Origin: an uncultured Pseudomonadota bacterium
GTDB lineage: Bacteria > Oederibacteriota > Muellerivitia > Muellerivitales > Muellerivitaceae
Length of the DNA: 64,000 bases
Direction: 5' to 3'
Assembly: GCA_963843375.1 (NCBI GenBank)
Contig: CAWJKT010000004.1
Coordinates: 480,001 to 544,000 of the forward strand
Shown: one piece after another, positions 1 through 64,000 of the stretch
Layout of the letters: each line of letters starts with the position of its first letter
Numbering within the stretch: the first letter of the stretch is position 1
Notes under the pieces: model-generated
Databases searched by the model: none
The model's input: the letters and a program-made list of their open reading frames with translations, nothing else
Told to the model about the DNA's origin: nothing
Translations under genes and position numbers: made by a program

Positions 1-439
1 CGTCCATCCACGACGCGGTCTCCTCGACCAGGGCGTCGCCCACGGCCGCCCCGATGCGCGGCGAGCCCGTCGATCACGGCCTCGCGGACCCGGAAGCGCA
101 GGTCGTCGGCGCAGCGCGTGAAGCTCGGCGACGAACGCGGCGCGGACCGCCGCGTCGGCCGTGGCGCGCGCGGCCAGCGCCAGCACGCCGCACGACGGGC
201 AGGAACTCGAGCGCCGTCGCCCCGGGCGCCTCGTCGGCCGAGAGGTGCGCCATCGCGAGCGCCAGCGCGTCGGCCCGAGCGCCTCGCGAGCGACACGCCT
301 GCGCGAAGGCGTCGGCGAGGGCGCGTTGGCGCGAGGACCGGGAAGGCGCGAGCCGCGCGATAGGAGATCGAAGAGCGGCGCTCGTCGGCCGGCCGATGGC
401 CTCGTCGAGCGCGCGCGCGAGAGCGGACGGCCGAGGCAT
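1..439 (-). CDS. hypothetical protein (partial, runs off the window, frameshifted)
   Basis: ATG at 439 opens the protein-like stretch MPRPSALARALDEAIG...ADALALAMAHLSADEAPGATALEFLPV; divergent from NDH-2. Confidence 0.4.
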
Positions 440-479
440 CGGAGTAGGCGCGACGCGGTACGCGCCGGCGGGCGCCCTG

Positions 480-1845
480 ATGGGCAGCACGCGCTTGCCA
501 CGAGCCGAGGGGCATCGGATCGCCAGCGCCGACCGCGCGTCGTGATCATCGGCGCAGGCTTCGGAGGTCTCGCGGCGGCGAAGGCGCTCAGGCGAGCCCC
601 GGTGGATGTGGTGGTCGTCGACCGCGAGAACTACCACCTCTTTCAGCCGCTCGTTTACCAGGTGGCGATGGCCGAGCTGGCGGGGACCGACGTGCTCGGC
701 ATCGATCCGGGCCGTCCTCGCGTCGCAGCAGAACACGCGCGTGCTCCTGGGCGAGGTGACGCGGCATCGACCTCGAGCGGCGGCACGATCACCACCCAGG
801 ACGGCCCGCTCGACTACGACTACCTCATCGTCGCCGGCGGCGCGCGCCCCAACTACTTCGGCAAGGACGAGTGGGAGCCGACTCGCGCCGAGCCCCAAGG
901 GCCTCGATGCCGCGCTCGAGATCCGGCGGCGCGTCCTCTTCGCCTTCGAGGAGGCCGAGGCGCTCGAGAACGACTCGCCCTCCGGCGGCGGCTGCTCGAG
1001 TTCGTGATCGTCGGCGGCGGCCCCACCGGCGTCGAGTTCGCCGGGGGCGCTCGCCGAGCTCGTCGCGGCGCGGACTGGCGCGCGACTTCCGCCGCATCGA
1101 TCCCGCGCATGGCCAAGGTGCACATCGTCGAGGGGGGACCGCTCCTCCTGCCGGGCTTCCCCGGACGATCTCGCGCCGAGGCGGCCGAAGCAGCTCGCCG
1201 AGCCTCGGCGTCATCATCCACACGGGCCAGCGGGTCACCGAGCTCGACGCCAACGGCGTGACGCTGTCGAACGGCGACCGCCTCGACGCTGCGACGGTCA
1301 TCTGGGCGGCGGGCGTCAGGACCGTCGCGCTGGCCGAGATGCTGCCCGGCCGCCCAAGATCGCGACGGTCGGGTCACCGTGCAGCGCGACCTCTCCATTC
1401 CGGAGCACGCCGAGGTCGTTCGTCATCGGCGACATGGCCCGTTTCGAACAGGACGGCAAGCCGCTGCCCGGCCTGAGCCCGGTGGCGATGCAGCAGGGTC
1501 GGGCCGTGGCGCGGTCGATCGTCCGCACCGTGCGGGGCGAGCCGCGCGAGTCGTTCCGCTACTTCGACAAGGGAATGCTGGCGACGATCGGCCGCTCGCG
1601 CGCCGTCGGGCGTCGTGTGGCGCGTGCACTTCAGCGGCTTCATCGCCTGGGCCCTCTGGGCGATCGTGCACATCTTCTACCTGATCGGCTTTCGAAACCG
1701 CGTCTTCGTCGCGCTCCAGTGGCTCTGGAGCTACGTCACCCAGAACCACGCGGCGCGGATCATCACCGGCCTGCAGCACCCGCTGCCGAGCCTTCAGCAG
1801 CGCCTCCAGGCGTCCGATCCAACTCCGCGCGCGCTCTCGTCCTGA
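480..1845 (+). CDS. ndh: type II NADH dehydrogenase / NAD(P)/FAD oxidoreductase (multiple frameshifts)
   Basis: VVIIGAGFGGL, DRENYHLFQPLVYQVA, IVGGGPTGVEFAG, VAMQQG, FRYFDKGMLATIGR and AWALWAIVHIFYLIGFRNR spread over several frames. Confidence 0.9.
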
Positions 1846-2261
1846 GGGCCATCGTTGCCGCGGTCCTCCCCGGCCGCTCGGAGTCGCGCGAGGGCGGCGT
1901 CGATGTCGAGCGAGACCTCCGCCGTCACGCCCGCTTCCTGGAAGACGCGCGCGAGGCGCACGACGCGCGCGCTGGCTTCGCGGCTCAGCTCTCCGAGCGT
2001 GACGCGCGACGCCGGTCGCACCGCGCGCCCGCCTCCGGCCCCGCTCGCGATGGCCACGACGAACGAGTCGCGACCCCGCTGCGCTCCGGCGCTCGCGATG
2101 GCCGCCTCCGCCTGGGGTCCGTCGACCGCCACCACGACGACGTCGACCGGCATCATGCCGGCCGCGTCGCTCGGCGCGAGCACGACGTCGTGCCCTGCCT
2201 GCACGAGCGGCCCGCTGAGAGACGTCCCGATGGGCTCCGCGCCGAGGATCGCGATCCGCAT
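1794..2261 (-). CDS. short Rossmann-fold protein resembling the ketopantoate reductase (ApbA) N-terminal domain; possibly a remnant
   Basis: MRIAILGAEPIG...AGHDV and VTLGEL...VFQEAGVTAEVSLDI; no C-terminal domain. Confidence 0.5.
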   Translation of the reverse strand: MRIAILGAEPIGTSLSGPLVQAGHDVVLAPSDAAGMMPVDVVVVAVDGPQAEAAIASAGAQRGRDSFVVAIASGAGGGRAVRPASRVTLGELSREASARVVRLARVFQEAGVTAEVSLDIDAALARLRAAGEDRGNDGPQDESARGVGSDAWRRC

Positions 2262-2368
2262 GGCTTGACTCCCGCTCGCGCGAGGCGCACGCAAACGGAG
2301 CGCCCGCGCGCGCCGACCGGCCGCACCGGCTGGACCGGACGCGCACGGACGAGCCCTTCGGAGGCCGC

Positions 2369-3171
2369 ATGATCGAGCTGCTCCTTGCCGACGTGGACGG
2401 CACCCTCGTGACGCACGACAAAGAGCTGACGGAGCGGGCCCGGCAGGCCGTCTGCAAGCTGCACGAAGCGGGCATCGCCTTCGCCATCACCAGCGGAAGG
2501 CCGCCGCGCGGGATGAGCATGCTCGTCGAGCCGCTCGCGATCGCGACGCCCATCGCGGGCTTCAACGGGGGGATGTTCGTCCGCCCCGACATGTCCCCGA
2601 TCGAGGTCAAGGCGCTGCCCGCCGAGATCGTCCCGCAGGTCGTGAGCTTGATCTGAAGCGAGGCGCCTCGACGCGTGGATCTACCAGGGCAACGAGTGGT
2701 TCGTGCGCAAGGTCGACGCGCCCCACGTCGCGCGCGAGCAGTGGACCGTGCGCTTCGCCCCGACCGTCGCCAAGGACCTGTCGCCCCTCACCGAGGGGGT
2801 GGTCAAGATCGTCGGCGTAGGCGACGATCTGCCGGCGGTCGAGGCGTGCGAGCGCGACCTCCGCGGGCGCTTCGGCGATCGCGTGTCGGCGGCCCGTTCG
2901 CAGCCGTACTACGTCGACGTGACCCACCCCGACGCGAACAAGGGCGACGTCGTGCGCTACCTGTCGCAGAAGCTCGGCATCCCTGCCGAGAAGATCGCGA
3001 CGATCGGAGACATGCCCAACGACGTCCTCATGTTCGCGCGGAGCGGTCTGAGCGTCGCGATGGGCAACGCCAGTCCCGACGTGCAGAGGGCGGCCCGTCG
3101 GGTCACCGAGCTCCAACGACGAAGAGGGGTTCGCCAACGCGGTCGAGCGCTTCGTGCTCGGCAAAGGCTGA
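2369..3171 (+). CDS. Cof-type HAD-IIB hydrolase (frameshifted)
   Basis: DVDGTLV (motif I), TSGRP, ANKG, IGDMPND, AMGNA. Confidence 0.9.
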
Positions 3172-3237
3172 GACTCGTGCCGGCGACGACGACGTCGAGC
3201 ACGCCCCGTGCAGCACGCGAGTCCCGGAGGCGACGTC

Positions 3238-4626
3238 ATGCGTGAGAGCGATGTCCTCATCGTCGGCTGCGGTCAGGCGGCGAAGCCGCTCGCGACGCGA
3301 CTCGCCAAGGCGGGGCGGCGCGTCGTGCTCTTCGAAGCGGTCGCCCTCGGCGGGACCTGCATCAACACCGGGTGCACGCCGACCAAGACGATGATCGCGA
3401 GCGCCCGCGCCGCGCACGTCGCGCGGACGGCCGCTCGCCTCGGCGTGCGCGTGCGCGCGGTCGAGGTCGACTTCGCTGAGGTCGTCGACCGCAAGGACGC
3501 CATCGTCGCGCGGTGGCGACTCGAGCATCGGGGCCGCGCTCGCGGCCGCGGGCGAGCGCTTGCGCGTCGTGCCGCGAGCATGCGCGGTTCGTCGACGAGC
3601 GGACGCTCGAGGCCGGCGGCGAGCGATACCGCGCGCCCGTCATCGTCCTCGACGTCGGCGCGCGCGCCGCCGCCCCTCCGCTGCGGGGCCTGGACAAGGT
3701 GCCGTGGCTCGACAACGGGGGCCTCATGGCCCTGCGCCGGGTGCCCGAGCATCTGGTCATCGTCGGCGGCGGATACATCGGCTGCGAGATGGGGCAGATG
3801 TTCCGGCGCTTCGGCGCCGCGCGTGACCGTGGTGCCACTCGGGCGAGCACCTCTTGAGCCGAGAGGACGCGGACGTCGCGGCGCCGCTCGAGGGCGTGCT
3901 TCGCCGCCGAGGGGATCGAGCTGCGCGCTGCGGTGCTCGGGCACGGAGGCGGCGCCCGACGGCGCCGGCGTCGGCTCTCCGGCACTCCGACGGCCGCACG
4001 ATCACGGGGTCGCACTTGCTCGTCGCGCTCGGTCGTCGCGCCAACACCGACGCGCTTGGCTGCGAGGCGGGCGGCGTGCGGCTCGACCCGCGCGGCAACA
4101 TCGTGGCCGACGAGTTCTACGCGACGAGCGCGCCCGGCGTGTACGCGGTGGGCGACGTGCTCGGCGGCCCGCAGTTCACCCACACGTCGTGGGACGACCA
4201 CCGTCGCCTCTTCGACATCCTCATGAAGCCCGAGCCCCCCGCCAGCGCCCGGAGCGCGCGGCTCGTCCCGTACTCCGTCTTCACCGACCCGCAGGTGGCC
4301 GCGGTGGGTCTCAACGAAAGGTCGGCCAAGGGCCGGGGCATCCCCTACCAGGTGGCCGACCATGCCGATCGGCCGACGTGGCGCGGGCCTTCGAGGTCGA
4401 CGAGAAGGCCGGTCTGATGAAGGTCCTGGTCGATCCGAGCGCCGACCGCATCCTCGGCGCGTCGATCGTCGGCGCCGAGGCCGGCGAGCTGATTCACGTC
4501 TTCATCTCGCTGATGCAGGCCGGCGCCAGCCCGCGCGCGATCGTCGACGCCGAGTTCGTTCACCCGACCTTCAGCGAGGGGCTGCAGACGCTCGTCATGA
4601 AGCTGCCACGGTACGCGCTCAGCTGA
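3238..4626 (+). CDS. FAD-dependent pyridine nucleotide-disulfide oxidoreductase (MerA/RclA-like; frameshifted)
   Basis: GGTCINTGCTPTK redox disulfide, VIVGGGYIGCE, GDVLGGPQFTH, HPTFSE; no C-terminal CC pair. Confidence 0.85.
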   Translation: MRESDVLIVGCGQAAKPLATRLAKAGRRVVLFEAVALGGTCINTGCTPTKTMIASARAAHVARTAARLGVRVRAVEVDFAEVVDRKDAIVARWRLEHRGRARGRGRALARRAASMRGSSTSGRSRPAASDTARPSSSSTSARAPPPLRCGAWTRCRGSTTGASWPCAGCPSIWSSSAADTSAARWGRCSGASAPRVTVVPLGRAPLEPRGRGRRGAARGRASPPRGSSCALRCSGTEAAPDGAGVGSPALRRPHDHGVALARRARSSRQHRRAWLRGGRRAARPARQHRGRRVLRDERARRVRGGRRARRPAVHPHVVGRPPSPLRHPHEARAPRQRPERAARPVLRLHRPAGGRGGSQRKVGQGPGHPLPGGRPCRSADVARAFEVDEKAGLMKVLVDPSADRILGASIVGAEAGELIHVFISLMQAGASPRAIVDAEFVHPTFSEGLQTLVMKLPRYALS

Positions 4627-4660
4627 GCGCCGCAGGCTGCGCCTGCAGCGGCGCCGACGA

Positions 4661-4890
4661 CTAGCCCCGCGAGGTCGCGGCGCGGAGCTGCTTGCGCAGG
4701 TCGTCGGCGGTGAAGGGGTTCTGCAGGAACCCCGCGAGGCCCTTCCCGGCAAAGCGCGCGACCGCGTCGCCCTGGTCGAATCCGCTCATCAGGACGATCG
4801 GGAGGCCCGGACGGAGCGAGCCGATCTCGTGGAACGCCGTCTCGCCATCCATGTTCGGCATCGTCAGGTCGAGCAGGACGCCGACGAGCG
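4661..4890 (-). pseudogene. response-regulator receiver domain fragment
   Basis: VLLDLTMPNMDG...IVLMSGF...FLQNPF; the N-terminal part of the REC domain is missing. Confidence 0.6.
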
Positions 4891-5060
4891 GCTACCCCGC
4901 GCGCTTTCGAGAAACGCACACGGATGCCCGGAGCCCAGCTCATCCCATCGGTCGGTGCCGAGAGCTCCGACCGCGACGGGACGATCGGACCTCGGCACAC
5001 ATCGGCACGTTAGCGTCGGCAAATGCCTGCGATTTCCGCGTCGTCTCTCGCGCAGCGGCC

Positions 5061-5076
5061 TGGCACACGAGGTGCT
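5061..5076 (+). promoter_or_regulatory. possible sigma-54 promoter
   Basis: TGGCAC-ACGAG-GTGCT has GG-N10-GC spacing, upstream of the ORF at 5089. Confidence 0.3.
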
Positions 5077-5088
5077 CGGGTGGGGTCA

Positions 5089-5583
5089 ATGCGCGACCGA
5101 TGGTCGTCTGCCCTCGGGCAGGAACTCCTCGTCTTCCTTTCGGTGCCGGCGGGATGCAGCGACGCCGGGCCTCCGCTCGCAGGAGATCGACACGACGGGG
5201 CGCTCGTCGGCGACCAGCTCTGGCTCACCGCTGGTTACGCCGCGGCGACGCTGTATGCGGGGACTCCGGGCGCTTCCTTTCGCGCCGTGGGGACGCTGTG
5301 CAACTTCGCGTCGATCGCGACCGATTCGTGCGGCCGGCTCGTGCAGCTGGGGACGATGGGCGACACGGCGGCCGGCGTCGCACTCGGGTTCTTCGCCCGG
5401 CCCATCGGCTGGGCGAGTCCGTCGGTGCCGTTCGGTGGCGTCACCGGGAGCGCCATCGCGGGGGCCGCGTCGACGTTCGGCCTGCTCTGGTACGCCCGGG
5501 TCGGCCCGGGCGTTCCGGAGTTCCTCGACGCGCAGACGCCCGGGTCGCTCTCGTTCACGACGCTGTCGTGGGGCTCGCCCTGA
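5089..5583 (+). CDS. hypothetical protein (possible lipoprotein)
   Basis: ORF with LVFLSVPAGC and protein-like composition. Confidence 0.4.
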   Translation: MRDRWSSALGQELLVFLSVPAGCSDAGPPLAGDRHDGALVGDQLWLTAGYAAATLYAGTPGASFRAVGTLCNFASIATDSCGRLVQLGTMGDTAAGVALGFFARPIGWASPSVPFGGVTGSAIAGAASTFGLLWYARVGPGVPEFLDAQTPGSLSFTTLSWGSP

Positions 5584-5585
5584 CG

Positions 5586-6169
5586 TCACCACTTCTGCAG
5601 CGCGCAGCCGAGCGTCTTGGCTTGGCGACGCGCGGGTCGCGCCCGGCGAGGAGATCGTCGAGCGCGTCTCTCAAATAGGGCGTCGCGTCGTCGTGAAGAT
5701 GGTCCTTGTCGCTGTCGATGCCGCCGCGGTAGTGAAGGCGCGCCGCGGCGTCCACGACGACGGCGTACGCCGCGTACTCGGCGCCCAGGGCGTCGGCCAA
5801 CTTGGCGCCGCGATCGACGAGGATGGGGAAGGTGTAGCCGCGACGGCTAGCTTCCTCGGCGTCGCGCTCGAGCGAAGCTGCGAACCTCGGAGTCGACCAT
5901 GAAGAACTGGACGCCGCGCGACTCGGAACGTCGCGTCGAGGGCGCGCAGGCGAGCCTCGTGCTGCCTGAGGCAATGGCAGTCCGGTGAGAAGAACACGAG
6001 CACCGTGAGCGTCGCGTCACTGGCGAGCGCCCTGGCATCGAGCGTGCCGCCCTCGCGACAGGGCCGACGCGGGCACGAACGAAACGGCGCCTGCGTGCGG
6101 TCGCGCACGACGCGGTCGTCGCGACGACGACCAGCGAGAGGCGGGCCGCGGCCGCGCGGTCAGGACCAT
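5586..6169 (-). CDS. redoxin / thioredoxin-fold (AhpC/TSA-like) protein (frameshifted)
   Basis: TVLVFFSPDCHCL, YTFPILVDRGAKLADALGA, YRGGID, LRDALDDLLAG, C-terminal GC. Confidence 0.8.
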
Positions 6170-7098
6170 GAGCGGATGACCGTGAGCGTGAGCCCACCCC
6201 GATGCGGGCTGATTGCTCCCGAGTTCGCGCGACGGGTGGCTCCAGGAACAGCCCGCCGAGCAGCGCGCCAAGCGTCCGTCACGGGGTAGAGCCCGGAGAG
6301 CGTGAACGTCGTGAGCCGCTTGGCACTTTCGGGGACGCTGGTGCCCCCCAGGCCGTCGCGTCGCCCTCGAATGCGTACGAGGCGGACAGCGCGAGCGCGG
6401 CGTCGTCGGCAGCGTGTACGCCGCCGCCGCGAGCAGCGTCAGCTGCGGCGCCAGCGTCTCTCCGTAGCGCGGCGTGCGCACGGCGAGCGATGCGCGGTCG
6501 CATTGACGAGCCAAGGCCCGTAGACTTGCTCCAGCGCGAGCGCGCCGTTGATTTGCCAAGCGCCGAGGCCCGTCGCGTCGACCTCGAGGGGCTGGGTGGA
6601 CTGACTCCGGGGCGGTCCCCGTGGGCGCCGTCACCCCGGCGAGGAGCGCGATGCCCGGGCACGTAAAGCGACTCGCCCGCCCGATGAAGTCGTAGCGCCC
6701 GCTCGCGTTGATGTCTCCGATGCCCCCGCCGAAGTGTGTCCACCGACTGCGGGCGTACTGCGCGGCGCGTCTCGTCGAACGGCACGAGCAGCGCGACCTG
6801 GCCGCGCGTGAGGAAGCGCGACCGCGGCGAAGAGATCTTCCTCGAAATCGAACTCCGTGGTCCCCGCGAGGCGACGCGCAGGTGCCGCCCGCCGGGGTCG
6901 AAGGCATCGGCGCGCTGCAGCTCGGAGTCCACGCCGGCGAGCGCATCCTCGTGCATCTCCAGGCGCGCGGGCGTGACGGCGCTCCCGCCCGCGCAGCACG
7001 CCTGAGCCTGCGCGCGCGACGACGAGGTGCCCGCGGCGGCAAGTGCCGCGAGAGCGAGACGGCGACGCTACGGAATTTCGAAACTGCGGGCGCCACAT
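6160..7098 (-). CDS. putative outer-membrane transporter-like protein with N-terminal CC motif (frameshifted)
   Basis: signal-like region then AQACCAGGSAVTPARL; GGGIGDINASGRYDF and GVTAPTG; end overlaps the redoxin start. Confidence 0.6.
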
Positions 7099-7569
7099 GG
7101 TCGCTCGACGGGACCGGAGATGGTGGTTTTTAGCTCCCAGAGCCCCGCCATGAAGAGATCGAGGTCGGTGACGAGGTACTTGCCGCTGCCTTCGCGGGGC
7201 GGCGGTCGCCATGATGGCGCCATGGTTCATCGCGGGCATCCACGGGCGGATCTGGAGGGTCAGTCCGTCGCGCGGCGCTCCGCTCGCCGCGTCGGTGACG
7301 GTCAGCTCGGCGTCGATTCCGCCGCGGGCGGGCGGCTGCGGTGAAGTCCGCACCTCGACGCGCAGCGTTCCCGAGTCGGTCATGAGCGTGCTCAGGGGGG
7401 CCGACGGGAACTCCGCGCTCGGGCCCGTCCCGCTGGAGCATCCGAGCGCGGCCGCGAGGCAGGTGGCGGCGACGGCGGCGCGGGCGGCCATCGCCCGCTT
7501 CGTGCTCTGGCCGCTCGCAGGCCGACGCCATCCCGGAAAGCGCGACGCGGGCCGGTTCGAACGAGTCAT
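7068..7569 (-). CDS. YtkA/FixH-like lipoprotein
   Basis: lipobox ALGC; PWMPAMNHG motif; one frameshift near 7200. Confidence 0.7.
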
Positions 7570-7634
7570 GTGCGCTTCTCCATCTTTCTGCCGGTCGTCG
7601 CGGCGCGGGCATGAAGTGGGCGTCTTGCGCCGGT

Positions 7635-9008
7635 TCATAGCATGAAGGCGACGGCCAGCTGCGCGCCATAGAGCTCATCGCGCGCGCTGCCTGGCCCGAA
7701 CGTCGTACCGCTCGGAGGGGTGAACGCAAAGGAATAGAGCTCGTAGTCGACGGCGAAGCGCGGCTCAATCGCCCGGGCGAGCAGGAGGGCCGCGCCGAAC
7801 TCGGCGTCGAAGCCGCGCCCCTCGGGTGAGTAAAAGCGCGTCGAAATCGCGTCGTTGTCGACGATCGCGCGGTACCCGACCTCGCCCAGGAGCGAGTAGC
7901 GCCCGAAGGACACGCGCGTGTCGACCGCTGGGCGTACGGCCCTGTAGGTCACGTCCGGCAACTCGAGCCCCGGCGGCCCCACGGCGCGACGGGAAGTGAA
8001 ACTGTACTCGACGGACAGGCCCACGACGAGACGCGACCCCGGATGGATTCGAGCGCGAAACCCCGCGGAGGCCGACGACGGAAAGACGTCTGCCGCAGCA
8101 TCGCTCGAGTTATTCATCTCCGAATAGATGCGAACGTACTCGGCGAGGATCCCCACGTCGCCCCACGGCGCACCGGCGCGCGTCAGGGGAAAGAGCTGAG
8201 CGCGCACGCGGGCGCCGGGAGCCGGGAACAGCGTGTATCGACTGCCGTCAGGCTGGATTCCATTCCTGTACTCGAAGTGTCGGCCCACGACCTCGCCGGC
8301 CAGCGCGACGTCGAGGACGGATGCCGCGGCGATCTGCGCGGGGGTCTGCTGCGGTCGAACCGGCCCCCGGGCGACGTCCCCCACGGGGCTCCGCGGGACC
8401 GAGGCAAGCGAAGGAACGGGGACCGCCGTCGCGGGGGCCGCCGGCGACGAGGGCGCGGAGCACTGCCGCCCCTGGCCGAGATCGCCGCCCGAGGCCACGG
8501 GCGGCGGCGGGGGCACGTCTTCGGTCCTCGGCGCCTGCTGCGCGTAGGGCTCGAGGCTCGGCCCGAGCACGGCGGCGAGCGCGGCGACGTCGTCCTCGTG
8601 CGACGCGAAGGTCAGGGTCACCTCTTCGGCCGACGCGGGCATCTTCCATGCGGGGACGACCACCACCAGGGCCAGGCGCGCGCGCGGGTCTCGACGGACG
8701 CGAACCACGACCGCGGCGGCGACGCCCATGATCCGTGCGGCCCTGCGCACCCGGTCGACGACGGCCGGATCGAGGCTCCTTCCGAGGGGTCGATTCTGTC
8801 CTTCGCGCACGAGCTCCGCGTGGAAGGCCTTGTCGTCGGCCAGCTTGAATCCGTCAGGCAGGGCCTGGATCGCGGCGTCTCGCACCCGCTCCGCGTCCGG
8901 CCCTTCGACATAGAGGGCCATCGTGGCCGTCTGGGCGAGCGCCTCTCTCGAGCCGCCGAAGGCCCAGAGGAAGACCAGCAACGCGAGCGCCCACGGTTCG
9001 TGCTTCAC
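7635..9008 (-). CDS. secreted protein with Pro-rich linker and putative C-terminal beta-barrel
   Basis: GTG start overlaps the cusA stop (GTGA); signal peptide ending ALA; amphipathic strands ending LYGAQLAVAFML. Confidence 0.7.
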   Translation of the reverse strand: MKHEPWALALLVFLWAFGGSREALAQTATMALYVEGPDAERVRDAAIQALPDGFKLADDKAFHAELVREGQNRPLGRSLDPAVVDRVRRAARIMGVAAAVVVRVRRDPRARLALVVVVPAWKMPASAEEVTLTFASHEDDVAALAAVLGPSLEPYAQQAPRTEDVPPPPPVASGGDLGQGRQCSAPSSPAAPATAVPVPSLASVPRSPVGDVARGPVRPQQTPAQIAAASVLDVALAGEVVGRHFEYRNGIQPDGSRYTLFPAPGARVRAQLFPLTRAGAPWGDVGILAEYVRIYSEMNNSSDAAADVFPSSASAGFRARIHPGSRLVVGLSVEYSFTSRRAVGPPGLELPDVTYRAVRPAVDTRVSFGRYSLLGEVGYRAIVDNDAISTRFYSPEGRGFDAEFGAALLLARAIEPRFAVDYELYSFAFTPPSGTTFGPGSARDELYGAQLAVAFML

Positions 9009-12000
9009 TCGCGCGCCCACGCGGGGACCGCGCCGACGACGGTTTCGATCGGAACGGCCAGGCGGTGGGCGCGCCGCAGCTGGTGCTGTCGCCATAGCGT
9101 GTAGAGGACGGGCAGGACCTCCAGGGTGAGAAACGCGCTCGTGGCCAGTCCGCCGATCATCGGCGCGGCGACCCGACGCATGATCTCCGCGCCCGCCCCC
9201 TCCGCCCAGAGGAGCGGCAAAAGGCCTGCCGCCATGGTCGTGATGGTCATGAGCTTGGGGCGCAGGCGCTGCACGGTCCCTTCGGCGTGCGCGGCGATGA
9301 TGTCGCTCCGATCGTGCAACCTTCCTTCGCGCACGCGGCGATGGAACGCTTCGTCGATGTAGACCACCATGACCACCCCCGTCTGCATCGCCAGGCCGAT
9401 GGTCGAGAGGAGGCCGACCCATACCGGCGCCGACAGCGGGTAGTGGAGCAAGAACAGCGTCCAGAAGCTCCCCACCAGGGCGAACGGGACCGCGGCGAGG
9501 ACGATCAGCGCTTCGGTGAAACTCCGAAACTGAAGGAACAAGAGCGTCAGCATGGCGACGCCCATGAGCGGGGCGATCCACTTGAGGCGCCGCTCGCCCG
9601 CTGCGAGCAGCTGCGACTGGCCGGTCCATTCGATCCGCTCGCCGGGCTCGAGGCGCAGCTGTCCCCCGGCCTGCGCCTTTGCGAGCGCGCCCTCCGCGTC
9701 CCGCACGTAGCTTGCGACGTCCATTCCCTCGTCCAGATCGACGTAGACGTAGGCGACGAGGTCGCTCCCCTCCGTGCGGATCGTTCCGGGATGGGTCACG
9801 TGCGAGGGATGTCCAAGGAGCGCCAGCGGCACCGGCGGCTCCGTGGACGAGCGCACCGTGACCTCCCGAAGGTCGTCCGCGTCCTCGCGCTTCATGCTCA
9901 TGTCGGTCGAGACCCGGACGCGGTAGGGCTTGCTCTGCGGCTCCATCTCGGCGCGAGCCTCGGGGTCCATGCGCTCGTGCTCGTGTTCGTACACGCCCCC
10001 GGTGCCGTGCTCGTGGCCCGACGAGCGACGGCTCGCGAAGCCCTTGAACGAAAGCTGCACCTCGCCGACCTGACCGCCTGTCGTCATCAAGTCGGTCGTG
10101 GCGCGGACGAGCGCCGGGTCCACGTCGTGGAGCGCCAGGGCGCTCGGGTCCGGCTCGAAGGTCAGCCAGGGCTCGCCGCCGAGCGACTCGAACGCCGCGC
10201 TCCGCGTGCCCGGCAGTCGCGTCGCCCACGCTTGCAGCGCAGTGCCGAGGGCGTCGAGGCGCTCCGGGCGTGCCGGCGACGATGCGAATCCCCACCGGCG
10301 TGCGGACCCCGTTGGTCGACATCATGTCCATGCGCGCCCGCGCGGGCGCGGTCCACGCGCTCGTCCAGCCCGGCGAGCGGCTCGCTTCATCGAGCTTCGC
10401 GACCAGCTCGGACAGTCGTCTCGCGGCGTCTGCCCGGGCCAGGCGAGACCGAGCACGCGCTTGAGCCAAGACGGCGCCCAGCTCGAGTACCAGCGCGATC
10501 GCGATCGGAGCGGCCATTCCGAAGCGGGGCCTGAGGCGGATGGTCGTCTCGACCATCGAGTACGGCGCGGGATCGGTCGCCGTGTCCGCCCGGCCCACCT
10601 TGCCGAACACGGTGGCGACCTCCGGGAACTGGCCTCATCGCATGGTCCTGCCTCGCGAAGCTGCACGGCCGCCTCCCCTGCGGGCACGCCCGGCAACGTG
10701 GTCGGCATGAAGAGCAGGTCGCCCTCGTCTACGCGCGGGCAGGAACTCGCCGCCGAGCCGCGTCACGATCGGGAGGCAAGAGGCGACCGCCAGCGCCGCG
10801 GTCACCAGCGTGAAGGCCGGCCGAGCCAGGGCGAAATGCACGAAGGGCCGGTAGATCCGGACGAGCGCCTCGTGATCGGGTTGTCGAACTCGGGAAGCAC
10901 GCGTCCCACGAGCAGCCGATCGCGCAGCGCGGGCGCGGCCGTGAGCGTCACCAGCGCCGCCGACGGCGATGACCAGCGTCTTCGTGAGCGCCAACGGGCG
11001 CGAGCAGCCGGCCCGTCTCGCCCGCGAACGCGAACACCGGAAGGAAGCTGAGCGCCGTGATGAGCAGCGAGGTCAGGATGGCCGGCGCGAGCGCGCCGGC
11101 TGCGGCGACGATCGCGCTCCGGCGCCGCGCCGCGGACGCGCCCGCGCCGGCACCTCTCCAGCCGGCGGTGACACGCTTCGAGCGCCACGACGTCGGCGTC
11201 GACCGCCATGCCGAGCGCGATCCCGATCCCTCCCAGGCTCATGATCGTCGCGGGGACTCCCAGGATCCGCATTCCGCCGAAGGTCAGGAGGAGCACCAGC
11301 GGCAGCGTCATCAGCGGCACCAGCGCGCTCCGGCCGTGAAGCAGGAAGGCCAGGATGACCAGCGCGACCACGGCCGACCTCCTCGCCGAGCGCGCGGAGC
11401 AGCGTGTGCTCGACGCGGTTCGCGAGGTCGAGCCGGTCGTAGACCGTCACGAGCTCGACGTTGCGCGGCAGTCGTGGCCGCGCGATCGAGCGTCCGCTCG
11501 ACGCTCTCGATGACCGCCCTCGGATCGGCGCCGCGCCGCGCGACGACGATCGCCGCCGATGGTCGCCGCGGCACCGCCGAGGTCGGCGATGCCGAGCGGC
11601 ATGTCCGGGTCGATCGAGACACGGGCGACGTCGCCGACCCGCGCCGGCGACTGCCGCCTCGGGCGTCGTCGCGCAGGGCGAGCCTGCTCGAGGTGAACCC
11701 CCTCGCCTCGCCGTGCGCCACGCGGAACCAGCGCGGACACGACGTCGCTGAAGGCGACGCCTCTCGCGCGCGGAGCTGCTCGGGCTCCGCGACGACGAGG
11801 AGCTCCTGAACGGGCTCGCCGACCGCCGCCACCTCGGCGACCCCCGGGATCGCCTCGAGCGCCGGACGAAAGAGGTTGTCCTGAAGCTGCCGCAGGGCGA
11901 CCGAGGCTCCGCTGATGTGCGGGTTCACGAGCGCATACTGAAGATCCAGCCGGTGCTCGAGGCGGCCGGCCCGACCTGAACTCGAACGTTCGCCGGCAGC

Positions 12001-12362
12001 TTGTCGCGGCATTCGCGCGACGCGTTGCACGATCTCCTGCCGCGGCCGCTCGAGGTCCGCCGACGAGCCGAAGAGGACGTCCACATACGCCATGCCGGAC
12101 ATCGAAGAGCCGCGGATCGCCGTCGAACCAGGGACGGAGCCGAGCGCGTCGGTCAGCACCTGACTCACCCGCGTGGCGACCTCGGTGGCGGGGTGCCCCA
12201 TCCAATCGGCCACGAGCCCGATCTGGGGGTCGGAAAGGTCGGGCACGGCATCGCGCGAGAGCCGCCGGCGCGACGAGCTCGCCGGCGAGCGCCGAGGCGA
12301 TGCGCGCACGGCGATGACGATCCGAGCATGGCGCGTGCACCATGCGACGACCGCGCGATCAT
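9005..12362 (-). CDS. cusA: CusA-family heavy-metal RND permease (frameshifted in the 5' half)
   Basis: DAVPDLSD, IMSLGGIGIALGMAVDA, MPTTLPG, DPAPYSMVETTI, RMDMMST, RLRPKLMT, MRRVAAPMIGG. Confidence 0.9.
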
Positions 12363-13309
12363 GGCGTCACAGCCTCCCCGGCACCCCGGGCCGCACGAAG
12401 GCGCCTCTCGGCGTCGAGGAAGAACGTGTTCGCGGCGATCACCGCCTCACCCTCGTCGAGACCCGACAAGATGACGATCGCGCCCACCTCCCCGGCGCGT
12501 CCGCCGACGTATCCCGAGTCGAGGATTCGGCCTATCTCGACACGCCGCTTCGTGAACGTGTCGTCCCCGCGCGGGGCGGCGAGCACGTAAGGGCCCTCGG
12601 CCGAATACAGCACGGCGCTCGAGGGGACGACCAGGAGCTCGCGAGGTCGGAGGGCGATCTGCAGCGAGCCGACGTCTCTCGGACCGCGTGGAGGCGCGAC
12701 CTCACCCGCGTCCGCGTCGAGGCGGAACCGGACCTTCACCGTCGACGAATCCACGGCCGACGGAGGCTCCGACAAGAGGTGCGCGTCGACGCCCATGTTC
12801 GGCGCGCCTCCTCCGAAGAAGAGCGCGTGCTCGTCGGGCTCCAGCCCGACGAGGTCGTCGTCGTAGAGGACCGCCGTCCCGACGCCATCGGCTCCCAGCC
12901 ACGCGGCCGCTCGCACCTGTTCGGCGAAGATCCGCCGCTCGGCGCGGACGACGCCGCCGCTCCTCTCGGCCATGGAGACCGGTCCGCGCGCAAACTCGGT
13001 GACGCGAACGAGGGCCATCCCGCAGATCGGGCAGTCGCCGGGCGCTCCGCTGACGACCTGCGGATGCATCGGGCAGACGTAACGATCGACCGAGCCGGTG
13101 ATGGCGCGATCGTGTGCGCGCGCGAGCACGACGCCCGAGACCAGCGCGCCGGCGGCGACGAGCAGCAAGAGAACGCGCCCGAGGACGACGAACGACGGCG
13201 GCGCGCCGGCGCGCGCGTCCTCGCCGCCGGCGGGGTCTGGTCCCGTCGACACAGACGGGTCCGCCCCCGAGGACGTCGAGTCCTCGGGGGCGTGGAAACC
13301 GATGCTCAT
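12359..13309 (-). CDS. CusB-like periplasmic adaptor with heavy-metal-binding domain, short form
   Basis: TM segment, YVCPMHP...CPICGMAL, LVVPSSAV...SGLDEGEAVIAANTFFLDAE; stop overlaps the cusA start. Confidence 0.8.
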   Translation of the reverse strand: MSIGFHAPEDSTSSGADPSVSTGPDPAGGEDARAGAPPSFVVLGRVLLLLVAAGALVSGVVLARAHDRAITGSVDRYVCPMHPQVVSGAPGDCPICGMALVRVTEFARGPVSMAERSGGVVRAERRIFAEQVRAAAWLGADGVGTAVLYDDDLVGLEPDEHALFFGGGAPNMGVDAHLLSEPPSAVDSSTVKVRFRLDADAGEVAPPRGPRDVGSLQIALRPRELLVVPSSAVLYSAEGPYVLAAPRGDDTFTKRRVEIGRILDSGYVGGRAGEVGAIVILSGLDEGEAVIAANTFFLDAERRLRAARGAGEAVTP

Positions 13310-13375
13310 GGGCTCACCGCTCGAACTTCATGGGTTGACCGATCGAACGCCGATTCCGCTCGTTCTTCGCGTCGG

Positions 13376-16279
13376 TCAGAAGGCCGAGAACGCGGCGAAC
13401 GAGTTGTTCTTGCCACTCGTCTGGATGCAGTACCCATTGTGACGCATCGGCGGAAGTGGGCTGTTCCAGTTGCCGTTCTGCGGCTCCACCCTCCCGTTGA
13501 CCGTCAGCTGCGCCGTGCTGGTGAAGCTGCTGCTCTCGCCGCCGGCGAGCCTCGACTGGGTCTCGAAGCACGCGGGCCCGGTGCCCAGGTTGCCCGACTG
13601 GAAGTTGCTCCCGTCGGCCACGGTGAACTGGACCGGATTGTTGCAGAGTCCCGAGCAAGGCGTCGCGAGGGTCGTCGCCAGGCAATCCGACAGGCATTGC
13701 GACAGGCCAATCGCCGGTGACGTGAACACGCCCTGAAAGCCGTTGCCGATTTGTCCGAGGCAGTTCTGCTCGTTCCCCGCCTGCCCGAGCGCCAGGCATT
13801 GCTGGGCCTCGGGAAGCGAGTTCCCCTGACAGAACTGGGCGAGTTGCTTGCAGGCCGTCATCGGGAGCGCCTTCCAGAGCGAAGGGTTCTCGTCGGGCGT
13901 CTGACCGGTCTGCGCCTGGAACACCGAGAGCGCCGAGTAGAGTTGCCCGTTGAAGAGCACCCGGTCGTTGACCGCATACCGCACCTGCGGCTCCCACTGC
14001 CCGCCGCTGCTGGTGTCGGTGTTGACTCGGTCCCAGAGTCCGAACTCGGTGTCCGGCGTCTGCCCCGACTTCGACGTGTGCGCCGTCGTGACGCGGTAGT
14101 CGACGTTGTTGAACGCGACGATGGTGCCGACCTTGTAGCTGACCCCGGCCGCCCAGCTGTTGACGACGACGAGCTCCCGCATCATGTCGTGGTCTTCGTG
14201 GCCGACGAGGTGGCAGTGCCACACGTAACCCGGACCGGCGATCGGATCGGGGAACGAGGTCGGGTCGATGGGGAACAGGTTCTGGCCCGGGCTCACCCCA
14301 CCGGCCGCGACGTTCTGCGGCGCCCACCGCACCATGATGCGCGTCACCATCCCCGAGGGCGCTTGAATGGTGTCTTTCCAGCCCGTCTCGTACGGCTCGG
14401 GGGGAATCACCGGTCCCTGGAGGTACGATTCATAGGGAACGACGATCTGACTGGTGACCGGGTTGTGCCCGTTCATGAGAGCCCACTGCTCCCCGTAGTC
14501 CGCGGCGTCGATCTGCTGGCGGTTGATGAGCTGGAACTCGAGCAGATGGATGTGAATCTGGTGGGTGTTGAGGTCGCTGTCGCCCGCGAACGGACCGTTC
14601 GGACCGCCCGGGAACACGTTGACGAGGTCCCACTCTTCGGTCGAGCCCACGAGCGCGATCTCGGTCGGCGGCGTGTCGAAGTCGAGGCCGTCGATCGCGC
14701 GCTTGTTGAAGGTCGGCGAAAGAGCGTCGTCGTCCTCGAAGGCCCGGAGCACCTTGACTCGCGTCGGGGCGTTGGCCGTCAACGCCGGCCTGGCGGGGAA
14801 GAGAGACGCCGACAGTGCCGGCGGAGTCACGGGCTTCCCGCTTTGAACCGTGAACTGCATCACGAGCTCGGTGCTGCCCGCCGGGTTCCCCGCGTGGCCG
14901 ACGGTGTTGATCAGCGCGATCTTCGTGTCGGCCGCGAACTTCGAGAAGTCGACCAAGATGTCGGCGCGCTCCGTGATGCCGACCTGGACGTCGTTGACCG
15001 TCTGCGGCGCCGGGTAGGTACCCCCGTCCGAGCCGATGATGGTGAAAGGAAGATCTTGCTCGGTGCAGGACGCGCTGTTTCCGTCGGCCGAGATCTGGAC
15101 GAGGTTGTTGTTGGCGGAGTTCTGGCGACGTTCCAGTCACCGACGCAGAGCTGCAGGTCGTAGAGCTGCGCGTTCGCCGCCGCGAGGACCCGGAAGCGGT
15201 ATTGCTGCGGCTGGACGTTCAGGTTGGGCCACACCTGGCCGTTGACGAGGATCTCGTCGGCGCCCTCGTTGTACGACCAGTAAGGGCTGTTCGGCGGCGA
15301 GTCGCCGCCGTTCTGATCGTTCGGCGTTGGCCGAGTTCAGGGTGCCCCGGTCCGGCGGGAAGTCGAAGTTGCCGTCGGTGTAGAACTGCCTCGCCGAGAG
15401 CGCGAGCGGGATCTCGAACTGCCCCGTCGGCAGCGGCGAGCTTCGGCCCGTCGAGCGGGGTGTTCGCCGGATCGCGGATGAAGTACGCCGTCCCCACGAC
15501 GCCCGAGTAGAGCCCGATGCGCGTCACGCCCATGACGTGGTCGTGATAGAAGAGCTGCCGTCGGCGACTGCTGGTTGGGCATCAAATACGTGGAAGTGAC
15601 GTAGCTCGGACCCACGTATTGAGGTTGGGCGTGAACCACTCCTCGGCGGTTCCGTCTTGGTCGGGGGCCACGACGAGCCCGTGCGTGTGCGTGACGTGGG
15701 CCACCGGAAACAGCGACTTCGCATAGCCCGGCGGGAACAGGTTGAACGGCGGAGTCGGCACCTCGATGGACTGGGGGATTCGCCCAGTGCAAGGTGGGGT
15801 CGACCTCCAGGAACGCGGGTTGCTGGATGTTGTCCACCCAGGTGCATCTGGGTGGGGATGCCCACCGTGTTCTCGAAGACGGCCCCCGGCGTCACCGTGA
15901 TCGTGGAGCTCGTCGTCGAGCCCTTGGGGTGCGCCTGGCCGCTGTAGCCGAGCACCACGGTCTGCGGGAATCCGGGCGGCAGCACCTGCTCCTGCGATTG
16001 CGCCACCGACAGCGTGTAATTGTTCTGGACGACCTTGCCGTTCTTCGTGACGGGCGTCGGCGTCCATACCTCGGGGATGTTGAGCTGCTGGGCGAATTTC
16101 GGCACCGTCGTCGGGTCCAGCGGTACCTCGCTGGGCGAAGGCGAGCCCACCGCCTGCGCCTGGTTGCCGTTCTGTTCGCCCCCGGACTGCGGATCGTTCC
16201 CGAACTGCGAGCTGCAGGCCAGCATGATCCCCACGAGCCCCAGCGGTACGGCGGCGTATGCGCTACGCGGTATTTTCAT
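13376..16279 (-). CDS. lipoprotein multicopper oxidase (CotA/bilirubin oxidase-like) with two CBM5/12-like modules and a Cys-rich C-terminal domain (frameshifted 15.0-15.85 kb)
   Basis: lipobox MLAC; copper motifs HTHG, YHDH, HQIHIH, WHCHLVGHEDHDMM; repeats WAAGVSYKVG..LW and WEPQVRYAVND..LW; RBS GAAGGAGG. Confidence 0.9.
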
Positions 16280-16426
16280 CGTGCCCCTCCTTCGAATTGG
16301 TTGAGCCGGGGCAACCCCTGGTCCGAGCGACGATTGCCCGGACGGATCGAACCCGCACCCGATGAAAGTCCCGCGACGCGGTCAAACGTAACGGGCGAAA
16401 ATGGGCGGCCCGATTTGTCGCCGTGA

Positions 16427-17011
16427 TCACGACGGCTTGCGGCGCGGCGACTTGCGACCGACCGTCGGCGATTCGGCGTTCCCGGAGTCGATGAAATCGT
16501 AACGATCGATCGATTTGTCATCGGTCGATTTCTCCGATTCGCGCACTTCCGCGACGAGCCGGCTCAACCGCATGCGTATCGACACGGGCGATCGGTGGAG
16601 ACGCAAGGCGGCCTCGACCGAGGTCTCCTCGAGGACAAATCGACTCCAGAGCAGAGACAGCGACTCTTCGTCGAGCCGATCCAGCCCGATCCCGAGCCGC
16701 CGTTGCGCGGCCAGCACGCGCTCTGGACCGTCGTCGACGAACGGAAGAGAGTCGTGCTGAAGGTACTCCTTGAGGGCCGCTCCCCGCGCCTCGCTCCGTC
16801 GTCGATGAAGGGCCAGGTGCCGGGCGACCATGCAGCACCAGCCCACGAAGCGCTCGGCGTCGGGCGGGCCGTGATCGTGCGCAAAGACGATGACGGCGGT
16901 GTCCTGCACGATGTCGTTTGCGTCGTCGGTCGTCGACGAGAACCGGCGCGCCGCTCGACGAATCGTCGCCTGGTTCGCGACGAACAGGGCTCGGCGATTG
17001 ACAGGATCCAT
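16427..17011 (-). CDS. ECF sigma-70 family factor
   Basis: DANDIVQDT...FVGWCCMVARH (region 2); ETSVEAALRLHRSPVSIRMRLSR (region 4 HTH). Confidence 0.75.
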   Translation of the reverse strand: MDPVNRRALFVANQATIRRAARRFSSTTDDANDIVQDTAVIVFAHDHGPPDAERFVGWCCMVARHLALHRRRSEARGAALKEYLQHDSLPFVDDGPERVLAAQRRLGIGLDRLDEESLSLLWSRFVLEETSVEAALRLHRSPVSIRMRLSRLVAEVRESEKSTDDKSIDRYDFIDSGNAESPTVGRKSPRRKPS

Positions 17012-17218
17012 CCCGGGCCTCCTCTGCGGCAACACAACTGTACCGGCTGCCCGGTGCGACCAGGCAGACCGGCAGCCGTTACTCGTTCCGAGGCGACGTT
17101 CAGGGCGTCCGAGAACGGATTGCCGGTGCCCCGCGGTCCCGTCGGGCACGCCGGATACGACAGGCGGCCGGGCACGGTTCATCGCGCGCGACGGCGGGCC
17201 GGCTATCTTCCTTGCGCC

Positions 17219-17728
17219 GTGACGTCCGCGCACGCAAGGTCCCGGACCGACGAGGAGAAAGGTCTCTTCCGCGCCGTCTACAGCGTCACGCGGACCAAGC
17301 GTCGTCGCTTCTTGTGGTGCGCCTGGTGGAGCGGAGAGCCGTGCGAGGCGCCGTTCCGGCCGCCCGACGCGTGGAGCGGCGGGGCACGAACGGAGGACGA
17401 GGCGAGGACGCTCGCCGAACGCGCGGCAGGCCTGCCTCTCTCGCCCATCGAAGGCCGCTGGGCGGGCGCCTGGGTCCGCGTCCGCGCGGGCCTGCCCCCG
17501 TTCGTCGATCGCATCGGAGGCGCCGCGTCCGCCGCCTCGCCGCGGCCCGTCGATCCCCACGCGCTCCTCGGCATAGCGCCGGGCGCCCCGCTCGATGAAG
17601 TGAAGGCCGCGTTCCGCCGGAAGGCGCTGCAGCACCATCCGGATCTGGGGGGCGACGCGGCGGCGTTCATCGCGATCAAGCGTGCGTACGATCGCATCGT
17701 ACGGCGCCGATCGGGGCGAAAGCGCTGA
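17219..17728 (+). CDS. J-domain (DnaJ-like) protein
   Basis: C-terminal LLGIAPGAPLDEVKAAFRRKALQHHPDLGG...AYD; start uncertain. Confidence 0.8.
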   Translation: MTSAHARSRTDEEKGLFRAVYSVTRTKRRRFLWCAWWSGEPCEAPFRPPDAWSGGARTEDEARTLAERAAGLPLSPIEGRWAGAWVRVRAGLPPFVDRIGGAASAASPRPVDPHALLGIAPGAPLDEVKAAFRRKALQHHPDLGGDAAAFIAIKRAYDRIVRRRSGRKR

Positions 17729-17864
17729 CAGCCCCAGGCCAACGAGCGGCCGGGCGCTCCTGGACAAGGCGCCGGCGCCGCGTCACCGTGCTCGAACCTC
17801 CGGGCTCGACGTCGGGGCACGGCTCTCGCATGGTCCAGGTGAACCCATCGATACCCGACGATCC

Positions 17865-19421
17865 ATGCCCTGCCCTCCTCGCCATCACTCCCTCCGCTTC
17901 CTCCCCTGGACTCTGGGCGGCGTGCTCGCCTTTGCGGCCGCGCCTGCCTCGGCGACCACGCTGCCCATCGCGATCTCGCCGGATCGGACCCACCTCGTCG
18001 ATGCGACGGGGGCGCCGTTCTTCCTGCAAGGCGACTCGGCGTGGGAGGCCATCCCGGCGCTGAGGCCGTCCGAGCTGACGACGTACCTGGCGGACCGAAA
18101 GAGCCGCGGCTTCAACACGATCATCATGCAGCTCGCGGGTCACGTGGCCACGACGCACGCGCCGCACTGGGTCGACGCCGCGGGCGAAGCTCCGTTCAAC
18201 TTCACGCTGGGCGGCGGATTCGTGCGCGAACCCGAAGGGTGACCTCTGCGATTCCTCGACGCCGAACAGCGCGTACTTCGCTCACGTCGACCAGGTCCCT
18301 CAAGCAGGCCGAGAGCGGCGGGATGGTGGTCCTGCTCTTCCCGCTCTACCTCGGCTACCTCTGCCAGGAAGAGGGCTGGTGCGTCGAGATGCGCGCGAAC
18401 GGGCTCGCGAAGGTCGCCGCGCTGGGGCGCTTTCTGGGCGCGCGATACAGGTCCTACACGAACATCGTCTGGGTCGAGGGCGGCGACGACAAGCCCTCGA
18501 CCGCCGGCAACCCGTCGGACCTCGACCTGGTCAACGCGCTCGCGAACGGCATCGTCGCCGGCGAGGGGGGCGGGACGGGGACGCACCTGCAGACCGCGCA
18601 CCTGGGGAGGGACGTGTCGGCGGCGGACGTCGCCGGCGTCACGTTCCCGCTGAGCATCGACACGACGTACTCGTATCTCGGCAAGGATTCTCTTGACGAA
18701 GACCGAGTCCGACACGGAGCGCGACTTCGGCGTGCGCCCCGCGTTTCTCATCGAGTCGCTCTACGAGAACGAGCACTCGACGTCGACGACGGTGCTGCGC
18801 GCGGAGATGTACGAGCCGATTCTTGTCGGGTGAGACGGGGTTCGTGCTCGGGAACAACCCGCTCTGGCTCTTCGGCAAGACGGGCGATGGCAACCCCGGA
18901 TGGAGGGTCGCGACGTCGACGACGGCCTACCCCACGTGGCAGTCGGCGCTCGAGAGCGCGGGATTCGCAGGACGCCCAGCGCGCCGGGCAGTTCTTTCGG
19001 TCGATCGCCTGGTGGGGCCTGGCACCCGACCGATTCGAAGCGGGTCATGACGTCGCTCGTCACCGCCGGCTCGGGCCTCCTCGCGTCGACGGCCGACCGC
19101 ACGCTCGCCGTCGGATACTTCACGGACGCCGCGACGGCGACGATCGACCTCTCGCGCATGGCGGGGCCGACGACGGCGTCGTGGTCGATTCCCTCCCTGG
19201 GCACCACGACGTCGATTGGGACGTTCCCCGGCCGCGGTCTCCACGCCTTCGCGACGCCCGGGAACAACGCGGTCGGCGCGCAGGACTGGGTGCTCTTGCT
19301 CCAGACGGCGACGGCCGGCGTTTCGCCTGCACCCGCGATCCGGACGAAGACCTCGTGGCTCCCCCTTCTTTTCGGCGCCGCCCTGCTGATCGGGGCGACG
19401 CGACGCAGATCGTCGGCCTGA
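17865..19421 (+). CDS. DUF4038/apiosidase-like (GH140-related) secreted protein with collagen-binding-like domain (frameshifted)
   Basis: HLVDATGAPFFLQGDSAW, YLADRKSRGFNTI, NIVWVEGGD, FLIESLYE, QDWVLLL; C-terminal TM plus RRR. Confidence 0.75.
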
Positions 19422-19427
19422 GGCGCG

Positions 19428-20817
19428 TCACGCCGGGGGCGCGGTGGAGCTCAGTTTCGTCGATTCCGCCGCGGAGCGCTTGCGCCCTCGGCGCAGCGCG
19501 AGCCCGAGCGCCACGACGAGCATCGCAGCCGAGCTCCGGCCGTTGCCCTTCGCGCCCGCGCTGCATCCGCCCTGACTGCTCCCGTTGCCCTGGGCGCCCG
19601 GGCTCGCTGCCGGTGCACCGGATCCAGAGGACCCGCTGCTCGCGCCGAAGGTTCCGATGCTCACGCCTCCCGAGCTGCTGGCCGCCCCGGAAGACGCGGC
19701 AGCCACCCCGCCGGACGATCCGCTCGCGGCTCCGGACGATCCGCTGCTGGCCGCGCCGCCTCCCGACCCGCTCGCCGCCCCGCCCGACGATCCGCTGGCC
19801 GACCCGGAGGACGCGCCGCCGTCGCCGGTCGATAAGAGGAGCCCCGCTGCTCATGGTCCCGTTCGTCCAGAAGGAGTCCGTGAACGTCGGGTCGTAGACC
19901 ACCGGAGAGCCGGTCTTCTGTATCTCGAACGACGCGAACGTCGTCGTGAACGTCCCGCTGACGGTCATCGCCTCTTCGGCGAGGTTCAGCTCGGTGAGGT
20001 AGATCGTATTCGAGTAGTACTTCGGATAGTTCGTCAGCGCCCAGTCGAGGACGGCCGCGACGTCAACCGACGAGATCGTGATGACGCCGTTCTTGTCCGG
20101 AGTGTAAGCGTCGGACGGAAGCGCGAAGGCAATGAAGGGGCCCTGGTTCGCGTTCGTCTGCGCGCCGTAGTCCACGACCTCCATGTCGGAGTACCCGAGG
20201 AGGCTCGTGTGCGAGATCTTGCCCCCGTAGTCGTAGAGCGGGTGGTAGAAATCGATGGTGATGTTGCCCTTGTCGCGGAGCCCGGCCGTGGTCGAGCTCA
20301 GGAACATCTCGTAGTAGACGCGGTAAATGTCCGACGACTTCACCGGGGGCACCTGGATCGTCCACGCGCCCTTCAAGAGTGCGATGTCCTTCAGCTGAAG
20401 CGGCAGGTGAGAGCCCGGTTGATTGTAGGTGTCGGTGACCACCGTCGAACCGATGTTGCCGATGCCGGCGTAGAGGGCCTCGCAGCAGCTGTCGTTCAGG
20501 TTGTACTTCTGGGTGAACTGCATGGAGCTCGAGCTCCACGTCACCGAGATGCCGCCGGGGCTGCCGGCGGATGACGCCCAGTTGTTGTCGAAGACCCACC
20601 CGGGGGCGCAGCAGTAGTCGTCTCCTCCGCCCGACGCCGCCGTGCACGGGGACTTCTCCACCGACGCCGTGCAGGTGTCGCCCGCGTTCGATGACGACGC
20701 GCACAGGAGCACGAGGGCTGCGCTGAGCGAGGCGAGGGTACCCCTGATCTTCGTACCGCTACCGACATGCGACGGCGAAAACAGCGGCGTGAACGTCCGG
20801 GGAATTGAAGACGCCAT
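19428..20817 (-). CDS. secreted GH12-like protein with Ser/Gly linker and MYXO-CTERM-like tail (one frameshift near 19840)
   Basis: NNW, LPLQLKDI..W, YYEMFL, YLTELNLAEE; tail GGCS...MLVVALGLALRRGRKR. Confidence 0.55.
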
Positions 20818-21053
20818 GACGACCTCCCTTCGGTAACGCGCTAATGCAAGCAGCTCCACGAAGGGATGCCAAGCGATTCGGCCTCGAACCGCGCCGCGAG
20901 AGGTCACATCTGCGGCGTCAGGGTCCAACGTGATTGTCCCCGCGGGGCCGTTGCCTGTCTGCGCGAGAAATTCAAGATGCTTCGAGCCGCAAGGCCTCCT
21001 TCGGGCGGCGACGCCGGGGTCCCTCGAGCCCGGCTACCGCTGGCCGCGCGCGC

Positions 21054-24929
<3,876 letters not shown>

Positions 24930-25381
24930 TGTCGTTCAGACTACGGGTTATCGAAAATTGAAACAATGAAATGAAGCGCACGAGAGACGATCGGGATCAC
25001 ACGCTCACCCGCGTGTAGCGAGATGGATGGGGGAGCGTACGACGCGGAAGAGCGCACCTTTTGCCCACCTCTTGTCTGATCGACGGATACGGAGGTGCGC
25101 GCCCTGGAATGGCCAGGCAGATCCGGGAGTTATCGCGCGCGACGACGATCGCGGCGATGACCGGCACGATGAGCGGCGACTGAACGGCGAGAGCCAGCAG
25201 CAGTCGCCTTCCGCTCACGCCATCGCGGTATCCGGTGATCCCGCTGCAATGTCGGCGACCGCGCCAACGCGCGTACCCCCGGGCCGAAACGTCGACGTTG
25301 CTCGCGCGGAAGGCGAGCGCGACGACGACGGATGAGGAGAGGTCAGCAGCCTTTTGGGTCAGGGCGCGACGAGCGCCCGCC

Positions 25382-25713
25382 CGCCCAACAGCGTGAAGCG
25401 GACGCGATACACGCTGCATCGGGCGCCCAACAGCGTGAAGCGGACGCGATGCACGCTGCATCGGGCGCCCAACAGCGTGAAGCGGACGCGATGCACGCTG
25501 CATCGGGCGCCCAACAGCGTGAAGCGGACGCGATGCACGCTGCATCGGGCGCCCAACAGCGTGAAGCGGACGCGATGCACGCTGCATCGGGCGCCCAACA
25601 GCGTGAAGCGGACGCGATGCACGCTGCATCGGGCGCCCAACAGCGTGAAGCGGACGCGATGCACGCTGCATCGGGCGCCCAACAGCGTGAAGCGGACGCG
25701 ATGCACGCTGCAT
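25382..25713. repeat. perfect 42-bp tandem repeat, about 8 copies
   Basis: unit CGCCCAACAGCGTGAAGCGGACGCGATGCACGCTGCATCGGG; one G>A change at 25409; no spacers. Confidence 0.97.
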
Positions 25714-26258
25714 GGTGCGGGATGCCACTGTACGGGTGTGCCCCTCGCGGGTCGTGGACGTTGGACGTTGCGTACACGGCACGTGGACGGAGGATCGGCG
25801 CCGGCTGACGCGTCGTCGAAGACGACCGCGTAACGCCTACGACCACGACGGGTGCCTGCGCCCGACCGAACGACGTCGGGCCTAGCCCTGGCCCAAGGTC
25901 ACCGAGCGCGATTCTCGATCACGGCAAGGAAGCAGGAATCCGGGGCCCTCTCGATTCTCTTGGCGCCTTCGTGGCTTGGCGGCTCTCCCTCTGGAGTTCG
26001 AGGATCGCGACGCTGGTTTTAGCCCTCGACGCCGATAAGACTAGCCAGGCGCGCCATCCCGCGGGCAGAGGGTCCCTCGCCTGCTCGCCTACGAGCCGGG
26101 ACGCCTCGCTTACTTTCGACGATCTTTCGCGCGTTTGTACCGCCACCACACGCCGTGTGCGATTCTCGGCTCACACCGTCTCGTAGCCCGGAGAGCGCGG
26201 GAAACGACGGCGCCGGCCGTGTCGCGCGCTCGTCGGTGCAGAGAGTAGTCTGCACTCC

Positions 26259-28031
26259 ATGAACTTCGCCTCTCGCTCGTTCTCCTTGGCCTTGGGCGTA
26301 CTCTGTTTGGGTGCGTGCAGCTCGAGCTCCTCGAGCCCGGCCGCCCCGAATCCGCAGGTGGACTCGGGGACCCCGCCGACGATCGATGCGGGCTCACCCG
26401 AAGCGTCCGCCTCCAGCCTCGACGTCCCGACCGACAAGGGAATGGTCCACGGTGCGACGGCCGGCGGCGTGCGGTCGTTTCTCGGCATTCCCTTCGCCGC
26501 GACGACCGGCGGAGACAACCGCTGGAAGCCGCCGCAGCCCGCGGCCGCCTGGACGACGACCCTCGAGGCGACGACCCTCGGTCCGATCTGCCCGCAGATC
26601 GATCCGTCGACGATGAAGTACGCGACGACGAGCGACGAGAACTGCCTGAATCTCAACGTGTGGACGCCGGATCCGGCGCCCACCACTCCGCTCCCCGTCA
26701 TGGTCTGGATCTTCGGCGGCGCGTTCGTCTTCGGCAGCGGCGGCGCGGCTCCTTACAACGGGAATCACCTCGTTCCGAACGGAAACGTCGTGGTCGTGTC
26801 GATGAACTACCGGGTGGGCGCCCTGGGCTTTCTCGCGCACGGCGCGCTCGCGGCCGAAGATGCCTCCAAGTCGACGGGAAACTACGGCCTCCTCGACCAG
26901 CAGGCGGCGCTCAAGTGGGTCCAGACGAACATCGCGGCGTTTGGCGGCGACAAGACCAACGTGACGGTCTTCGGCGAGTCGGCAGGCGGCAAGAGCGTCT
27001 GCCTGCAGCTCCTTTCTCCGGGAAGCCAAGGGCTCTTCAGCAAGGCCATCGTCGAGAGCGGGCTCTGCTTGACGCCGGGCCTCACGCTCAGCGCGGCGGA
27101 GGCGCAGGGCGACCGGTATGCGACGGCGATGGGATGCACGGACGCGGACGCTGCGTCGGCGCTCTCGTGTCTGCGTGCGCTGCCCCCGACGACCATCATC
27201 AACGGGCCGGCGACGCCCCCGCCCCAGCTGCCCGGTGGCCTCTTCTATCAGGACAGCAGCACGTCCCTGTCCTTCCAGCCCATCGTCGACGGCACGTTCC
27301 TGACGGATCAGCCGGCGGCGCTCTTCACCGCGAACAAGGAAGCCGCGGTTCCCGTGCTCCAGGGTGCGAACACCGACGAGGGCATCCTCTTTCAGACCGC
27401 GGCCCTGGGGCCGTACACGTCCGTGACCACGGAGACGGACTACCTGGCTGCGCTCACGCGGACGTTCGGCCCGAACGCGAGTGCCATCGCCGCACAATAT
27501 CCAGTCGCCGGCGGAGACGCGGGAGCGCCCGCCCTGGACGCCGGATCGCCGAGTGACGCCGGCGCCGTCGTCGCCTTCGCCACGCCCGACGAGGCGCTCA
27601 CTCAGGTCAGCGGAGACGCGTTCTTCGTGTGCCAGGCTCGCAGGCTCGAGCGGATCCTCTCGGCAAACGCCCCGAAGACGTATCTCTACAGCTTCAATGG
27701 CCCGCTCACGGGCGTCCCTCTCCCGCCACTCATGGGGGTCGCGTTTCACAGCAGCGAGCTTCCGTACGTGTTCGGCAACGCGTACTTGCTCGGCAGCGTG
27801 CCCGCCGCCGGCGCATCGCTGGTCACCGCGATGGAGGGGTACTGGACGGCCTTCGCGAAGAGCGGCGATCCGAACGGGGGCTCGAGCCCCATGTGGCCGC
27901 CCTACACGACCGCGGGAGATCAACACATCAACCTCGACACCTCCATCACCGTGGGCACCGGGCTCGAAAAGGCGAACTGCGACTTCTGGGACAGCTACGT
28001 GGCCGCCAACCCCACGGTTGCGGGCCTCTGA
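26259..28031 (+). CDS. type-B carboxylesterase lipoprotein
   Basis: lipobox LGAC; FLGIPFA, ENCLNLNVW, GGAF, FGESAGG, FHSSELPYVF. Confidence 0.95.
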   Translation: MNFASRSFSLALGVLCLGACSSSSSSPAAPNPQVDSGTPPTIDAGSPEASASSLDVPTDKGMVHGATAGGVRSFLGIPFAATTGGDNRWKPPQPAAAWTTTLEATTLGPICPQIDPSTMKYATTSDENCLNLNVWTPDPAPTTPLPVMVWIFGGAFVFGSGGAAPYNGNHLVPNGNVVVVSMNYRVGALGFLAHGALAAEDASKSTGNYGLLDQQAALKWVQTNIAAFGGDKTNVTVFGESAGGKSVCLQLLSPGSQGLFSKAIVESGLCLTPGLTLSAAEAQGDRYATAMGCTDADAASALSCLRALPPTTIINGPATPPPQLPGGLFYQDSSTSLSFQPIVDGTFLTDQPAALFTANKEAAVPVLQGANTDEGILFQTAALGPYTSVTTETDYLAALTRTFGPNASAIAAQYPVAGGDAGAPALDAGSPSDAGAVVAFATPDEALTQVSGDAFFVCQARRLERILSANAPKTYLYSFNGPLTGVPLPPLMGVAFHSSELPYVFGNAYLLGSVPAAGASLVTAMEGYWTAFAKSGDPNGGSSPMWPPYTTAGDQHINLDTSITVGTGLEKANCDFWDSYVAANPTVAGL

Positions 28032-28482
28032 CGCGCCCAGGGCTCGCGCCCTTCCGTTCCATCGGAAAGCGAACCGCAGGGCTCAGCAGCCCGGCACGAG
28101 GTCGACGCCGCCGAAGAACTCCGCGGAGACGGCCTCCCACGCGTGCCGGTTCTCCTCCTAGCCGCCGTCGATTCGCTGCGGCGCCAGAACGTCGACCTCG
28201 TCGTCCGTGCTGTCGAGCCGATCGAGCGCGAGGCGCGAGGCCGGATCGGACGCGAACCGGCTTGCCACGGCAGCGCGGACGGGGCTCGTGGAGTCGGCGA
28301 TCGCTGCGCGCGGGCTCGCGAATGCGAGCAGCCCGCCGACCGCGAGGACGCGACGCAGGGTCTCATCCATTTCGAGTCGGACAATCGCCTCACCAGGGTG
28401 TTCCGGGCGCTCTCGCGCGGCGGACGGGCCCGTTCCGATAGGTGTTGGCGGAGGTTATATCCCCGCTGCTAGAGCTGACGCG

Positions 28483-29883
28483 ATGCACAGCTACCTCGAG
28501 CGGTATCTCATCGCCCACGTATCCACGGTTCTCGCAGCGATCGGGGCGTTCGGGATGATGACCGGTCTCGGCGGGTCGCGTCGGACGTCGCAGAGCACGC
28601 TCGCATGGCTGCTCGGGGTCGTATTCATGCCCTTCGTCGCGCTCCCTCTCTTTCTCGTCTTCGGAAGCCGAAAATTCCCGCAGAGGGCCAAGGGGCCGGA
28701 GGACGACGCCGACCGCAGGGCCGCGATCGGCGAGCTCGGGACACAGACGCCGGGCTGCGCGCGCGTACTCCGATCGTGCGGCGTCGCGCCTCCACGGGAG
28801 GGCAATTCCTTCGAGCTCTTGACCACGGGCGAGACCGCGTACGCCAGGCTCATGGAGCTCATCGCCGCCGCAGACCGGACGATCGACCTCACGATGTTCA
28901 TCCTCGGTCACGACGCCACGGGCCGAGCGGTCGTCGAGGCGCTGGCGGCGCGCGCGGCAAAGGGGGTGAGCGTCCGGGTGATCCTCGACGCCGTCGGTTC
29001 GTCCCGATCGAGGCGCCACGCCGCGAGCACGCTCGGCGCGGTGGGGGCGGAGGTGCGTTCGTTCATGCCGTTCGGGCATTCGCCGATCCGGGGTCGAACG
29101 AACCTGCGTAGCCATCGAAAGCTGGTGGTCTTCGACGGCGAGCACGTCTTCACCGGCGGCATGAACCTGGCCAACGAATACATGGGCGAGTCGGCGACGG
29201 AGCTGCCGCGCTGGCGCGATGTCGCCGCGGTGACGAGCGGTCCGGTGGCAGCCGACGCCGAGGCGATGTTCGAGTCGGACTGGGTCTACTGCGGGGGTTC
29301 GGCGCGCAAGACCGCAAGTACGGAGTCCGCCAAGAGGTCGGCGCGCGGCGATGCGATCGTACAGGTGGTCCCCAGCGGCCCCGAGCTCCTCGCCGACACC
29401 GTGTACGACCTTTTCTTGACGGGAATCTTCGAGGCTCGAGACCGGGTCGCGCTGGTGACTCCCTACTACGTTCCGGACGACTCTCTCCAGCACGCCCTGG
29501 TGCTCTCGGCCCGTCGCGGGGTCCGGACCGAGGTCGTCATCCCCACGGTGTCGAATCACCGCATCGCCGACGTCGCGCGTCGAAGCCTCCTGCGCGAGCT
29601 GACGTCGGCCGGCGTCCGCGTCCGGTACTACCCGCGGGGGATGGTGCACGCGAAGGCCATGGTGATCGACGACGCGTTCGCCTACGTCGGTTCTCCGAAC
29701 TTCGACATGCGGAGTCTGTTTCTGAACTACGAGAATGCACTCTGCGTCTATTCGCCGCAGGCCATCGCCGCGATCCGCGGGTTCATCGACGGCTTGATGG
29801 CCGAGTGCGACGCGGAGGGGCCTCCCGCTGCCGAACATCGCATCCGCGAGCAGCTCGCCCGCTTCCTGGCGCCGGAGCTCTGA
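28483..29883 (+). CDS. cls: cardiolipin synthase / phospholipase D family
   Basis: two HKD motifs (HRKLVVFD, HAKAMVID); N-terminal TM segments; TPYYVP. Confidence 0.9.
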   Translation: MHSYLERYLIAHVSTVLAAIGAFGMMTGLGGSRRTSQSTLAWLLGVVFMPFVALPLFLVFGSRKFPQRAKGPEDDADRRAAIGELGTQTPGCARVLRSCGVAPPREGNSFELLTTGETAYARLMELIAAADRTIDLTMFILGHDATGRAVVEALAARAAKGVSVRVILDAVGSSRSRRHAASTLGAVGAEVRSFMPFGHSPIRGRTNLRSHRKLVVFDGEHVFTGGMNLANEYMGESATELPRWRDVAAVTSGPVAADAEAMFESDWVYCGGSARKTASTESAKRSARGDAIVQVVPSGPELLADTVYDLFLTGIFEARDRVALVTPYYVPDDSLQHALVLSARRGVRTEVVIPTVSNHRIADVARRSLLRELTSAGVRVRYYPRGMVHAKAMVIDDAFAYVGSPNFDMRSLFLNYENALCVYSPQAIAAIRGFIDGLMAECDAEGPPAAEHRIREQLARFLAPEL

Positions 29884-29915
29884 CTCGACGAGCGGCCGCG
29901 CGTCGTATCGCGGTC

Positions 29916-30698
29916 TCAGCCCGCGCTCGCGATCGAGAGTCCGCCGTCCACCGGGATGACGGTCCCGGTCACGTAGGCCGCCGCTCGCGAGGCGAGGAAG
30001 ATGGCGATTCCGGCCATGTCCGGCGGAGCCCCGATGCGCCCGAGCGGGCAGCGCTCGACGATCGCGTCTCGCATGTTGTCGAGGAGCCACTCCGTCATGC
30101 GGCTCTCGAAGGGCCCCGGGGCCACGGCGTTCACCGTGATGTGACGCGGGCCGAGCTTGACCGCGAGGACGCGCGTCAGGTGATGAACGGCGGCCTTCGA
30201 CGCCGAGTAGGCGAAGTTGTCGACCGAGGGCACGCGGAGCCCGTCGATCGACCCGATGTTGATGATCCTCGCCGGATCCTCGGCCGTACCTCCGGCGGTC
30301 AGCAGAGGCAGGAGGGCCTGGCTGAGGAAGAAGACGGCCTCCGTGTTCAGCGCCGTGACCTTCCGGAAGCCGTCCTCGGGATAGGTGTCGACCGGAGCGC
30401 CCCAGTTGGTTCCGGCGTTGTTCACCAGGACGTGGAGCGCGATCTCTCGCGCTGCGAGGGTGGCGACGAGTTGGTTGCGGCCGGCCGTGGTGGCCACGTC
30501 GGACGGGATCGATTGGCATTCGCCGTGTTTTCGCAGCTCGAGGGCCACGGCGTCGCACGCCTCTTTCTTGCGCGACGAGATGTACACACGGGCGCCGGCG
30601 CGGACGTACGCCTCGGCAATCATCAGGCCGATGCCGCTCGAGCCTCCGGTGACCAGGGTGACCTTGCCGCGGATCGAAAAAGGAGTGTCTGCCGTCAT
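29916..30698 (-). CDS. short-chain dehydrogenase/reductase
   Basis: TGGSSGIG, NNAG, YSASK. Confidence 0.95.
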   Translation of the reverse strand: MTADTPFSIRGKVTLVTGGSSGIGLMIAEAYVRAGARVYISSRKKEACDAVALELRKHGECQSIPSDVATTAGRNQLVATLAAREIALHVLVNNAGTNWGAPVDTYPEDGFRKVTALNTEAVFFLSQALLPLLTAGGTAEDPARIINIGSIDGLRVPSVDNFAYSASKAAVHHLTRVLAVKLGPRHITVNAVAPGPFESRMTEWLLDNMRDAIVERCPLGRIGAPPDMAGIAIFLASRAAAYVTGTVIPVDGGLSIASAG

Positions 30699-30834
30699 GC
30701 GCGCTAACCCATCAAGGAGGCAGTCCGGCGTCAAGGGCGACCGTTACGCAGCGGGCCCCGCGGTCCGCACCCAGAGGCCACCGACCCTGTAACGCTCGAC
30801 CGTCTCGCCGTATGTCATGGGCGGAGGGACCGTC

Positions 30835-31575
30835 ATGACCGTCACCAACCCCGTGTCCGGAACCAACGTCCACGAGATCGCATCGGGCATCTTTCGCATC
30901 AGCACGCCCGTGCCACCGAACCCGGCCTTGCCTGGCGGGTTCACGTTCAATCAGTTCCTCGTCGTCGACGAGCAACCGCTGCTCTTCCATACGGGGCCGT
31001 ACCGTATGTTCCCGCTCGTGCACGAGGCCGTCGCGCACGTGCTGGGCGACGTCGCCAAGCTCCGCTGGGTGTCGTTTTCGCACTACGAGGCCGACGAGTG
31101 CGGTTCGCTCAACGAGTGGCTTGCGGCGGCGCCGCGGGCAGAGGCGGCGTGCAGCGCGATCGGCGCCATGGTCTCGGTGGGCGACGTCTCGGCCCGCCCC
31201 CCGCGTCCTCTGGCCGACGGCGAAGAGATCGCGCTGGGACAGAAGCGCGTCCGCTGGCTGGACGCGCCTCACCTCCCCCACAACTGGGAGTGCGGCTACC
31301 TTTTCGAGTCCACCACGCGCACGCTGCTCTGCGGCGACCTGTTCACCCACGGCGGCGCGGAGCTGCCGCCGATCACGGACGCTGACGTGCTCGGACCCGC
31401 AGAGGCCATGCGCAAGGCGATGCCCGCCAGCGTCGCCGTCGACCGCAGCGCCCGCGCGATCCTCGAGAAGCTGGCGGCGACGGAGCCGCGCACGTTGGCC
31501 CTGATGCACGGGAGCTCGTATCGTGGAGACGGAGCCGCGCTGCTTCGCGCCCTGGCGGACGCGCTGGGCGTGTGA
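30835..31575 (+). CDS. MBL-fold metalloprotein (FprA-like N-terminal domain)
   Basis: SHYEADECG, PHLPHNWE, GDLF, LMHG. Confidence 0.85.
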   Translation: MTVTNPVSGTNVHEIASGIFRISTPVPPNPALPGGFTFNQFLVVDEQPLLFHTGPYRMFPLVHEAVAHVLGDVAKLRWVSFSHYEADECGSLNEWLAAAPRAEAACSAIGAMVSVGDVSARPPRPLADGEEIALGQKRVRWLDAPHLPHNWECGYLFESTTRTLLCGDLFTHGGAELPPITDADVLGPAEAMRKAMPASVAVDRSARAILEKLAATEPRTLALMHGSSYRGDGAALLRALADALGV

Positions 31576-31635
31576 GGGATGCGCGCCGGTGAACGCGCCG
31601 CGATCGAGCGAGTATTCGCCCGAAACCGCGTGCGC

Positions 31636-32697
31636 TCACGTCACGCGGACGATGCAGCGGAAGCCCACGTGACAGGTGGTCGTGTCGACGGTCTCGGGAA
31701 TGCGCGCCGCCGGGCGGTAGCGCAGACAGTAGTTCGGGGCGCAGAGAAAGGAGCCGCCCTTGAGGACCCGTCGTCCGATCTTCACTGGAAGCGTGGGGTC
31801 GACGCTTTCGGCGAGCGTGGCCCCGCGCGGGTTGCGAGGCGTGCAGCACGGGCGCTGCGGCGCCCGACGCGTCGGAGAGAACCAGTCGCAGGTCCACTCC
31901 CAGACGTTGCCCCCCACGTCGAACAGGCCGTAGCCGTTCGCGGGGAACGCGCCCACGGGAGACGTCCGTTCGTGGCCGTCCTCGAGGAGGTTCTGCCACG
32001 GAAACTCCCCCTGCCAGGTGTTCGCCATCGACTTGCCGCCGGGCGCGAACTCGTCGCCCCACGCGTAGACGGCCTGATCGAGTCCACCGCGAGCGGCGCG
32101 CTCCCACTCCGCCTCTGTCGGCAACGCCTTGCCCGCCCAGCTTGCGTACGCGTCGACGTCTTCGCAAGCGACGTGGACGACGGGGTGGTCGTCGCGCTCG
32201 TCGAGCGAGCTCTCCGGCCCTTCGGGATGGCGCCAGTCGGCTCCGGGTACGTATTGCCACCACTGCGTGCAGTCGCGGATGTCGACCCGGCGCGAGGGCT
32301 TGAAGAAGACCGCCGAGCCCGGCACGAGCAGGTCCGGGCGCGCGCCGGGGTAGCTCTTCGGATCAGGCGGACGCTCGGCGAACGTCACGTAGCCGGTCTC
32401 TTCGACGAAGCGGCGAAACTGCCGGTTGGTGACGGGCCCGCAATCCATCCAGAACCCGTCCACGGCGACCCTGCGGACGGGCGCTTCCTCGGGATAGTGA
32501 CGGTCGGAGCCCATGAAGAAGGCACCGCCGGGGATCCAGGCCATCTCACGCGTGAGCGGCGTGACCGGCGGCGCCGGCGAGGAGGAGCGGGTTCTGCGCG
32601 GCTTGCCATGTCGTCCGCGAAGCAGGCGGCGTGCCGGTGGATCGCGAGCGAACCCCGGGCCGCTGGGGTGGGGTGCGCTCGGGCTGGTCGCGGTCAT
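31636..32697 (-). CDS. formylglycine-generating enzyme family protein
   Basis: LPTEAEWERAARGG, NGYGLFDVGGNVWEW, GGSFLCAPNYCLRYRPAAR, GFRC. Confidence 0.92.
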   Translation of the reverse strand: MTATSPSAPHPSGPGFARDPPARRLLRGRHGKPRRTRSSSPAPPVTPLTREMAWIPGGAFFMGSDRHYPEEAPVRRVAVDGFWMDCGPVTNRQFRRFVEETGYVTFAERPPDPKSYPGARPDLLVPGSAVFFKPSRRVDIRDCTQWWQYVPGADWRHPEGPESSLDERDDHPVVHVACEDVDAYASWAGKALPTEAEWERAARGGLDQAVYAWGDEFAPGGKSMANTWQGEFPWQNLLEDGHERTSPVGAFPANGYGLFDVGGNVWEWTCDWFSPTRRAPQRPCCTPRNPRGATLAESVDPTLPVKIGRRVLKGGSFLCAPNYCLRYRPAARIPETVDTTTCHVGFRCIVRVT

Positions 32698-34471
32698 CCG
32701 GGGGCGCCGTTCGAAGAGCGCCGCACGGCGGCCGCGGCGCGACGTCGGCGGATCGCCAGCGCGATGAAGCCCGCGGCGGCAATCACGCTAGCTCCTCGGC
32801 CGTTCCCGCTCCCACGGTCGGGCGCCGACCTGCACGAACAGCCCGGACTGGAGGCCGCGGGAAAGGCGTCGTTCGAAATGCCGAAGCCGTTCGAGCAGCT
32901 CGGGCACGCGTCTTGGGCTGCGCCTCCCTCCAGGAGATCCTCGCTCGCGTCGTCTTGGGCATCGCTGCCCGACGTTCCCGCGTCAATCGACATCATGGCG
33001 TCGTCGCTCATGCTCGCATCGGCCGGCGGCGCCGCGCCGTCGAGCGAGGGAGGAAGCGGTCCGGCGAGCAGCGCCAGGCGCTCGCCGTTGGGCGTGCCGA
33101 GGCCCGTGGGCCCATCCCACCCCTTGCCGGCGGTGCACATGACGTCGCTGCAAAGGCCGTCGTCGTCGTTCTTGCCGGAGGTCACGTCGTTGAAGTCCTC
33201 GATGTGCTCGTAAAAGAGCGCGTGGTTGTCCTTCCCCGCGAGACCGAGGCGAACCATGATCGCGGCCACGAGCGGCGAGGCGGCGCTCGTGCCCTCGACG
33301 CTGTTCCAGCCATCGTCGTCGGTGTCGTAGGCGGCGATGCCGCCCCCGGACGCCGTCGGGTCGAACTGAGCGGCTGCCGAGAGATCGACCGACGCGCGCT
33401 TGGTGCAGCTGCCGAAGTTGAATCCCGACGACGACTGCCACGTGGGACGTGGGAACTCCTCGCTGCACCCGCTGCCGCCGGCTCCCAGACCCCCCCCGCC
33501 AAGGAATCCACTCTGGCCCGAGTCGTCGTTCCACGCGACCTCGGAGTAGCTTCCTCCGGTCAGCTGGAGGGTCGTGCCACCGACGCCGACGACGGAGGGG
33601 GCCGTCGCGGGGTAACTCGCGCCGGATCCGAAGCCCTGTTGCTCGTTGTCGTATCCGGAGTCGCCGGACGCGGCGAAAACGAGCATGCCTGCGTTCTCGT
33701 AGGGAGACGGATCGTCGGAGCCGCTCTCCGGTCCCCCCAGCTGTTGCTCGACGCCGCCGCGCCGACGACCGTCGCGGCGATCTGGTTCATCTTGTCCAAA
33801 TCGTTCGTGTTGCTGGCTTCGACGAGGACGATGCTGCAGTCGGGGCACGCCGCGCTGACCATGTCCATGTCCAGGCCGGTCTCGCCGGACCATCCGGCGC
33901 AATCGTCGGTCGTGACCGAGTGGGTCGTGCCGTCCTCTCCGACGCGCGCAAAACAGGCCGTTCCGTTCGGCGCCGGGACCCCCGAGGCATCGACCGGGCA
34001 CGCGGGCAGCTCGGGGATCCCGAACTGCTTCCGGTACGCGTTGACGTCGTCCATCCCGTGGACGGACGGTAGCTCGATCAGCGCGACAATCTTCCCGCCT
34101 GCGCTCGTGGAGGGAGGGATCTGATAGGCCGTGAGCACGTCGTTGGGCGTCATGCTCCCTGCAAGGGGCGTCCGGCCCCCCCCGCCGCCGAGAGACTGAC
34201 AGGAGGGGTCGCCGAACCCGGGAAAGGGGGCGTCGGGTCGGACCTGCGCCGCGTCGCCATCGACGACGCGCTCGGCGAAGCATCGCCGCGAGCGAAGCGT
34301 CCGTTCCGGACACACGTCCTGCAGGGTCCTGCCGAATCGATCGCGATGCCGCCAGGGCCTCAGGCCCGACGAGGCCGCGCCCATCGGAGGCGCAGCGGTC
34401 GCCGTGCTGTCGACGAAGCATGCCGCGGCAATGAGTAGACCAACCCAAAGGGTGACACGGGTCCCTGCCAT
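32694..34471 (-). CDS. S53/S8-family serine peptidase with MYXO-CTERM-like tail (frameshift near 33735)
   Basis: ETGLDMD, ASGDSG, VGGTTL, GTSAASP, GWDGPTGLGTP; tail GCSC...IALAIRRRR. Confidence 0.85.
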
Positions 34472-34795
34472 GATCTCACCTCCAGGCCTCTGGTTCGCCG
34501 GGCCGTCGCCAGGTGCGCACTCAGGTCAGTACCGGCGATCGCGCGGGCGAAGCAAACGCGAGACCCTCAGGGAAATAGAGCGCGACGCGCGTGCTGGAAT
34601 ATTCGGCCGACGCAGGCGCGATTCCGTGCTCCCACTATCGCGAAACCGGAAACGTTCACCGAGGCGATAGAGAACCGCGACGCATCCACCTGATGAGGGC
34701 GTCGCCGGTTGGACCTGTGGGACGGCAGCGCGCGGTCCGTCCGACGACGCCGCGATCGCGCGCAAGGGCCGCTTCGCGGCGCGCCTCCTCGTTAC

Positions 34796-35374
34796 TTACG
34801 GGAGTTCGTACCCCAGGGCGGACTCGACCTCGATCGTCCGCAGCACCGCGGGCCGCGCCAACATTCGATCGAAGTGCGCGGCAAGGCCCGGGTGGTCCGC
34901 GGGGGCCGGCTGCATGGCGCGCTGAAATCGCCAGTAGAGCCGAAAGAGATGGATGTCGGCGATCGTGTAGCGCCCTATCGCCCACTCGCGTCCGCCGAGC
35001 CTCCGATCGGCGATGCCGAACACCTCCCTCCATCGATCGACGCCCGAGCGGCGCCCAGGATGAACGGTCGAGGCGAGGAACGACATCCACGACACGACCT
35101 GGGCCTCGGCCTCGATGTCGCCGTCCGGCAGCAGGTGCGCTGCCGGGTAGCGACGGGCCAGGTAAAAGAGGTTGGCGGCCACCTCCGTCATCGGACGCCC
35201 GTCGATCACCAGAGTCGGCACCTTGCCCTCGGGATTGATCGCCAGGTACTCGGGGCTCTGCATCTCCTGCTTCTTGAAAGAGAGGAGTCGGATCTCGAAC
35301 GGGACGCCAACCTCGTGGAGCGCGATGTGCGTCGCCATCGAGCTGGCGCCCGGAGCGAGATAGAGGGTGAGCAT
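34796..35374 (-). CDS. glutathione S-transferase
   Basis: LYLAPGASSMATHIAL, INPEGKVPTL, YTIADIHL. Confidence 0.92.
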   Translation of the reverse strand: MLTLYLAPGASSMATHIALHEVGVPFEIRLLSFKKQEMQSPEYLAINPEGKVPTLVIDGRPMTEVAANLFYLARRYPAAHLLPDGDIEAEAQVVSWMSFLASTVHPGRRSGVDRWREVFGIADRRLGGREWAIGRYTIADIHLFRLYWRFQRAMQPAPADHPGLAAHFDRMLARPAVLRTIEVESALGYELP

Positions 35375-35440
35375 GCGCAGAAGGTGGCCGAAGCCTCGCG
35401 GCGCGTCCAGTCCGGCACTCGGACCTTGTTCCCGCCTATC

Positions 35441-36460
35441 ATGGGGGCAATGGCCGCTCCCCAGGTCGAGGTGCTGCGCTGCCCCGCGTGCGGCGCCGAT
35501 GTGCCCCTGGGTCAGGCGGACGACGCGCTCTGCGCGCACTGCGGGAAAGCGGTTCGCGTTCCCGATGCGCATCGCGAGCTGCGTTTCCTTCAGCGCGAGG
35601 ACCACGGGGCGCGTCATCGAGCGCAGGCGCTCCTGTCGACGCTCGATTCGCCGCCGTGGCTCTTGACCCGTGTGCTGGCTGCGGTCTTCGACCAGCCCGC
35701 GCTCGCGTTCTGGATCTACTTCGGGGTGCCGGTCGGCCTGGCGAGCATCTTCGCCGGACTCGCCGTCGACGCGCACCTCCACCCGCCTCCCGCGGCGACC
35801 GTCGGCGTCATCTTCGTCGTCCTGTTTGCGTTCGCTTTCCTCCCGCGATGCATGGGGATCTACGCCAACCGGCGTGCCGGAGCCCGCCGTCTCTTGCTGG
35901 CCGGGTTGGCCGCACAACCGCCGAGGACGCCCGGGGGCCCGGCCCGCTGCCGCGCGTGCGGGGCGCCCCTCGAGATCCCCGCGGGCGCGGCCGTCGCCCG
36001 CTGCCTCTATTGCGGAGTCGAGAGCGCCGTACGGATACGCACTCCGTTCCTCGCGCGCGTCCGCCAGGCGACCCGTGCCGCGGTGCGCACCCTGGACGAA
36101 GCGGCGGCGCTCGACCACCGCGACCGCGCCGCGACGCGGCACGAGCTGGCCCGCGAGCTCCGCCGGTATGGCCTCACGACGGCGACCTTCGGCGGACTCT
36201 TCGCCGTCTGGGCCTGGGACTATCAGCGCGTCACCGATCGCGGCGACGGATCGGCCCCTGCGCTCGGCATCCTCGCGCTGGTGATCGGCACCGTCCTGCT
36301 CATCGCGATGCTGCTTCGGTCGACCGGCACCGATCCGCGCGACGCCGAAGACGCGCGCGAGCGACGCGGCGGCACCGGTCTTCCCGCATGGGTGCGCGTC
36401 CTGGGGCCCATCGGCTTCTGGGTCGTGCTCTGGGGGATCCGCCTCGCGATATGGCGATGA
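35441..36460 (+). CDS. zinc-ribbon membrane protein
   Basis: CPACG..CAHCG and CRACG..CLYCG plus several TM segments. Confidence 0.7.
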   Translation: MGAMAAPQVEVLRCPACGADVPLGQADDALCAHCGKAVRVPDAHRELRFLQREDHGARHRAQALLSTLDSPPWLLTRVLAAVFDQPALAFWIYFGVPVGLASIFAGLAVDAHLHPPPAATVGVIFVVLFAFAFLPRCMGIYANRRAGARRLLLAGLAAQPPRTPGGPARCRACGAPLEIPAGAAVARCLYCGVESAVRIRTPFLARVRQATRAAVRTLDEAAALDHRDRAATRHELARELRRYGLTTATFGGLFAVWAWDYQRVTDRGDGSAPALGILALVIGTVLLIAMLLRSTGTDPRDAEDARERRGGTGLPAWVRVLGPIGFWVVLWGIRLAIWR

Positions 36461-36745
36461 TCCGACCGCCGACCCGATCTCGCGCAAGCGCTTCCGCGCC
36501 GACGGTACATTTCCTTCATTCGATTGATGATTGTCGCTCGGCTGAGCGTATTTCACACGCAGCTGACCGTTGGCGCCAATCTTGTCGACAATCGAGCACC
36601 AAATGGTAATGACTCCAGCTGGGCCATCTACGCTAAGGTATTGGCCCGAAATGAGTTCTGAATTCGCTCGATTCTACCGACACTGCCGATATCGATCATC
36701 AGCGAATTTACTACGAATTGCAGTGGGAATGTCGAGCGTTGAAAT

Positions 36746-37936
36746 ATGAGGAAGGAAAAGGCGAAATCCATGGGTCCCCAATTTGGATACCGCTTTGAGC
36801 TCGGTTCGCTGGCGACGATTCTTACCCTCGCGCTCGGTGCCACGGCAGGCTGCGGTGGGACTTCGGCCGGCCCAAGCTTCCAGGGCCAAGGCACCTCGCC
36901 CGACGACGGCGACGCGAGCTCGGCGACCGGATCGTCGGGAGGGCGCTCCACGGGCACGGGCGCCTCTTCGAGCGGCGGGACCTCGAGCTCGGGCTCGAGC
37001 TCGGGCACGAGCTCCGGCGGTTCGAGCGGCTCTCCGAAGCCGAGCAGCAGCTCGGGGAGCAGCGGCTCGAGTGGGTCTTCGAGCGGCTCCTCGAGTGGTT
37101 CCAGCGGGTCGACGGCCGGCGGCAGCGGCTCGATTCCGACGATGCTTCCGAAGGCGATGGGCACGTGCCCGACCCTGAAGAGCGGCAGCATGCAAAGCAT
37201 CATGCTGAACGGCACGTCGATGTCGTGGTCGATGTCGGTGGGAACCAAGGCCTCTTCTGCGACCGGGCCCATCGTCATTTACTGGCATGGCACCGGCACG
37301 AACGCCGGCGAGTCCGCCACGGCGCTGGGCAACGGCATCACCGACATCGTCAACCTCGGGGGCCTGGTAGCCGCCGCCGACAGCACGAGCAGCACCGGCA
37401 CGAACACGGGCGACGGTGTCTGGTACACCGGGGACGTCAACTGGGCGGACTTCATCATCGCCTGCGCGATCCAGCAGCTGAACATCGACGCGAGCCATAT
37501 CCACGTCGCCGGCTACAGCGCGGGCGCTATGCAAACCGGTTACATGTGGTACGCGCGATCCGGGTACATCGCGAGCGCGATCGTCTACTCGGGAGGCGCC
37601 AGCGGCTTCGGCGAGCAGCTGCAGGATCCCTCCAACGCCCCGTCGCTCATCGGTGCTCACGGCGCGCCGGGCGACTCGAGCTGCACCATCACCTCGTCGA
37701 ACTGCGACTTTCTCGCAGGCTCGACGACGATGTTCGAGGCAACCGTCAAGGCGGCGGGCGCCCCCATGGTCATCGATTGCGACGACGGCAGCTCGCACGT
37801 CGACATCACGCGGCTCAGCGAGCTCTCCCCGGTCGCCTGGCAGTTCTTCAAGGACCACCCCTTCAAGGGGGGGAAACCCGATCCCTACGCCAACGGACTC
37901 CCCTCGGCGTTCCCGACGTACTGCAAGATCCAGTAG
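36746..37936 (+). CDS. lipoprotein alpha/beta-hydrolase (esterase-like)
   Basis: TAGC lipobox, Ser/Gly linker, YWHGTG, GYSAG nucleophile elbow. Confidence 0.8.
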   Translation: MRKEKAKSMGPQFGYRFELGSLATILTLALGATAGCGGTSAGPSFQGQGTSPDDGDASSATGSSGGRSTGTGASSSGGTSSSGSSSGTSSGGSSGSPKPSSSSGSSGSSGSSSGSSSGSSGSTAGGSGSIPTMLPKAMGTCPTLKSGSMQSIMLNGTSMSWSMSVGTKASSATGPIVIYWHGTGTNAGESATALGNGITDIVNLGGLVAAADSTSSTGTNTGDGVWYTGDVNWADFIIACAIQQLNIDASHIHVAGYSAGAMQTGYMWYARSGYIASAIVYSGGASGFGEQLQDPSNAPSLIGAHGAPGDSSCTITSSNCDFLAGSTTMFEATVKAAGAPMVIDCDDGSSHVDITRLSELSPVAWQFFKDHPFKGGKPDPYANGLPSAFPTYCKIQ

Positions 37937-38303
37937 CCGCGGCCGGCCGACGTCCATAGGGCGGCGAGGACCAGGTACGTCCAGAGACCGCCCGCAGGGA
38001 CGGGCGTCGGCGCCGGCGCGCCGGAGTCCGGACCGATGCCGACCGGGGAACTCGCGAGGTAGCTGGTGATGAACTGACTTGCGCCAATCGCGGAGACACG
38101 CAGCCGCGGAGGGTCTCCTGATCGGGGCCTGCGCCGCAGCGCGGCGTGAACCACCACGTGGTCAGGGGTCCTCCTTCGCTGGGACGCCGATTCCGCGTGT
38201 TGGTGTCTCTTTTGGTGTCTCTATGGTGTGCGGACTTGCAAGGGTGCGTGGCATTTTGGCGCTCAGGGAGCGATCTTTTCGCTCGTATCGTCGCCGACGT
38301 GCT

Positions 38304-38319
38304 CGGCCGCGGCTTTGCA
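38304..38319 (+). promoter_or_regulatory. possible sigma-54 promoter
   Basis: CGGCCG-CGGCT-TTGCA shortly upstream of the response-regulator ATG. Confidence 0.35.
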
Positions 38320-38334
38320 AGGCAGGGTCGCAAC

Positions 38335-38796
38335 ATGCTGCCGCTGGCGCCTCCGACGTCGTCCGACAACGGGCCCCGATCCGCGCGACCCAGGGGTCCG
38401 CTGGTCCTCATCATCGAGGACACGACCGACCTCCGCGACCTCTTCGCCGCCGAGCTGGCGACCGACGGGTTCCTGGTGATCGACGCCGTCGACGGCGAAG
38501 CGGGGATCGACAAGGCCCGGCGCTTCGAGCCCGACGCGATCGTGCTCGACCTCATGCTTCCGGGGATCAACGGCTTCAACGTCGCGCGCGTTCTGCGGGG
38601 CAACGAACGCACGCGAAACACCGTCATCGTCGCGGTGACGGCCCTGACTTCGAGCCGGCTCCTGTCGATGGCCATCGAGGCGGGGTGCGACTCGTGTCTC
38701 TGCAAGCCCGTGCTCGGCGCTGCCGTCGTCCGGGAGCTGATGCGCCTTCTGGTCGCGAGGCGAAGCGGCGCGGACCTCACTCGCCTGAAGAAGTGA
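38335..38796 (+). CDS. single-domain response regulator
   Basis: LIIED, VLDLMLPGING, AVTA, CKP. Confidence 0.85.
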   Translation: MLPLAPPTSSDNGPRSARPRGPLVLIIEDTTDLRDLFAAELATDGFLVIDAVDGEAGIDKARRFEPDAIVLDLMLPGINGFNVARVLRGNERTRNTVIVAVTALTSSRLLSMAIEAGCDSCLCKPVLGAAVVRELMRLLVARRSGADLTRLKK

Positions 38797-38817
38797 TCCG
38801 GCTGGGACTTCGTTCGC

Positions 38818-40006
<1,189 letters not shown>

Positions 40007-40074
40007 GGGCAGTCCTCCGCGGAGTCTGGGGCCGAACCTAGCCGCTCGGCGGCGTCGCGCGCCAGCCGGCTGTG

Positions 40075-42240
40075 CTACGAGGTCGGTGGGGTCGTTCCCC
40101 GTCGGTCGTTGCCCGTCAGCCGGACGACGGCCGCGATGAGCTCCAGGGGCTCGACCGGCTTGGCCATGTGCACGTTGAAGCCCTCGACCAGGGCGCGGGT
40201 GCGATCCTCGGTGCGCGCGAAGGCGGTGAGCGCGATGGCGGGAATGTTCCGCTTGCCCTCGTGCGGGTGCGTCCGGATGTCCCGAATGAGGGAGTAACCG
40301 TCTCCATCGGGCATTCCGATGTCCGAGACGATGACGTGGGGCTCGAAGTCTCTCAGCATCGCGAGAGCTTCGGCCGCGCTGCTCGCGAGCCGGACCTTCA
40401 TGCCCGATCGCTGCAGCATGAATTCCAGCAGCTCTCGGGCGTCCGCGTCGTCATCGACGACGAGCGCGACGATGTCGCCGAGGTCCTCCGGCAGGCTCGC
40501 GACGCCCGTGGACGGCGTCGTCGCCGGGACCCGCGGGATGCCGATCGTGGTGGAGACGAGGGGGCTGATGGGCAGGCGCACGACGAACTCGGCGCCCTTG
40601 CCCAGGCCGCCGCTCGAGGCCCGGACGGTCCCTCCGTGGAGCTCGACGAGGTGCTTCGAGATCGAGAGGCCGATCCCGAGACCGGCGTGCGGTCTCGTCG
40701 TGGTGGTGTCCGACTGGCGGAACGTCTCGAAGACGTGAGGGAGAAACTCCGCCGAGATGCCCTCGCCGTCGTCGGCGATGGTCAGCTCGAGGTCGGACTC
40801 GGCTCGATGGATTCCGAGTCGGAGCGTGCCCTCCTTGGGCGTGAACTTCACCGCGTTCGACAGGAGATTCCAGATCACTTGCTGCAGACGATCGCCGTCT
40901 CCCCGCAGGACGGCGTTCTCGCGATCGATCTTCGTCTCGACGCGCAGTCGCTTCGCGTTGATCGCGGGGCGCATCCCCTCGATCACCAGGTCCAGCACGG
41001 TTCCGAGGTCCACCTGGGAAAGGTTGATGCGAACGCTCCCGGTGATGACGCGGCTGATGTCGAGGAGGTCGGCGACGATCTGATTCTGGGCCAGCGCGTT
41101 GCGATGGATCACGTCGATGGCGCGCTCGCGGTTGGCCTCGGACAGGGACTCGCTCTGCAGCAGCCCGGTCCAGCCGAGGATGGCGTTGAGCGGCGTTCGC
41201 AGCTCGTGCGACACCATGGCCACGAACTCGTCCTTGGCGCGGGTCGCCGCCTCGACTCGCGAACGCTCTTTCTGCGACGTCGCGTAGAGATGCGCGTTGT
41301 CGATCGCGACGGCCGCCCTTCGCGCCAGCTCCTCGACGAGCAGGAGATCGGCCGGCCCGTAGCGGCGGGGCGACTCGCTCCACGCGAGCGTGATGGCGCC
41401 GAAGGTGGCCGACTGGACCCGGAGAGGAACGATGATCCAGGAGCGCGATCCGATCTGGCGAAGGAGCGCCAGGTGCTCCGGGCTCTGCGCGAGGCCCTCG
41501 AGCGTGCCCGTCGGCGCGTCCTCGACGAGCCGCGACTTGCCGGTGCGAATGACCTCGGGGTAGCCGTCTCGTGCCTGCGGGTCCGGAGGAAAGCGCAGGA
41601 GCAGCTCGCGCAGGACGGCGACCTTGGCGGGGTCGACGTGCGCGAGCGGGATCTGCTCCGCGGGCTCCCCCTCGATGGTGACCGCGCACCAATCGGCCAG
41701 CCTGGGGACGACCAGCCCCGTGAGGCGCGAGAGCGTCGACCGGTAGTCGAGCGAGGACGTCAGGAGCTGTCCCGCCTTGGCGAGGAACTCGAGCTCCTCC
41801 CTCTGCCCGGCCTGCTGGCGGTCTCGATAGCGACTGTACTCCGCCGCCGCCTCGGCGACGCCGACGTTGAGGCACTTCGCCAGGACGTCGAACTCGTCGA
41901 TCGTCATCGACGCGTGGTGGGCCTTCGCCGTCTCCATGACCGCGTGGCGGAGGATGCCGTACTCGCGCACGAGGGCGTCGAGGTCGTACCCGAGGGTCCA
42001 GCGCTGCCCGCCGTGCCGTCGGGCCGTGGGGCTCTGGTCAATCGCATCGTAGCTGTAGCGGACCTGGCCCAGCGCCCTCAACTCGCCGACAATCTCGTCG
42101 AGGAACCGTGGAATGTGGTCGATGAGGACCGGCCGAGGCAACCCGGGGGGCGGCAGGTCCTTGCGCTGCACCTCCGTGACGAACCGCGCCACGATTTCGT
42201 CGCGGCGCTCGGTGAGGAGCTGGTCGAGCGAGAGCGCCAT
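40075..42240 (-). CDS. hybrid sensor histidine kinase (N-terminal helical domain, GAF, HisKA, HATPase, REC)
   Basis: SHELRTPL, NLLSNAVKFT, DDGEGI, GLGIGL, SDIGMP. Confidence 0.95.
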   Translation of the reverse strand: MALSLDQLLTERRDEIVARFVTEVQRKDLPPPGLPRPVLIDHIPRFLDEIVGELRALGQVRYSYDAIDQSPTARRHGGQRWTLGYDLDALVREYGILRHAVMETAKAHHASMTIDEFDVLAKCLNVGVAEAAAEYSRYRDRQQAGQREELEFLAKAGQLLTSSLDYRSTLSRLTGLVVPRLADWCAVTIEGEPAEQIPLAHVDPAKVAVLRELLLRFPPDPQARDGYPEVIRTGKSRLVEDAPTGTLEGLAQSPEHLALLRQIGSRSWIIVPLRVQSATFGAITLAWSESPRRYGPADLLLVEELARRAAVAIDNAHLYATSQKERSRVEAATRAKDEFVAMVSHELRTPLNAILGWTGLLQSESLSEANRERAIDVIHRNALAQNQIVADLLDISRVITGSVRINLSQVDLGTVLDLVIEGMRPAINAKRLRVETKIDRENAVLRGDGDRLQQVIWNLLSNAVKFTPKEGTLRLGIHRAESDLELTIADDGEGISAEFLPHVFETFRQSDTTTTRPHAGLGIGLSISKHLVELHGGTVRASSGGLGKGAEFVVRLPISPLVSTTIGIPRVPATTPSTGVASLPEDLGDIVALVVDDDADARELLEFMLQRSGMKVRLASSAAEALAMLRDFEPHVIVSDIGMPDGDGYSLIRDIRTHPHEGKRNIPAIALTAFARTEDRTRALVEGFNVHMAKPVEPLELIAAVVRLTGNDRRGTTPPTS

Positions 42241-42374
42241 GGGTGAGTGGATCGGCCTAGGCCAACCAGTTCTGCCGTTGCAGGACCGATTCCATGGACG
42301 ATCTCGGCGGATCTCGGCCCACGCGCCTCGTCACGCGCGTGGCAACCAGGCTCGGCGGTCCTAATTTGCCACGG

Positions 42375-43343
42375 TCAGGCGCCGGCGCGCCGGCGGCCGA
42401 CGAGGGTCGACAGTGCGACCGCGGTCAGCAGCGCGGCCCCGTTGAACGCCGACTCCACCCAGTTGTCGACGCCGACGAGCGAGAGTCCGCTCACGGTCGT
42501 AGCCAGGAAGAAGACGGCGAGGAGCGTGCCGGGCACGTTGAACCGGCCGGGGTGAATGCTGGTCACTCCGAGGAAGGCCACGGCGAGGACGGGAAGGGCA
42601 ATCGACCCGCCAGTCTGCGGATTGGCTCCCCCGTCCCGGGCCACCTGCAGGACACCCGCGAAGCCCGTGATCGCCCCCGAGATGACGAAGCTCAGCACGG
42701 TGATTCGATTGACGTCGAGCCCCACGAGACGCGCGGCGTTCGGGTTGGAGCCGACCGCCTGCAGATACCGGCCGTACGGCGTGTGATCGAGCAGGTACCA
42801 CACCAGCAGGGCCACCGCGGCGAGCAGATAGAGAGGTCGAGGCAGACCCAGCCACAGGTTCGAGCCCATGTCCGTGAGGGACGACGGGATGCCCGTGAGG
42901 ATGCTGACCCCTTCGGTGTACCAGGAGATGATCCCGACGATCACGGTCGCGACCGCGAGGGTCGTGATCAGCGAATTGAGACCGAGCCTGGCGACGAGCA
43001 GTCCGTTGAGCAACCCGACGGTCGCGCCCAGCGCCGGCCCCGCGAGGACAGCCACCCAGAGGGGCGCCGAAAATCGGGACAGCACCGACGCCGTGAGGAT
43101 CGACGTGAGTCCGAGCGTCGATCCGACCGACAGGTCGAACTGGCCGCCGACCAGCGGAATGATCGCCGACAGGCTGAGGATCGCGAGGACCGCCTGGTTG
43201 CCGACGATGTTGCGAAAATTCAGGACCGTGGCGAACGAGTCCGGGAGTTTGAGGCTGAAGCCGACCACCACCGCCGCGAAGAGCAGCAAGAGGAAGTAGC
43301 GCTCGAGGAGCGCGAGCGCCGCGCTGCGCGTCGGCCGAGTCAT
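42375..43343 (-). CDS. sugar-type ABC transporter permease
   Basis: GQFDLSVG, HTPYGRYLQAVGSNPNAARLVG. Confidence 0.93.
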   Translation of the reverse strand: MTRPTRSAALALLERYFLLLLFAAVVVGFSLKLPDSFATVLNFRNIVGNQAVLAILSLSAIIPLVGGQFDLSVGSTLGLTSILTASVLSRFSAPLWVAVLAGPALGATVGLLNGLLVARLGLNSLITTLAVATVIVGIISWYTEGVSILTGIPSSLTDMGSNLWLGLPRPLYLLAAVALLVWYLLDHTPYGRYLQAVGSNPNAARLVGLDVNRITVLSFVISGAITGFAGVLQVARDGGANPQTGGSIALPVLAVAFLGVTSIHPGRFNVPGTLLAVFFLATTVSGLSLVGVDNWVESAFNGAALLTAVALSTLVGRRRAGA

Positions 43344-44887
43344 GGACCCTCGGCGGCAAAGTGGGCGAGCTCGGTCAGGCGATGGCTATCGAGCGACGGT
43401 GGTTTGACCTCACCGACGATGCGCCCGCGCACCATGGCGATCACGCGATCGCACAGCGCCGCGAGCTCCTCGAAATCGGAGCTCACCACGAGGACGGAGG
43501 TGCTGCTCTGCGCGGCTTCGCGGAGCAGCTTGTGGATCTCGATTCGGGCGTGCACGTCGACTCCCTGGGTAGGCTCGTCGAGCAAGAGGAGCTTTGGCTG
43601 GTCGCGAAGGCAGCGCGCGAGCACGGCCTTCTGCTGGTTGCCGCCCGAGAGCGTCGACTGCGGCTGCTCGGTCGAAGAGGCCCGGATGAAGAAGCGCGTG
43701 ATCAGCTTTCTCGCGTCCGACCGCTCGACGTCGTGGCGCAGGCGCTGGCCGCGAAAGTAGCAATCCATGCGGCCCGCCGTGAGGTTGGCGCGCAGGCTCA
43801 GGGCGGGAAACTCGGCCTCGTGCGCCCGGTCGGGAGGCACGTAGGCGACGCCGCCCGCGATTGCGGCGCGCGGACCTTCGGGATGGAAGGGCCGGCCGTC
43901 GAGCACGACCTCTCCGGACCTCCTCGAGAGCGTGCCGTAGAGAAGTCTCTGCACGTCGGCCGCTCCCGAGCCGATCAAGCCCGCGATGCCCAGGATCTCG
44001 TGACGGCCGACCTCGAAGCTCACGTCGGAGACGACGCCCCCGGCCAGCGCGCGAACGGCGAGGACGGGCGGGTCGCCGCTGACGACGTGCGCGTCCAATC
44101 GCCGCTCGTGTTCGACCGCGCGTCCGAGCATGAGGGAGACGAGCTTGGACTGGTCCATTCCGGCGGTGGCGACCGTCCCCACGTTCCGCCCATCGCGAAG
44201 CGCGGTGACCCGCTGGGTGGCGCGCAGCACCTCGTCGAGGCGATGGGTGACGTAGAGGATCGCCTGGCCCTGGTCTGCGTACTTGCGCAGGGTCTCGAGG
44301 AGCCAATCGACCTCGGGGCCGGGGAGCGAAGCCGTGGGCTCGTCGAGGATCAGCACGCCGCCCTGCGCGCCATCGAGATCTTGCAAGGCGCGTGCGATCA
44401 CCACGAGGGTCCGATCGGCGGGGCCCAGCATGCCCGCGGGCATCTCTGGCGTGCCGTGGATGTGGAACCGCTCGAGGATCCGCGCCGTCCGCTCGCGCTG
44501 CTCTGCCCAGCGAATGCGCCCACCGCGCCCCGTCAGAAACCCGCGCCCGATGGCGATGTTCTCGGTCACGCTGAGCATGGGAAAGACGGCAGGCACCTGA
44601 TGCACGAAGTGCAAGCCCACCTCCTTGGCCTTGGCGGGCGTCAGCGCCCCTGGATCGAGCGGGGTGCCGTTCACGGCGATCTCGCCGCCATCGTCCGCGG
44701 CATAGATCCCGGCCAGGATCTTGATCAGCGTCGACTTGCCCGATCCGTTGGTCCCGATGAGGGCGTGGATCTCGCCCCGCCGCAGGTCGAGGCTCACCCC
44801 GTCGAGGGCGCGGGTGCCGGGGAACGTCTTGCCGATGCCGCGGACCCGGAGGACGAGATCGCGGTCGCTGGAGGGGGATGCTTCCAC
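43340..44887 (-). CDS. sugar-type ABC transporter ATP-binding protein (two ABC domains)
   Basis: GTNGSGKST, LDEPT (twice), LSGGNQQK. Confidence 0.93.
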   Translation of the reverse strand: MEASPSSDRDLVLRVRGIGKTFPGTRALDGVSLDLRRGEIHALIGTNGSGKSTLIKILAGIYAADDGGEIAVNGTPLDPGALTPAKAKEVGLHFVHQVPAVFPMLSVTENIAIGRGFLTGRGGRIRWAEQRERTARILERFHIHGTPEMPAGMLGPADRTLVVIARALQDLDGAQGGVLILDEPTASLPGPEVDWLLETLRKYADQGQAILYVTHRLDEVLRATQRVTALRDGRNVGTVATAGMDQSKLVSLMLGRAVEHERRLDAHVVSGDPPVLAVRALAGGVVSDVSFEVGRHEILGIAGLIGSGAADVQRLLYGTLSRRSGEVVLDGRPFHPEGPRAAIAGGVAYVPPDRAHEAEFPALSLRANLTAGRMDCYFRGQRLRHDVERSDARKLITRFFIRASSTEQPQSTLSGGNQQKAVLARCLRDQPKLLLLDEPTQGVDVHARIEIHKLLREAAQSSTSVLVVSSDFEELAALCDRVIAMVRGRIVGEVKPPSLDSHRLTELAHFAAEGP

Positions 44888-44907
44888 GTGCTGCTGGCTG
44901 CGTGCCG

Positions 44908-46151
44908 CTAGAGGACGCCCCACGCCTTCTTGTAGGCGCTGCGAAAGTCCTTCGAGGCCTCGTAGCCCTTTCCGGGCGCGGGGAGGTTGTGCTCGCGATC
45001 GATGAGGCGATAGCCGATCCCCGAGTCTTGCGGCTTCTGACCGTTGAATACGCTGTTGAGCGAATCGACGGCGGCGTATCCGGTCCACACGGCCGGGAAC
45101 GCATTGGCCGCGTCCTGACCGCGGTTGTCCCGAATGAGCTGGACGTTGGAAGGGAAGCCTTCGCCCGCGATGACCGAGAGCTGATCGTTTCGGCCCGACT
45201 CGAGGACGGCGCTTGCGATGCCAAGGAGCATCGGCGTGTCGTAGGGCACGTGGATCGCGTTGGCCTCGGGGTGCTGGAGGAGCGCGCCCTGTGCCTTCTG
45301 CTGCAGCTTGGGCCCGAAGTCGGGGATCGTGAAGTCGACGGTCTTGACGACCTCGCACGTCGTGCACTTGGCGAGCTCCTGCTCGAAGCCTTCGCGGATG
45401 TACTTCACGACGAGGAGCTCGTCCTCCTTGAACGAGATGGCCTTCGCGTGGCCTTGCGTCTTGACGATGACCCAGTCGGCTTTCACCGCGCCCCAGGCGC
45501 GCGTGAGGCTCGCGTAGTCGCCGAACTGCGATCCGAAGTTCACGCTGCCGCTGTAGAGAGGCTCCCCCTTGACCGAAGGATCGTCGCAGTCGAGCGCGTA
45601 GTAGGCGAGCGTCTTGACCTTCGCCGCCTGCGCCTCGACCAGCGCCTGCTTGACCCACGCGCAGTCGATCGCGTGGAGGATGATGCCGTCGGCCTTCGCG
45701 GCGATCGCCTGGCGGATGCCCGCCGAGAAGGCTGCGGGGTCGCCCTTCGCGTCGAAGAGCGTCATCTTCCACCCCACGAGCTCTCCGGCTTCCTTTGCCG
45801 CGTTCGTCGCGACCGAGGCGCTCTCGCCGATCTGCGACGGCGAGATGATCCAGACCTTCTTGCCGCGCTGCGGCTTGGGGGCCGAGGTCGGGGATCGCGA
45901 TCCGTGCCCGCGTAGGCGAGGTCGATCTGGTGCTGTGCGTAGGCGAGCACCGCGGGGTCCGCCGAAGCGACGGGCGCCGCCGAAGCGCTGCCCAGCGTCG
46001 CCGCTCCCCCCGATGCGGCCGGAGCGCCGGGATCTTTCGCGCTGCTGGCGTTGCAAGCGAAGGCGAAAGCAGCGAGCGCGCCGGCGACGACAGCTTTCGT
46101 GAGCCGACGGCCCACGACGGCCAACCTGCACGAATCGGAACCGCGGTCCAT
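44908..46151 (-). CDS. sugar-type ABC substrate-binding lipoprotein (frameshift near 45895)
   Basis: AFAC lipobox; AKEAGELVGWKMTLFDAKGD...IRQAIAAKADGII. Confidence 0.88.
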
Positions 46152-46439
46152 GGCCTGTCTCCTTGCGAGATTCTTCGCGTCCGCCGATGAAGACACGGCC
46201 GGAGCTCCCCTCGCACATCGACGTCTACCGCGATCGCCGTCTCGACTTCTAGCGATTACTTGCGTGGCAGCCTGATCCGAAGTCGGAACCCGCGTCGCGT
46301 CGAAATTGATGACGCGCGTCGACGCCGCCGTTTTCCGCCGCCCCTGGAGTCGTGCGTTGCCATGCGACCCGCGCCGTGTCGTGATTCGGTGTCGGCACAC
46401 TAACGCAAAGTGCCACTGGGGACGCGAGACGGAAATAGC

Positions 46440-47860
46440 GGTCTCCGACACGTTTAGTGGAAGCGTGAGCCTCACCTGTGCACCGGCGAGAGCGTGATGC
46501 CTCCGCAGCAGAGGGTGATGAGGGCGATGAGGCTGGTAGCGGAGTGGAAGCCGAAGCTGCGGCGAGTGATCGTGCGGATCTTGCCATTGAGGCCTTCGCT
46601 GCGTCCGCTGTTCAGGCCCGTGGCGCAGTAGGCGACGATCCCCTCGATGTGCTTCTTGATGGTGCGCGCGACCTTGCGGAACGGGGGCAGCCGGGAACGC
46701 ATCGCCCAGGAGGTCCAGTCGAGCAGCTTGTCGCGTGCGACGTTGACCTGGGCGCCATCGAGGATCTTCGCGAGCGTCTCCTTGAGCAGGTAGGCGCGAT
46801 ACAGCGGCCGGTTGGTCCTCTGCACGTCGGTGAGCTTGCCCCGCTCGACGTCGGTGAGGTTCCACGGATTCTTCTGCAACGCGAAGCGTGTGCCTTTGAT
46901 GGCTTGCTTTTCGTCGGCGTCGGCGGCGCGCCACTGCTGACGGCGCACTGTGTCGAGCGCGTCGTGGGCGAGTCGCTGGACGTGGAAGCGGTCGAAGATC
47001 AGCCGGGCCTCCGGCGAGGCTTCGGTGACGGCCTTGATGTAGGCCGCCGACAGGTCGAGCGTGACCGCCTCCAGCTTCGCGCACCGCTGCTTTCCCAGCT
47101 CTTCGAAGAAGGCGCCGAGCGTGGCGGCGTCCTTGCCCTCGCGAGCCCACACGACGGCGCCGCGATCGTGGTCGATCACGACGGTGACGTACTCGTGGTG
47201 GCGGCGATAGCTCAGCTCGTCGACCCCGATGCGCGTCAGGTCGTCGAGGGGGTCGGCCGTCCGGTGGCGAGGCACGACGCGCTCGATGATCGCTCCGACG
47301 GTTCGCCAGGCGATCCGCATCAGCGAGCTGAGCGTCGTCTTGTCCGCCCGCTGTGCCAGATACGCGACCTGCTCCTCGAAGTCGTAGGTGAACCAGGATT
47401 GGCTCTCGGCCCACGGGACGAACTCGACGACCACACCGCAACGGGGGCAGTCGACGCGCCGGATCGCGTATCGAAGCCACACCCGGAACGGACCCACGTC
47501 GAGGTGGCGCCAATCGCGCGCGCGTCGGTCGTGAACCGCGCGTACCCGGCACATGCAGCCTGAGCACCGCGCGATGCGCGTGGTCGGGACCACCTCGACG
47601 ACCAGGCCCTCGTCGTCGCAGCACACACCGCGAACACGTGTCGCCTTCAGCCCGAGAATCTTCGAGAGTAGAGTGGTCGCGCGCATGGGGGAGCGGGTTG
47701 CCTTTCGTGTCTAGACAACCGCAAGGTACCCCCTCCCTCGTGTGCACCTGCCCCTGCCACCCCCCCCCGGCCGTCTCGACCTACCCAGACGCCCTGAGAA
47801 TCAGGCTGTCAGAAGCCGCAGCCCTGGCCTCCGACCTTCCACTAAACGTGTCGGAGAACC
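46440..47860 (-). mobile_element. ISL3-family insertion sequence
   Basis: terminal inverted repeats with 22-bp perfect core TCTCCGACACGTTTAGTGGAAG (46442-46463 and 47836-47857) enclosing the transposase. Confidence 0.92.
46472..47686 (-). CDS. tnpA: ISL3 transposase
   Basis: zinc finger CSGC/CPRC, IGVDE, TLDLS, DRFHV, SEGLNGKI. Confidence 0.95.
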   Translation of the reverse strand: MRATTLLSKILGLKATRVRGVCCDDEGLVVEVVPTTRIARCSGCMCRVRAVHDRRARDWRHLDVGPFRVWLRYAIRRVDCPRCGVVVEFVPWAESQSWFTYDFEEQVAYLAQRADKTTLSSLMRIAWRTVGAIIERVVPRHRTADPLDDLTRIGVDELSYRRHHEYVTVVIDHDRGAVVWAREGKDAATLGAFFEELGKQRCAKLEAVTLDLSAAYIKAVTEASPEARLIFDRFHVQRLAHDALDTVRRQQWRAADADEKQAIKGTRFALQKNPWNLTDVERGKLTDVQRTNRPLYRAYLLKETLAKILDGAQVNVARDKLLDWTSWAMRSRLPPFRKVARTIKKHIEGIVAYCATGLNSGRSEGLNGKIRTITRRSFGFHSATSLIALITLCCGGITLSPVHR

Positions 47861-48099
47861 CTTCTTTTGTGGGTGGAGCTGGTAGCTGCGGACTTCAGCG
47901 CACGGCGCCTCGGTCCGCCGCGCCCATCGAGATAGTCGGGGTGCTGGACGCCGAGCGACGAGCAAGACGACGCCCGAGACCTAGATGAAGCACCGTGAAG
48001 TCCTGCCCCCTGCGAGCCTCCCGTGCAGTCCACGCCGCATCCGGTGCGGTAGGCGGAGCCCCGACTGCCGCACCCTGCGCAGTCGCGGAATTCGACGCG

Positions 48100-49011
48100 C
48101 TATCGCAATGTGCCATCCGCGCCATCCGGTGGATGCGAGAGTCCCGCCGCGACCAGGGGTAGGCCCGCGACTACCGCCAGTTTCAAAAGCGCCTGGTAGG
48201 GAACACGGTTGAGGTTCGCACGACGCTTTAGATCGTCCAGAAGAGCAAAGGGCATGCGTACGGCGACGAGCCGACTCTTTGCCGTCGTCGCCCCCGATCT
48301 CTTGCGCCGCGTAGTGGCGGACGCTTTCGCCTCGTTCGAGAGGGCTGCTGCCGACGTTCCCGACGGCGCACCCGTGACCTCGGCGACAACTTGCTTCGCT
48401 CGCGCCGCCGACCAGCGCTCTCGGACGCAACGCGCCACCATGTCGCTCCACTTGTCCGGAGGGGCTCCGACCGCGATTTCCGCAATGGCCTCCGTCCGCT
48501 TCCGGCAGGCCACGACCTCGTCGGTGGAAAGCCCGTGGCGAACAGCCTCGAACGCGCGGGCCGCGTGCCGGTAACGGCGAAGCCGAGACGGGGCCACGCC
48601 GAGCGTCTTTGCGAGGGAGTCGAGCCCTTGCCCAGCCCGCCCCTGAGCGGGCTCGATCTTCAGCACGTGCAGTCCGACTTCGAGCGGCGTCAGCCCATGC
48701 TGCACATTTGTGAAGAGGAGTTCTACCAGCGCTTCCTCGTCGGTCATCTCGGCGACGAAGGCGACGAGATGGTCTAGCCCCTCAGCGACCGCGGCATCGA
48801 GGCGGTGATGACCGTCGAGCATCTGGTACCGGTTCTCCCTCAGCCGACGCAGCTTTACCGCCGACTCCACCGGGTAGACGCCCCCCCCGTCGCGAATGCG
48901 TTCCCGGAAGCTTTCGACGGTATCGGAGTGAGTCGCCAGTCGGGGATTATCGGGGTTGCGCTCAATGAACGCCATCTGGATGCGAAGAGGGTGGGCGCAG
49001 TACTGGACCAT
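48100..49011 (-). CDS. ParB/Srx N-terminal domain protein with HTH and C-terminal CopG/BrnA-like ribbon-helix-helix
   Basis: NPDNPR, DGHHRLDAA, LAKTLGVAPSRL, VAVRMPFALLDDLKRRANLNRVPYQALLK. Confidence 0.75.
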   Translation of the reverse strand: MVQYCAHPLRIQMAFIERNPDNPRLATHSDTVESFRERIRDGGGVYPVESAVKLRRLRENRYQMLDGHHRLDAAVAEGLDHLVAFVAEMTDEEALVELLFTNVQHGLTPLEVGLHVLKIEPAQGRAGQGLDSLAKTLGVAPSRLRRYRHAARAFEAVRHGLSTDEVVACRKRTEAIAEIAVGAPPDKWSDMVARCVRERWSAARAKQVVAEVTGAPSGTSAAALSNEAKASATTRRKRSGATTAKSRLVAVRMPFALLDDLKRRANLNRVPYQALLKLAVVAGLPLVAAGLSHPPDGADGTLR

Positions 49012-49185
49012 GCCTCCCCATTACACTGAAAGATCCGTCCACGACGCGACTGCAAGTGGCTTCCGCACATTTGTTCGGAGGTCGCTCGCCGGATCGCGGA
49101 GCCATCGGTGTAAGGAGCGCTAGCCGGTCGACAGCGGCGGCCGAGTCGGCGGCCGTCACGGCCCGCCAAACAAGATGAGGACCAA

Positions 49186-50217
49186 ATGAGTAGAACATCC
49201 GTTGTGACGATCGACGACATTCCCGGACTACGGCAGAGCATGACCAAGCGCGCCGAGGAGGTTGCGCCGTTTCCCGTCACTCGCATTCGAGACGTCGAGG
49301 ACATGGATGAGGCAGGCCGCTGGCTCGTCGACGACATCTGGCCAACCGAGGGGGTTGGGCTTCTGGCGGGATCCCCCAAAACGGGGAAGACCTGGGTCGC
49401 CCTCGAACTCGGGATTGCCGTTGCGAGCGGTAAGCCATTCCTCGGGTCATACCCGGTACCCAAGGCCGGCCCCGTGTTGATGTTCGGCGCCGAGGATCGG
49501 CCCGGCGATTTGAAGGCCCGTGTCGTCGGAATTTGCAACGCGCGGGCGGTGGAGATCGATGCGCTCGCCTTCGATCTGATCGACATCCCGAGCCTGACGC
49601 TGGACCGACCTGCCGAGTTCGCCCGGCTGCAAGCCACCGTTAAGAAGGAGCGGCCGGCTCTCGTCATCCTCGACCCCTTCGTTCGGCTCTTCCGAGGATC
49701 GGAGAACGACGCCGGCGCCGTCTCTCGCGTCCTCGGTCAACTTCGCGCTCTTCAGCGCGAGTTCGCCGTCGCCGTCCTCGTTGTACATCATGTCCGAAAG
49801 CATGCTGTCCAAGGCGGAGCCGAGAACATCCGCGGCAGCGGCGACTTCCACGCGTGGGCGGACTCGTCGATCGTCCTGCGACGGCGGGGCCAGAACGTCG
49901 CAGACGTCAAGATCGAGCACCGGAGGACCCGGTCGCCGGAGCCGTTCCGCGTCGCGCTCGCAGGAGAGGGCGACGTGCACTTGGAGGTGGTCGCTTCGGC
50001 GGAGAACAACGGACAGGTCGTAGCGGACGAGAGGACACGCGCGCTGAGCTTCATCCGCGAGCGCCGTCTGGTCGGTCGCACCGAGCTGCGGGAGCACCTG
50101 CAGATCCGAAACGAGCGGGTGGGAGAGCTCCTCGAGCAACTGTGTGCGGAGGGGCTCATCGTGCCCGAGGGGCGAGCATGGGCGGCGGCTCCCCGTTCCG
50201 TTCCGTCCTCCACCTGA
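49186..50217 (+). CDS. AAA_25 / RecA-like (RepA-type helicase) ATPase with C-terminal winged helix
   Basis: Walker A GSPKTGKT, Walker B LVILDP, VVHHVRK, IRGSG. Confidence 0.85.
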   Translation: MSRTSVVTIDDIPGLRQSMTKRAEEVAPFPVTRIRDVEDMDEAGRWLVDDIWPTEGVGLLAGSPKTGKTWVALELGIAVASGKPFLGSYPVPKAGPVLMFGAEDRPGDLKARVVGICNARAVEIDALAFDLIDIPSLTLDRPAEFARLQATVKKERPALVILDPFVRLFRGSENDAGAVSRVLGQLRALQREFAVAVLVVHHVRKHAVQGGAENIRGSGDFHAWADSSIVLRRRGQNVADVKIEHRRTRSPEPFRVALAGEGDVHLEVVASAENNGQVVADERTRALSFIRERRLVGRTELREHLQIRNERVGELLEQLCAEGLIVPEGRAWAAAPRSVPSST

Positions 50218-50234
50218 GGGGTGGAACGGAACGG
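50193..50234. repeat. inverted repeat (12-bp arms) between convergent genes; terminator or binding site
   Basis: CCGTTCCGTTCC (50193-50204) and GGAACGGAACGG (50223-50234). Confidence 0.7.
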
Positions 50235-50259
50235 AGTGGTCGGAGACTGTCGCCCCTCG

Positions 50260-50547
50260 TCAGCGCGGCGCGCCGCCGAGGCTCGCGTCGTGCACGAGGC
50301 GGAACCGGTCGGCGCGTGCGTAGATGTGGGTCCGCGTTCCTTGGCGGCGGCGCTGGACCAAGCCTTTCGCGGCGGCGAGGACGTCCAGGTGGTGCGAAAC
50401 GGTTGAGCTTGTGTAGCCGAGAGCGCGGGCAACCTCTCCCACGGTGCATCCCTGGTGCTCGAGTATGAAGATGAACGTTGCGACGCGGGTGGGGTCGCTG
50501 ATCGCGGCGCCGAGGGCGGTGACGGCGTCGACGATGTTGGGAGTCAT
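50260..50547 (-). CDS. ArsR/SmtB-family HTH regulator
   Basis: ISDPTRV..I, TVGEVARALGYTSSTVSHHLDVL, GLV. Confidence 0.85.
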   Translation of the reverse strand: MTPNIVDAVTALGAAISDPTRVATFIFILEHQGCTVGEVARALGYTSSTVSHHLDVLAAAKGLVQRRRQGTRTHIYARADRFRLVHDASLGGAPR

Positions 50548-50572
50548 CGTCCTTGCGTTTATATCAATGGTT

Positions 50573-50586
50573 CATCAAAATTGATG
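50573..50586. promoter_or_regulatory. putative ArsR operator (6-2-6 palindrome)
   Basis: CATCAA-AA-TTGATG in AT-rich DNA about 25 bp upstream of the ArsR start. Confidence 0.45.
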
Positions 50587-51078
50587 TTGTCACTTCGTCA
50601 TGTAGTTCTCACTATTTCGCGCGTTCCTTCGGCAATTCTTGTATTTCGCAAATTGGCGCCCTGCCTCCTTGAGGGGCGCGATTCGCGCAGAAGCGACGCC
50701 ACGATCATTTCACGAAACATAATCGAGCGGTTCCGTGTACTCTTATTAGTTTTGGCGCTGCTTCGAAACGACGGCGACGAGGATCGCTTCGGTCTGCAGT
50801 CTGAGCTCTTCACATGGCGAGGCGTCGCTCTCCCTGAGAGTAACCAGCGGTCCCCACACGACGGCTGCGAAGAGGCCGTCACCGCTCCGAAAGCGCGCGG
50901 TCCCGATGACCTGCAGGTAGCGGCTGATCGGCCTCTGGCTCACGCGGGAGACGCGGGAGCCGTGAACCAAAATGAGGGGCTCGGCCACAGTGACGAGCGC
51001 CCTGGGGAGGGCGCCCTTCGTCATCGGTTCGGAAGACACCGATGCGCGACGATGAGCCGAAAGTCGACTCCCGCCGCC

Positions 51079-51633
51079 TCAGTGTTCCAGGTAGACGTCG
51101 ACTCTGCGGTCGTGCGCCCAGCCAGTTTCATCCTGGCCGGTTGCGTCCATTGCACCACGCGAAGTCGTCGAGGAATGGGTCGTGCCGAGGCCATGGCCCA
51201 AGAGGTAGCCGGCGACGGAATCGGCGCGGGACTGGCCGAGAGTCATGTTGTACTCGTCGGCACCGCGCGGATCGGCGTGACCGACGAGGCGGAGCCGGTG
51301 TCCGGCCATCGGTCCCCGAGTGAAGCACGTCGCGAGCTGGTCGAGCGGCCCATGATCGAAGGTCGTGAGCCGTGACGAATCGAACGCGAAATAGGCATCC
51401 GCATCGGGGATATCGCACGCGCGGAGAAGCTCCTCCGAGAGGATCACGTTCGAGGCAGTCGGTGTGTCGGGCACGAGAGGCTGGACGTTGGTTCTCCCGA
51501 GCGGCTCCGCAGGCGGAGCCACAGGAGCCTGAGCTTGGACCTGCTTTGCTCCCCCGCAGGCTCCGAGAAGGAGCGTGATAGCGGCCGTGGAAACGATGCG
51601 GGCGACGCGTCTTGAATGAACCAGCGACATCAT
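51079..51633 (-). CDS. OmpA/Pal-family lipoprotein
   Basis: LGAC lipobox; YFAFDSS, GHADPRG..EYN..LGQSRA, DRRV. Confidence 0.92.
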   Translation of the reverse strand: MMSLVHSRRVARIVSTAAITLLLGACGGAKQVQAQAPVAPPAEPLGRTNVQPLVPDTPTASNVILSEELLRACDIPDADAYFAFDSSRLTTFDHGPLDQLATCFTRGPMAGHRLRLVGHADPRGADEYNMTLGQSRADSVAGYLLGHGLGTTHSSTTSRGAMDATGQDETGWAHDRRVDVYLEH

Positions 51634-51668
51634 GGAAACCTCCGATTTGTGAGCTGGTAGACGGCCAC

Positions 51669-51684
51669 TGCATCGCGCGTACCG
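51669..51684 (-). promoter_or_regulatory. putative sigma-54 promoter of the OmpA gene
   Basis: minus-strand CGGTAC-GCGCG-ATGCA, followed by a GGAGG RBS. Confidence 0.45.
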
Positions 51685-51949
51685 AGCCGTACGATTTGGC
51701 GGAAACCCGGCTTTCGAAGGCCGATCAGCACGCAGTCAATGCGTTCACGCGTCGAGGTTGCGCCGACGCATAGCTGCGTGTGTCACGAGGGGCGCACCAT
51801 CGCACTGCGTCCGCGACGGTGTGACCCTCCCAGCTTCAATCGGGCCACTGATCTGAGTGTCGCCGGGGAATCCCCACTGAAGACACCATCCTCACCCCGA
51901 GTGCGCGGTAACAGAATGGAGGACAGCCGAGATCACGTCCCACGCAAGC

Positions 51950-53464
51950 ATGGCGATCTCCATCACCTCTGTGTCCGTCGCCTCGCGGATGGACGCGATC
52001 TACTACGGGAAAAGCGTCATCCGACCCGTGGTGGCTGTCGTCAAGTCCGTCGCCTCCGCGGTCTCCATCGGGAGCGGGGGCTCGGTGGGGCGCGAGGGGC
52101 CGATCGTGCAGATCAGCGACGCCTTCGCGTCCTGGCTTGGACAGAGCGCCCGCGTGTCGAGGTGGCAACGGGCAACGCTCGTTGCAGCCGGGGGAGGAGC
52201 TGGCATCGCAGCGACGTTCAACACGCCGATTGGAGGTGTGCAGTTCGCGGTCGAGGTGCTCTTGCACGAGGTGAGCGTTCGCACCCTGACCCCCGTGGCC
52301 TTGTCGACCGCCACGGCGACCTACGTGGGACAGCGCCTCTTCGGCAACGCGCCGGCGTTCGTGGTCCCGGCCGTGCAAGCGTCGGTGACCGCGGCGGTCT
52401 TGCCGGCCTACGTCCTCTTGGGTGGGCTGATGGCGCTGGTCGCCGTTGCGTTCATCCGTGTCCTCTACGGCACGGAGGACCTGTTCGAGAGAGTCATTCC
52501 GCGCCATGACTATCTGCGGCACGTCGCCGGGATGCTCGCGGTCGGAATCACCATCGAGCTCCTGATGGTCCGGCGAGGGCACTACTACGTCGAGGGGGTC
52601 GGCTATTCGACCATCGTCGACGTGCTGACCGGGCAACTCACTGGCGTCGGCTGGCTGGTGGCCCTGTTCGTGCTCAAACTGGCGATGACCTCGCTGACGC
52701 TCGGCTCGGGCGGGTCCGGTGGTGTCTTTTCGCCGTCGCTCTTCATGGGCGCGACCCTCGGAGCGGCGTTCGGCCTCGTGATGCGTGCGCTCTTCCCGGG
52801 CATGCCGTTCGACACGGCGGCCTTCGCTCTGGCAGGGATGGCCGGGCTCGTCGCCGGGGCGACCGGCGCGGCGTTGACGGCGATCGTGATGATCTTCGAG
52901 ATGACGCTCGACTACTCCGTCGTCTTGCCTCTGGCCTTGACGGTGGCCGTGAGCCATGGAGCTCGCCGTCTCCTCCTGGCGCAGAACATCTACACGATGA
53001 AGCTCGCCCGTCGCGGCCACTACATGCCCGAGGCGTTGCAAGCCAACGCGTACCTCGTTCATCACGTCGGCGACATGACGATGGCGACCGCGGCTACCCT
53101 GCCGGCCGATGCGAGAGTCGATCGACTGTCCGTCCTCGAGTGAACGGGCCGCGCGGAGTACCTGGTCCTTTGGGCCCAGGACGGGGTGACGGGCGTCGTG
53201 CCGCGCGAAGCGATCAGGGTCCAGACGGAAGGCTCCCGCGAGGAGGCGCTTCCTGCGGGTCTCATCCGGCACGACTTCGTGACCGCGTCCACCGAAACCA
53301 CAATCTTCGACCTCATCGTAAGCTTTCAGCGAGCGAAGGCCGAACTCGCGGTGGTCCTTGCGCCGGAAGGCGAGGCGAAGGACGCCGCTCGCGTCCGGGG
53401 CGTAGTCACGAAGACTCACCTGGCGGAGGCGCTGGCGGAAGGTATGGAAATCTTCGAGGACTGA
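51950..53464 (+). pseudogene. ClC chloride channel with CBS-like tail; 5'-truncated, in-frame TGA at 53141-53143
   Basis: GSVGREGP, FNTPIGG..VE, GGVFSPSL, IYTMKL; the same frame resumes to 53464. Confidence 0.75.
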
Positions 53465-53913
53465 TGATCATCTACGCGCGCATTCTGGTCCCCATCGACG
53501 GCAGCGCTTACAGCGATGCAGCTGTCGCGCACGCCCTCGCGATTGCCAAAGCGATGGGGTCGACCGTCGTCTTTCTCTTCGTGATGGACACCCTGAATGC
53601 CCGCCAGGAGGGTGTCGTAAATGTGCAGGAAGCGAGGGTGGCGCTGGCCGCGCGCGGAAGGCCAATCCTCGATGGGGCCGAGGAAGCGGCGGTCGCCGCG
53701 GGCGTAGGAGCCGAGGGCGAGCTGGTCGAGGGGGTTCCGGCCGACGTGATCGGGCAGAGAGGGGCGGACTTCAATCTCGTCGTGATGGGAAGCCACGGAA
53801 AGAGTCTGTGGAAGCGGTTGACCGTCGGATCCGTCACGCAGGCCGTCCTGCACCAGCTCTCCCGTCCGGTGCTCGTCGTCCGAACGGCCGCGGAGAGTGC
53901 GCCAACCGGGTGA
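53464..53913 (+). CDS. universal stress protein
   Basis: ILVPIDGS, LVVMGSHG, GSVTQAV; TGATG coupling to the upstream gene. Confidence 0.9.
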   Translation: MIIYARILVPIDGSAYSDAAVAHALAIAKAMGSTVVFLFVMDTLNARQEGVVNVQEARVALAARGRPILDGAEEAAVAAGVGAEGELVEGVPADVIGQRGADFNLVVMGSHGKSLWKRLTVGSVTQAVLHQLSRPVLVVRTAAESAPTG

Positions 53914-54316
53914 CGCCTGTCGTCGCCGTCGGCCGGTCGATCGCGGCGCGCCGCGACCCAGCGCGGGCTTGTGGGCTCCGACACCGCTCGGAACCGGGCA
54001 CGAAACCGATCGCGTCCTGCTGAGAACCTCCGGCCGTCCGAGGTTGTCGTCACCTCGATCGCTATTCCCCCGGCCGTCGATCAGCGTGAACAGCGGGTCG
54101 GCGGTCGGGGGCCTCGAGGAACCCCTATCGAGGACAGCGCCCTCGGCGCGCCCTTACCATCGCACACGCCGCTCCGAGCGCGCCGGGGCGAATCGTCGCA
54201 CGTGCCCCGCGGGGGCCTCCCCGGCCACAAGCTCTCGCCACGGCCCTTGTCACCCCGATGAGCGACATCGAGAATGTGGCGCGGGCCGGCGCTGTCGAAG
54301 AAGTGAAAGCGAGATC

Positions 54317-55819
54317 ATGATGCGAAGCTCACGAGTCTTGGCGTGTCTGCCCTGCCTTGCCTTCATCGCCGGTTGCTCCTCATCGAACGCGGGCGGACCC
54401 GCCCCGGACAGCGGGAGCCAAGAGGCTTCGATCGAATCCGAAGGGGGGGCCGAAGGCGGAACGGCCGCATGCAACGGCAGCGTGCTTCCGGAGTTCGTGA
54501 CGCAGAATCTCACGCTGACGCGGGCGTGCAGCCCCTACCATGCGTCGCTGCCGGTCCTGGTCGGCGGCGCCACGAACCATCCGGTCCTGACGATCGAGCC
54601 GGGCGTTACCGTGACATTCGCGTCTGGCGCATACCTCTCGGTCGGCATGGGACAGACCGCGGCGGCCCCCGGCGGACTGCAAGCCGTAGGCAGCGCCGCT
54701 TCGCCGATCGTCCTGACTTCGGACGCCGCGAGTCCGAACGCCGGAGCCTGGGGTGGCGTCTACTTCAATCCGACCGCCGACGCGACCTCGACGCTGACTG
54801 ATACCGTCGTGAAGTACGCGGGCCAGCAATTTGCTCCTTTGCTCAACACCCCCGTCGATCGCGGCTCGGTGTACGTCGACGCAGGAACGGCATCGCCGCT
54901 GAGCAATTCCACCCCGCTGCACATCCTTCTGTCGAACCTCACGGTGAGTAACAACGGCGGTAGCGGCGTCGTCTTCTTCGGGCCGTACGCTGGTTTCGCC
55001 ATGTCCTCGGGAGCGCTCACCATCCCCGACTGGGCGAGTGGCGGCTACCCCATCGTGATCGACCCCAACTCGGCCGACACCCTTCCGACGACATTGACGA
55101 CCGGCAACGGTCATCAGGGCGGCGTCGGAATCCTCGCGGAGGAAGCGAACATCGGCGGAGGCGGCCAAGACATCCTCGTCCACAACGAGACCTGGCCTTC
55201 GCTTCCCATCCCGTACATTGTCGATGAGTCCAACTATTCAGACACCAGCAGCGCGGGCGACTGCGGCCTTTTTGTCGACGGGACCGACAGCGCAACCGTC
55301 ACGCTCACGATCGCCGCACCCAACACGGTCGAGTTCCAGAAACCCCCGGCCGGTGGAGCGTGCGGCATCTACGTGAGCCAGAATCATTCGGGCGGCCAGA
55401 TCATCGCGAACGCATCGGTGTCGGCTCCCATCGTGTTCACCTCCGCGCAGACGATCCCCGCTCCTGGAGACTGGGCGGGGATCACCATAAGCTCCGATAC
55501 GACGGACTTCGGCGCGACGAGCTTCGCCTACTGCACGTTCTCGTATGCAGCGGCGAGCACCTACGGGGCACCGCCCGGGTCGAGTGAACTGTTCTTCAAC
55601 GGCAACCCAGCCTGCCTTCCGGGCGGGGGCGGATCGGGGACCGCTGGGCCGCCTGTCACCAACTGCACTTTCACAAACTACGCCGGCTGCGCCATCGACG
55701 GGCTCGACCTGCTCAACGAGGGAACCACGTACGGGGCGGGCACGACCGGGAGCCACGGGAATACCTTCACCCCCGTCTCCGGCAATGCGGCGGGCGTGTG
55801 CACGCAGACGAACTGCTAA
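54317..55819 (+). CDS. secreted lipoprotein with beta-helix-like repeats
   Basis: IAGC lipobox; two copies of LTI..G/PIV(L/F)TS...G.W.G motif. Confidence 0.75.
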   Translation: MMRSSRVLACLPCLAFIAGCSSSNAGGPAPDSGSQEASIESEGGAEGGTAACNGSVLPEFVTQNLTLTRACSPYHASLPVLVGGATNHPVLTIEPGVTVTFASGAYLSVGMGQTAAAPGGLQAVGSAASPIVLTSDAASPNAGAWGGVYFNPTADATSTLTDTVVKYAGQQFAPLLNTPVDRGSVYVDAGTASPLSNSTPLHILLSNLTVSNNGGSGVVFFGPYAGFAMSSGALTIPDWASGGYPIVIDPNSADTLPTTLTTGNGHQGGVGILAEEANIGGGGQDILVHNETWPSLPIPYIVDESNYSDTSSAGDCGLFVDGTDSATVTLTIAAPNTVEFQKPPAGGACGIYVSQNHSGGQIIANASVSAPIVFTSAQTIPAPGDWAGITISSDTTDFGATSFAYCTFSYAAASTYGAPPGSSELFFNGNPACLPGGGGSGTAGPPVTNCTFTNYAGCAIDGLDLLNEGTTYGAGTTGSHGNTFTPVSGNAAGVCTQTNC

Positions 55820-56032
55820 AGCGAGACCGGCGAAGCCGCCTTCGGAGAAGTCGCAGGCCCACCGCGAAGCGACCCTACGCGATCCTCAGGCGTTCGACAG
55901 CGGACGCTCTGGGGGTGCCAAGCCCGTGAACATCGATCGCATGCCCGGAGTGACCAGAGTGGGCAGAATGAGGACGACGGTGCTCGACAGCAAAGGTCGA
56001 CTTGCGCGATAACGCCCAATAGAGGACGAACC

Positions 56033-56548
56033 ATGAGGAAGGACGTGCGTCTGCTGTTTGCTGTCGTGCTTACCGCGGGCTGTTCCAGGACGAGCGCGTC
56101 ACCCCCGTCCGACGACCACGAGGCGAAGGCCGAACCGCGAGCGGAACGTCCGGGTCTCGGGGAGGTCATGGTGCAGGTGGGGCGGCGCTTCGAGGTGGCC
56201 GGACGGGCGGCTTCGGCGAACCGCTTCGAGCTGGCCGCATTCGAGGCCGACGAACTCGGAGAGCTGTTCGAAAACGACGTGCCACGCGCGAGCTTGCCCA
56301 AGGAAGGACCAACGGCGCAGATTCCGGCGATGGCCAAGGCCTTCCTGGACGCAATCCCGCCGGAGCTGAACAGGGCGGCGGCATCTAGGGATCGTGCCGC
56401 GTTCGCCCTCGCCTTTCAGCACGCGGCGGCCATGTGCAATGCCTGCCACAAGTCGGCCGCGAAGGGATTCATCCAGGTGCCGTCGGTTCCTGGTCAGTCC
56501 GTGCCCATGCTCGACCCGCTCCCGCCCCCTTCTGGCTCGAGCCGATGA
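56033..56548 (+). CDS. c-type cytochrome lipoprotein (cytochrome c'-like)
   Basis: TAGC lipobox; C-terminal CNACH; helical composition. Confidence 0.7.
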   Translation: MRKDVRLLFAVVLTAGCSRTSASPPSDDHEAKAEPRAERPGLGEVMVQVGRRFEVAGRAASANRFELAAFEADELGELFENDVPRASLPKEGPTAQIPAMAKAFLDAIPPELNRAAASRDRAAFALAFQHAAAMCNACHKSAAKGFIQVPSVPGQSVPMLDPLPPPSGSSR

Positions 56549-56979
56549 TCGGCTGAGCGCAGCCGACTGCGGCCCCGGGTCGACTGGCTCAGAATATCGG
56601 CCCGCACCGAGCCGGACATGTCGTCGGCGATCGATCTCACCGAACACGATGAAGCGCAAGCACGCCGCGCGAACCGAAAAACATTCCGGACGATACGCGA
56701 AAGATCGCCGGACGAACAGGTAGCGAGCAAGGGGACCATGAACGGCAATCTGCGTCGCATGCGGAGGTCGCAGAGCACGCGGCGTGACCGCGTCGATTGT
56801 TGCGGCGACGCGGCCATGGCCCGCATCGTTTGGGCTCGCAGAGGAGGCGCGTTGAACCCACAGCCGCGAGCAAGCCAACGGCGGTGTGGCACGCGATGGC
56901 AGATTCAGGGGGTAGTCTGAGGAGGCCCGCGCTGGTCCTGGACTTGCCGTGATCTGGCCGGGCGACTGAGAGGCCTCTC

Positions 56980-57699
56980 ATGGTGAAGAAGAACCGATCG
57001 TTCGTCGCGTTGGCCGTTTCGCTTGCGGCGCCGGCCCTGACGGGCTGCAGCAGTCCGCCGCCCGTCGCGGCGGCAGACGCGGGGAGCGATTCGCAAAGCA
57101 CGTCGGGCTCCGGGGGTTCTTCGTCCGGTTCCTCGGGCTCGTCGAGCTCCGGCGGATCCGGCCTCAAGTGGTACTTCACGTGCGGCGACCCCGTATGCCA
57201 CGTGCCCTCGGGCGATGCCGGCGGCCTGACCGACGACGCGGGCGTCCCCTGCCCCGACATCGGCTCGAGCTGCTCGGCGGCGGGCGAGCAATGCGGGACG
57301 CGCAACCCAGATTTCAACTGCGGCGCCGTCGAGCAGTGCGATACGCATGATCCCACGATGAACCCCGGCGGTTGCCCCATCTCCAGCCGCGCCTTCAAGG
57401 ACGGCATCCGGTACGTCGACGGCGCCGGCCTCGAGCAGCTCCACGACGAGACCCTTCGCCTTCGACTCGCGACGTACCGCTACAAGCCCGAGGTGTCAGA
57501 CCCGAGCCGCGAGCACCTCGGGTTCATCATCGAGGACACACCGCCGACGAGCCCCGCGGTCGACGCCCGGCGCGATCACGTCGACCTGTACGGATACATG
57601 AGCATGCTGGTGGCGACCATGCAGGTCCAGGACAAGGAGATCGCCGACCTTCGCCGCGAGCTCGCGGTAGCGCGCGGTGGGAACCGGTGCCCTCAATGA
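56980..57699 (+). CDS. lipoprotein with Cys-rich domain and peptidase S74 / intramolecular chaperone (tail-fibre type) domain
   Basis: LTGC lipobox; SSRAFKDGI, YRYK, HLGFIIED, VDLY, C-terminal coiled coil. Confidence 0.75.
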   Translation: MVKKNRSFVALAVSLAAPALTGCSSPPPVAAADAGSDSQSTSGSGGSSSGSSGSSSSGGSGLKWYFTCGDPVCHVPSGDAGGLTDDAGVPCPDIGSSCSAAGEQCGTRNPDFNCGAVEQCDTHDPTMNPGGCPISSRAFKDGIRYVDGAGLEQLHDETLRLRLATYRYKPEVSDPSREHLGFIIEDTPPTSPAVDARRDHVDLYGYMSMLVATMQVQDKEIADLRRELAVARGGNRCPQ

Positions 57700-58104
57700 C
57701 GGCGCGCATCCGAGTCGGGCTCTCACGCCCCGAAGGTGCCCAGCCCCTTCACGCCCTCGCTGTGGCGGCGGTCACGGCTGGCTCTGCTCGGACGCTGCGT
57801 CGTTCATCGCGGGGGCGGTGCCCCAATCGATGGCGCCCGACTCGCGGGAGCAGCCTGGGCCACCGTGGCACCGCCTCGTGGCCTCCGGCGTTCGCCACCG
57901 TGCCCCCCTCCCTCGTCGTCGTCGCGATCGTTTACACGACGCTGTTCGTCGCGTCGTCGTCACGACAGTGATAACAGGAGGCGAGCACTTCCTGTCATGA
58001 TTCCGAGGCCGAGTTGCGGTCCACGCGACCCTACGGCCAGCTCAGGCTCCGGCGGGACCTGAACTTTGCCCGAACCGTGGACCGACCTTAATATCTTGGC
58101 CGCC

Positions 58105-58521
58105 ATGCCCTCCCTTCGCAGCCAGCTCGACGCGCTCGCCGCCAATTTCGCCAACCAGGTCCTCGCCGCCCTGCAGGGCGCATCGCTCCATGAACTCGTG
58201 TCGGGGGGAGGAAGCACGGTCGCTAACGGCCGTCGGGGACCGGTAGCCCGTGGGGGCGTTACGTCTGACCCGCTCGCAACTCCGGCGAAGAGGGGAAAGA
58301 ACGGGCGTCTCCCCCGCCGCTCGGACGAACAGATCCTGGCGGCGCTCAACAAGATCGTCCTGCTCGTGAAGACGCACAAGGACGGCCTCCGAGCCGAGGA
58401 GATCCGCTCGAAGCTCGGCCTGCTGCCGAAGGAGATGCCCCGTATCCTGAAGGAGGGCATCTCGACGAAGAAGCTCACGAGCAGGGGTCAAAAGCGGGCG
58501 ACGACGTACATCGCCCGGTAG
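58105..58521 (+). CDS. small basic putative DNA-binding protein
   Basis: N-terminal amphipathic helix, basic linker, GLRAEEIRSKLGL...GQKRATTY winged-helix-like end. Confidence 0.7.
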   Translation: MPSLRSQLDALAANFANQVLAALQGASLHELVSGGGSTVANGRRGPVARGGVTSDPLATPAKRGKNGRLPRRSDEQILAALNKIVLLVKTHKDGLRAEEIRSKLGLLPKEMPRILKEGISTKKLTSRGQKRATTYIAR

Positions 58522-58670
58522 CGGTCGTCATCTGGGCAGCGCAAGCGTCGTCGCCGGGCTCTCGAAGCATGTCCGAGCTCCACCCGCACCTCGTCCGTGA
58601 GTGTCAGCGGTTCAGTCCGCGAGACGTCGACACCGATCTCACGCCGCATCACTGCCATCATGAACGAAGA

Positions 58671-59489
58671 TCATGAGAGGCGTCGGTGCGACGTGGGGAC
58701 ATCACTCGCCGCGAGGGAAGGCACTCGCGATGCTTCGGTGGTCGATGCCGTACCCTCGTCACGCCCGTGGCCACGGACCGTTCTGCTGAGCGTCGCCCCG
58801 GCCGCCAGGGGCCGCAAACGGCCGATCCGGTGAGCGGGAGCCGCAAGCGCGACCGCGCGAAGCCGGCGGATCGCGGAAACGTTCGCAGCCACGGCGATCA
58901 GCCCCACGGCAATGACGACAGGGCAATACTCTACCGAGGGTCGCAATCCGAAGCGGAGTATTCCCAGCCGCGAGGCGGCCGTGAGGGCGACGCCCGCCCA
59001 TAGTACGGCCGCGCGTTCGGGACGTCGCATCATGCTCGGCGGCACGGGGACGCCGGCCGCTTCCGCTTTGGCGCTCCCGTAGCTCACCATGAACGAGCCG
59101 ACCAGCGCGACGAGCACGAGCTCCAGCACCGGCAGGCTCTCGCGAAAGAAAGCGCCGAGGCCGCCCAGCGCGAAGGCCTCCTGATAGCGGTCCGCCGCGG
59201 CGTCGAAAAGAGCGCCGGCGGTCGAGGCGGTGTGCGTTCGCCTCGCGACAGGCCCGTCCAGCGCATCGCCCACGCACGCGACGAGCAACCCGCAGGTCGC
59301 CCATCCGAAGTCGCCGTGCGCGAGGGCGATTCCGGACGCTGCCCCCACGAGAAGGGCGCAACCGGTGACGGTGTTGGCGGACACCCCAGTCGCAACCAGT
59401 GCGTCGACCAGCGGGAGCGTGGCCGTCGTGAACGCGGCGCGGACACAGCTCCTCGCGCGGCCGGGACTGGCTGCCCTCCCTGGCGTCAC
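58671..59489 (-). CDS. CDP-alcohol phosphatidyltransferase
   Basis: DALDGPVARR...GALFDAAAD signature; true 3' end uncertain. Confidence 0.85.
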   Translation of the reverse strand: MTPGRAASPGRARSCVRAAFTTATLPLVDALVATGVSANTVTGCALLVGAASGIALAHGDFGWATCGLLVACVGDALDGPVARRTHTASTAGALFDAAADRYQEAFALGGLGAFFRESLPVLELVLVALVGSFMVSYGSAKAEAAGVPVPPSMMRRPERAAVLWAGVALTAASRLGILRFGLRPSVEYCPVVIAVGLIAVAANVSAIRRLRAVALAAPAHRIGRLRPLAAGATLSRTVRGHGRDEGTASTTEASRVPSLAASDVPTSHRRLS

Positions 59490-59950
59490 GGGGCAGCCCT
59501 CACCGTCTCGCGCGGCGCCGCGGGGGGAGTGTGCACGACCAGCACGTTGCGACGCGCCCTGTTGACGACGTTGGCTGCGGTGGTTCCAAGAAGACGATCG
59601 ATGCCCTTGTAGCCGTGGCTACCGATGACGATGAGATCGGCGTCGAGCTCATCCGCCACTTCCAGGATGACGCGCCATGCCTCACCCGTGCGCACGATCG
59701 GCTCTTGGAGGTCCACCTCGGGATTCCGCCCCTCGAAGTGCCGGAGAGCCTCGAGCGCGCTGTTCGCCAGGAACGTCGACAGCGGATCGGCAAGACTGCC
59801 GGCTGCAGCAGCGGGGAACTCCGGAGGAATCGACACGACGCGAAGCGGGTGGAGCCTCGCGGCGAAGCGCCCCGCGATCTCGGAGGCCGCGTCGAAGACC
59901 CCCTCCGTGCGCGACGAACTGTCGAGCGCGACCAATACTCGGGCGATCAC
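59486..59950 (-). CDS. universal stress protein
   Basis: VLVALDSS, LIVIGSHG, LGTTA. Confidence 0.9.
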   Translation of the reverse strand: MIARVLVALDSSSRTEGVFDAASEIAGRFAARLHPLRVVSIPPEFPAAAAGSLADPLSTFLANSALEALRHFEGRNPEVDLQEPIVRTGEAWRVILEVADELDADLIVIGSHGYKGIDRLLGTTAANVVNRARRNVLVVHTPPAAPRETVRAAP

Positions 59951-62900
59951 GCGTGCACCTCGGCGAGGGGCCCCTCGGGCGCGTGGTCGTCGTCGGCAAC
60001 TCTCCTCTTCGCGAAGAACAGGAACATCACCGGCACGAGGAAGAGCGACAACACCGTCGACGAGGTGAGGCCGCCCACCACGGCGAGCGCCAGCGGCTGG
60101 TTGGCCTCGGACCCTCGCTCGAGCCCCATCGCGGTCGGAATCAGTCCGATGACCGTGGCGAGGCTGGTCATCGCGATCGGCACGAACCGCGATCGGGCCG
60201 CCGCCACGATGGCGTCGACCTTCTCGGCGCCTTCGTCCTCGAAGCGGCGGTTCGCGTCGTCCACGAGCAGGATCCCGTTGGAGACGGCGATGCCGATGAC
60301 CATCAGGATTCCCATGAGCGCGGTGATCGAGAAGCCCTGCCCCGCGGCCATGAGCGCCAGAACGATGCCGGTGAGCGAAACGGGGATCGTGAAGAGCATG
60401 ACGAACGGAAGCCGCAGCGACTTGAACTGCGAGGCCATGATCATGAAGACGACCATGACCGCGAGCCCCAGCGCGAGCCCGAGCCCCGAGAACGTGGTGC
60501 GCATCAAGTCGACCTGACCGACGAAGCGATAGTCGACATGGCGAGTCCGTGGATCCGACTTGAGCGCCGCCTCCAGGGAGTCGGCGGCGGATCCGATGTC
60601 ACGCCCTTCGGTCTGCATGAGCACGTGGGCGACGCGCGAGAGGTGATTCCTCTCCACGGCGACGGCGCCCACGTCGCGCCGGATATTGCCATATGCCCCG
60701 AGGAGAACGGGGTTACCCTGAGGGCTCACGCGAATCGGGATCCCCCCGAGCGCCCGCGTGTCCGGCACCTGGGTTCCGTCATAGAATGTGACGACGTAAT
60801 AAGACTGACCATTGTTCGAGTCGATCCAGACGCCCGGGGTGTTGATGTTGCCAAGCGTCGCGTCGAGCGTGGTCTGCGCCGCGTCGCGTACGTTCGTTCC
60901 GACGAGCCCCGCCTCTTCCCGGTTCGTGTCGACATGGATCTCGGGGTAGTCGATCTGAAGGGACTCCTTCACATCGCGGATGCCCGGGATCGTCCGGGCC
61001 ACCTCGGCCACGGCCTTCGCTTCCTCGTCCAGCTGGGCGAGGTTGTCGTTGTGGACTTCGACCACGAACGGCGCCGTGTACCCGTTCGCGAAGACGCTGG
61101 CCACGAGCCCGCCCGGATACTGCAGCACTTCCACGCCGGGAAAGTCTCTGGTGAGGATGGCGCGGGCGCGGGTCGCAATGTCGGACTGCGAGAGCGTTCG
61201 CTTCTCGGGATCGGAGAAGGCGATGCGCATGTAACCGGTGTTGGGGGCCACGTTCGGGCTCACCAGGAGGCTACGGGCATTCTGGGGCATTCCGACGTTC
61301 GCCACCACCATCTCGACCGTGCCCTCGGGGAGTTCCCGGGTGAGGGCGTGACCCATCTCGGTCATCTCCTTTGCCGCGTTCTCGACGGAGACACCCGGAG
61401 CGAAGCGGACGTACAGCATGTCCATCGCCTCGTCGATCTCGGGGAAGAAGGTGCTCGGGAGTCTGGCCGCGGCCCACCCCGAAGCGGCGACCAGGACGAA
61501 GGCGGCGGCGACGATGGTGAACCGGAACGGGAGCACGACCCGAAGCGACCGCGAGTAGCCGTCCGCGATCCGATCGATCACGCCTTCGACGGCTTTGCCG
61601 AAGCGCCCGTGTTCGGCATGGCCGAGGAAGTACCGACAGGCGACCGGCGTCACCGCCATACTGACGAAGTACGATGCGATCATGGCGACGGCGACGGTGA
61701 TCGCGAGCGGTGCAAAAAGCTTGCGCGCGAGGCCGGCGAGGAGCACGACGGGAAGCAAGACCGCCATCGTGGTCAGGGTGGAAGCGAGCACGGGAAGCGC
61801 GACGGCGTTGGTCCCCTTCAGCGCGGCTTCGGCGGTGCTCATGCCCATCCGCTGATGGCGGTGAATCGATTCGAGCACGACGACGGCGTCGTCCACGAGA
61901 CGTCCCATGGCCAGCGTAAGGCCGCCGAGCGTGAACGCGTTCAGCGTCTGGCCCGTCGAGTAGAGGACGATGAGCGTGATCGCGAACGACAGCGGGATCG
62001 CGACGGAGACGATCATCGTCCCGCGAACGCTCTGCAGGAAGAGCAGGATGACCATTGCGATGAGGAAGAGTGCCTGGATGATCTCCTTCTTCAGGCCGTG
62101 GTAGGCGGTCCTGACGAAGAGCGATTGGTCGAAGTAGACCTTGGCCTGCATCCCGGGCGGCAGATCGCTCAGGCCCTCGACGACCTTCTTGACCGCGTCC
62201 ACGATCTCGATCGTGTTTCCACCGGGAATGCGCAGGACGTTGAGAAGGACCGCGTCCCTGCCCGTTGACCGACACGATCTGGGTCTCGGGAGTTCCACTG
62301 TCCTCGACCCGGGCGACGTCCTTGATGAGCACGGGCTTGTCGCCGACGACCTTCACCGGGGCATCACCGATGGTCGAGACGCGCTTCGGGATGGCGTTCG
62401 TGTAGACGTTCGCGTCGAAGTTCGGGGAGATGAACTCGCCGGAGGGCAGGAGGGCGTTCGACCGCGCGGCCGCAGCGGCGATATCTTGCGCGGTCACACG
62501 GCGAGCTTGAGCCTTCGTGGGATCGACGACGACATTGATCTGTCGCTGCCGACCGCCGTCCGGTGCGGCGCTCGCTACCCCGGAGATCCCTTCGAGCAGC
62601 GGCTCGATGTTGTTGAAGGCGTAGTCGTAGAGCTGCGGTCCGGTATATCCGGCGCCGCTCACGACGACCTGGCAGACAGGCGCGTTGGAAGGATCGTACT
62701 GGAGGACGAAGGGAGGGAGCACGCCCAGAGACTTCGGGATGGCCGCCATCGCGAAGCCGGCCTGGGATTGCACCAGGGTCTGCGCCGCGTTCAAGTCGGT
62801 TCCCCACTTGAGCCAGACGTAGATGACGCTGAAGTTGTTGCGCGAGAGACTCTCGACGTGGTCCACGCCTGGTGTGGCGCTGACATACTTCTCCAGGCGC

Positions 62901-63088
62901 CAGCTGATCGTCTTCTCGACGTCGCGTGCCGCGAGACCGGGCGCGAGGGTGCCGATGATCGAGACCGGCGGGGTGAGCTCCGGGAAAGTGTCGACCGCCA
63001 TCCGCGGCGTCACGACGCCGGCGAAGACAACGAGGCCGAGGCAAAGCATCAGGACCGCGATCGGGTTGCGCAATGACAGCGACGTCAT
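59947..63088 (-). CDS. RND efflux permease, AcrB/AcrD/AcrF family (single frameshift near 62260)
   Basis: DTFPEL, GRLVDDAVVVLE, SNGILLVD, SRFVPIAMT. Confidence 0.93.
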
Positions 63089-64000
63089 GGTTTGACCTCC
63101 GCGCGCGCGTCTTGCGCGGCGGCGTCCGGCGCGGCGGTCGGCACGGCGCTGTGCCCGGTCTCGGCCTCCGTGACGGTCACACGGTCTCCGTCGGCCAGGA
63201 GCGCCCGTCCTTCCGTCACGACGTTCACCCCTGGAGCAAGCGCGGTCTCGAGGTAGAGCTCGCTGCCTTCCTCTCCTTGCACGGCGAACGTCTTCTTCCT
63301 GGCGATTCCGTCTTCGACGACGAACAGGGCCGCCTTGGAGCCGGAGATCGAGGCCGCCGTGAGAGGCACCGCGGTGGCGGGTTTGGGGGTACCGACCTGG
63401 ATTCGAACCTCCCCGGTCGTGTTGACCGGGATCTCGCGGGTTGCGTTGTCGAGATCGACCTCGACGTGCACCGTCCGCGTGTCGGGATCAGCGGCCGGCG
63501 AGCGTCGAGCCACCGCGCCGACGACTTGTTTGCCCGTCGCCAGGACGTTGATCGACACCGGCGTCTTTGCAGCAACGGAGTCGAAGTCGATCTCCGGGAC
63601 GTCGAAGGTCATCCGGACCGTGTTCCGATCCACCAGTGTCACGAGAGAAGCGCCAGGCCGGACGAAGGCGCCGGGATCGATCGAGCGGACCGAGATCTCC
63701 CCGTCGAAGGGGGCACGCATGATGCAGTCGCCTACAGCCAAGCTCGTGGCCGCGAGCTTCGCCTTCTGCGACGCCAGTTGTGCTTCCTCCGCCGCGCTCT
63801 GAGATTGCTTCTGCTCGGCTTCGTTCGGCGAGACGTATCCGCCGTCCAGCAGGGTATTGAACCGCGCCGACTCGTCGGCGATGGCCTTCTGCCGGGCATC
63901 GATGGCCCGCGCCTCGGCGGCGACGGCCTGGCTCGAAGCGCTCGCGTTACGGCAATCGAGGGTCGCGAGCACGTCGTTGCGTTTGGCGACCGCGCCCGGC
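63085..64000 (-). CDS. RND periplasmic adaptor (partial, start outside the window)
   Basis: alpha-hairpin, RAPFDG, DPDTRT, AVPLTA. Confidence 0.9.
   Translation of the reverse strand, partial: PGAVAKRNDVLATLDCRNASASSQAVAAEARAIDARQKAIADESARFNTLLDGGYVSPNEAEQKQSQSAAEEAQLASQKAKLAATSLAVGDCIMRAPFDGEISVRSIDPGAFVRPGASLVTLVDRNTVRMTFDVPEIDFDSVAAKTPVSINVLATGKQVVGAVARRSPAADPDTRTVHVEVDLDNATREIPVNTTGEVRIQVGTPKPATAVPLTAASISGSKAALFVVEDGIARKKTFAVQGEEGSELYLETALAPGVNVVTEGRALLADGDRVTVTEAETGHSAVPTAAPDAAAQDARAEVKP

Follow-up and report, generated by a model that had tools for sequence, protein, structure and literature searches.

A CusA-type transporter of soil myxobacteria that likely loads neighbouring enzymes with copper rather than expelling the metal

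The reviews covered here, in the parts available, cast Cus-type pumps solely as exporters for detoxification, dependent on an outer-membrane channel; in their account, secreted enzymes obtain copper through P-type ATPases and soluble chaperones. The covered parts of two further papers describe the maturation of the radical oxidase GlxA by Sco/DtpA (PMC4736821) and the loading of CotA by Csp3 (PMC9484137). Here we analyze a copper gene cluster in which a shortened periplasmic adaptor and a CusA-derived RND transporter, judging from gene context and protein anatomy, probably constitute a periplasmic copper loader for secreted enzymes. In soil myxobacteria, this CusA relative likely loads copper into adjacent enzymes instead of expelling it. 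No description of this module, or of a CusA without an outer-membrane factor (OMF) serving enzyme loading, was found in the openly accessible literature listings and passages covered.

The cluster (Table 1) spans positions 5586..17011 of the window, i.e., the whole 64,000-nucleotide stretch of DNA analyzed. ORF reading and profile matches recover all eight co-oriented minus-strand genes of the original prediction in the order that it gave, and the start/stop overlaps that it listed at 12359-12362 (ATGA), 9005-9008 (GTGA) and 6160-6169 are read directly in the sequence. One-base indels frameshift five genes (the multicopper oxidase, cusA, ytkA, CC-barrel and redoxin). Because contigs from independent runs show one-base gaps relative to the window at sites of this kind in cusA, ytkA and the CC-barrel (12 shown of 73 listed indels), we regard the frameshifts as assembly errors; a pseudogene reading is ruled out by these contigs together with intact homologues. 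The window belongs to a 105-kb stretch of ~70% GC, and the middle part of its contig has ~50% GC, as does the rest of the genome bin. It is a high-GC stretch foreign to its bin, which is chimeric, and therefore neither the taxonomic label of the bin nor most of its TolC genes belong to this organism. The other 31 genomes of the bin's order contained no match to the adaptor, and on both grounds the bin's TolC genes were rejected as candidate partners. The ECF-type sigma factor gene, found directly upstream of the laccase in homologous loci L005, L006, L008, L129, L260, L263, L274, L277 and L288, is an optional neighbor of the module.

Table 1. Genes of the cluster in window coordinates, with the evidence for each assignment.
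Feature	Position	Strand	Evidence
ECF-type sigma factor	16427..17011	-	Sigma70_r2 E 3e-8
Multicopper oxidase, presumed client; frameshifted in N-terminal half	13376..16279	-	copper motifs read; Pfam
Stripped periplasmic adaptor, 316 aa, intact	12359..13309	-	Pfam HMBD E 4e-14
CusA-derived RND, frameshifted by assembly errors	9005..12362	-	PF00873 pieces; best PDB match CusA E 3e-46
457-aa protein: N-terminal domain, Pro-rich linker, likely outer-membrane barrel	7635..9008	-	ESM Atlas neighbours
YtkA-like lipoprotein, PWMPAMNHG motif; frameshifted, start uncertain	about 7638/7569-7069	-	PF13115 E 0.009
CC-barrel, Phenol_MetA_deg-type outer-membrane barrel; frameshifted, start uncertain	6160 to about 7060/7064	-	N-terminal Cys-Cys motif
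Redoxin / AhpC-TSA-like; frameshifted	5586..6169	-	weak Pfam Redoxin E 0.013

The adaptor comprises a transmembrane anchor (residues 39-72) and a Cys/His heavy-metal-binding domain (HMBD, residues 77-101), followed by membrane-proximal and beta-barrel domains; with neither a lipoyl domain nor an alpha-hairpin, it has ~150 residues less than canonical adaptors. No hairpin appears in its AF2 model, and structural alignment yields a single barrel against EmrA (residues 129-222 vs. EmrA 47-349; Z 11.5, rmsd 2.4, 93 aligned) as well as a match to ZneB (Z 12.3, rmsd 3.7, 169 aligned); by both model and alignment, the barrel is contiguous, with nothing inserted. The span from the HMBD to the C-terminus measures 184-228 aa in 111 of 120 homologues vs. 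321-385 aa in canonical adaptors. Complex prediction for the laccase core and the adaptor (L005 pair) gave a score of 0.00, which counts neither for nor against contact.

The window CusA (residue numbers are those of E. coli CusA) keeps the Met triad motifs, D405 and K984, carries E939Q together with a newly acquired acid at 407, no longer has the DN docking hairpin, and bears a His/Met-rich insert in the DC hairpin (about 10030-9890). Its family forms one long-branched clade in a tree, apart from 10 canonical CusA, and falls under the TIGR00914 cut-off (643 and 670 vs. 701); an AF2 model of a family CusA built from an 8-row alignment was poor (pLDDT 53) and carries no weight here. Copper-site residues M573, M623, M672 and E625, as well as D405, occur in 40/40 full-length family members, and the DN docking hairpin motif in 0/40 vs. 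20/21 canonical pumps (five control rows without Met573 having been dropped beforehand), the corresponding segment being 42-62 aa (33 members) or 79-92 aa (7 members) long vs. 65-66 aa in controls. The Met pairs on the cytoplasmic side are gone (M410, M501, M403 and M486 each 0/40), but canonical pumps are themselves too often without them (present in only 10, 7, 13 and 17 of 21, respectively) for this loss to settle where the module obtains its copper.

The proton relay D405-E939-K984 is not intact in the family, E939 being Gln in 36/36. According to the part of PMC8092243 covered, E939 is needed for transport in E. coli CusA, where point mutants stop it; pumping may therefore be lost in the family, which counts against the loader reading. 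Such a loss, along with the missing inner Met pairs and the degenerate docking domain, would suit a passive membrane-bound copper chaperone or buffer, which would concentrate Cu(I) near newly exported enzymes with its proton relay dead and no pumping at all. We consider this unlikely, given that D405 and K482 are kept in 40/40 members, K984 in 34/34 and T987 in 33/33 (of those with sequence there), while the new D/E at position 407 is fixed in 40/40; together, these residues suggest that the relay has been rewired, not that it has decayed.

The strongest argument for loading comes from the genomic company of the pair. By comparison of gene neighborhoods, the conserved core is a two-gene module (stripped adaptor plus CusA variant) beside a predicted secreted copper enzyme. 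Among 89 genomes sampled from the family, 27 contain the module, in 47 copies altogether. The two genes are always paired, and a secreted cuproenzyme lies beside 45 of the modules (37 multicopper oxidases (laccases), 7 copper radical oxidases and 1 tyrosinase-like protein); the other two, both cut by contig ends, had none seen. In a second set, of 78 distinct adaptors and in part overlapping the first, 54 loci had enough upstream DNA; an adjacent oxidase was present in 45 of them, the other nine comprising four radical oxidases (one 5.4 kb away), one Cu/Zn-SOD, one tyrosinase-like gene, one tandem second copy and two with nothing seen, where CusA is cut off. A radical oxidase within 12 kb of the module was seen 7 times vs. 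0.07 expected by chance. Full-length control CusA-type pumps (n = 24) had a TolC-type neighbor in 23 cases and such a copper enzyme in none; these controls, which are not a random sample, come from the other 72 of 79 loci of an HMBD-swamped genome scan (7/79 true family). A prediction was also borne out: two top-scoring and until then unlinked radical oxidases adjoined module genes (L297, L301). Two divergent tyrosinase-like proteins, both scoring below the Pfam cut-off, were found via the module, and both copper sites look intact in each (2/2). The Cys, Tyr, Tyr-His and His ligand motifs look intact in 9/11 radical oxidases, the remaining two being without a matched Tyr-Pro motif and without the Cys motif, respectively. 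In a phylum-wide sample, the centre genome was the sole match among 401 (8 candidates scored per genome), and in an order sample 7/401 genomes matched, including G350 and G433, which are counted in this tally alone.

The window oxidase is a predicted Sec lipoprotein (Cys22) of the CotA-like, three-domain type with two CBM5/12 domains (about 14155-13873). Its four copper motifs, axial Met included (HTH, FYHDH, HQIHIH, HCH...HEDHDMM), are invariant or near-invariant across 10 homologues, and the best PDB match of an intact homologue is CotA (E 8e-60; CueO, E 1e-10). The 94-aa Cys-containing C-terminal domain, which matched nothing among Pfam and PDB sequences, may resemble CBM64. The clients are mostly Sec-type lipoproteins, and many of the laccases carry sugar-binding domains. 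Up to four modules occur in one genome, every one of them next to an enzyme of its own; module paralogues cluster by client, not by genome. In a quick tree, the module-linked laccases split into two clades with separate support, and unlinked laccases fall between these.

The predominance of multicopper oxidases (37/47) is what periplasmic detoxification would lead one to expect, either by delivering Cu(I) to the periplasm, or to the laccase itself, for oxidation to Cu(II), as CopA hands Cu(I) to CueO (PMC7558416, in the part covered), or by mopping up copper shed by abundant copper enzymes. We judge this explanation improbable: the laccases are far from CueO, often bear sugar-binding domains, and multiple module copies within a genome each have their own enzyme. 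Furthermore, 8/47 neighbors, plus the metagenome cases, are radical oxidases, tyrosinase-like proteins or SOD, enzyme types none of which is known to act as a Cu(I)-detoxifying oxidase. Other HME pumps were found in 5/5 module genomes checked and copper-ATPase matches in 4/5, so that detoxification has other routes.

Transport in the reverse direction (copper uptake from periplasm to cytoplasm, or recovery of copper from turned-over enzymes) would be in keeping with the rewired TM4/TM10 charge pattern, the degenerate exit funnel and an HMBD of the Cys/His type that also occurs on a copper ATPase, and is nevertheless very improbable, as the membrane-spanning Met ladder is absent and clients that are mostly Sec-type lipoproteins would fold and take up metal outside the cytoplasm.

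The absence of CusC/TolC from the window, as originally claimed, is borne out by a local HMM search of its first 30 kb (no TolC-type gene) and a whole-assembly Pfam scan (no OEP gene within its bounds); the closest OEP gene starts 359 bases beyond the window end, as the first gene of a separate RND operon of the multidrug type. Homologous clusters do not routinely include tolC either: no OMF gene was found in informative module flanks (0/37 and 0/25 vs. 23/24 in controls), and none of the 47 modules of the 89-genome sample has its own TolC. CusF had no match among the cluster's ORFs or in 5 module genomes. An ordinary efflux pump borrowing its TolC from elsewhere, as could be argued from the many other RND systems in these genomes, the OMF genes in 2/47 stretches and the function of BesABC without an adaptor hairpin (PMC3807786, in the part covered), is hardly credible, since BesA keeps its lipoyl domain and is co-transcribed with BesC, the module has lost lipoyl domain, hairpin and DN hairpin alike, the OMF genes of those two stretches are parts of other operons, and the enzyme neighbors would be left unexplained.

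Two barrels of the cluster were rejected as substitute exits. The 457-aa protein, which matches nothing in Pfam or NCBIfam and whose neighbors in the ESM Atlas are hypothetical proteins of Myxococcota (OMP_b-brl in 81% of one cluster), occurs in 1/31 wide loci, the window's own. In most of the 43 genomes that encode the CC-barrel, it accompanies YtkA at a locus other than that of the module. Indeed, as gene neighborhoods indicate, the YtkA-barrel-redoxin trio is a unit separate from the CusA module: YtkA and CC-barrel occur near it in 4/31 wide loci and form their own unit in 43/89 genomes, mostly elsewhere. The CC-barrel adjoins ytkA in 29/30 loci, with a redoxin following in 8/30 short loci; the CC motif is found in 28/32 CC-barrel ORF pieces, and an intact homologue in L005 has TM 0.79 to PF13557 (Atlas structure match). 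Intact YtkA-like homologues match PF13115 (E 2e-10 and 1e-8; 41 and 36 bits vs. a cut-off of 25.9), the frameshifted window piece reaching 17 bits. By genome, the CC-barrel accompanies 23/27 with the module vs. 20/62 without, a difference confounded by kinship. Thus, of the eight-gene system without tolC that the original prediction expected to be conserved, the adaptor-CusA pair beside a copper enzyme has held up and the remaining genes have not; nor is a carbohydrate-binding laccase the required partner, as the neighbor may be a non-laccase and may have no CBM.

Loading is likelier than expulsion because there is no exit, the adaptor has no TolC-reaching parts, and a copper enzyme is nearly always adjacent. 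The proposal that copper is delivered to a secreted oxidase rather than expelled has accordingly gained strong comparative support, apart from its eight-gene scope and laccase-only partner, and is strengthened by neighbors representing four unrelated copper-enzyme folds. Adaptor and CusA variant would form an inner-membrane loader handing Cu(I) to the enzyme encoded next door, which in the window would be the carbohydrate-binding laccase. The periplasmic Cys/His domain of the adaptor would capture scarce Cu(I), perhaps supplied by the YtkA-barrel-redoxin trio, and pass it to the Met573/623/672 site of CusA, in the manner of the CusB N-terminus. Through a conformational cycle, which protons probably drive via the rewired relay (D405, D/E407, K984), the ion would then be released where the trimer is open at its top and the subfamily has its His/Met-rich loop; there, the copper-free enzyme, mostly a Sec-exported lipoprotein still tethered to the inner membrane, would take it up. 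With four unrelated folds among the clients, one docking surface common to all is unlikely. A more specific version, possible though less likely than not, is that an RND efflux pump became an energy-driven metal insertase, which would take Cu(I) from a high-affinity periplasmic catcher and inject it directly into copper-free secreted enzymes docked at the position of TolC, each enzyme class (laccase, radical oxidase, tyrosinase, SOD) having its own tuned copy.

Several observations temper the loader reading. A near-identical strain's contig keeps the laccase and is missing 3.6 kb covering most of cusA, and the client-wise grouping of paralogues could follow from simple co-inheritance of neighbors in related genomes. 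The module was found near 0/14 related stand-alone laccases, 8 of 11 further radical oxidases had none in the flanking stretches covered (one more contig being too short), and 12/62 genomes without a module match in the 89-genome sample encode a radical oxidase; the module is therefore not required by these enzyme families.

If the loader reading is true, the involvement of an RND transporter in enzyme maturation would be a new use of the superfamily and a new route of cuproenzyme assembly. The module offers a natural test of how CusA handles periplasmic copper without an exit duct and of the minimum adaptor domains for metal hand-over; its presence flags adjacent genes as copper enzymes, and a two-gene loader functional in a laboratory host could raise the copper occupancy of recombinant laccases and radical oxidases.

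Overall, as far as the covered parts of the cited papers describe them, CusCBA/SilCBA of E. coli (PMC8092243, PMC7558416) share with the module the M573-M623-M672 plus E625 site, D405 and K984, an adaptor with N-terminal metal-binding, membrane-proximal and beta-barrel domains, and an adaptor gene directly before the transporter; the module differs by having no OMF gene, lipoyl domain, hairpin, DN docking hairpin or CusF match, and by E939Q, the new D/E407 and the lost inner Met pairs. Borrelia BesA (PMC3807786) likewise has no alpha-hairpin, but it possesses a lipoyl domain and a co-transcribed OMF and exports drugs, whereas the module adaptor, without lipoyl domain or OMF, has a metal-binding domain. 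The window YtkA-like protein resembles the copper-centre assembly lipoproteins YtkA/CtaK (PMC13344008) in its PF13115 membership and Met/His motif, yet it is accompanied by a redoxin and an outer-membrane barrel with a Cys-Cys motif, and stands only occasionally beside the CusA module. Sco/DtpA-GlxA and Csp3-CotA illustrate that enzyme classes found beside the module require a dedicated copper supply, mainly under copper scarcity, through proteins unrelated to the module and with no RND transporter. Finally, in CopA2/CcoI-type P1B-ATPases and CopA/GolT-CueP-SodCII (PMC7558416), as proposed for the module, an export machine is repurposed for cuproenzyme metallation, and the CopA2/CcoI-type pathway is also paralleled by the encoding of the module beside its presumed client (45/47); those systems are ATP-driven P-type pumps with soluble chaperones, whereas the module combines an RND transporter with an adaptor anchored in the membrane, and each client enzyme has its own copy.

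The HMBD-bearing adaptor and the CusA-type RND transporter quite probably form an active copper loader for neighbouring enzymes, to judge from their gene pairing, a Cu(I) site that is intact, the loss of the parts that would reach TolC, and the copper enzymes encoded alongside. The eight co-oriented genes and three start/stop overlaps of the original prediction could all be read in the sequence, and Pfam assigned sigma70 region 2, Cu-oxidase with two CBM5/12, HMBD and ACR_tran, with YtkA and redoxin matched only weakly. One-base indels break five of the cluster genes; because contigs from other runs differ at sites of this kind by gaps of one base (seen for cusA, ytkA and CC-barrel) and many homologues are intact, sequence comparison identifies these breaks as assembly errors. 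In an independent run, X1, a 7619-base contig of a near-identical strain joins window positions 8248 and 11881 by natural deletion or assembly artefact, so that cusA is largely gone and the 457-aa barrel gene loses its front half, with laccase and adaptor kept.

By its homologues, the adaptor is a conserved family of its own and not a broken CusB: a single search yielded 482, and a second gave 229 clusters (50% identity, E up to 1e-30), of which the top 150 are without exception shorter than 400 aa. The distance from HMBD to C-terminal motif is 184–228 aa in 111 of 120 homologues vs. 321–385 in canonical adaptors. The structural model (pLDDT 75) predicts a transmembrane helix, an HMBD and domains made wholly of beta structure, without an alpha-hairpin, and Foldseek ranked AcrA, TMexC and CusB first for it. 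In structural superposition, modelled residues 129–222 lie as one barrel on EmrA 47–349 (Z 11.5, rmsd 2.4, 93 aligned), passing over the EmrA lipoyl and hairpin inserts.

Flanks of 78 distinct adaptors were scanned as six-frame translations against profiles built from sequences collected in this analysis. A CusA gene immediately follows the adaptor wherever sequence is present (68/68), and a multicopper oxidase adjoins 45 of the 54 adaptors with at least 1.2 kb of upstream DNA. Among informative flanks (37 upstream, 25 downstream), none showed an outer-membrane factor (OMF). Applied to 24 control pumps, these profiles placed an OMF beside 23 and an oxidase beside none. Conservation extends to the adaptor–CusA pair, its copper-enzyme neighbour and the missing OMF, and the eight-gene system is not supported: of 31 wide loci, 4 have YtkA and CC-barrel, 3 have redoxin and a single one has the 457-aa barrel. 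Of the nine loci without laccase, four have a radical oxidase, one has a Cu/Zn-SOD, one has a tyrosinase-like protein and one is a tandem copy; two are blanks.

Forty distinct full-length family transporters were aligned to solved CusA structures (E. coli numbering; residue roles from PMC8092243). M573, M623, M672, E625, D405, R83, E567 and D617 are invariant (40/40), M410, M501, M403 and M486 are missing from all 40, and K482, K984, T987 and mostly M271 are retained. The DN docking hairpin, 65–66 aa in 21/21 canonical controls with its motif in 20/21, is shortened or substituted, with the motif in 0/40; the DC hairpin has a 30–40 aa His/Met-rich insert in the window's subfamily. Position 407 is Asp/Glu in 40/40 and E939 is Gln in 36/36. 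Because canonical pumps often lack the inner Met pairs too, the diagnostic features of the family, a single fully supported clade apart from 10 canonical CusA (FastTree), are limited to the altered docking hairpin and the E939Q/407 swap. E939Q may mean that pumping is lost, which would favour a reading that we consider unlikely, a passive chaperone of unchanged purpose.

Detoxification via a cuprous oxidase would leave nothing special beside laccase-less modules; enzyme loading would place other copper enzymes there. In a single family sampled with 89 genomes, 47 modules are spread over 27 of them; all were inspected, with 37 laccases, seven galactose-oxidase/GlxA-type radical oxidases and, one gene away, one tyrosinase-like protein as neighbours; both modules with no partner seen are cut by contig ends. 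Seven radical oxidases lie within 12 kb of a module (0.07 expected by chance) and none near 24 control pumps, and two more, picked by score, directly adjoin module genes, either a truncated adaptor or the end of a CusA of the family type. These special neighbours, together with the SOD, make detoxification improbable. An OMF occurs in two of the 47 stretches, once past histidine-biosynthesis genes and once closing a convergent multidrug operon. Module counts are not independent events, since carrier genomes are related and neighbours inherited together; our reading of the tree suggests few independent partner switches, about four to six. Module-linked laccases form two supported clades with unlinked laccases in between, and in G444, G495, G500 and G501 CusA paralogues cluster by client enzyme.

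By eye, most clients have an N-terminal Cys following a hydrophobic stretch, and no twin-arginine signal was seen in linked laccases. Tandem modules, or two laccases per module, occur among loci L126, L129, L123, L257 and L261; at L126 a cupredoxin gene follows cusA. Several other modules (L258, L276, L180, L175, L147) have apiosidase-like, GH9 and GH39 genes at their sides, as the window may too, which hints at a polysaccharide-related role of the clients.

Against loading stand the X1 contig without most of cusA, the E939Q change, the kinship of the carriers and the copper enzymes that lack a module. Because related laccases (14/14 loci) and most other radical oxidases (8 of 11 inspected) have no module nearby, and 12 genomes with no module match encode a radical oxidase, the module is, on these distributions, accessory and not the sole route for these enzymes. 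In the loader model, the anchored HMBD would catch periplasmic Cu(I), a task that falls in CusB to an N-terminal Met site with which it aligns weakly, and hand it to the CusA Met triad; a probably proton-coupled cycle would free it at the open trimer top to a copper-free lipoprotein client.

The YtkA/CC-barrel/redoxin trio, with CC-barrel in 43 of the 89 genomes, usually as a single copy, is by distribution a separate and commoner unit, and its Met/His and Cys-Cys motifs suggest a candidate copper uptake system across the outer membrane. For the adaptor–CusA pair itself, copper uptake or recycling is very unlikely.

Contig C4, of which the window is 480001–544000, is chimeric and the window foreign to its bin: GC is ~62% over 1–118 kb, ~50% over 118–460 kb (the value typical of the bin) and ~70% over 460–564 kb, the adaptor has no match in the remaining 31 genomes of the bin's order, and close homologues are labelled Polyangiaceae or Myxococcales, so that the taxonomy of further findings from C4 may be wrong. 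The bin has 20 OEP matches; the single gene in the high-GC stretch heads a multidrug-type RND operon that reaches into the window end. A borrowed TolC is hardly credible.

Location of the features discussed (window positions unless a contig or locus is named)
Feature	Location	Remarks
Adaptor, 316 aa	13309-12359 (-)	
CusA-type RND	12362-9005 (-)	
YtkA-like lipoprotein, Cys-Cys Phenol_MetA_deg-type barrel, redoxin	5586-7638	also L310-L339
Laccase C-terminal domain, 94 aa	13379-13660	conserved on linked laccases; unmatched by sequence in Pfam and PDB; possibly a new carbohydrate-binding module
Small J-domain protein	~17100-17450	immediately upstream of sigma factor gene
Secreted apiosidase-like (DUF4038)-looking enzyme and glycoside hydrolase	~17800-20900	just upstream; by eye
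Very long frameshifted protein	21034-24981	Cys-rich repeats, presumably of a myxobacterial family
Transposase-like gene	46472-47686	ISL3 type, by eye
Separate multidrug-type RND operon	~59950-63972	normal adaptor
Its TolC-type gene	G000:C4:544359-545621	just past window end
Large secreted proteins	L275:11304-15845; L182:5-4996	tyrosinase-like dicopper domain, divergent and Cys-rich, with its two copper sites there and a score under the Pfam cut-off; fused with vWA and repeat domains

The module seems narrow in range (27/89 genomes of the one family; 7/401 in a neighbouring-order sample; in a phylum sample of 401 genomes, at lower sensitivity, the centre genome alone), and the openly accessible literature searched held no published description of it. 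Further sources consulted were PMC7010606, PMC4446572, PMC8277102 and PMC13344008. Likely new, from these comparisons, is the job, enzyme loading, of a CusA-type RND variant. Lacking four defining features of CusCBA, the module does not belong there, nor is it a system of the BesA type; BesA, the known adaptor without a hairpin, retains a lipoyl domain and an OMF (PMC3807786). Nearest in way of working would be the CopA2/CcoI and CopA-CueP supply lines (PMC7558416), along with Sco for GlxA (PMC4736821) and Csp3 for CotA (PMC9484137); the module differs from all of these in using an RND transporter.
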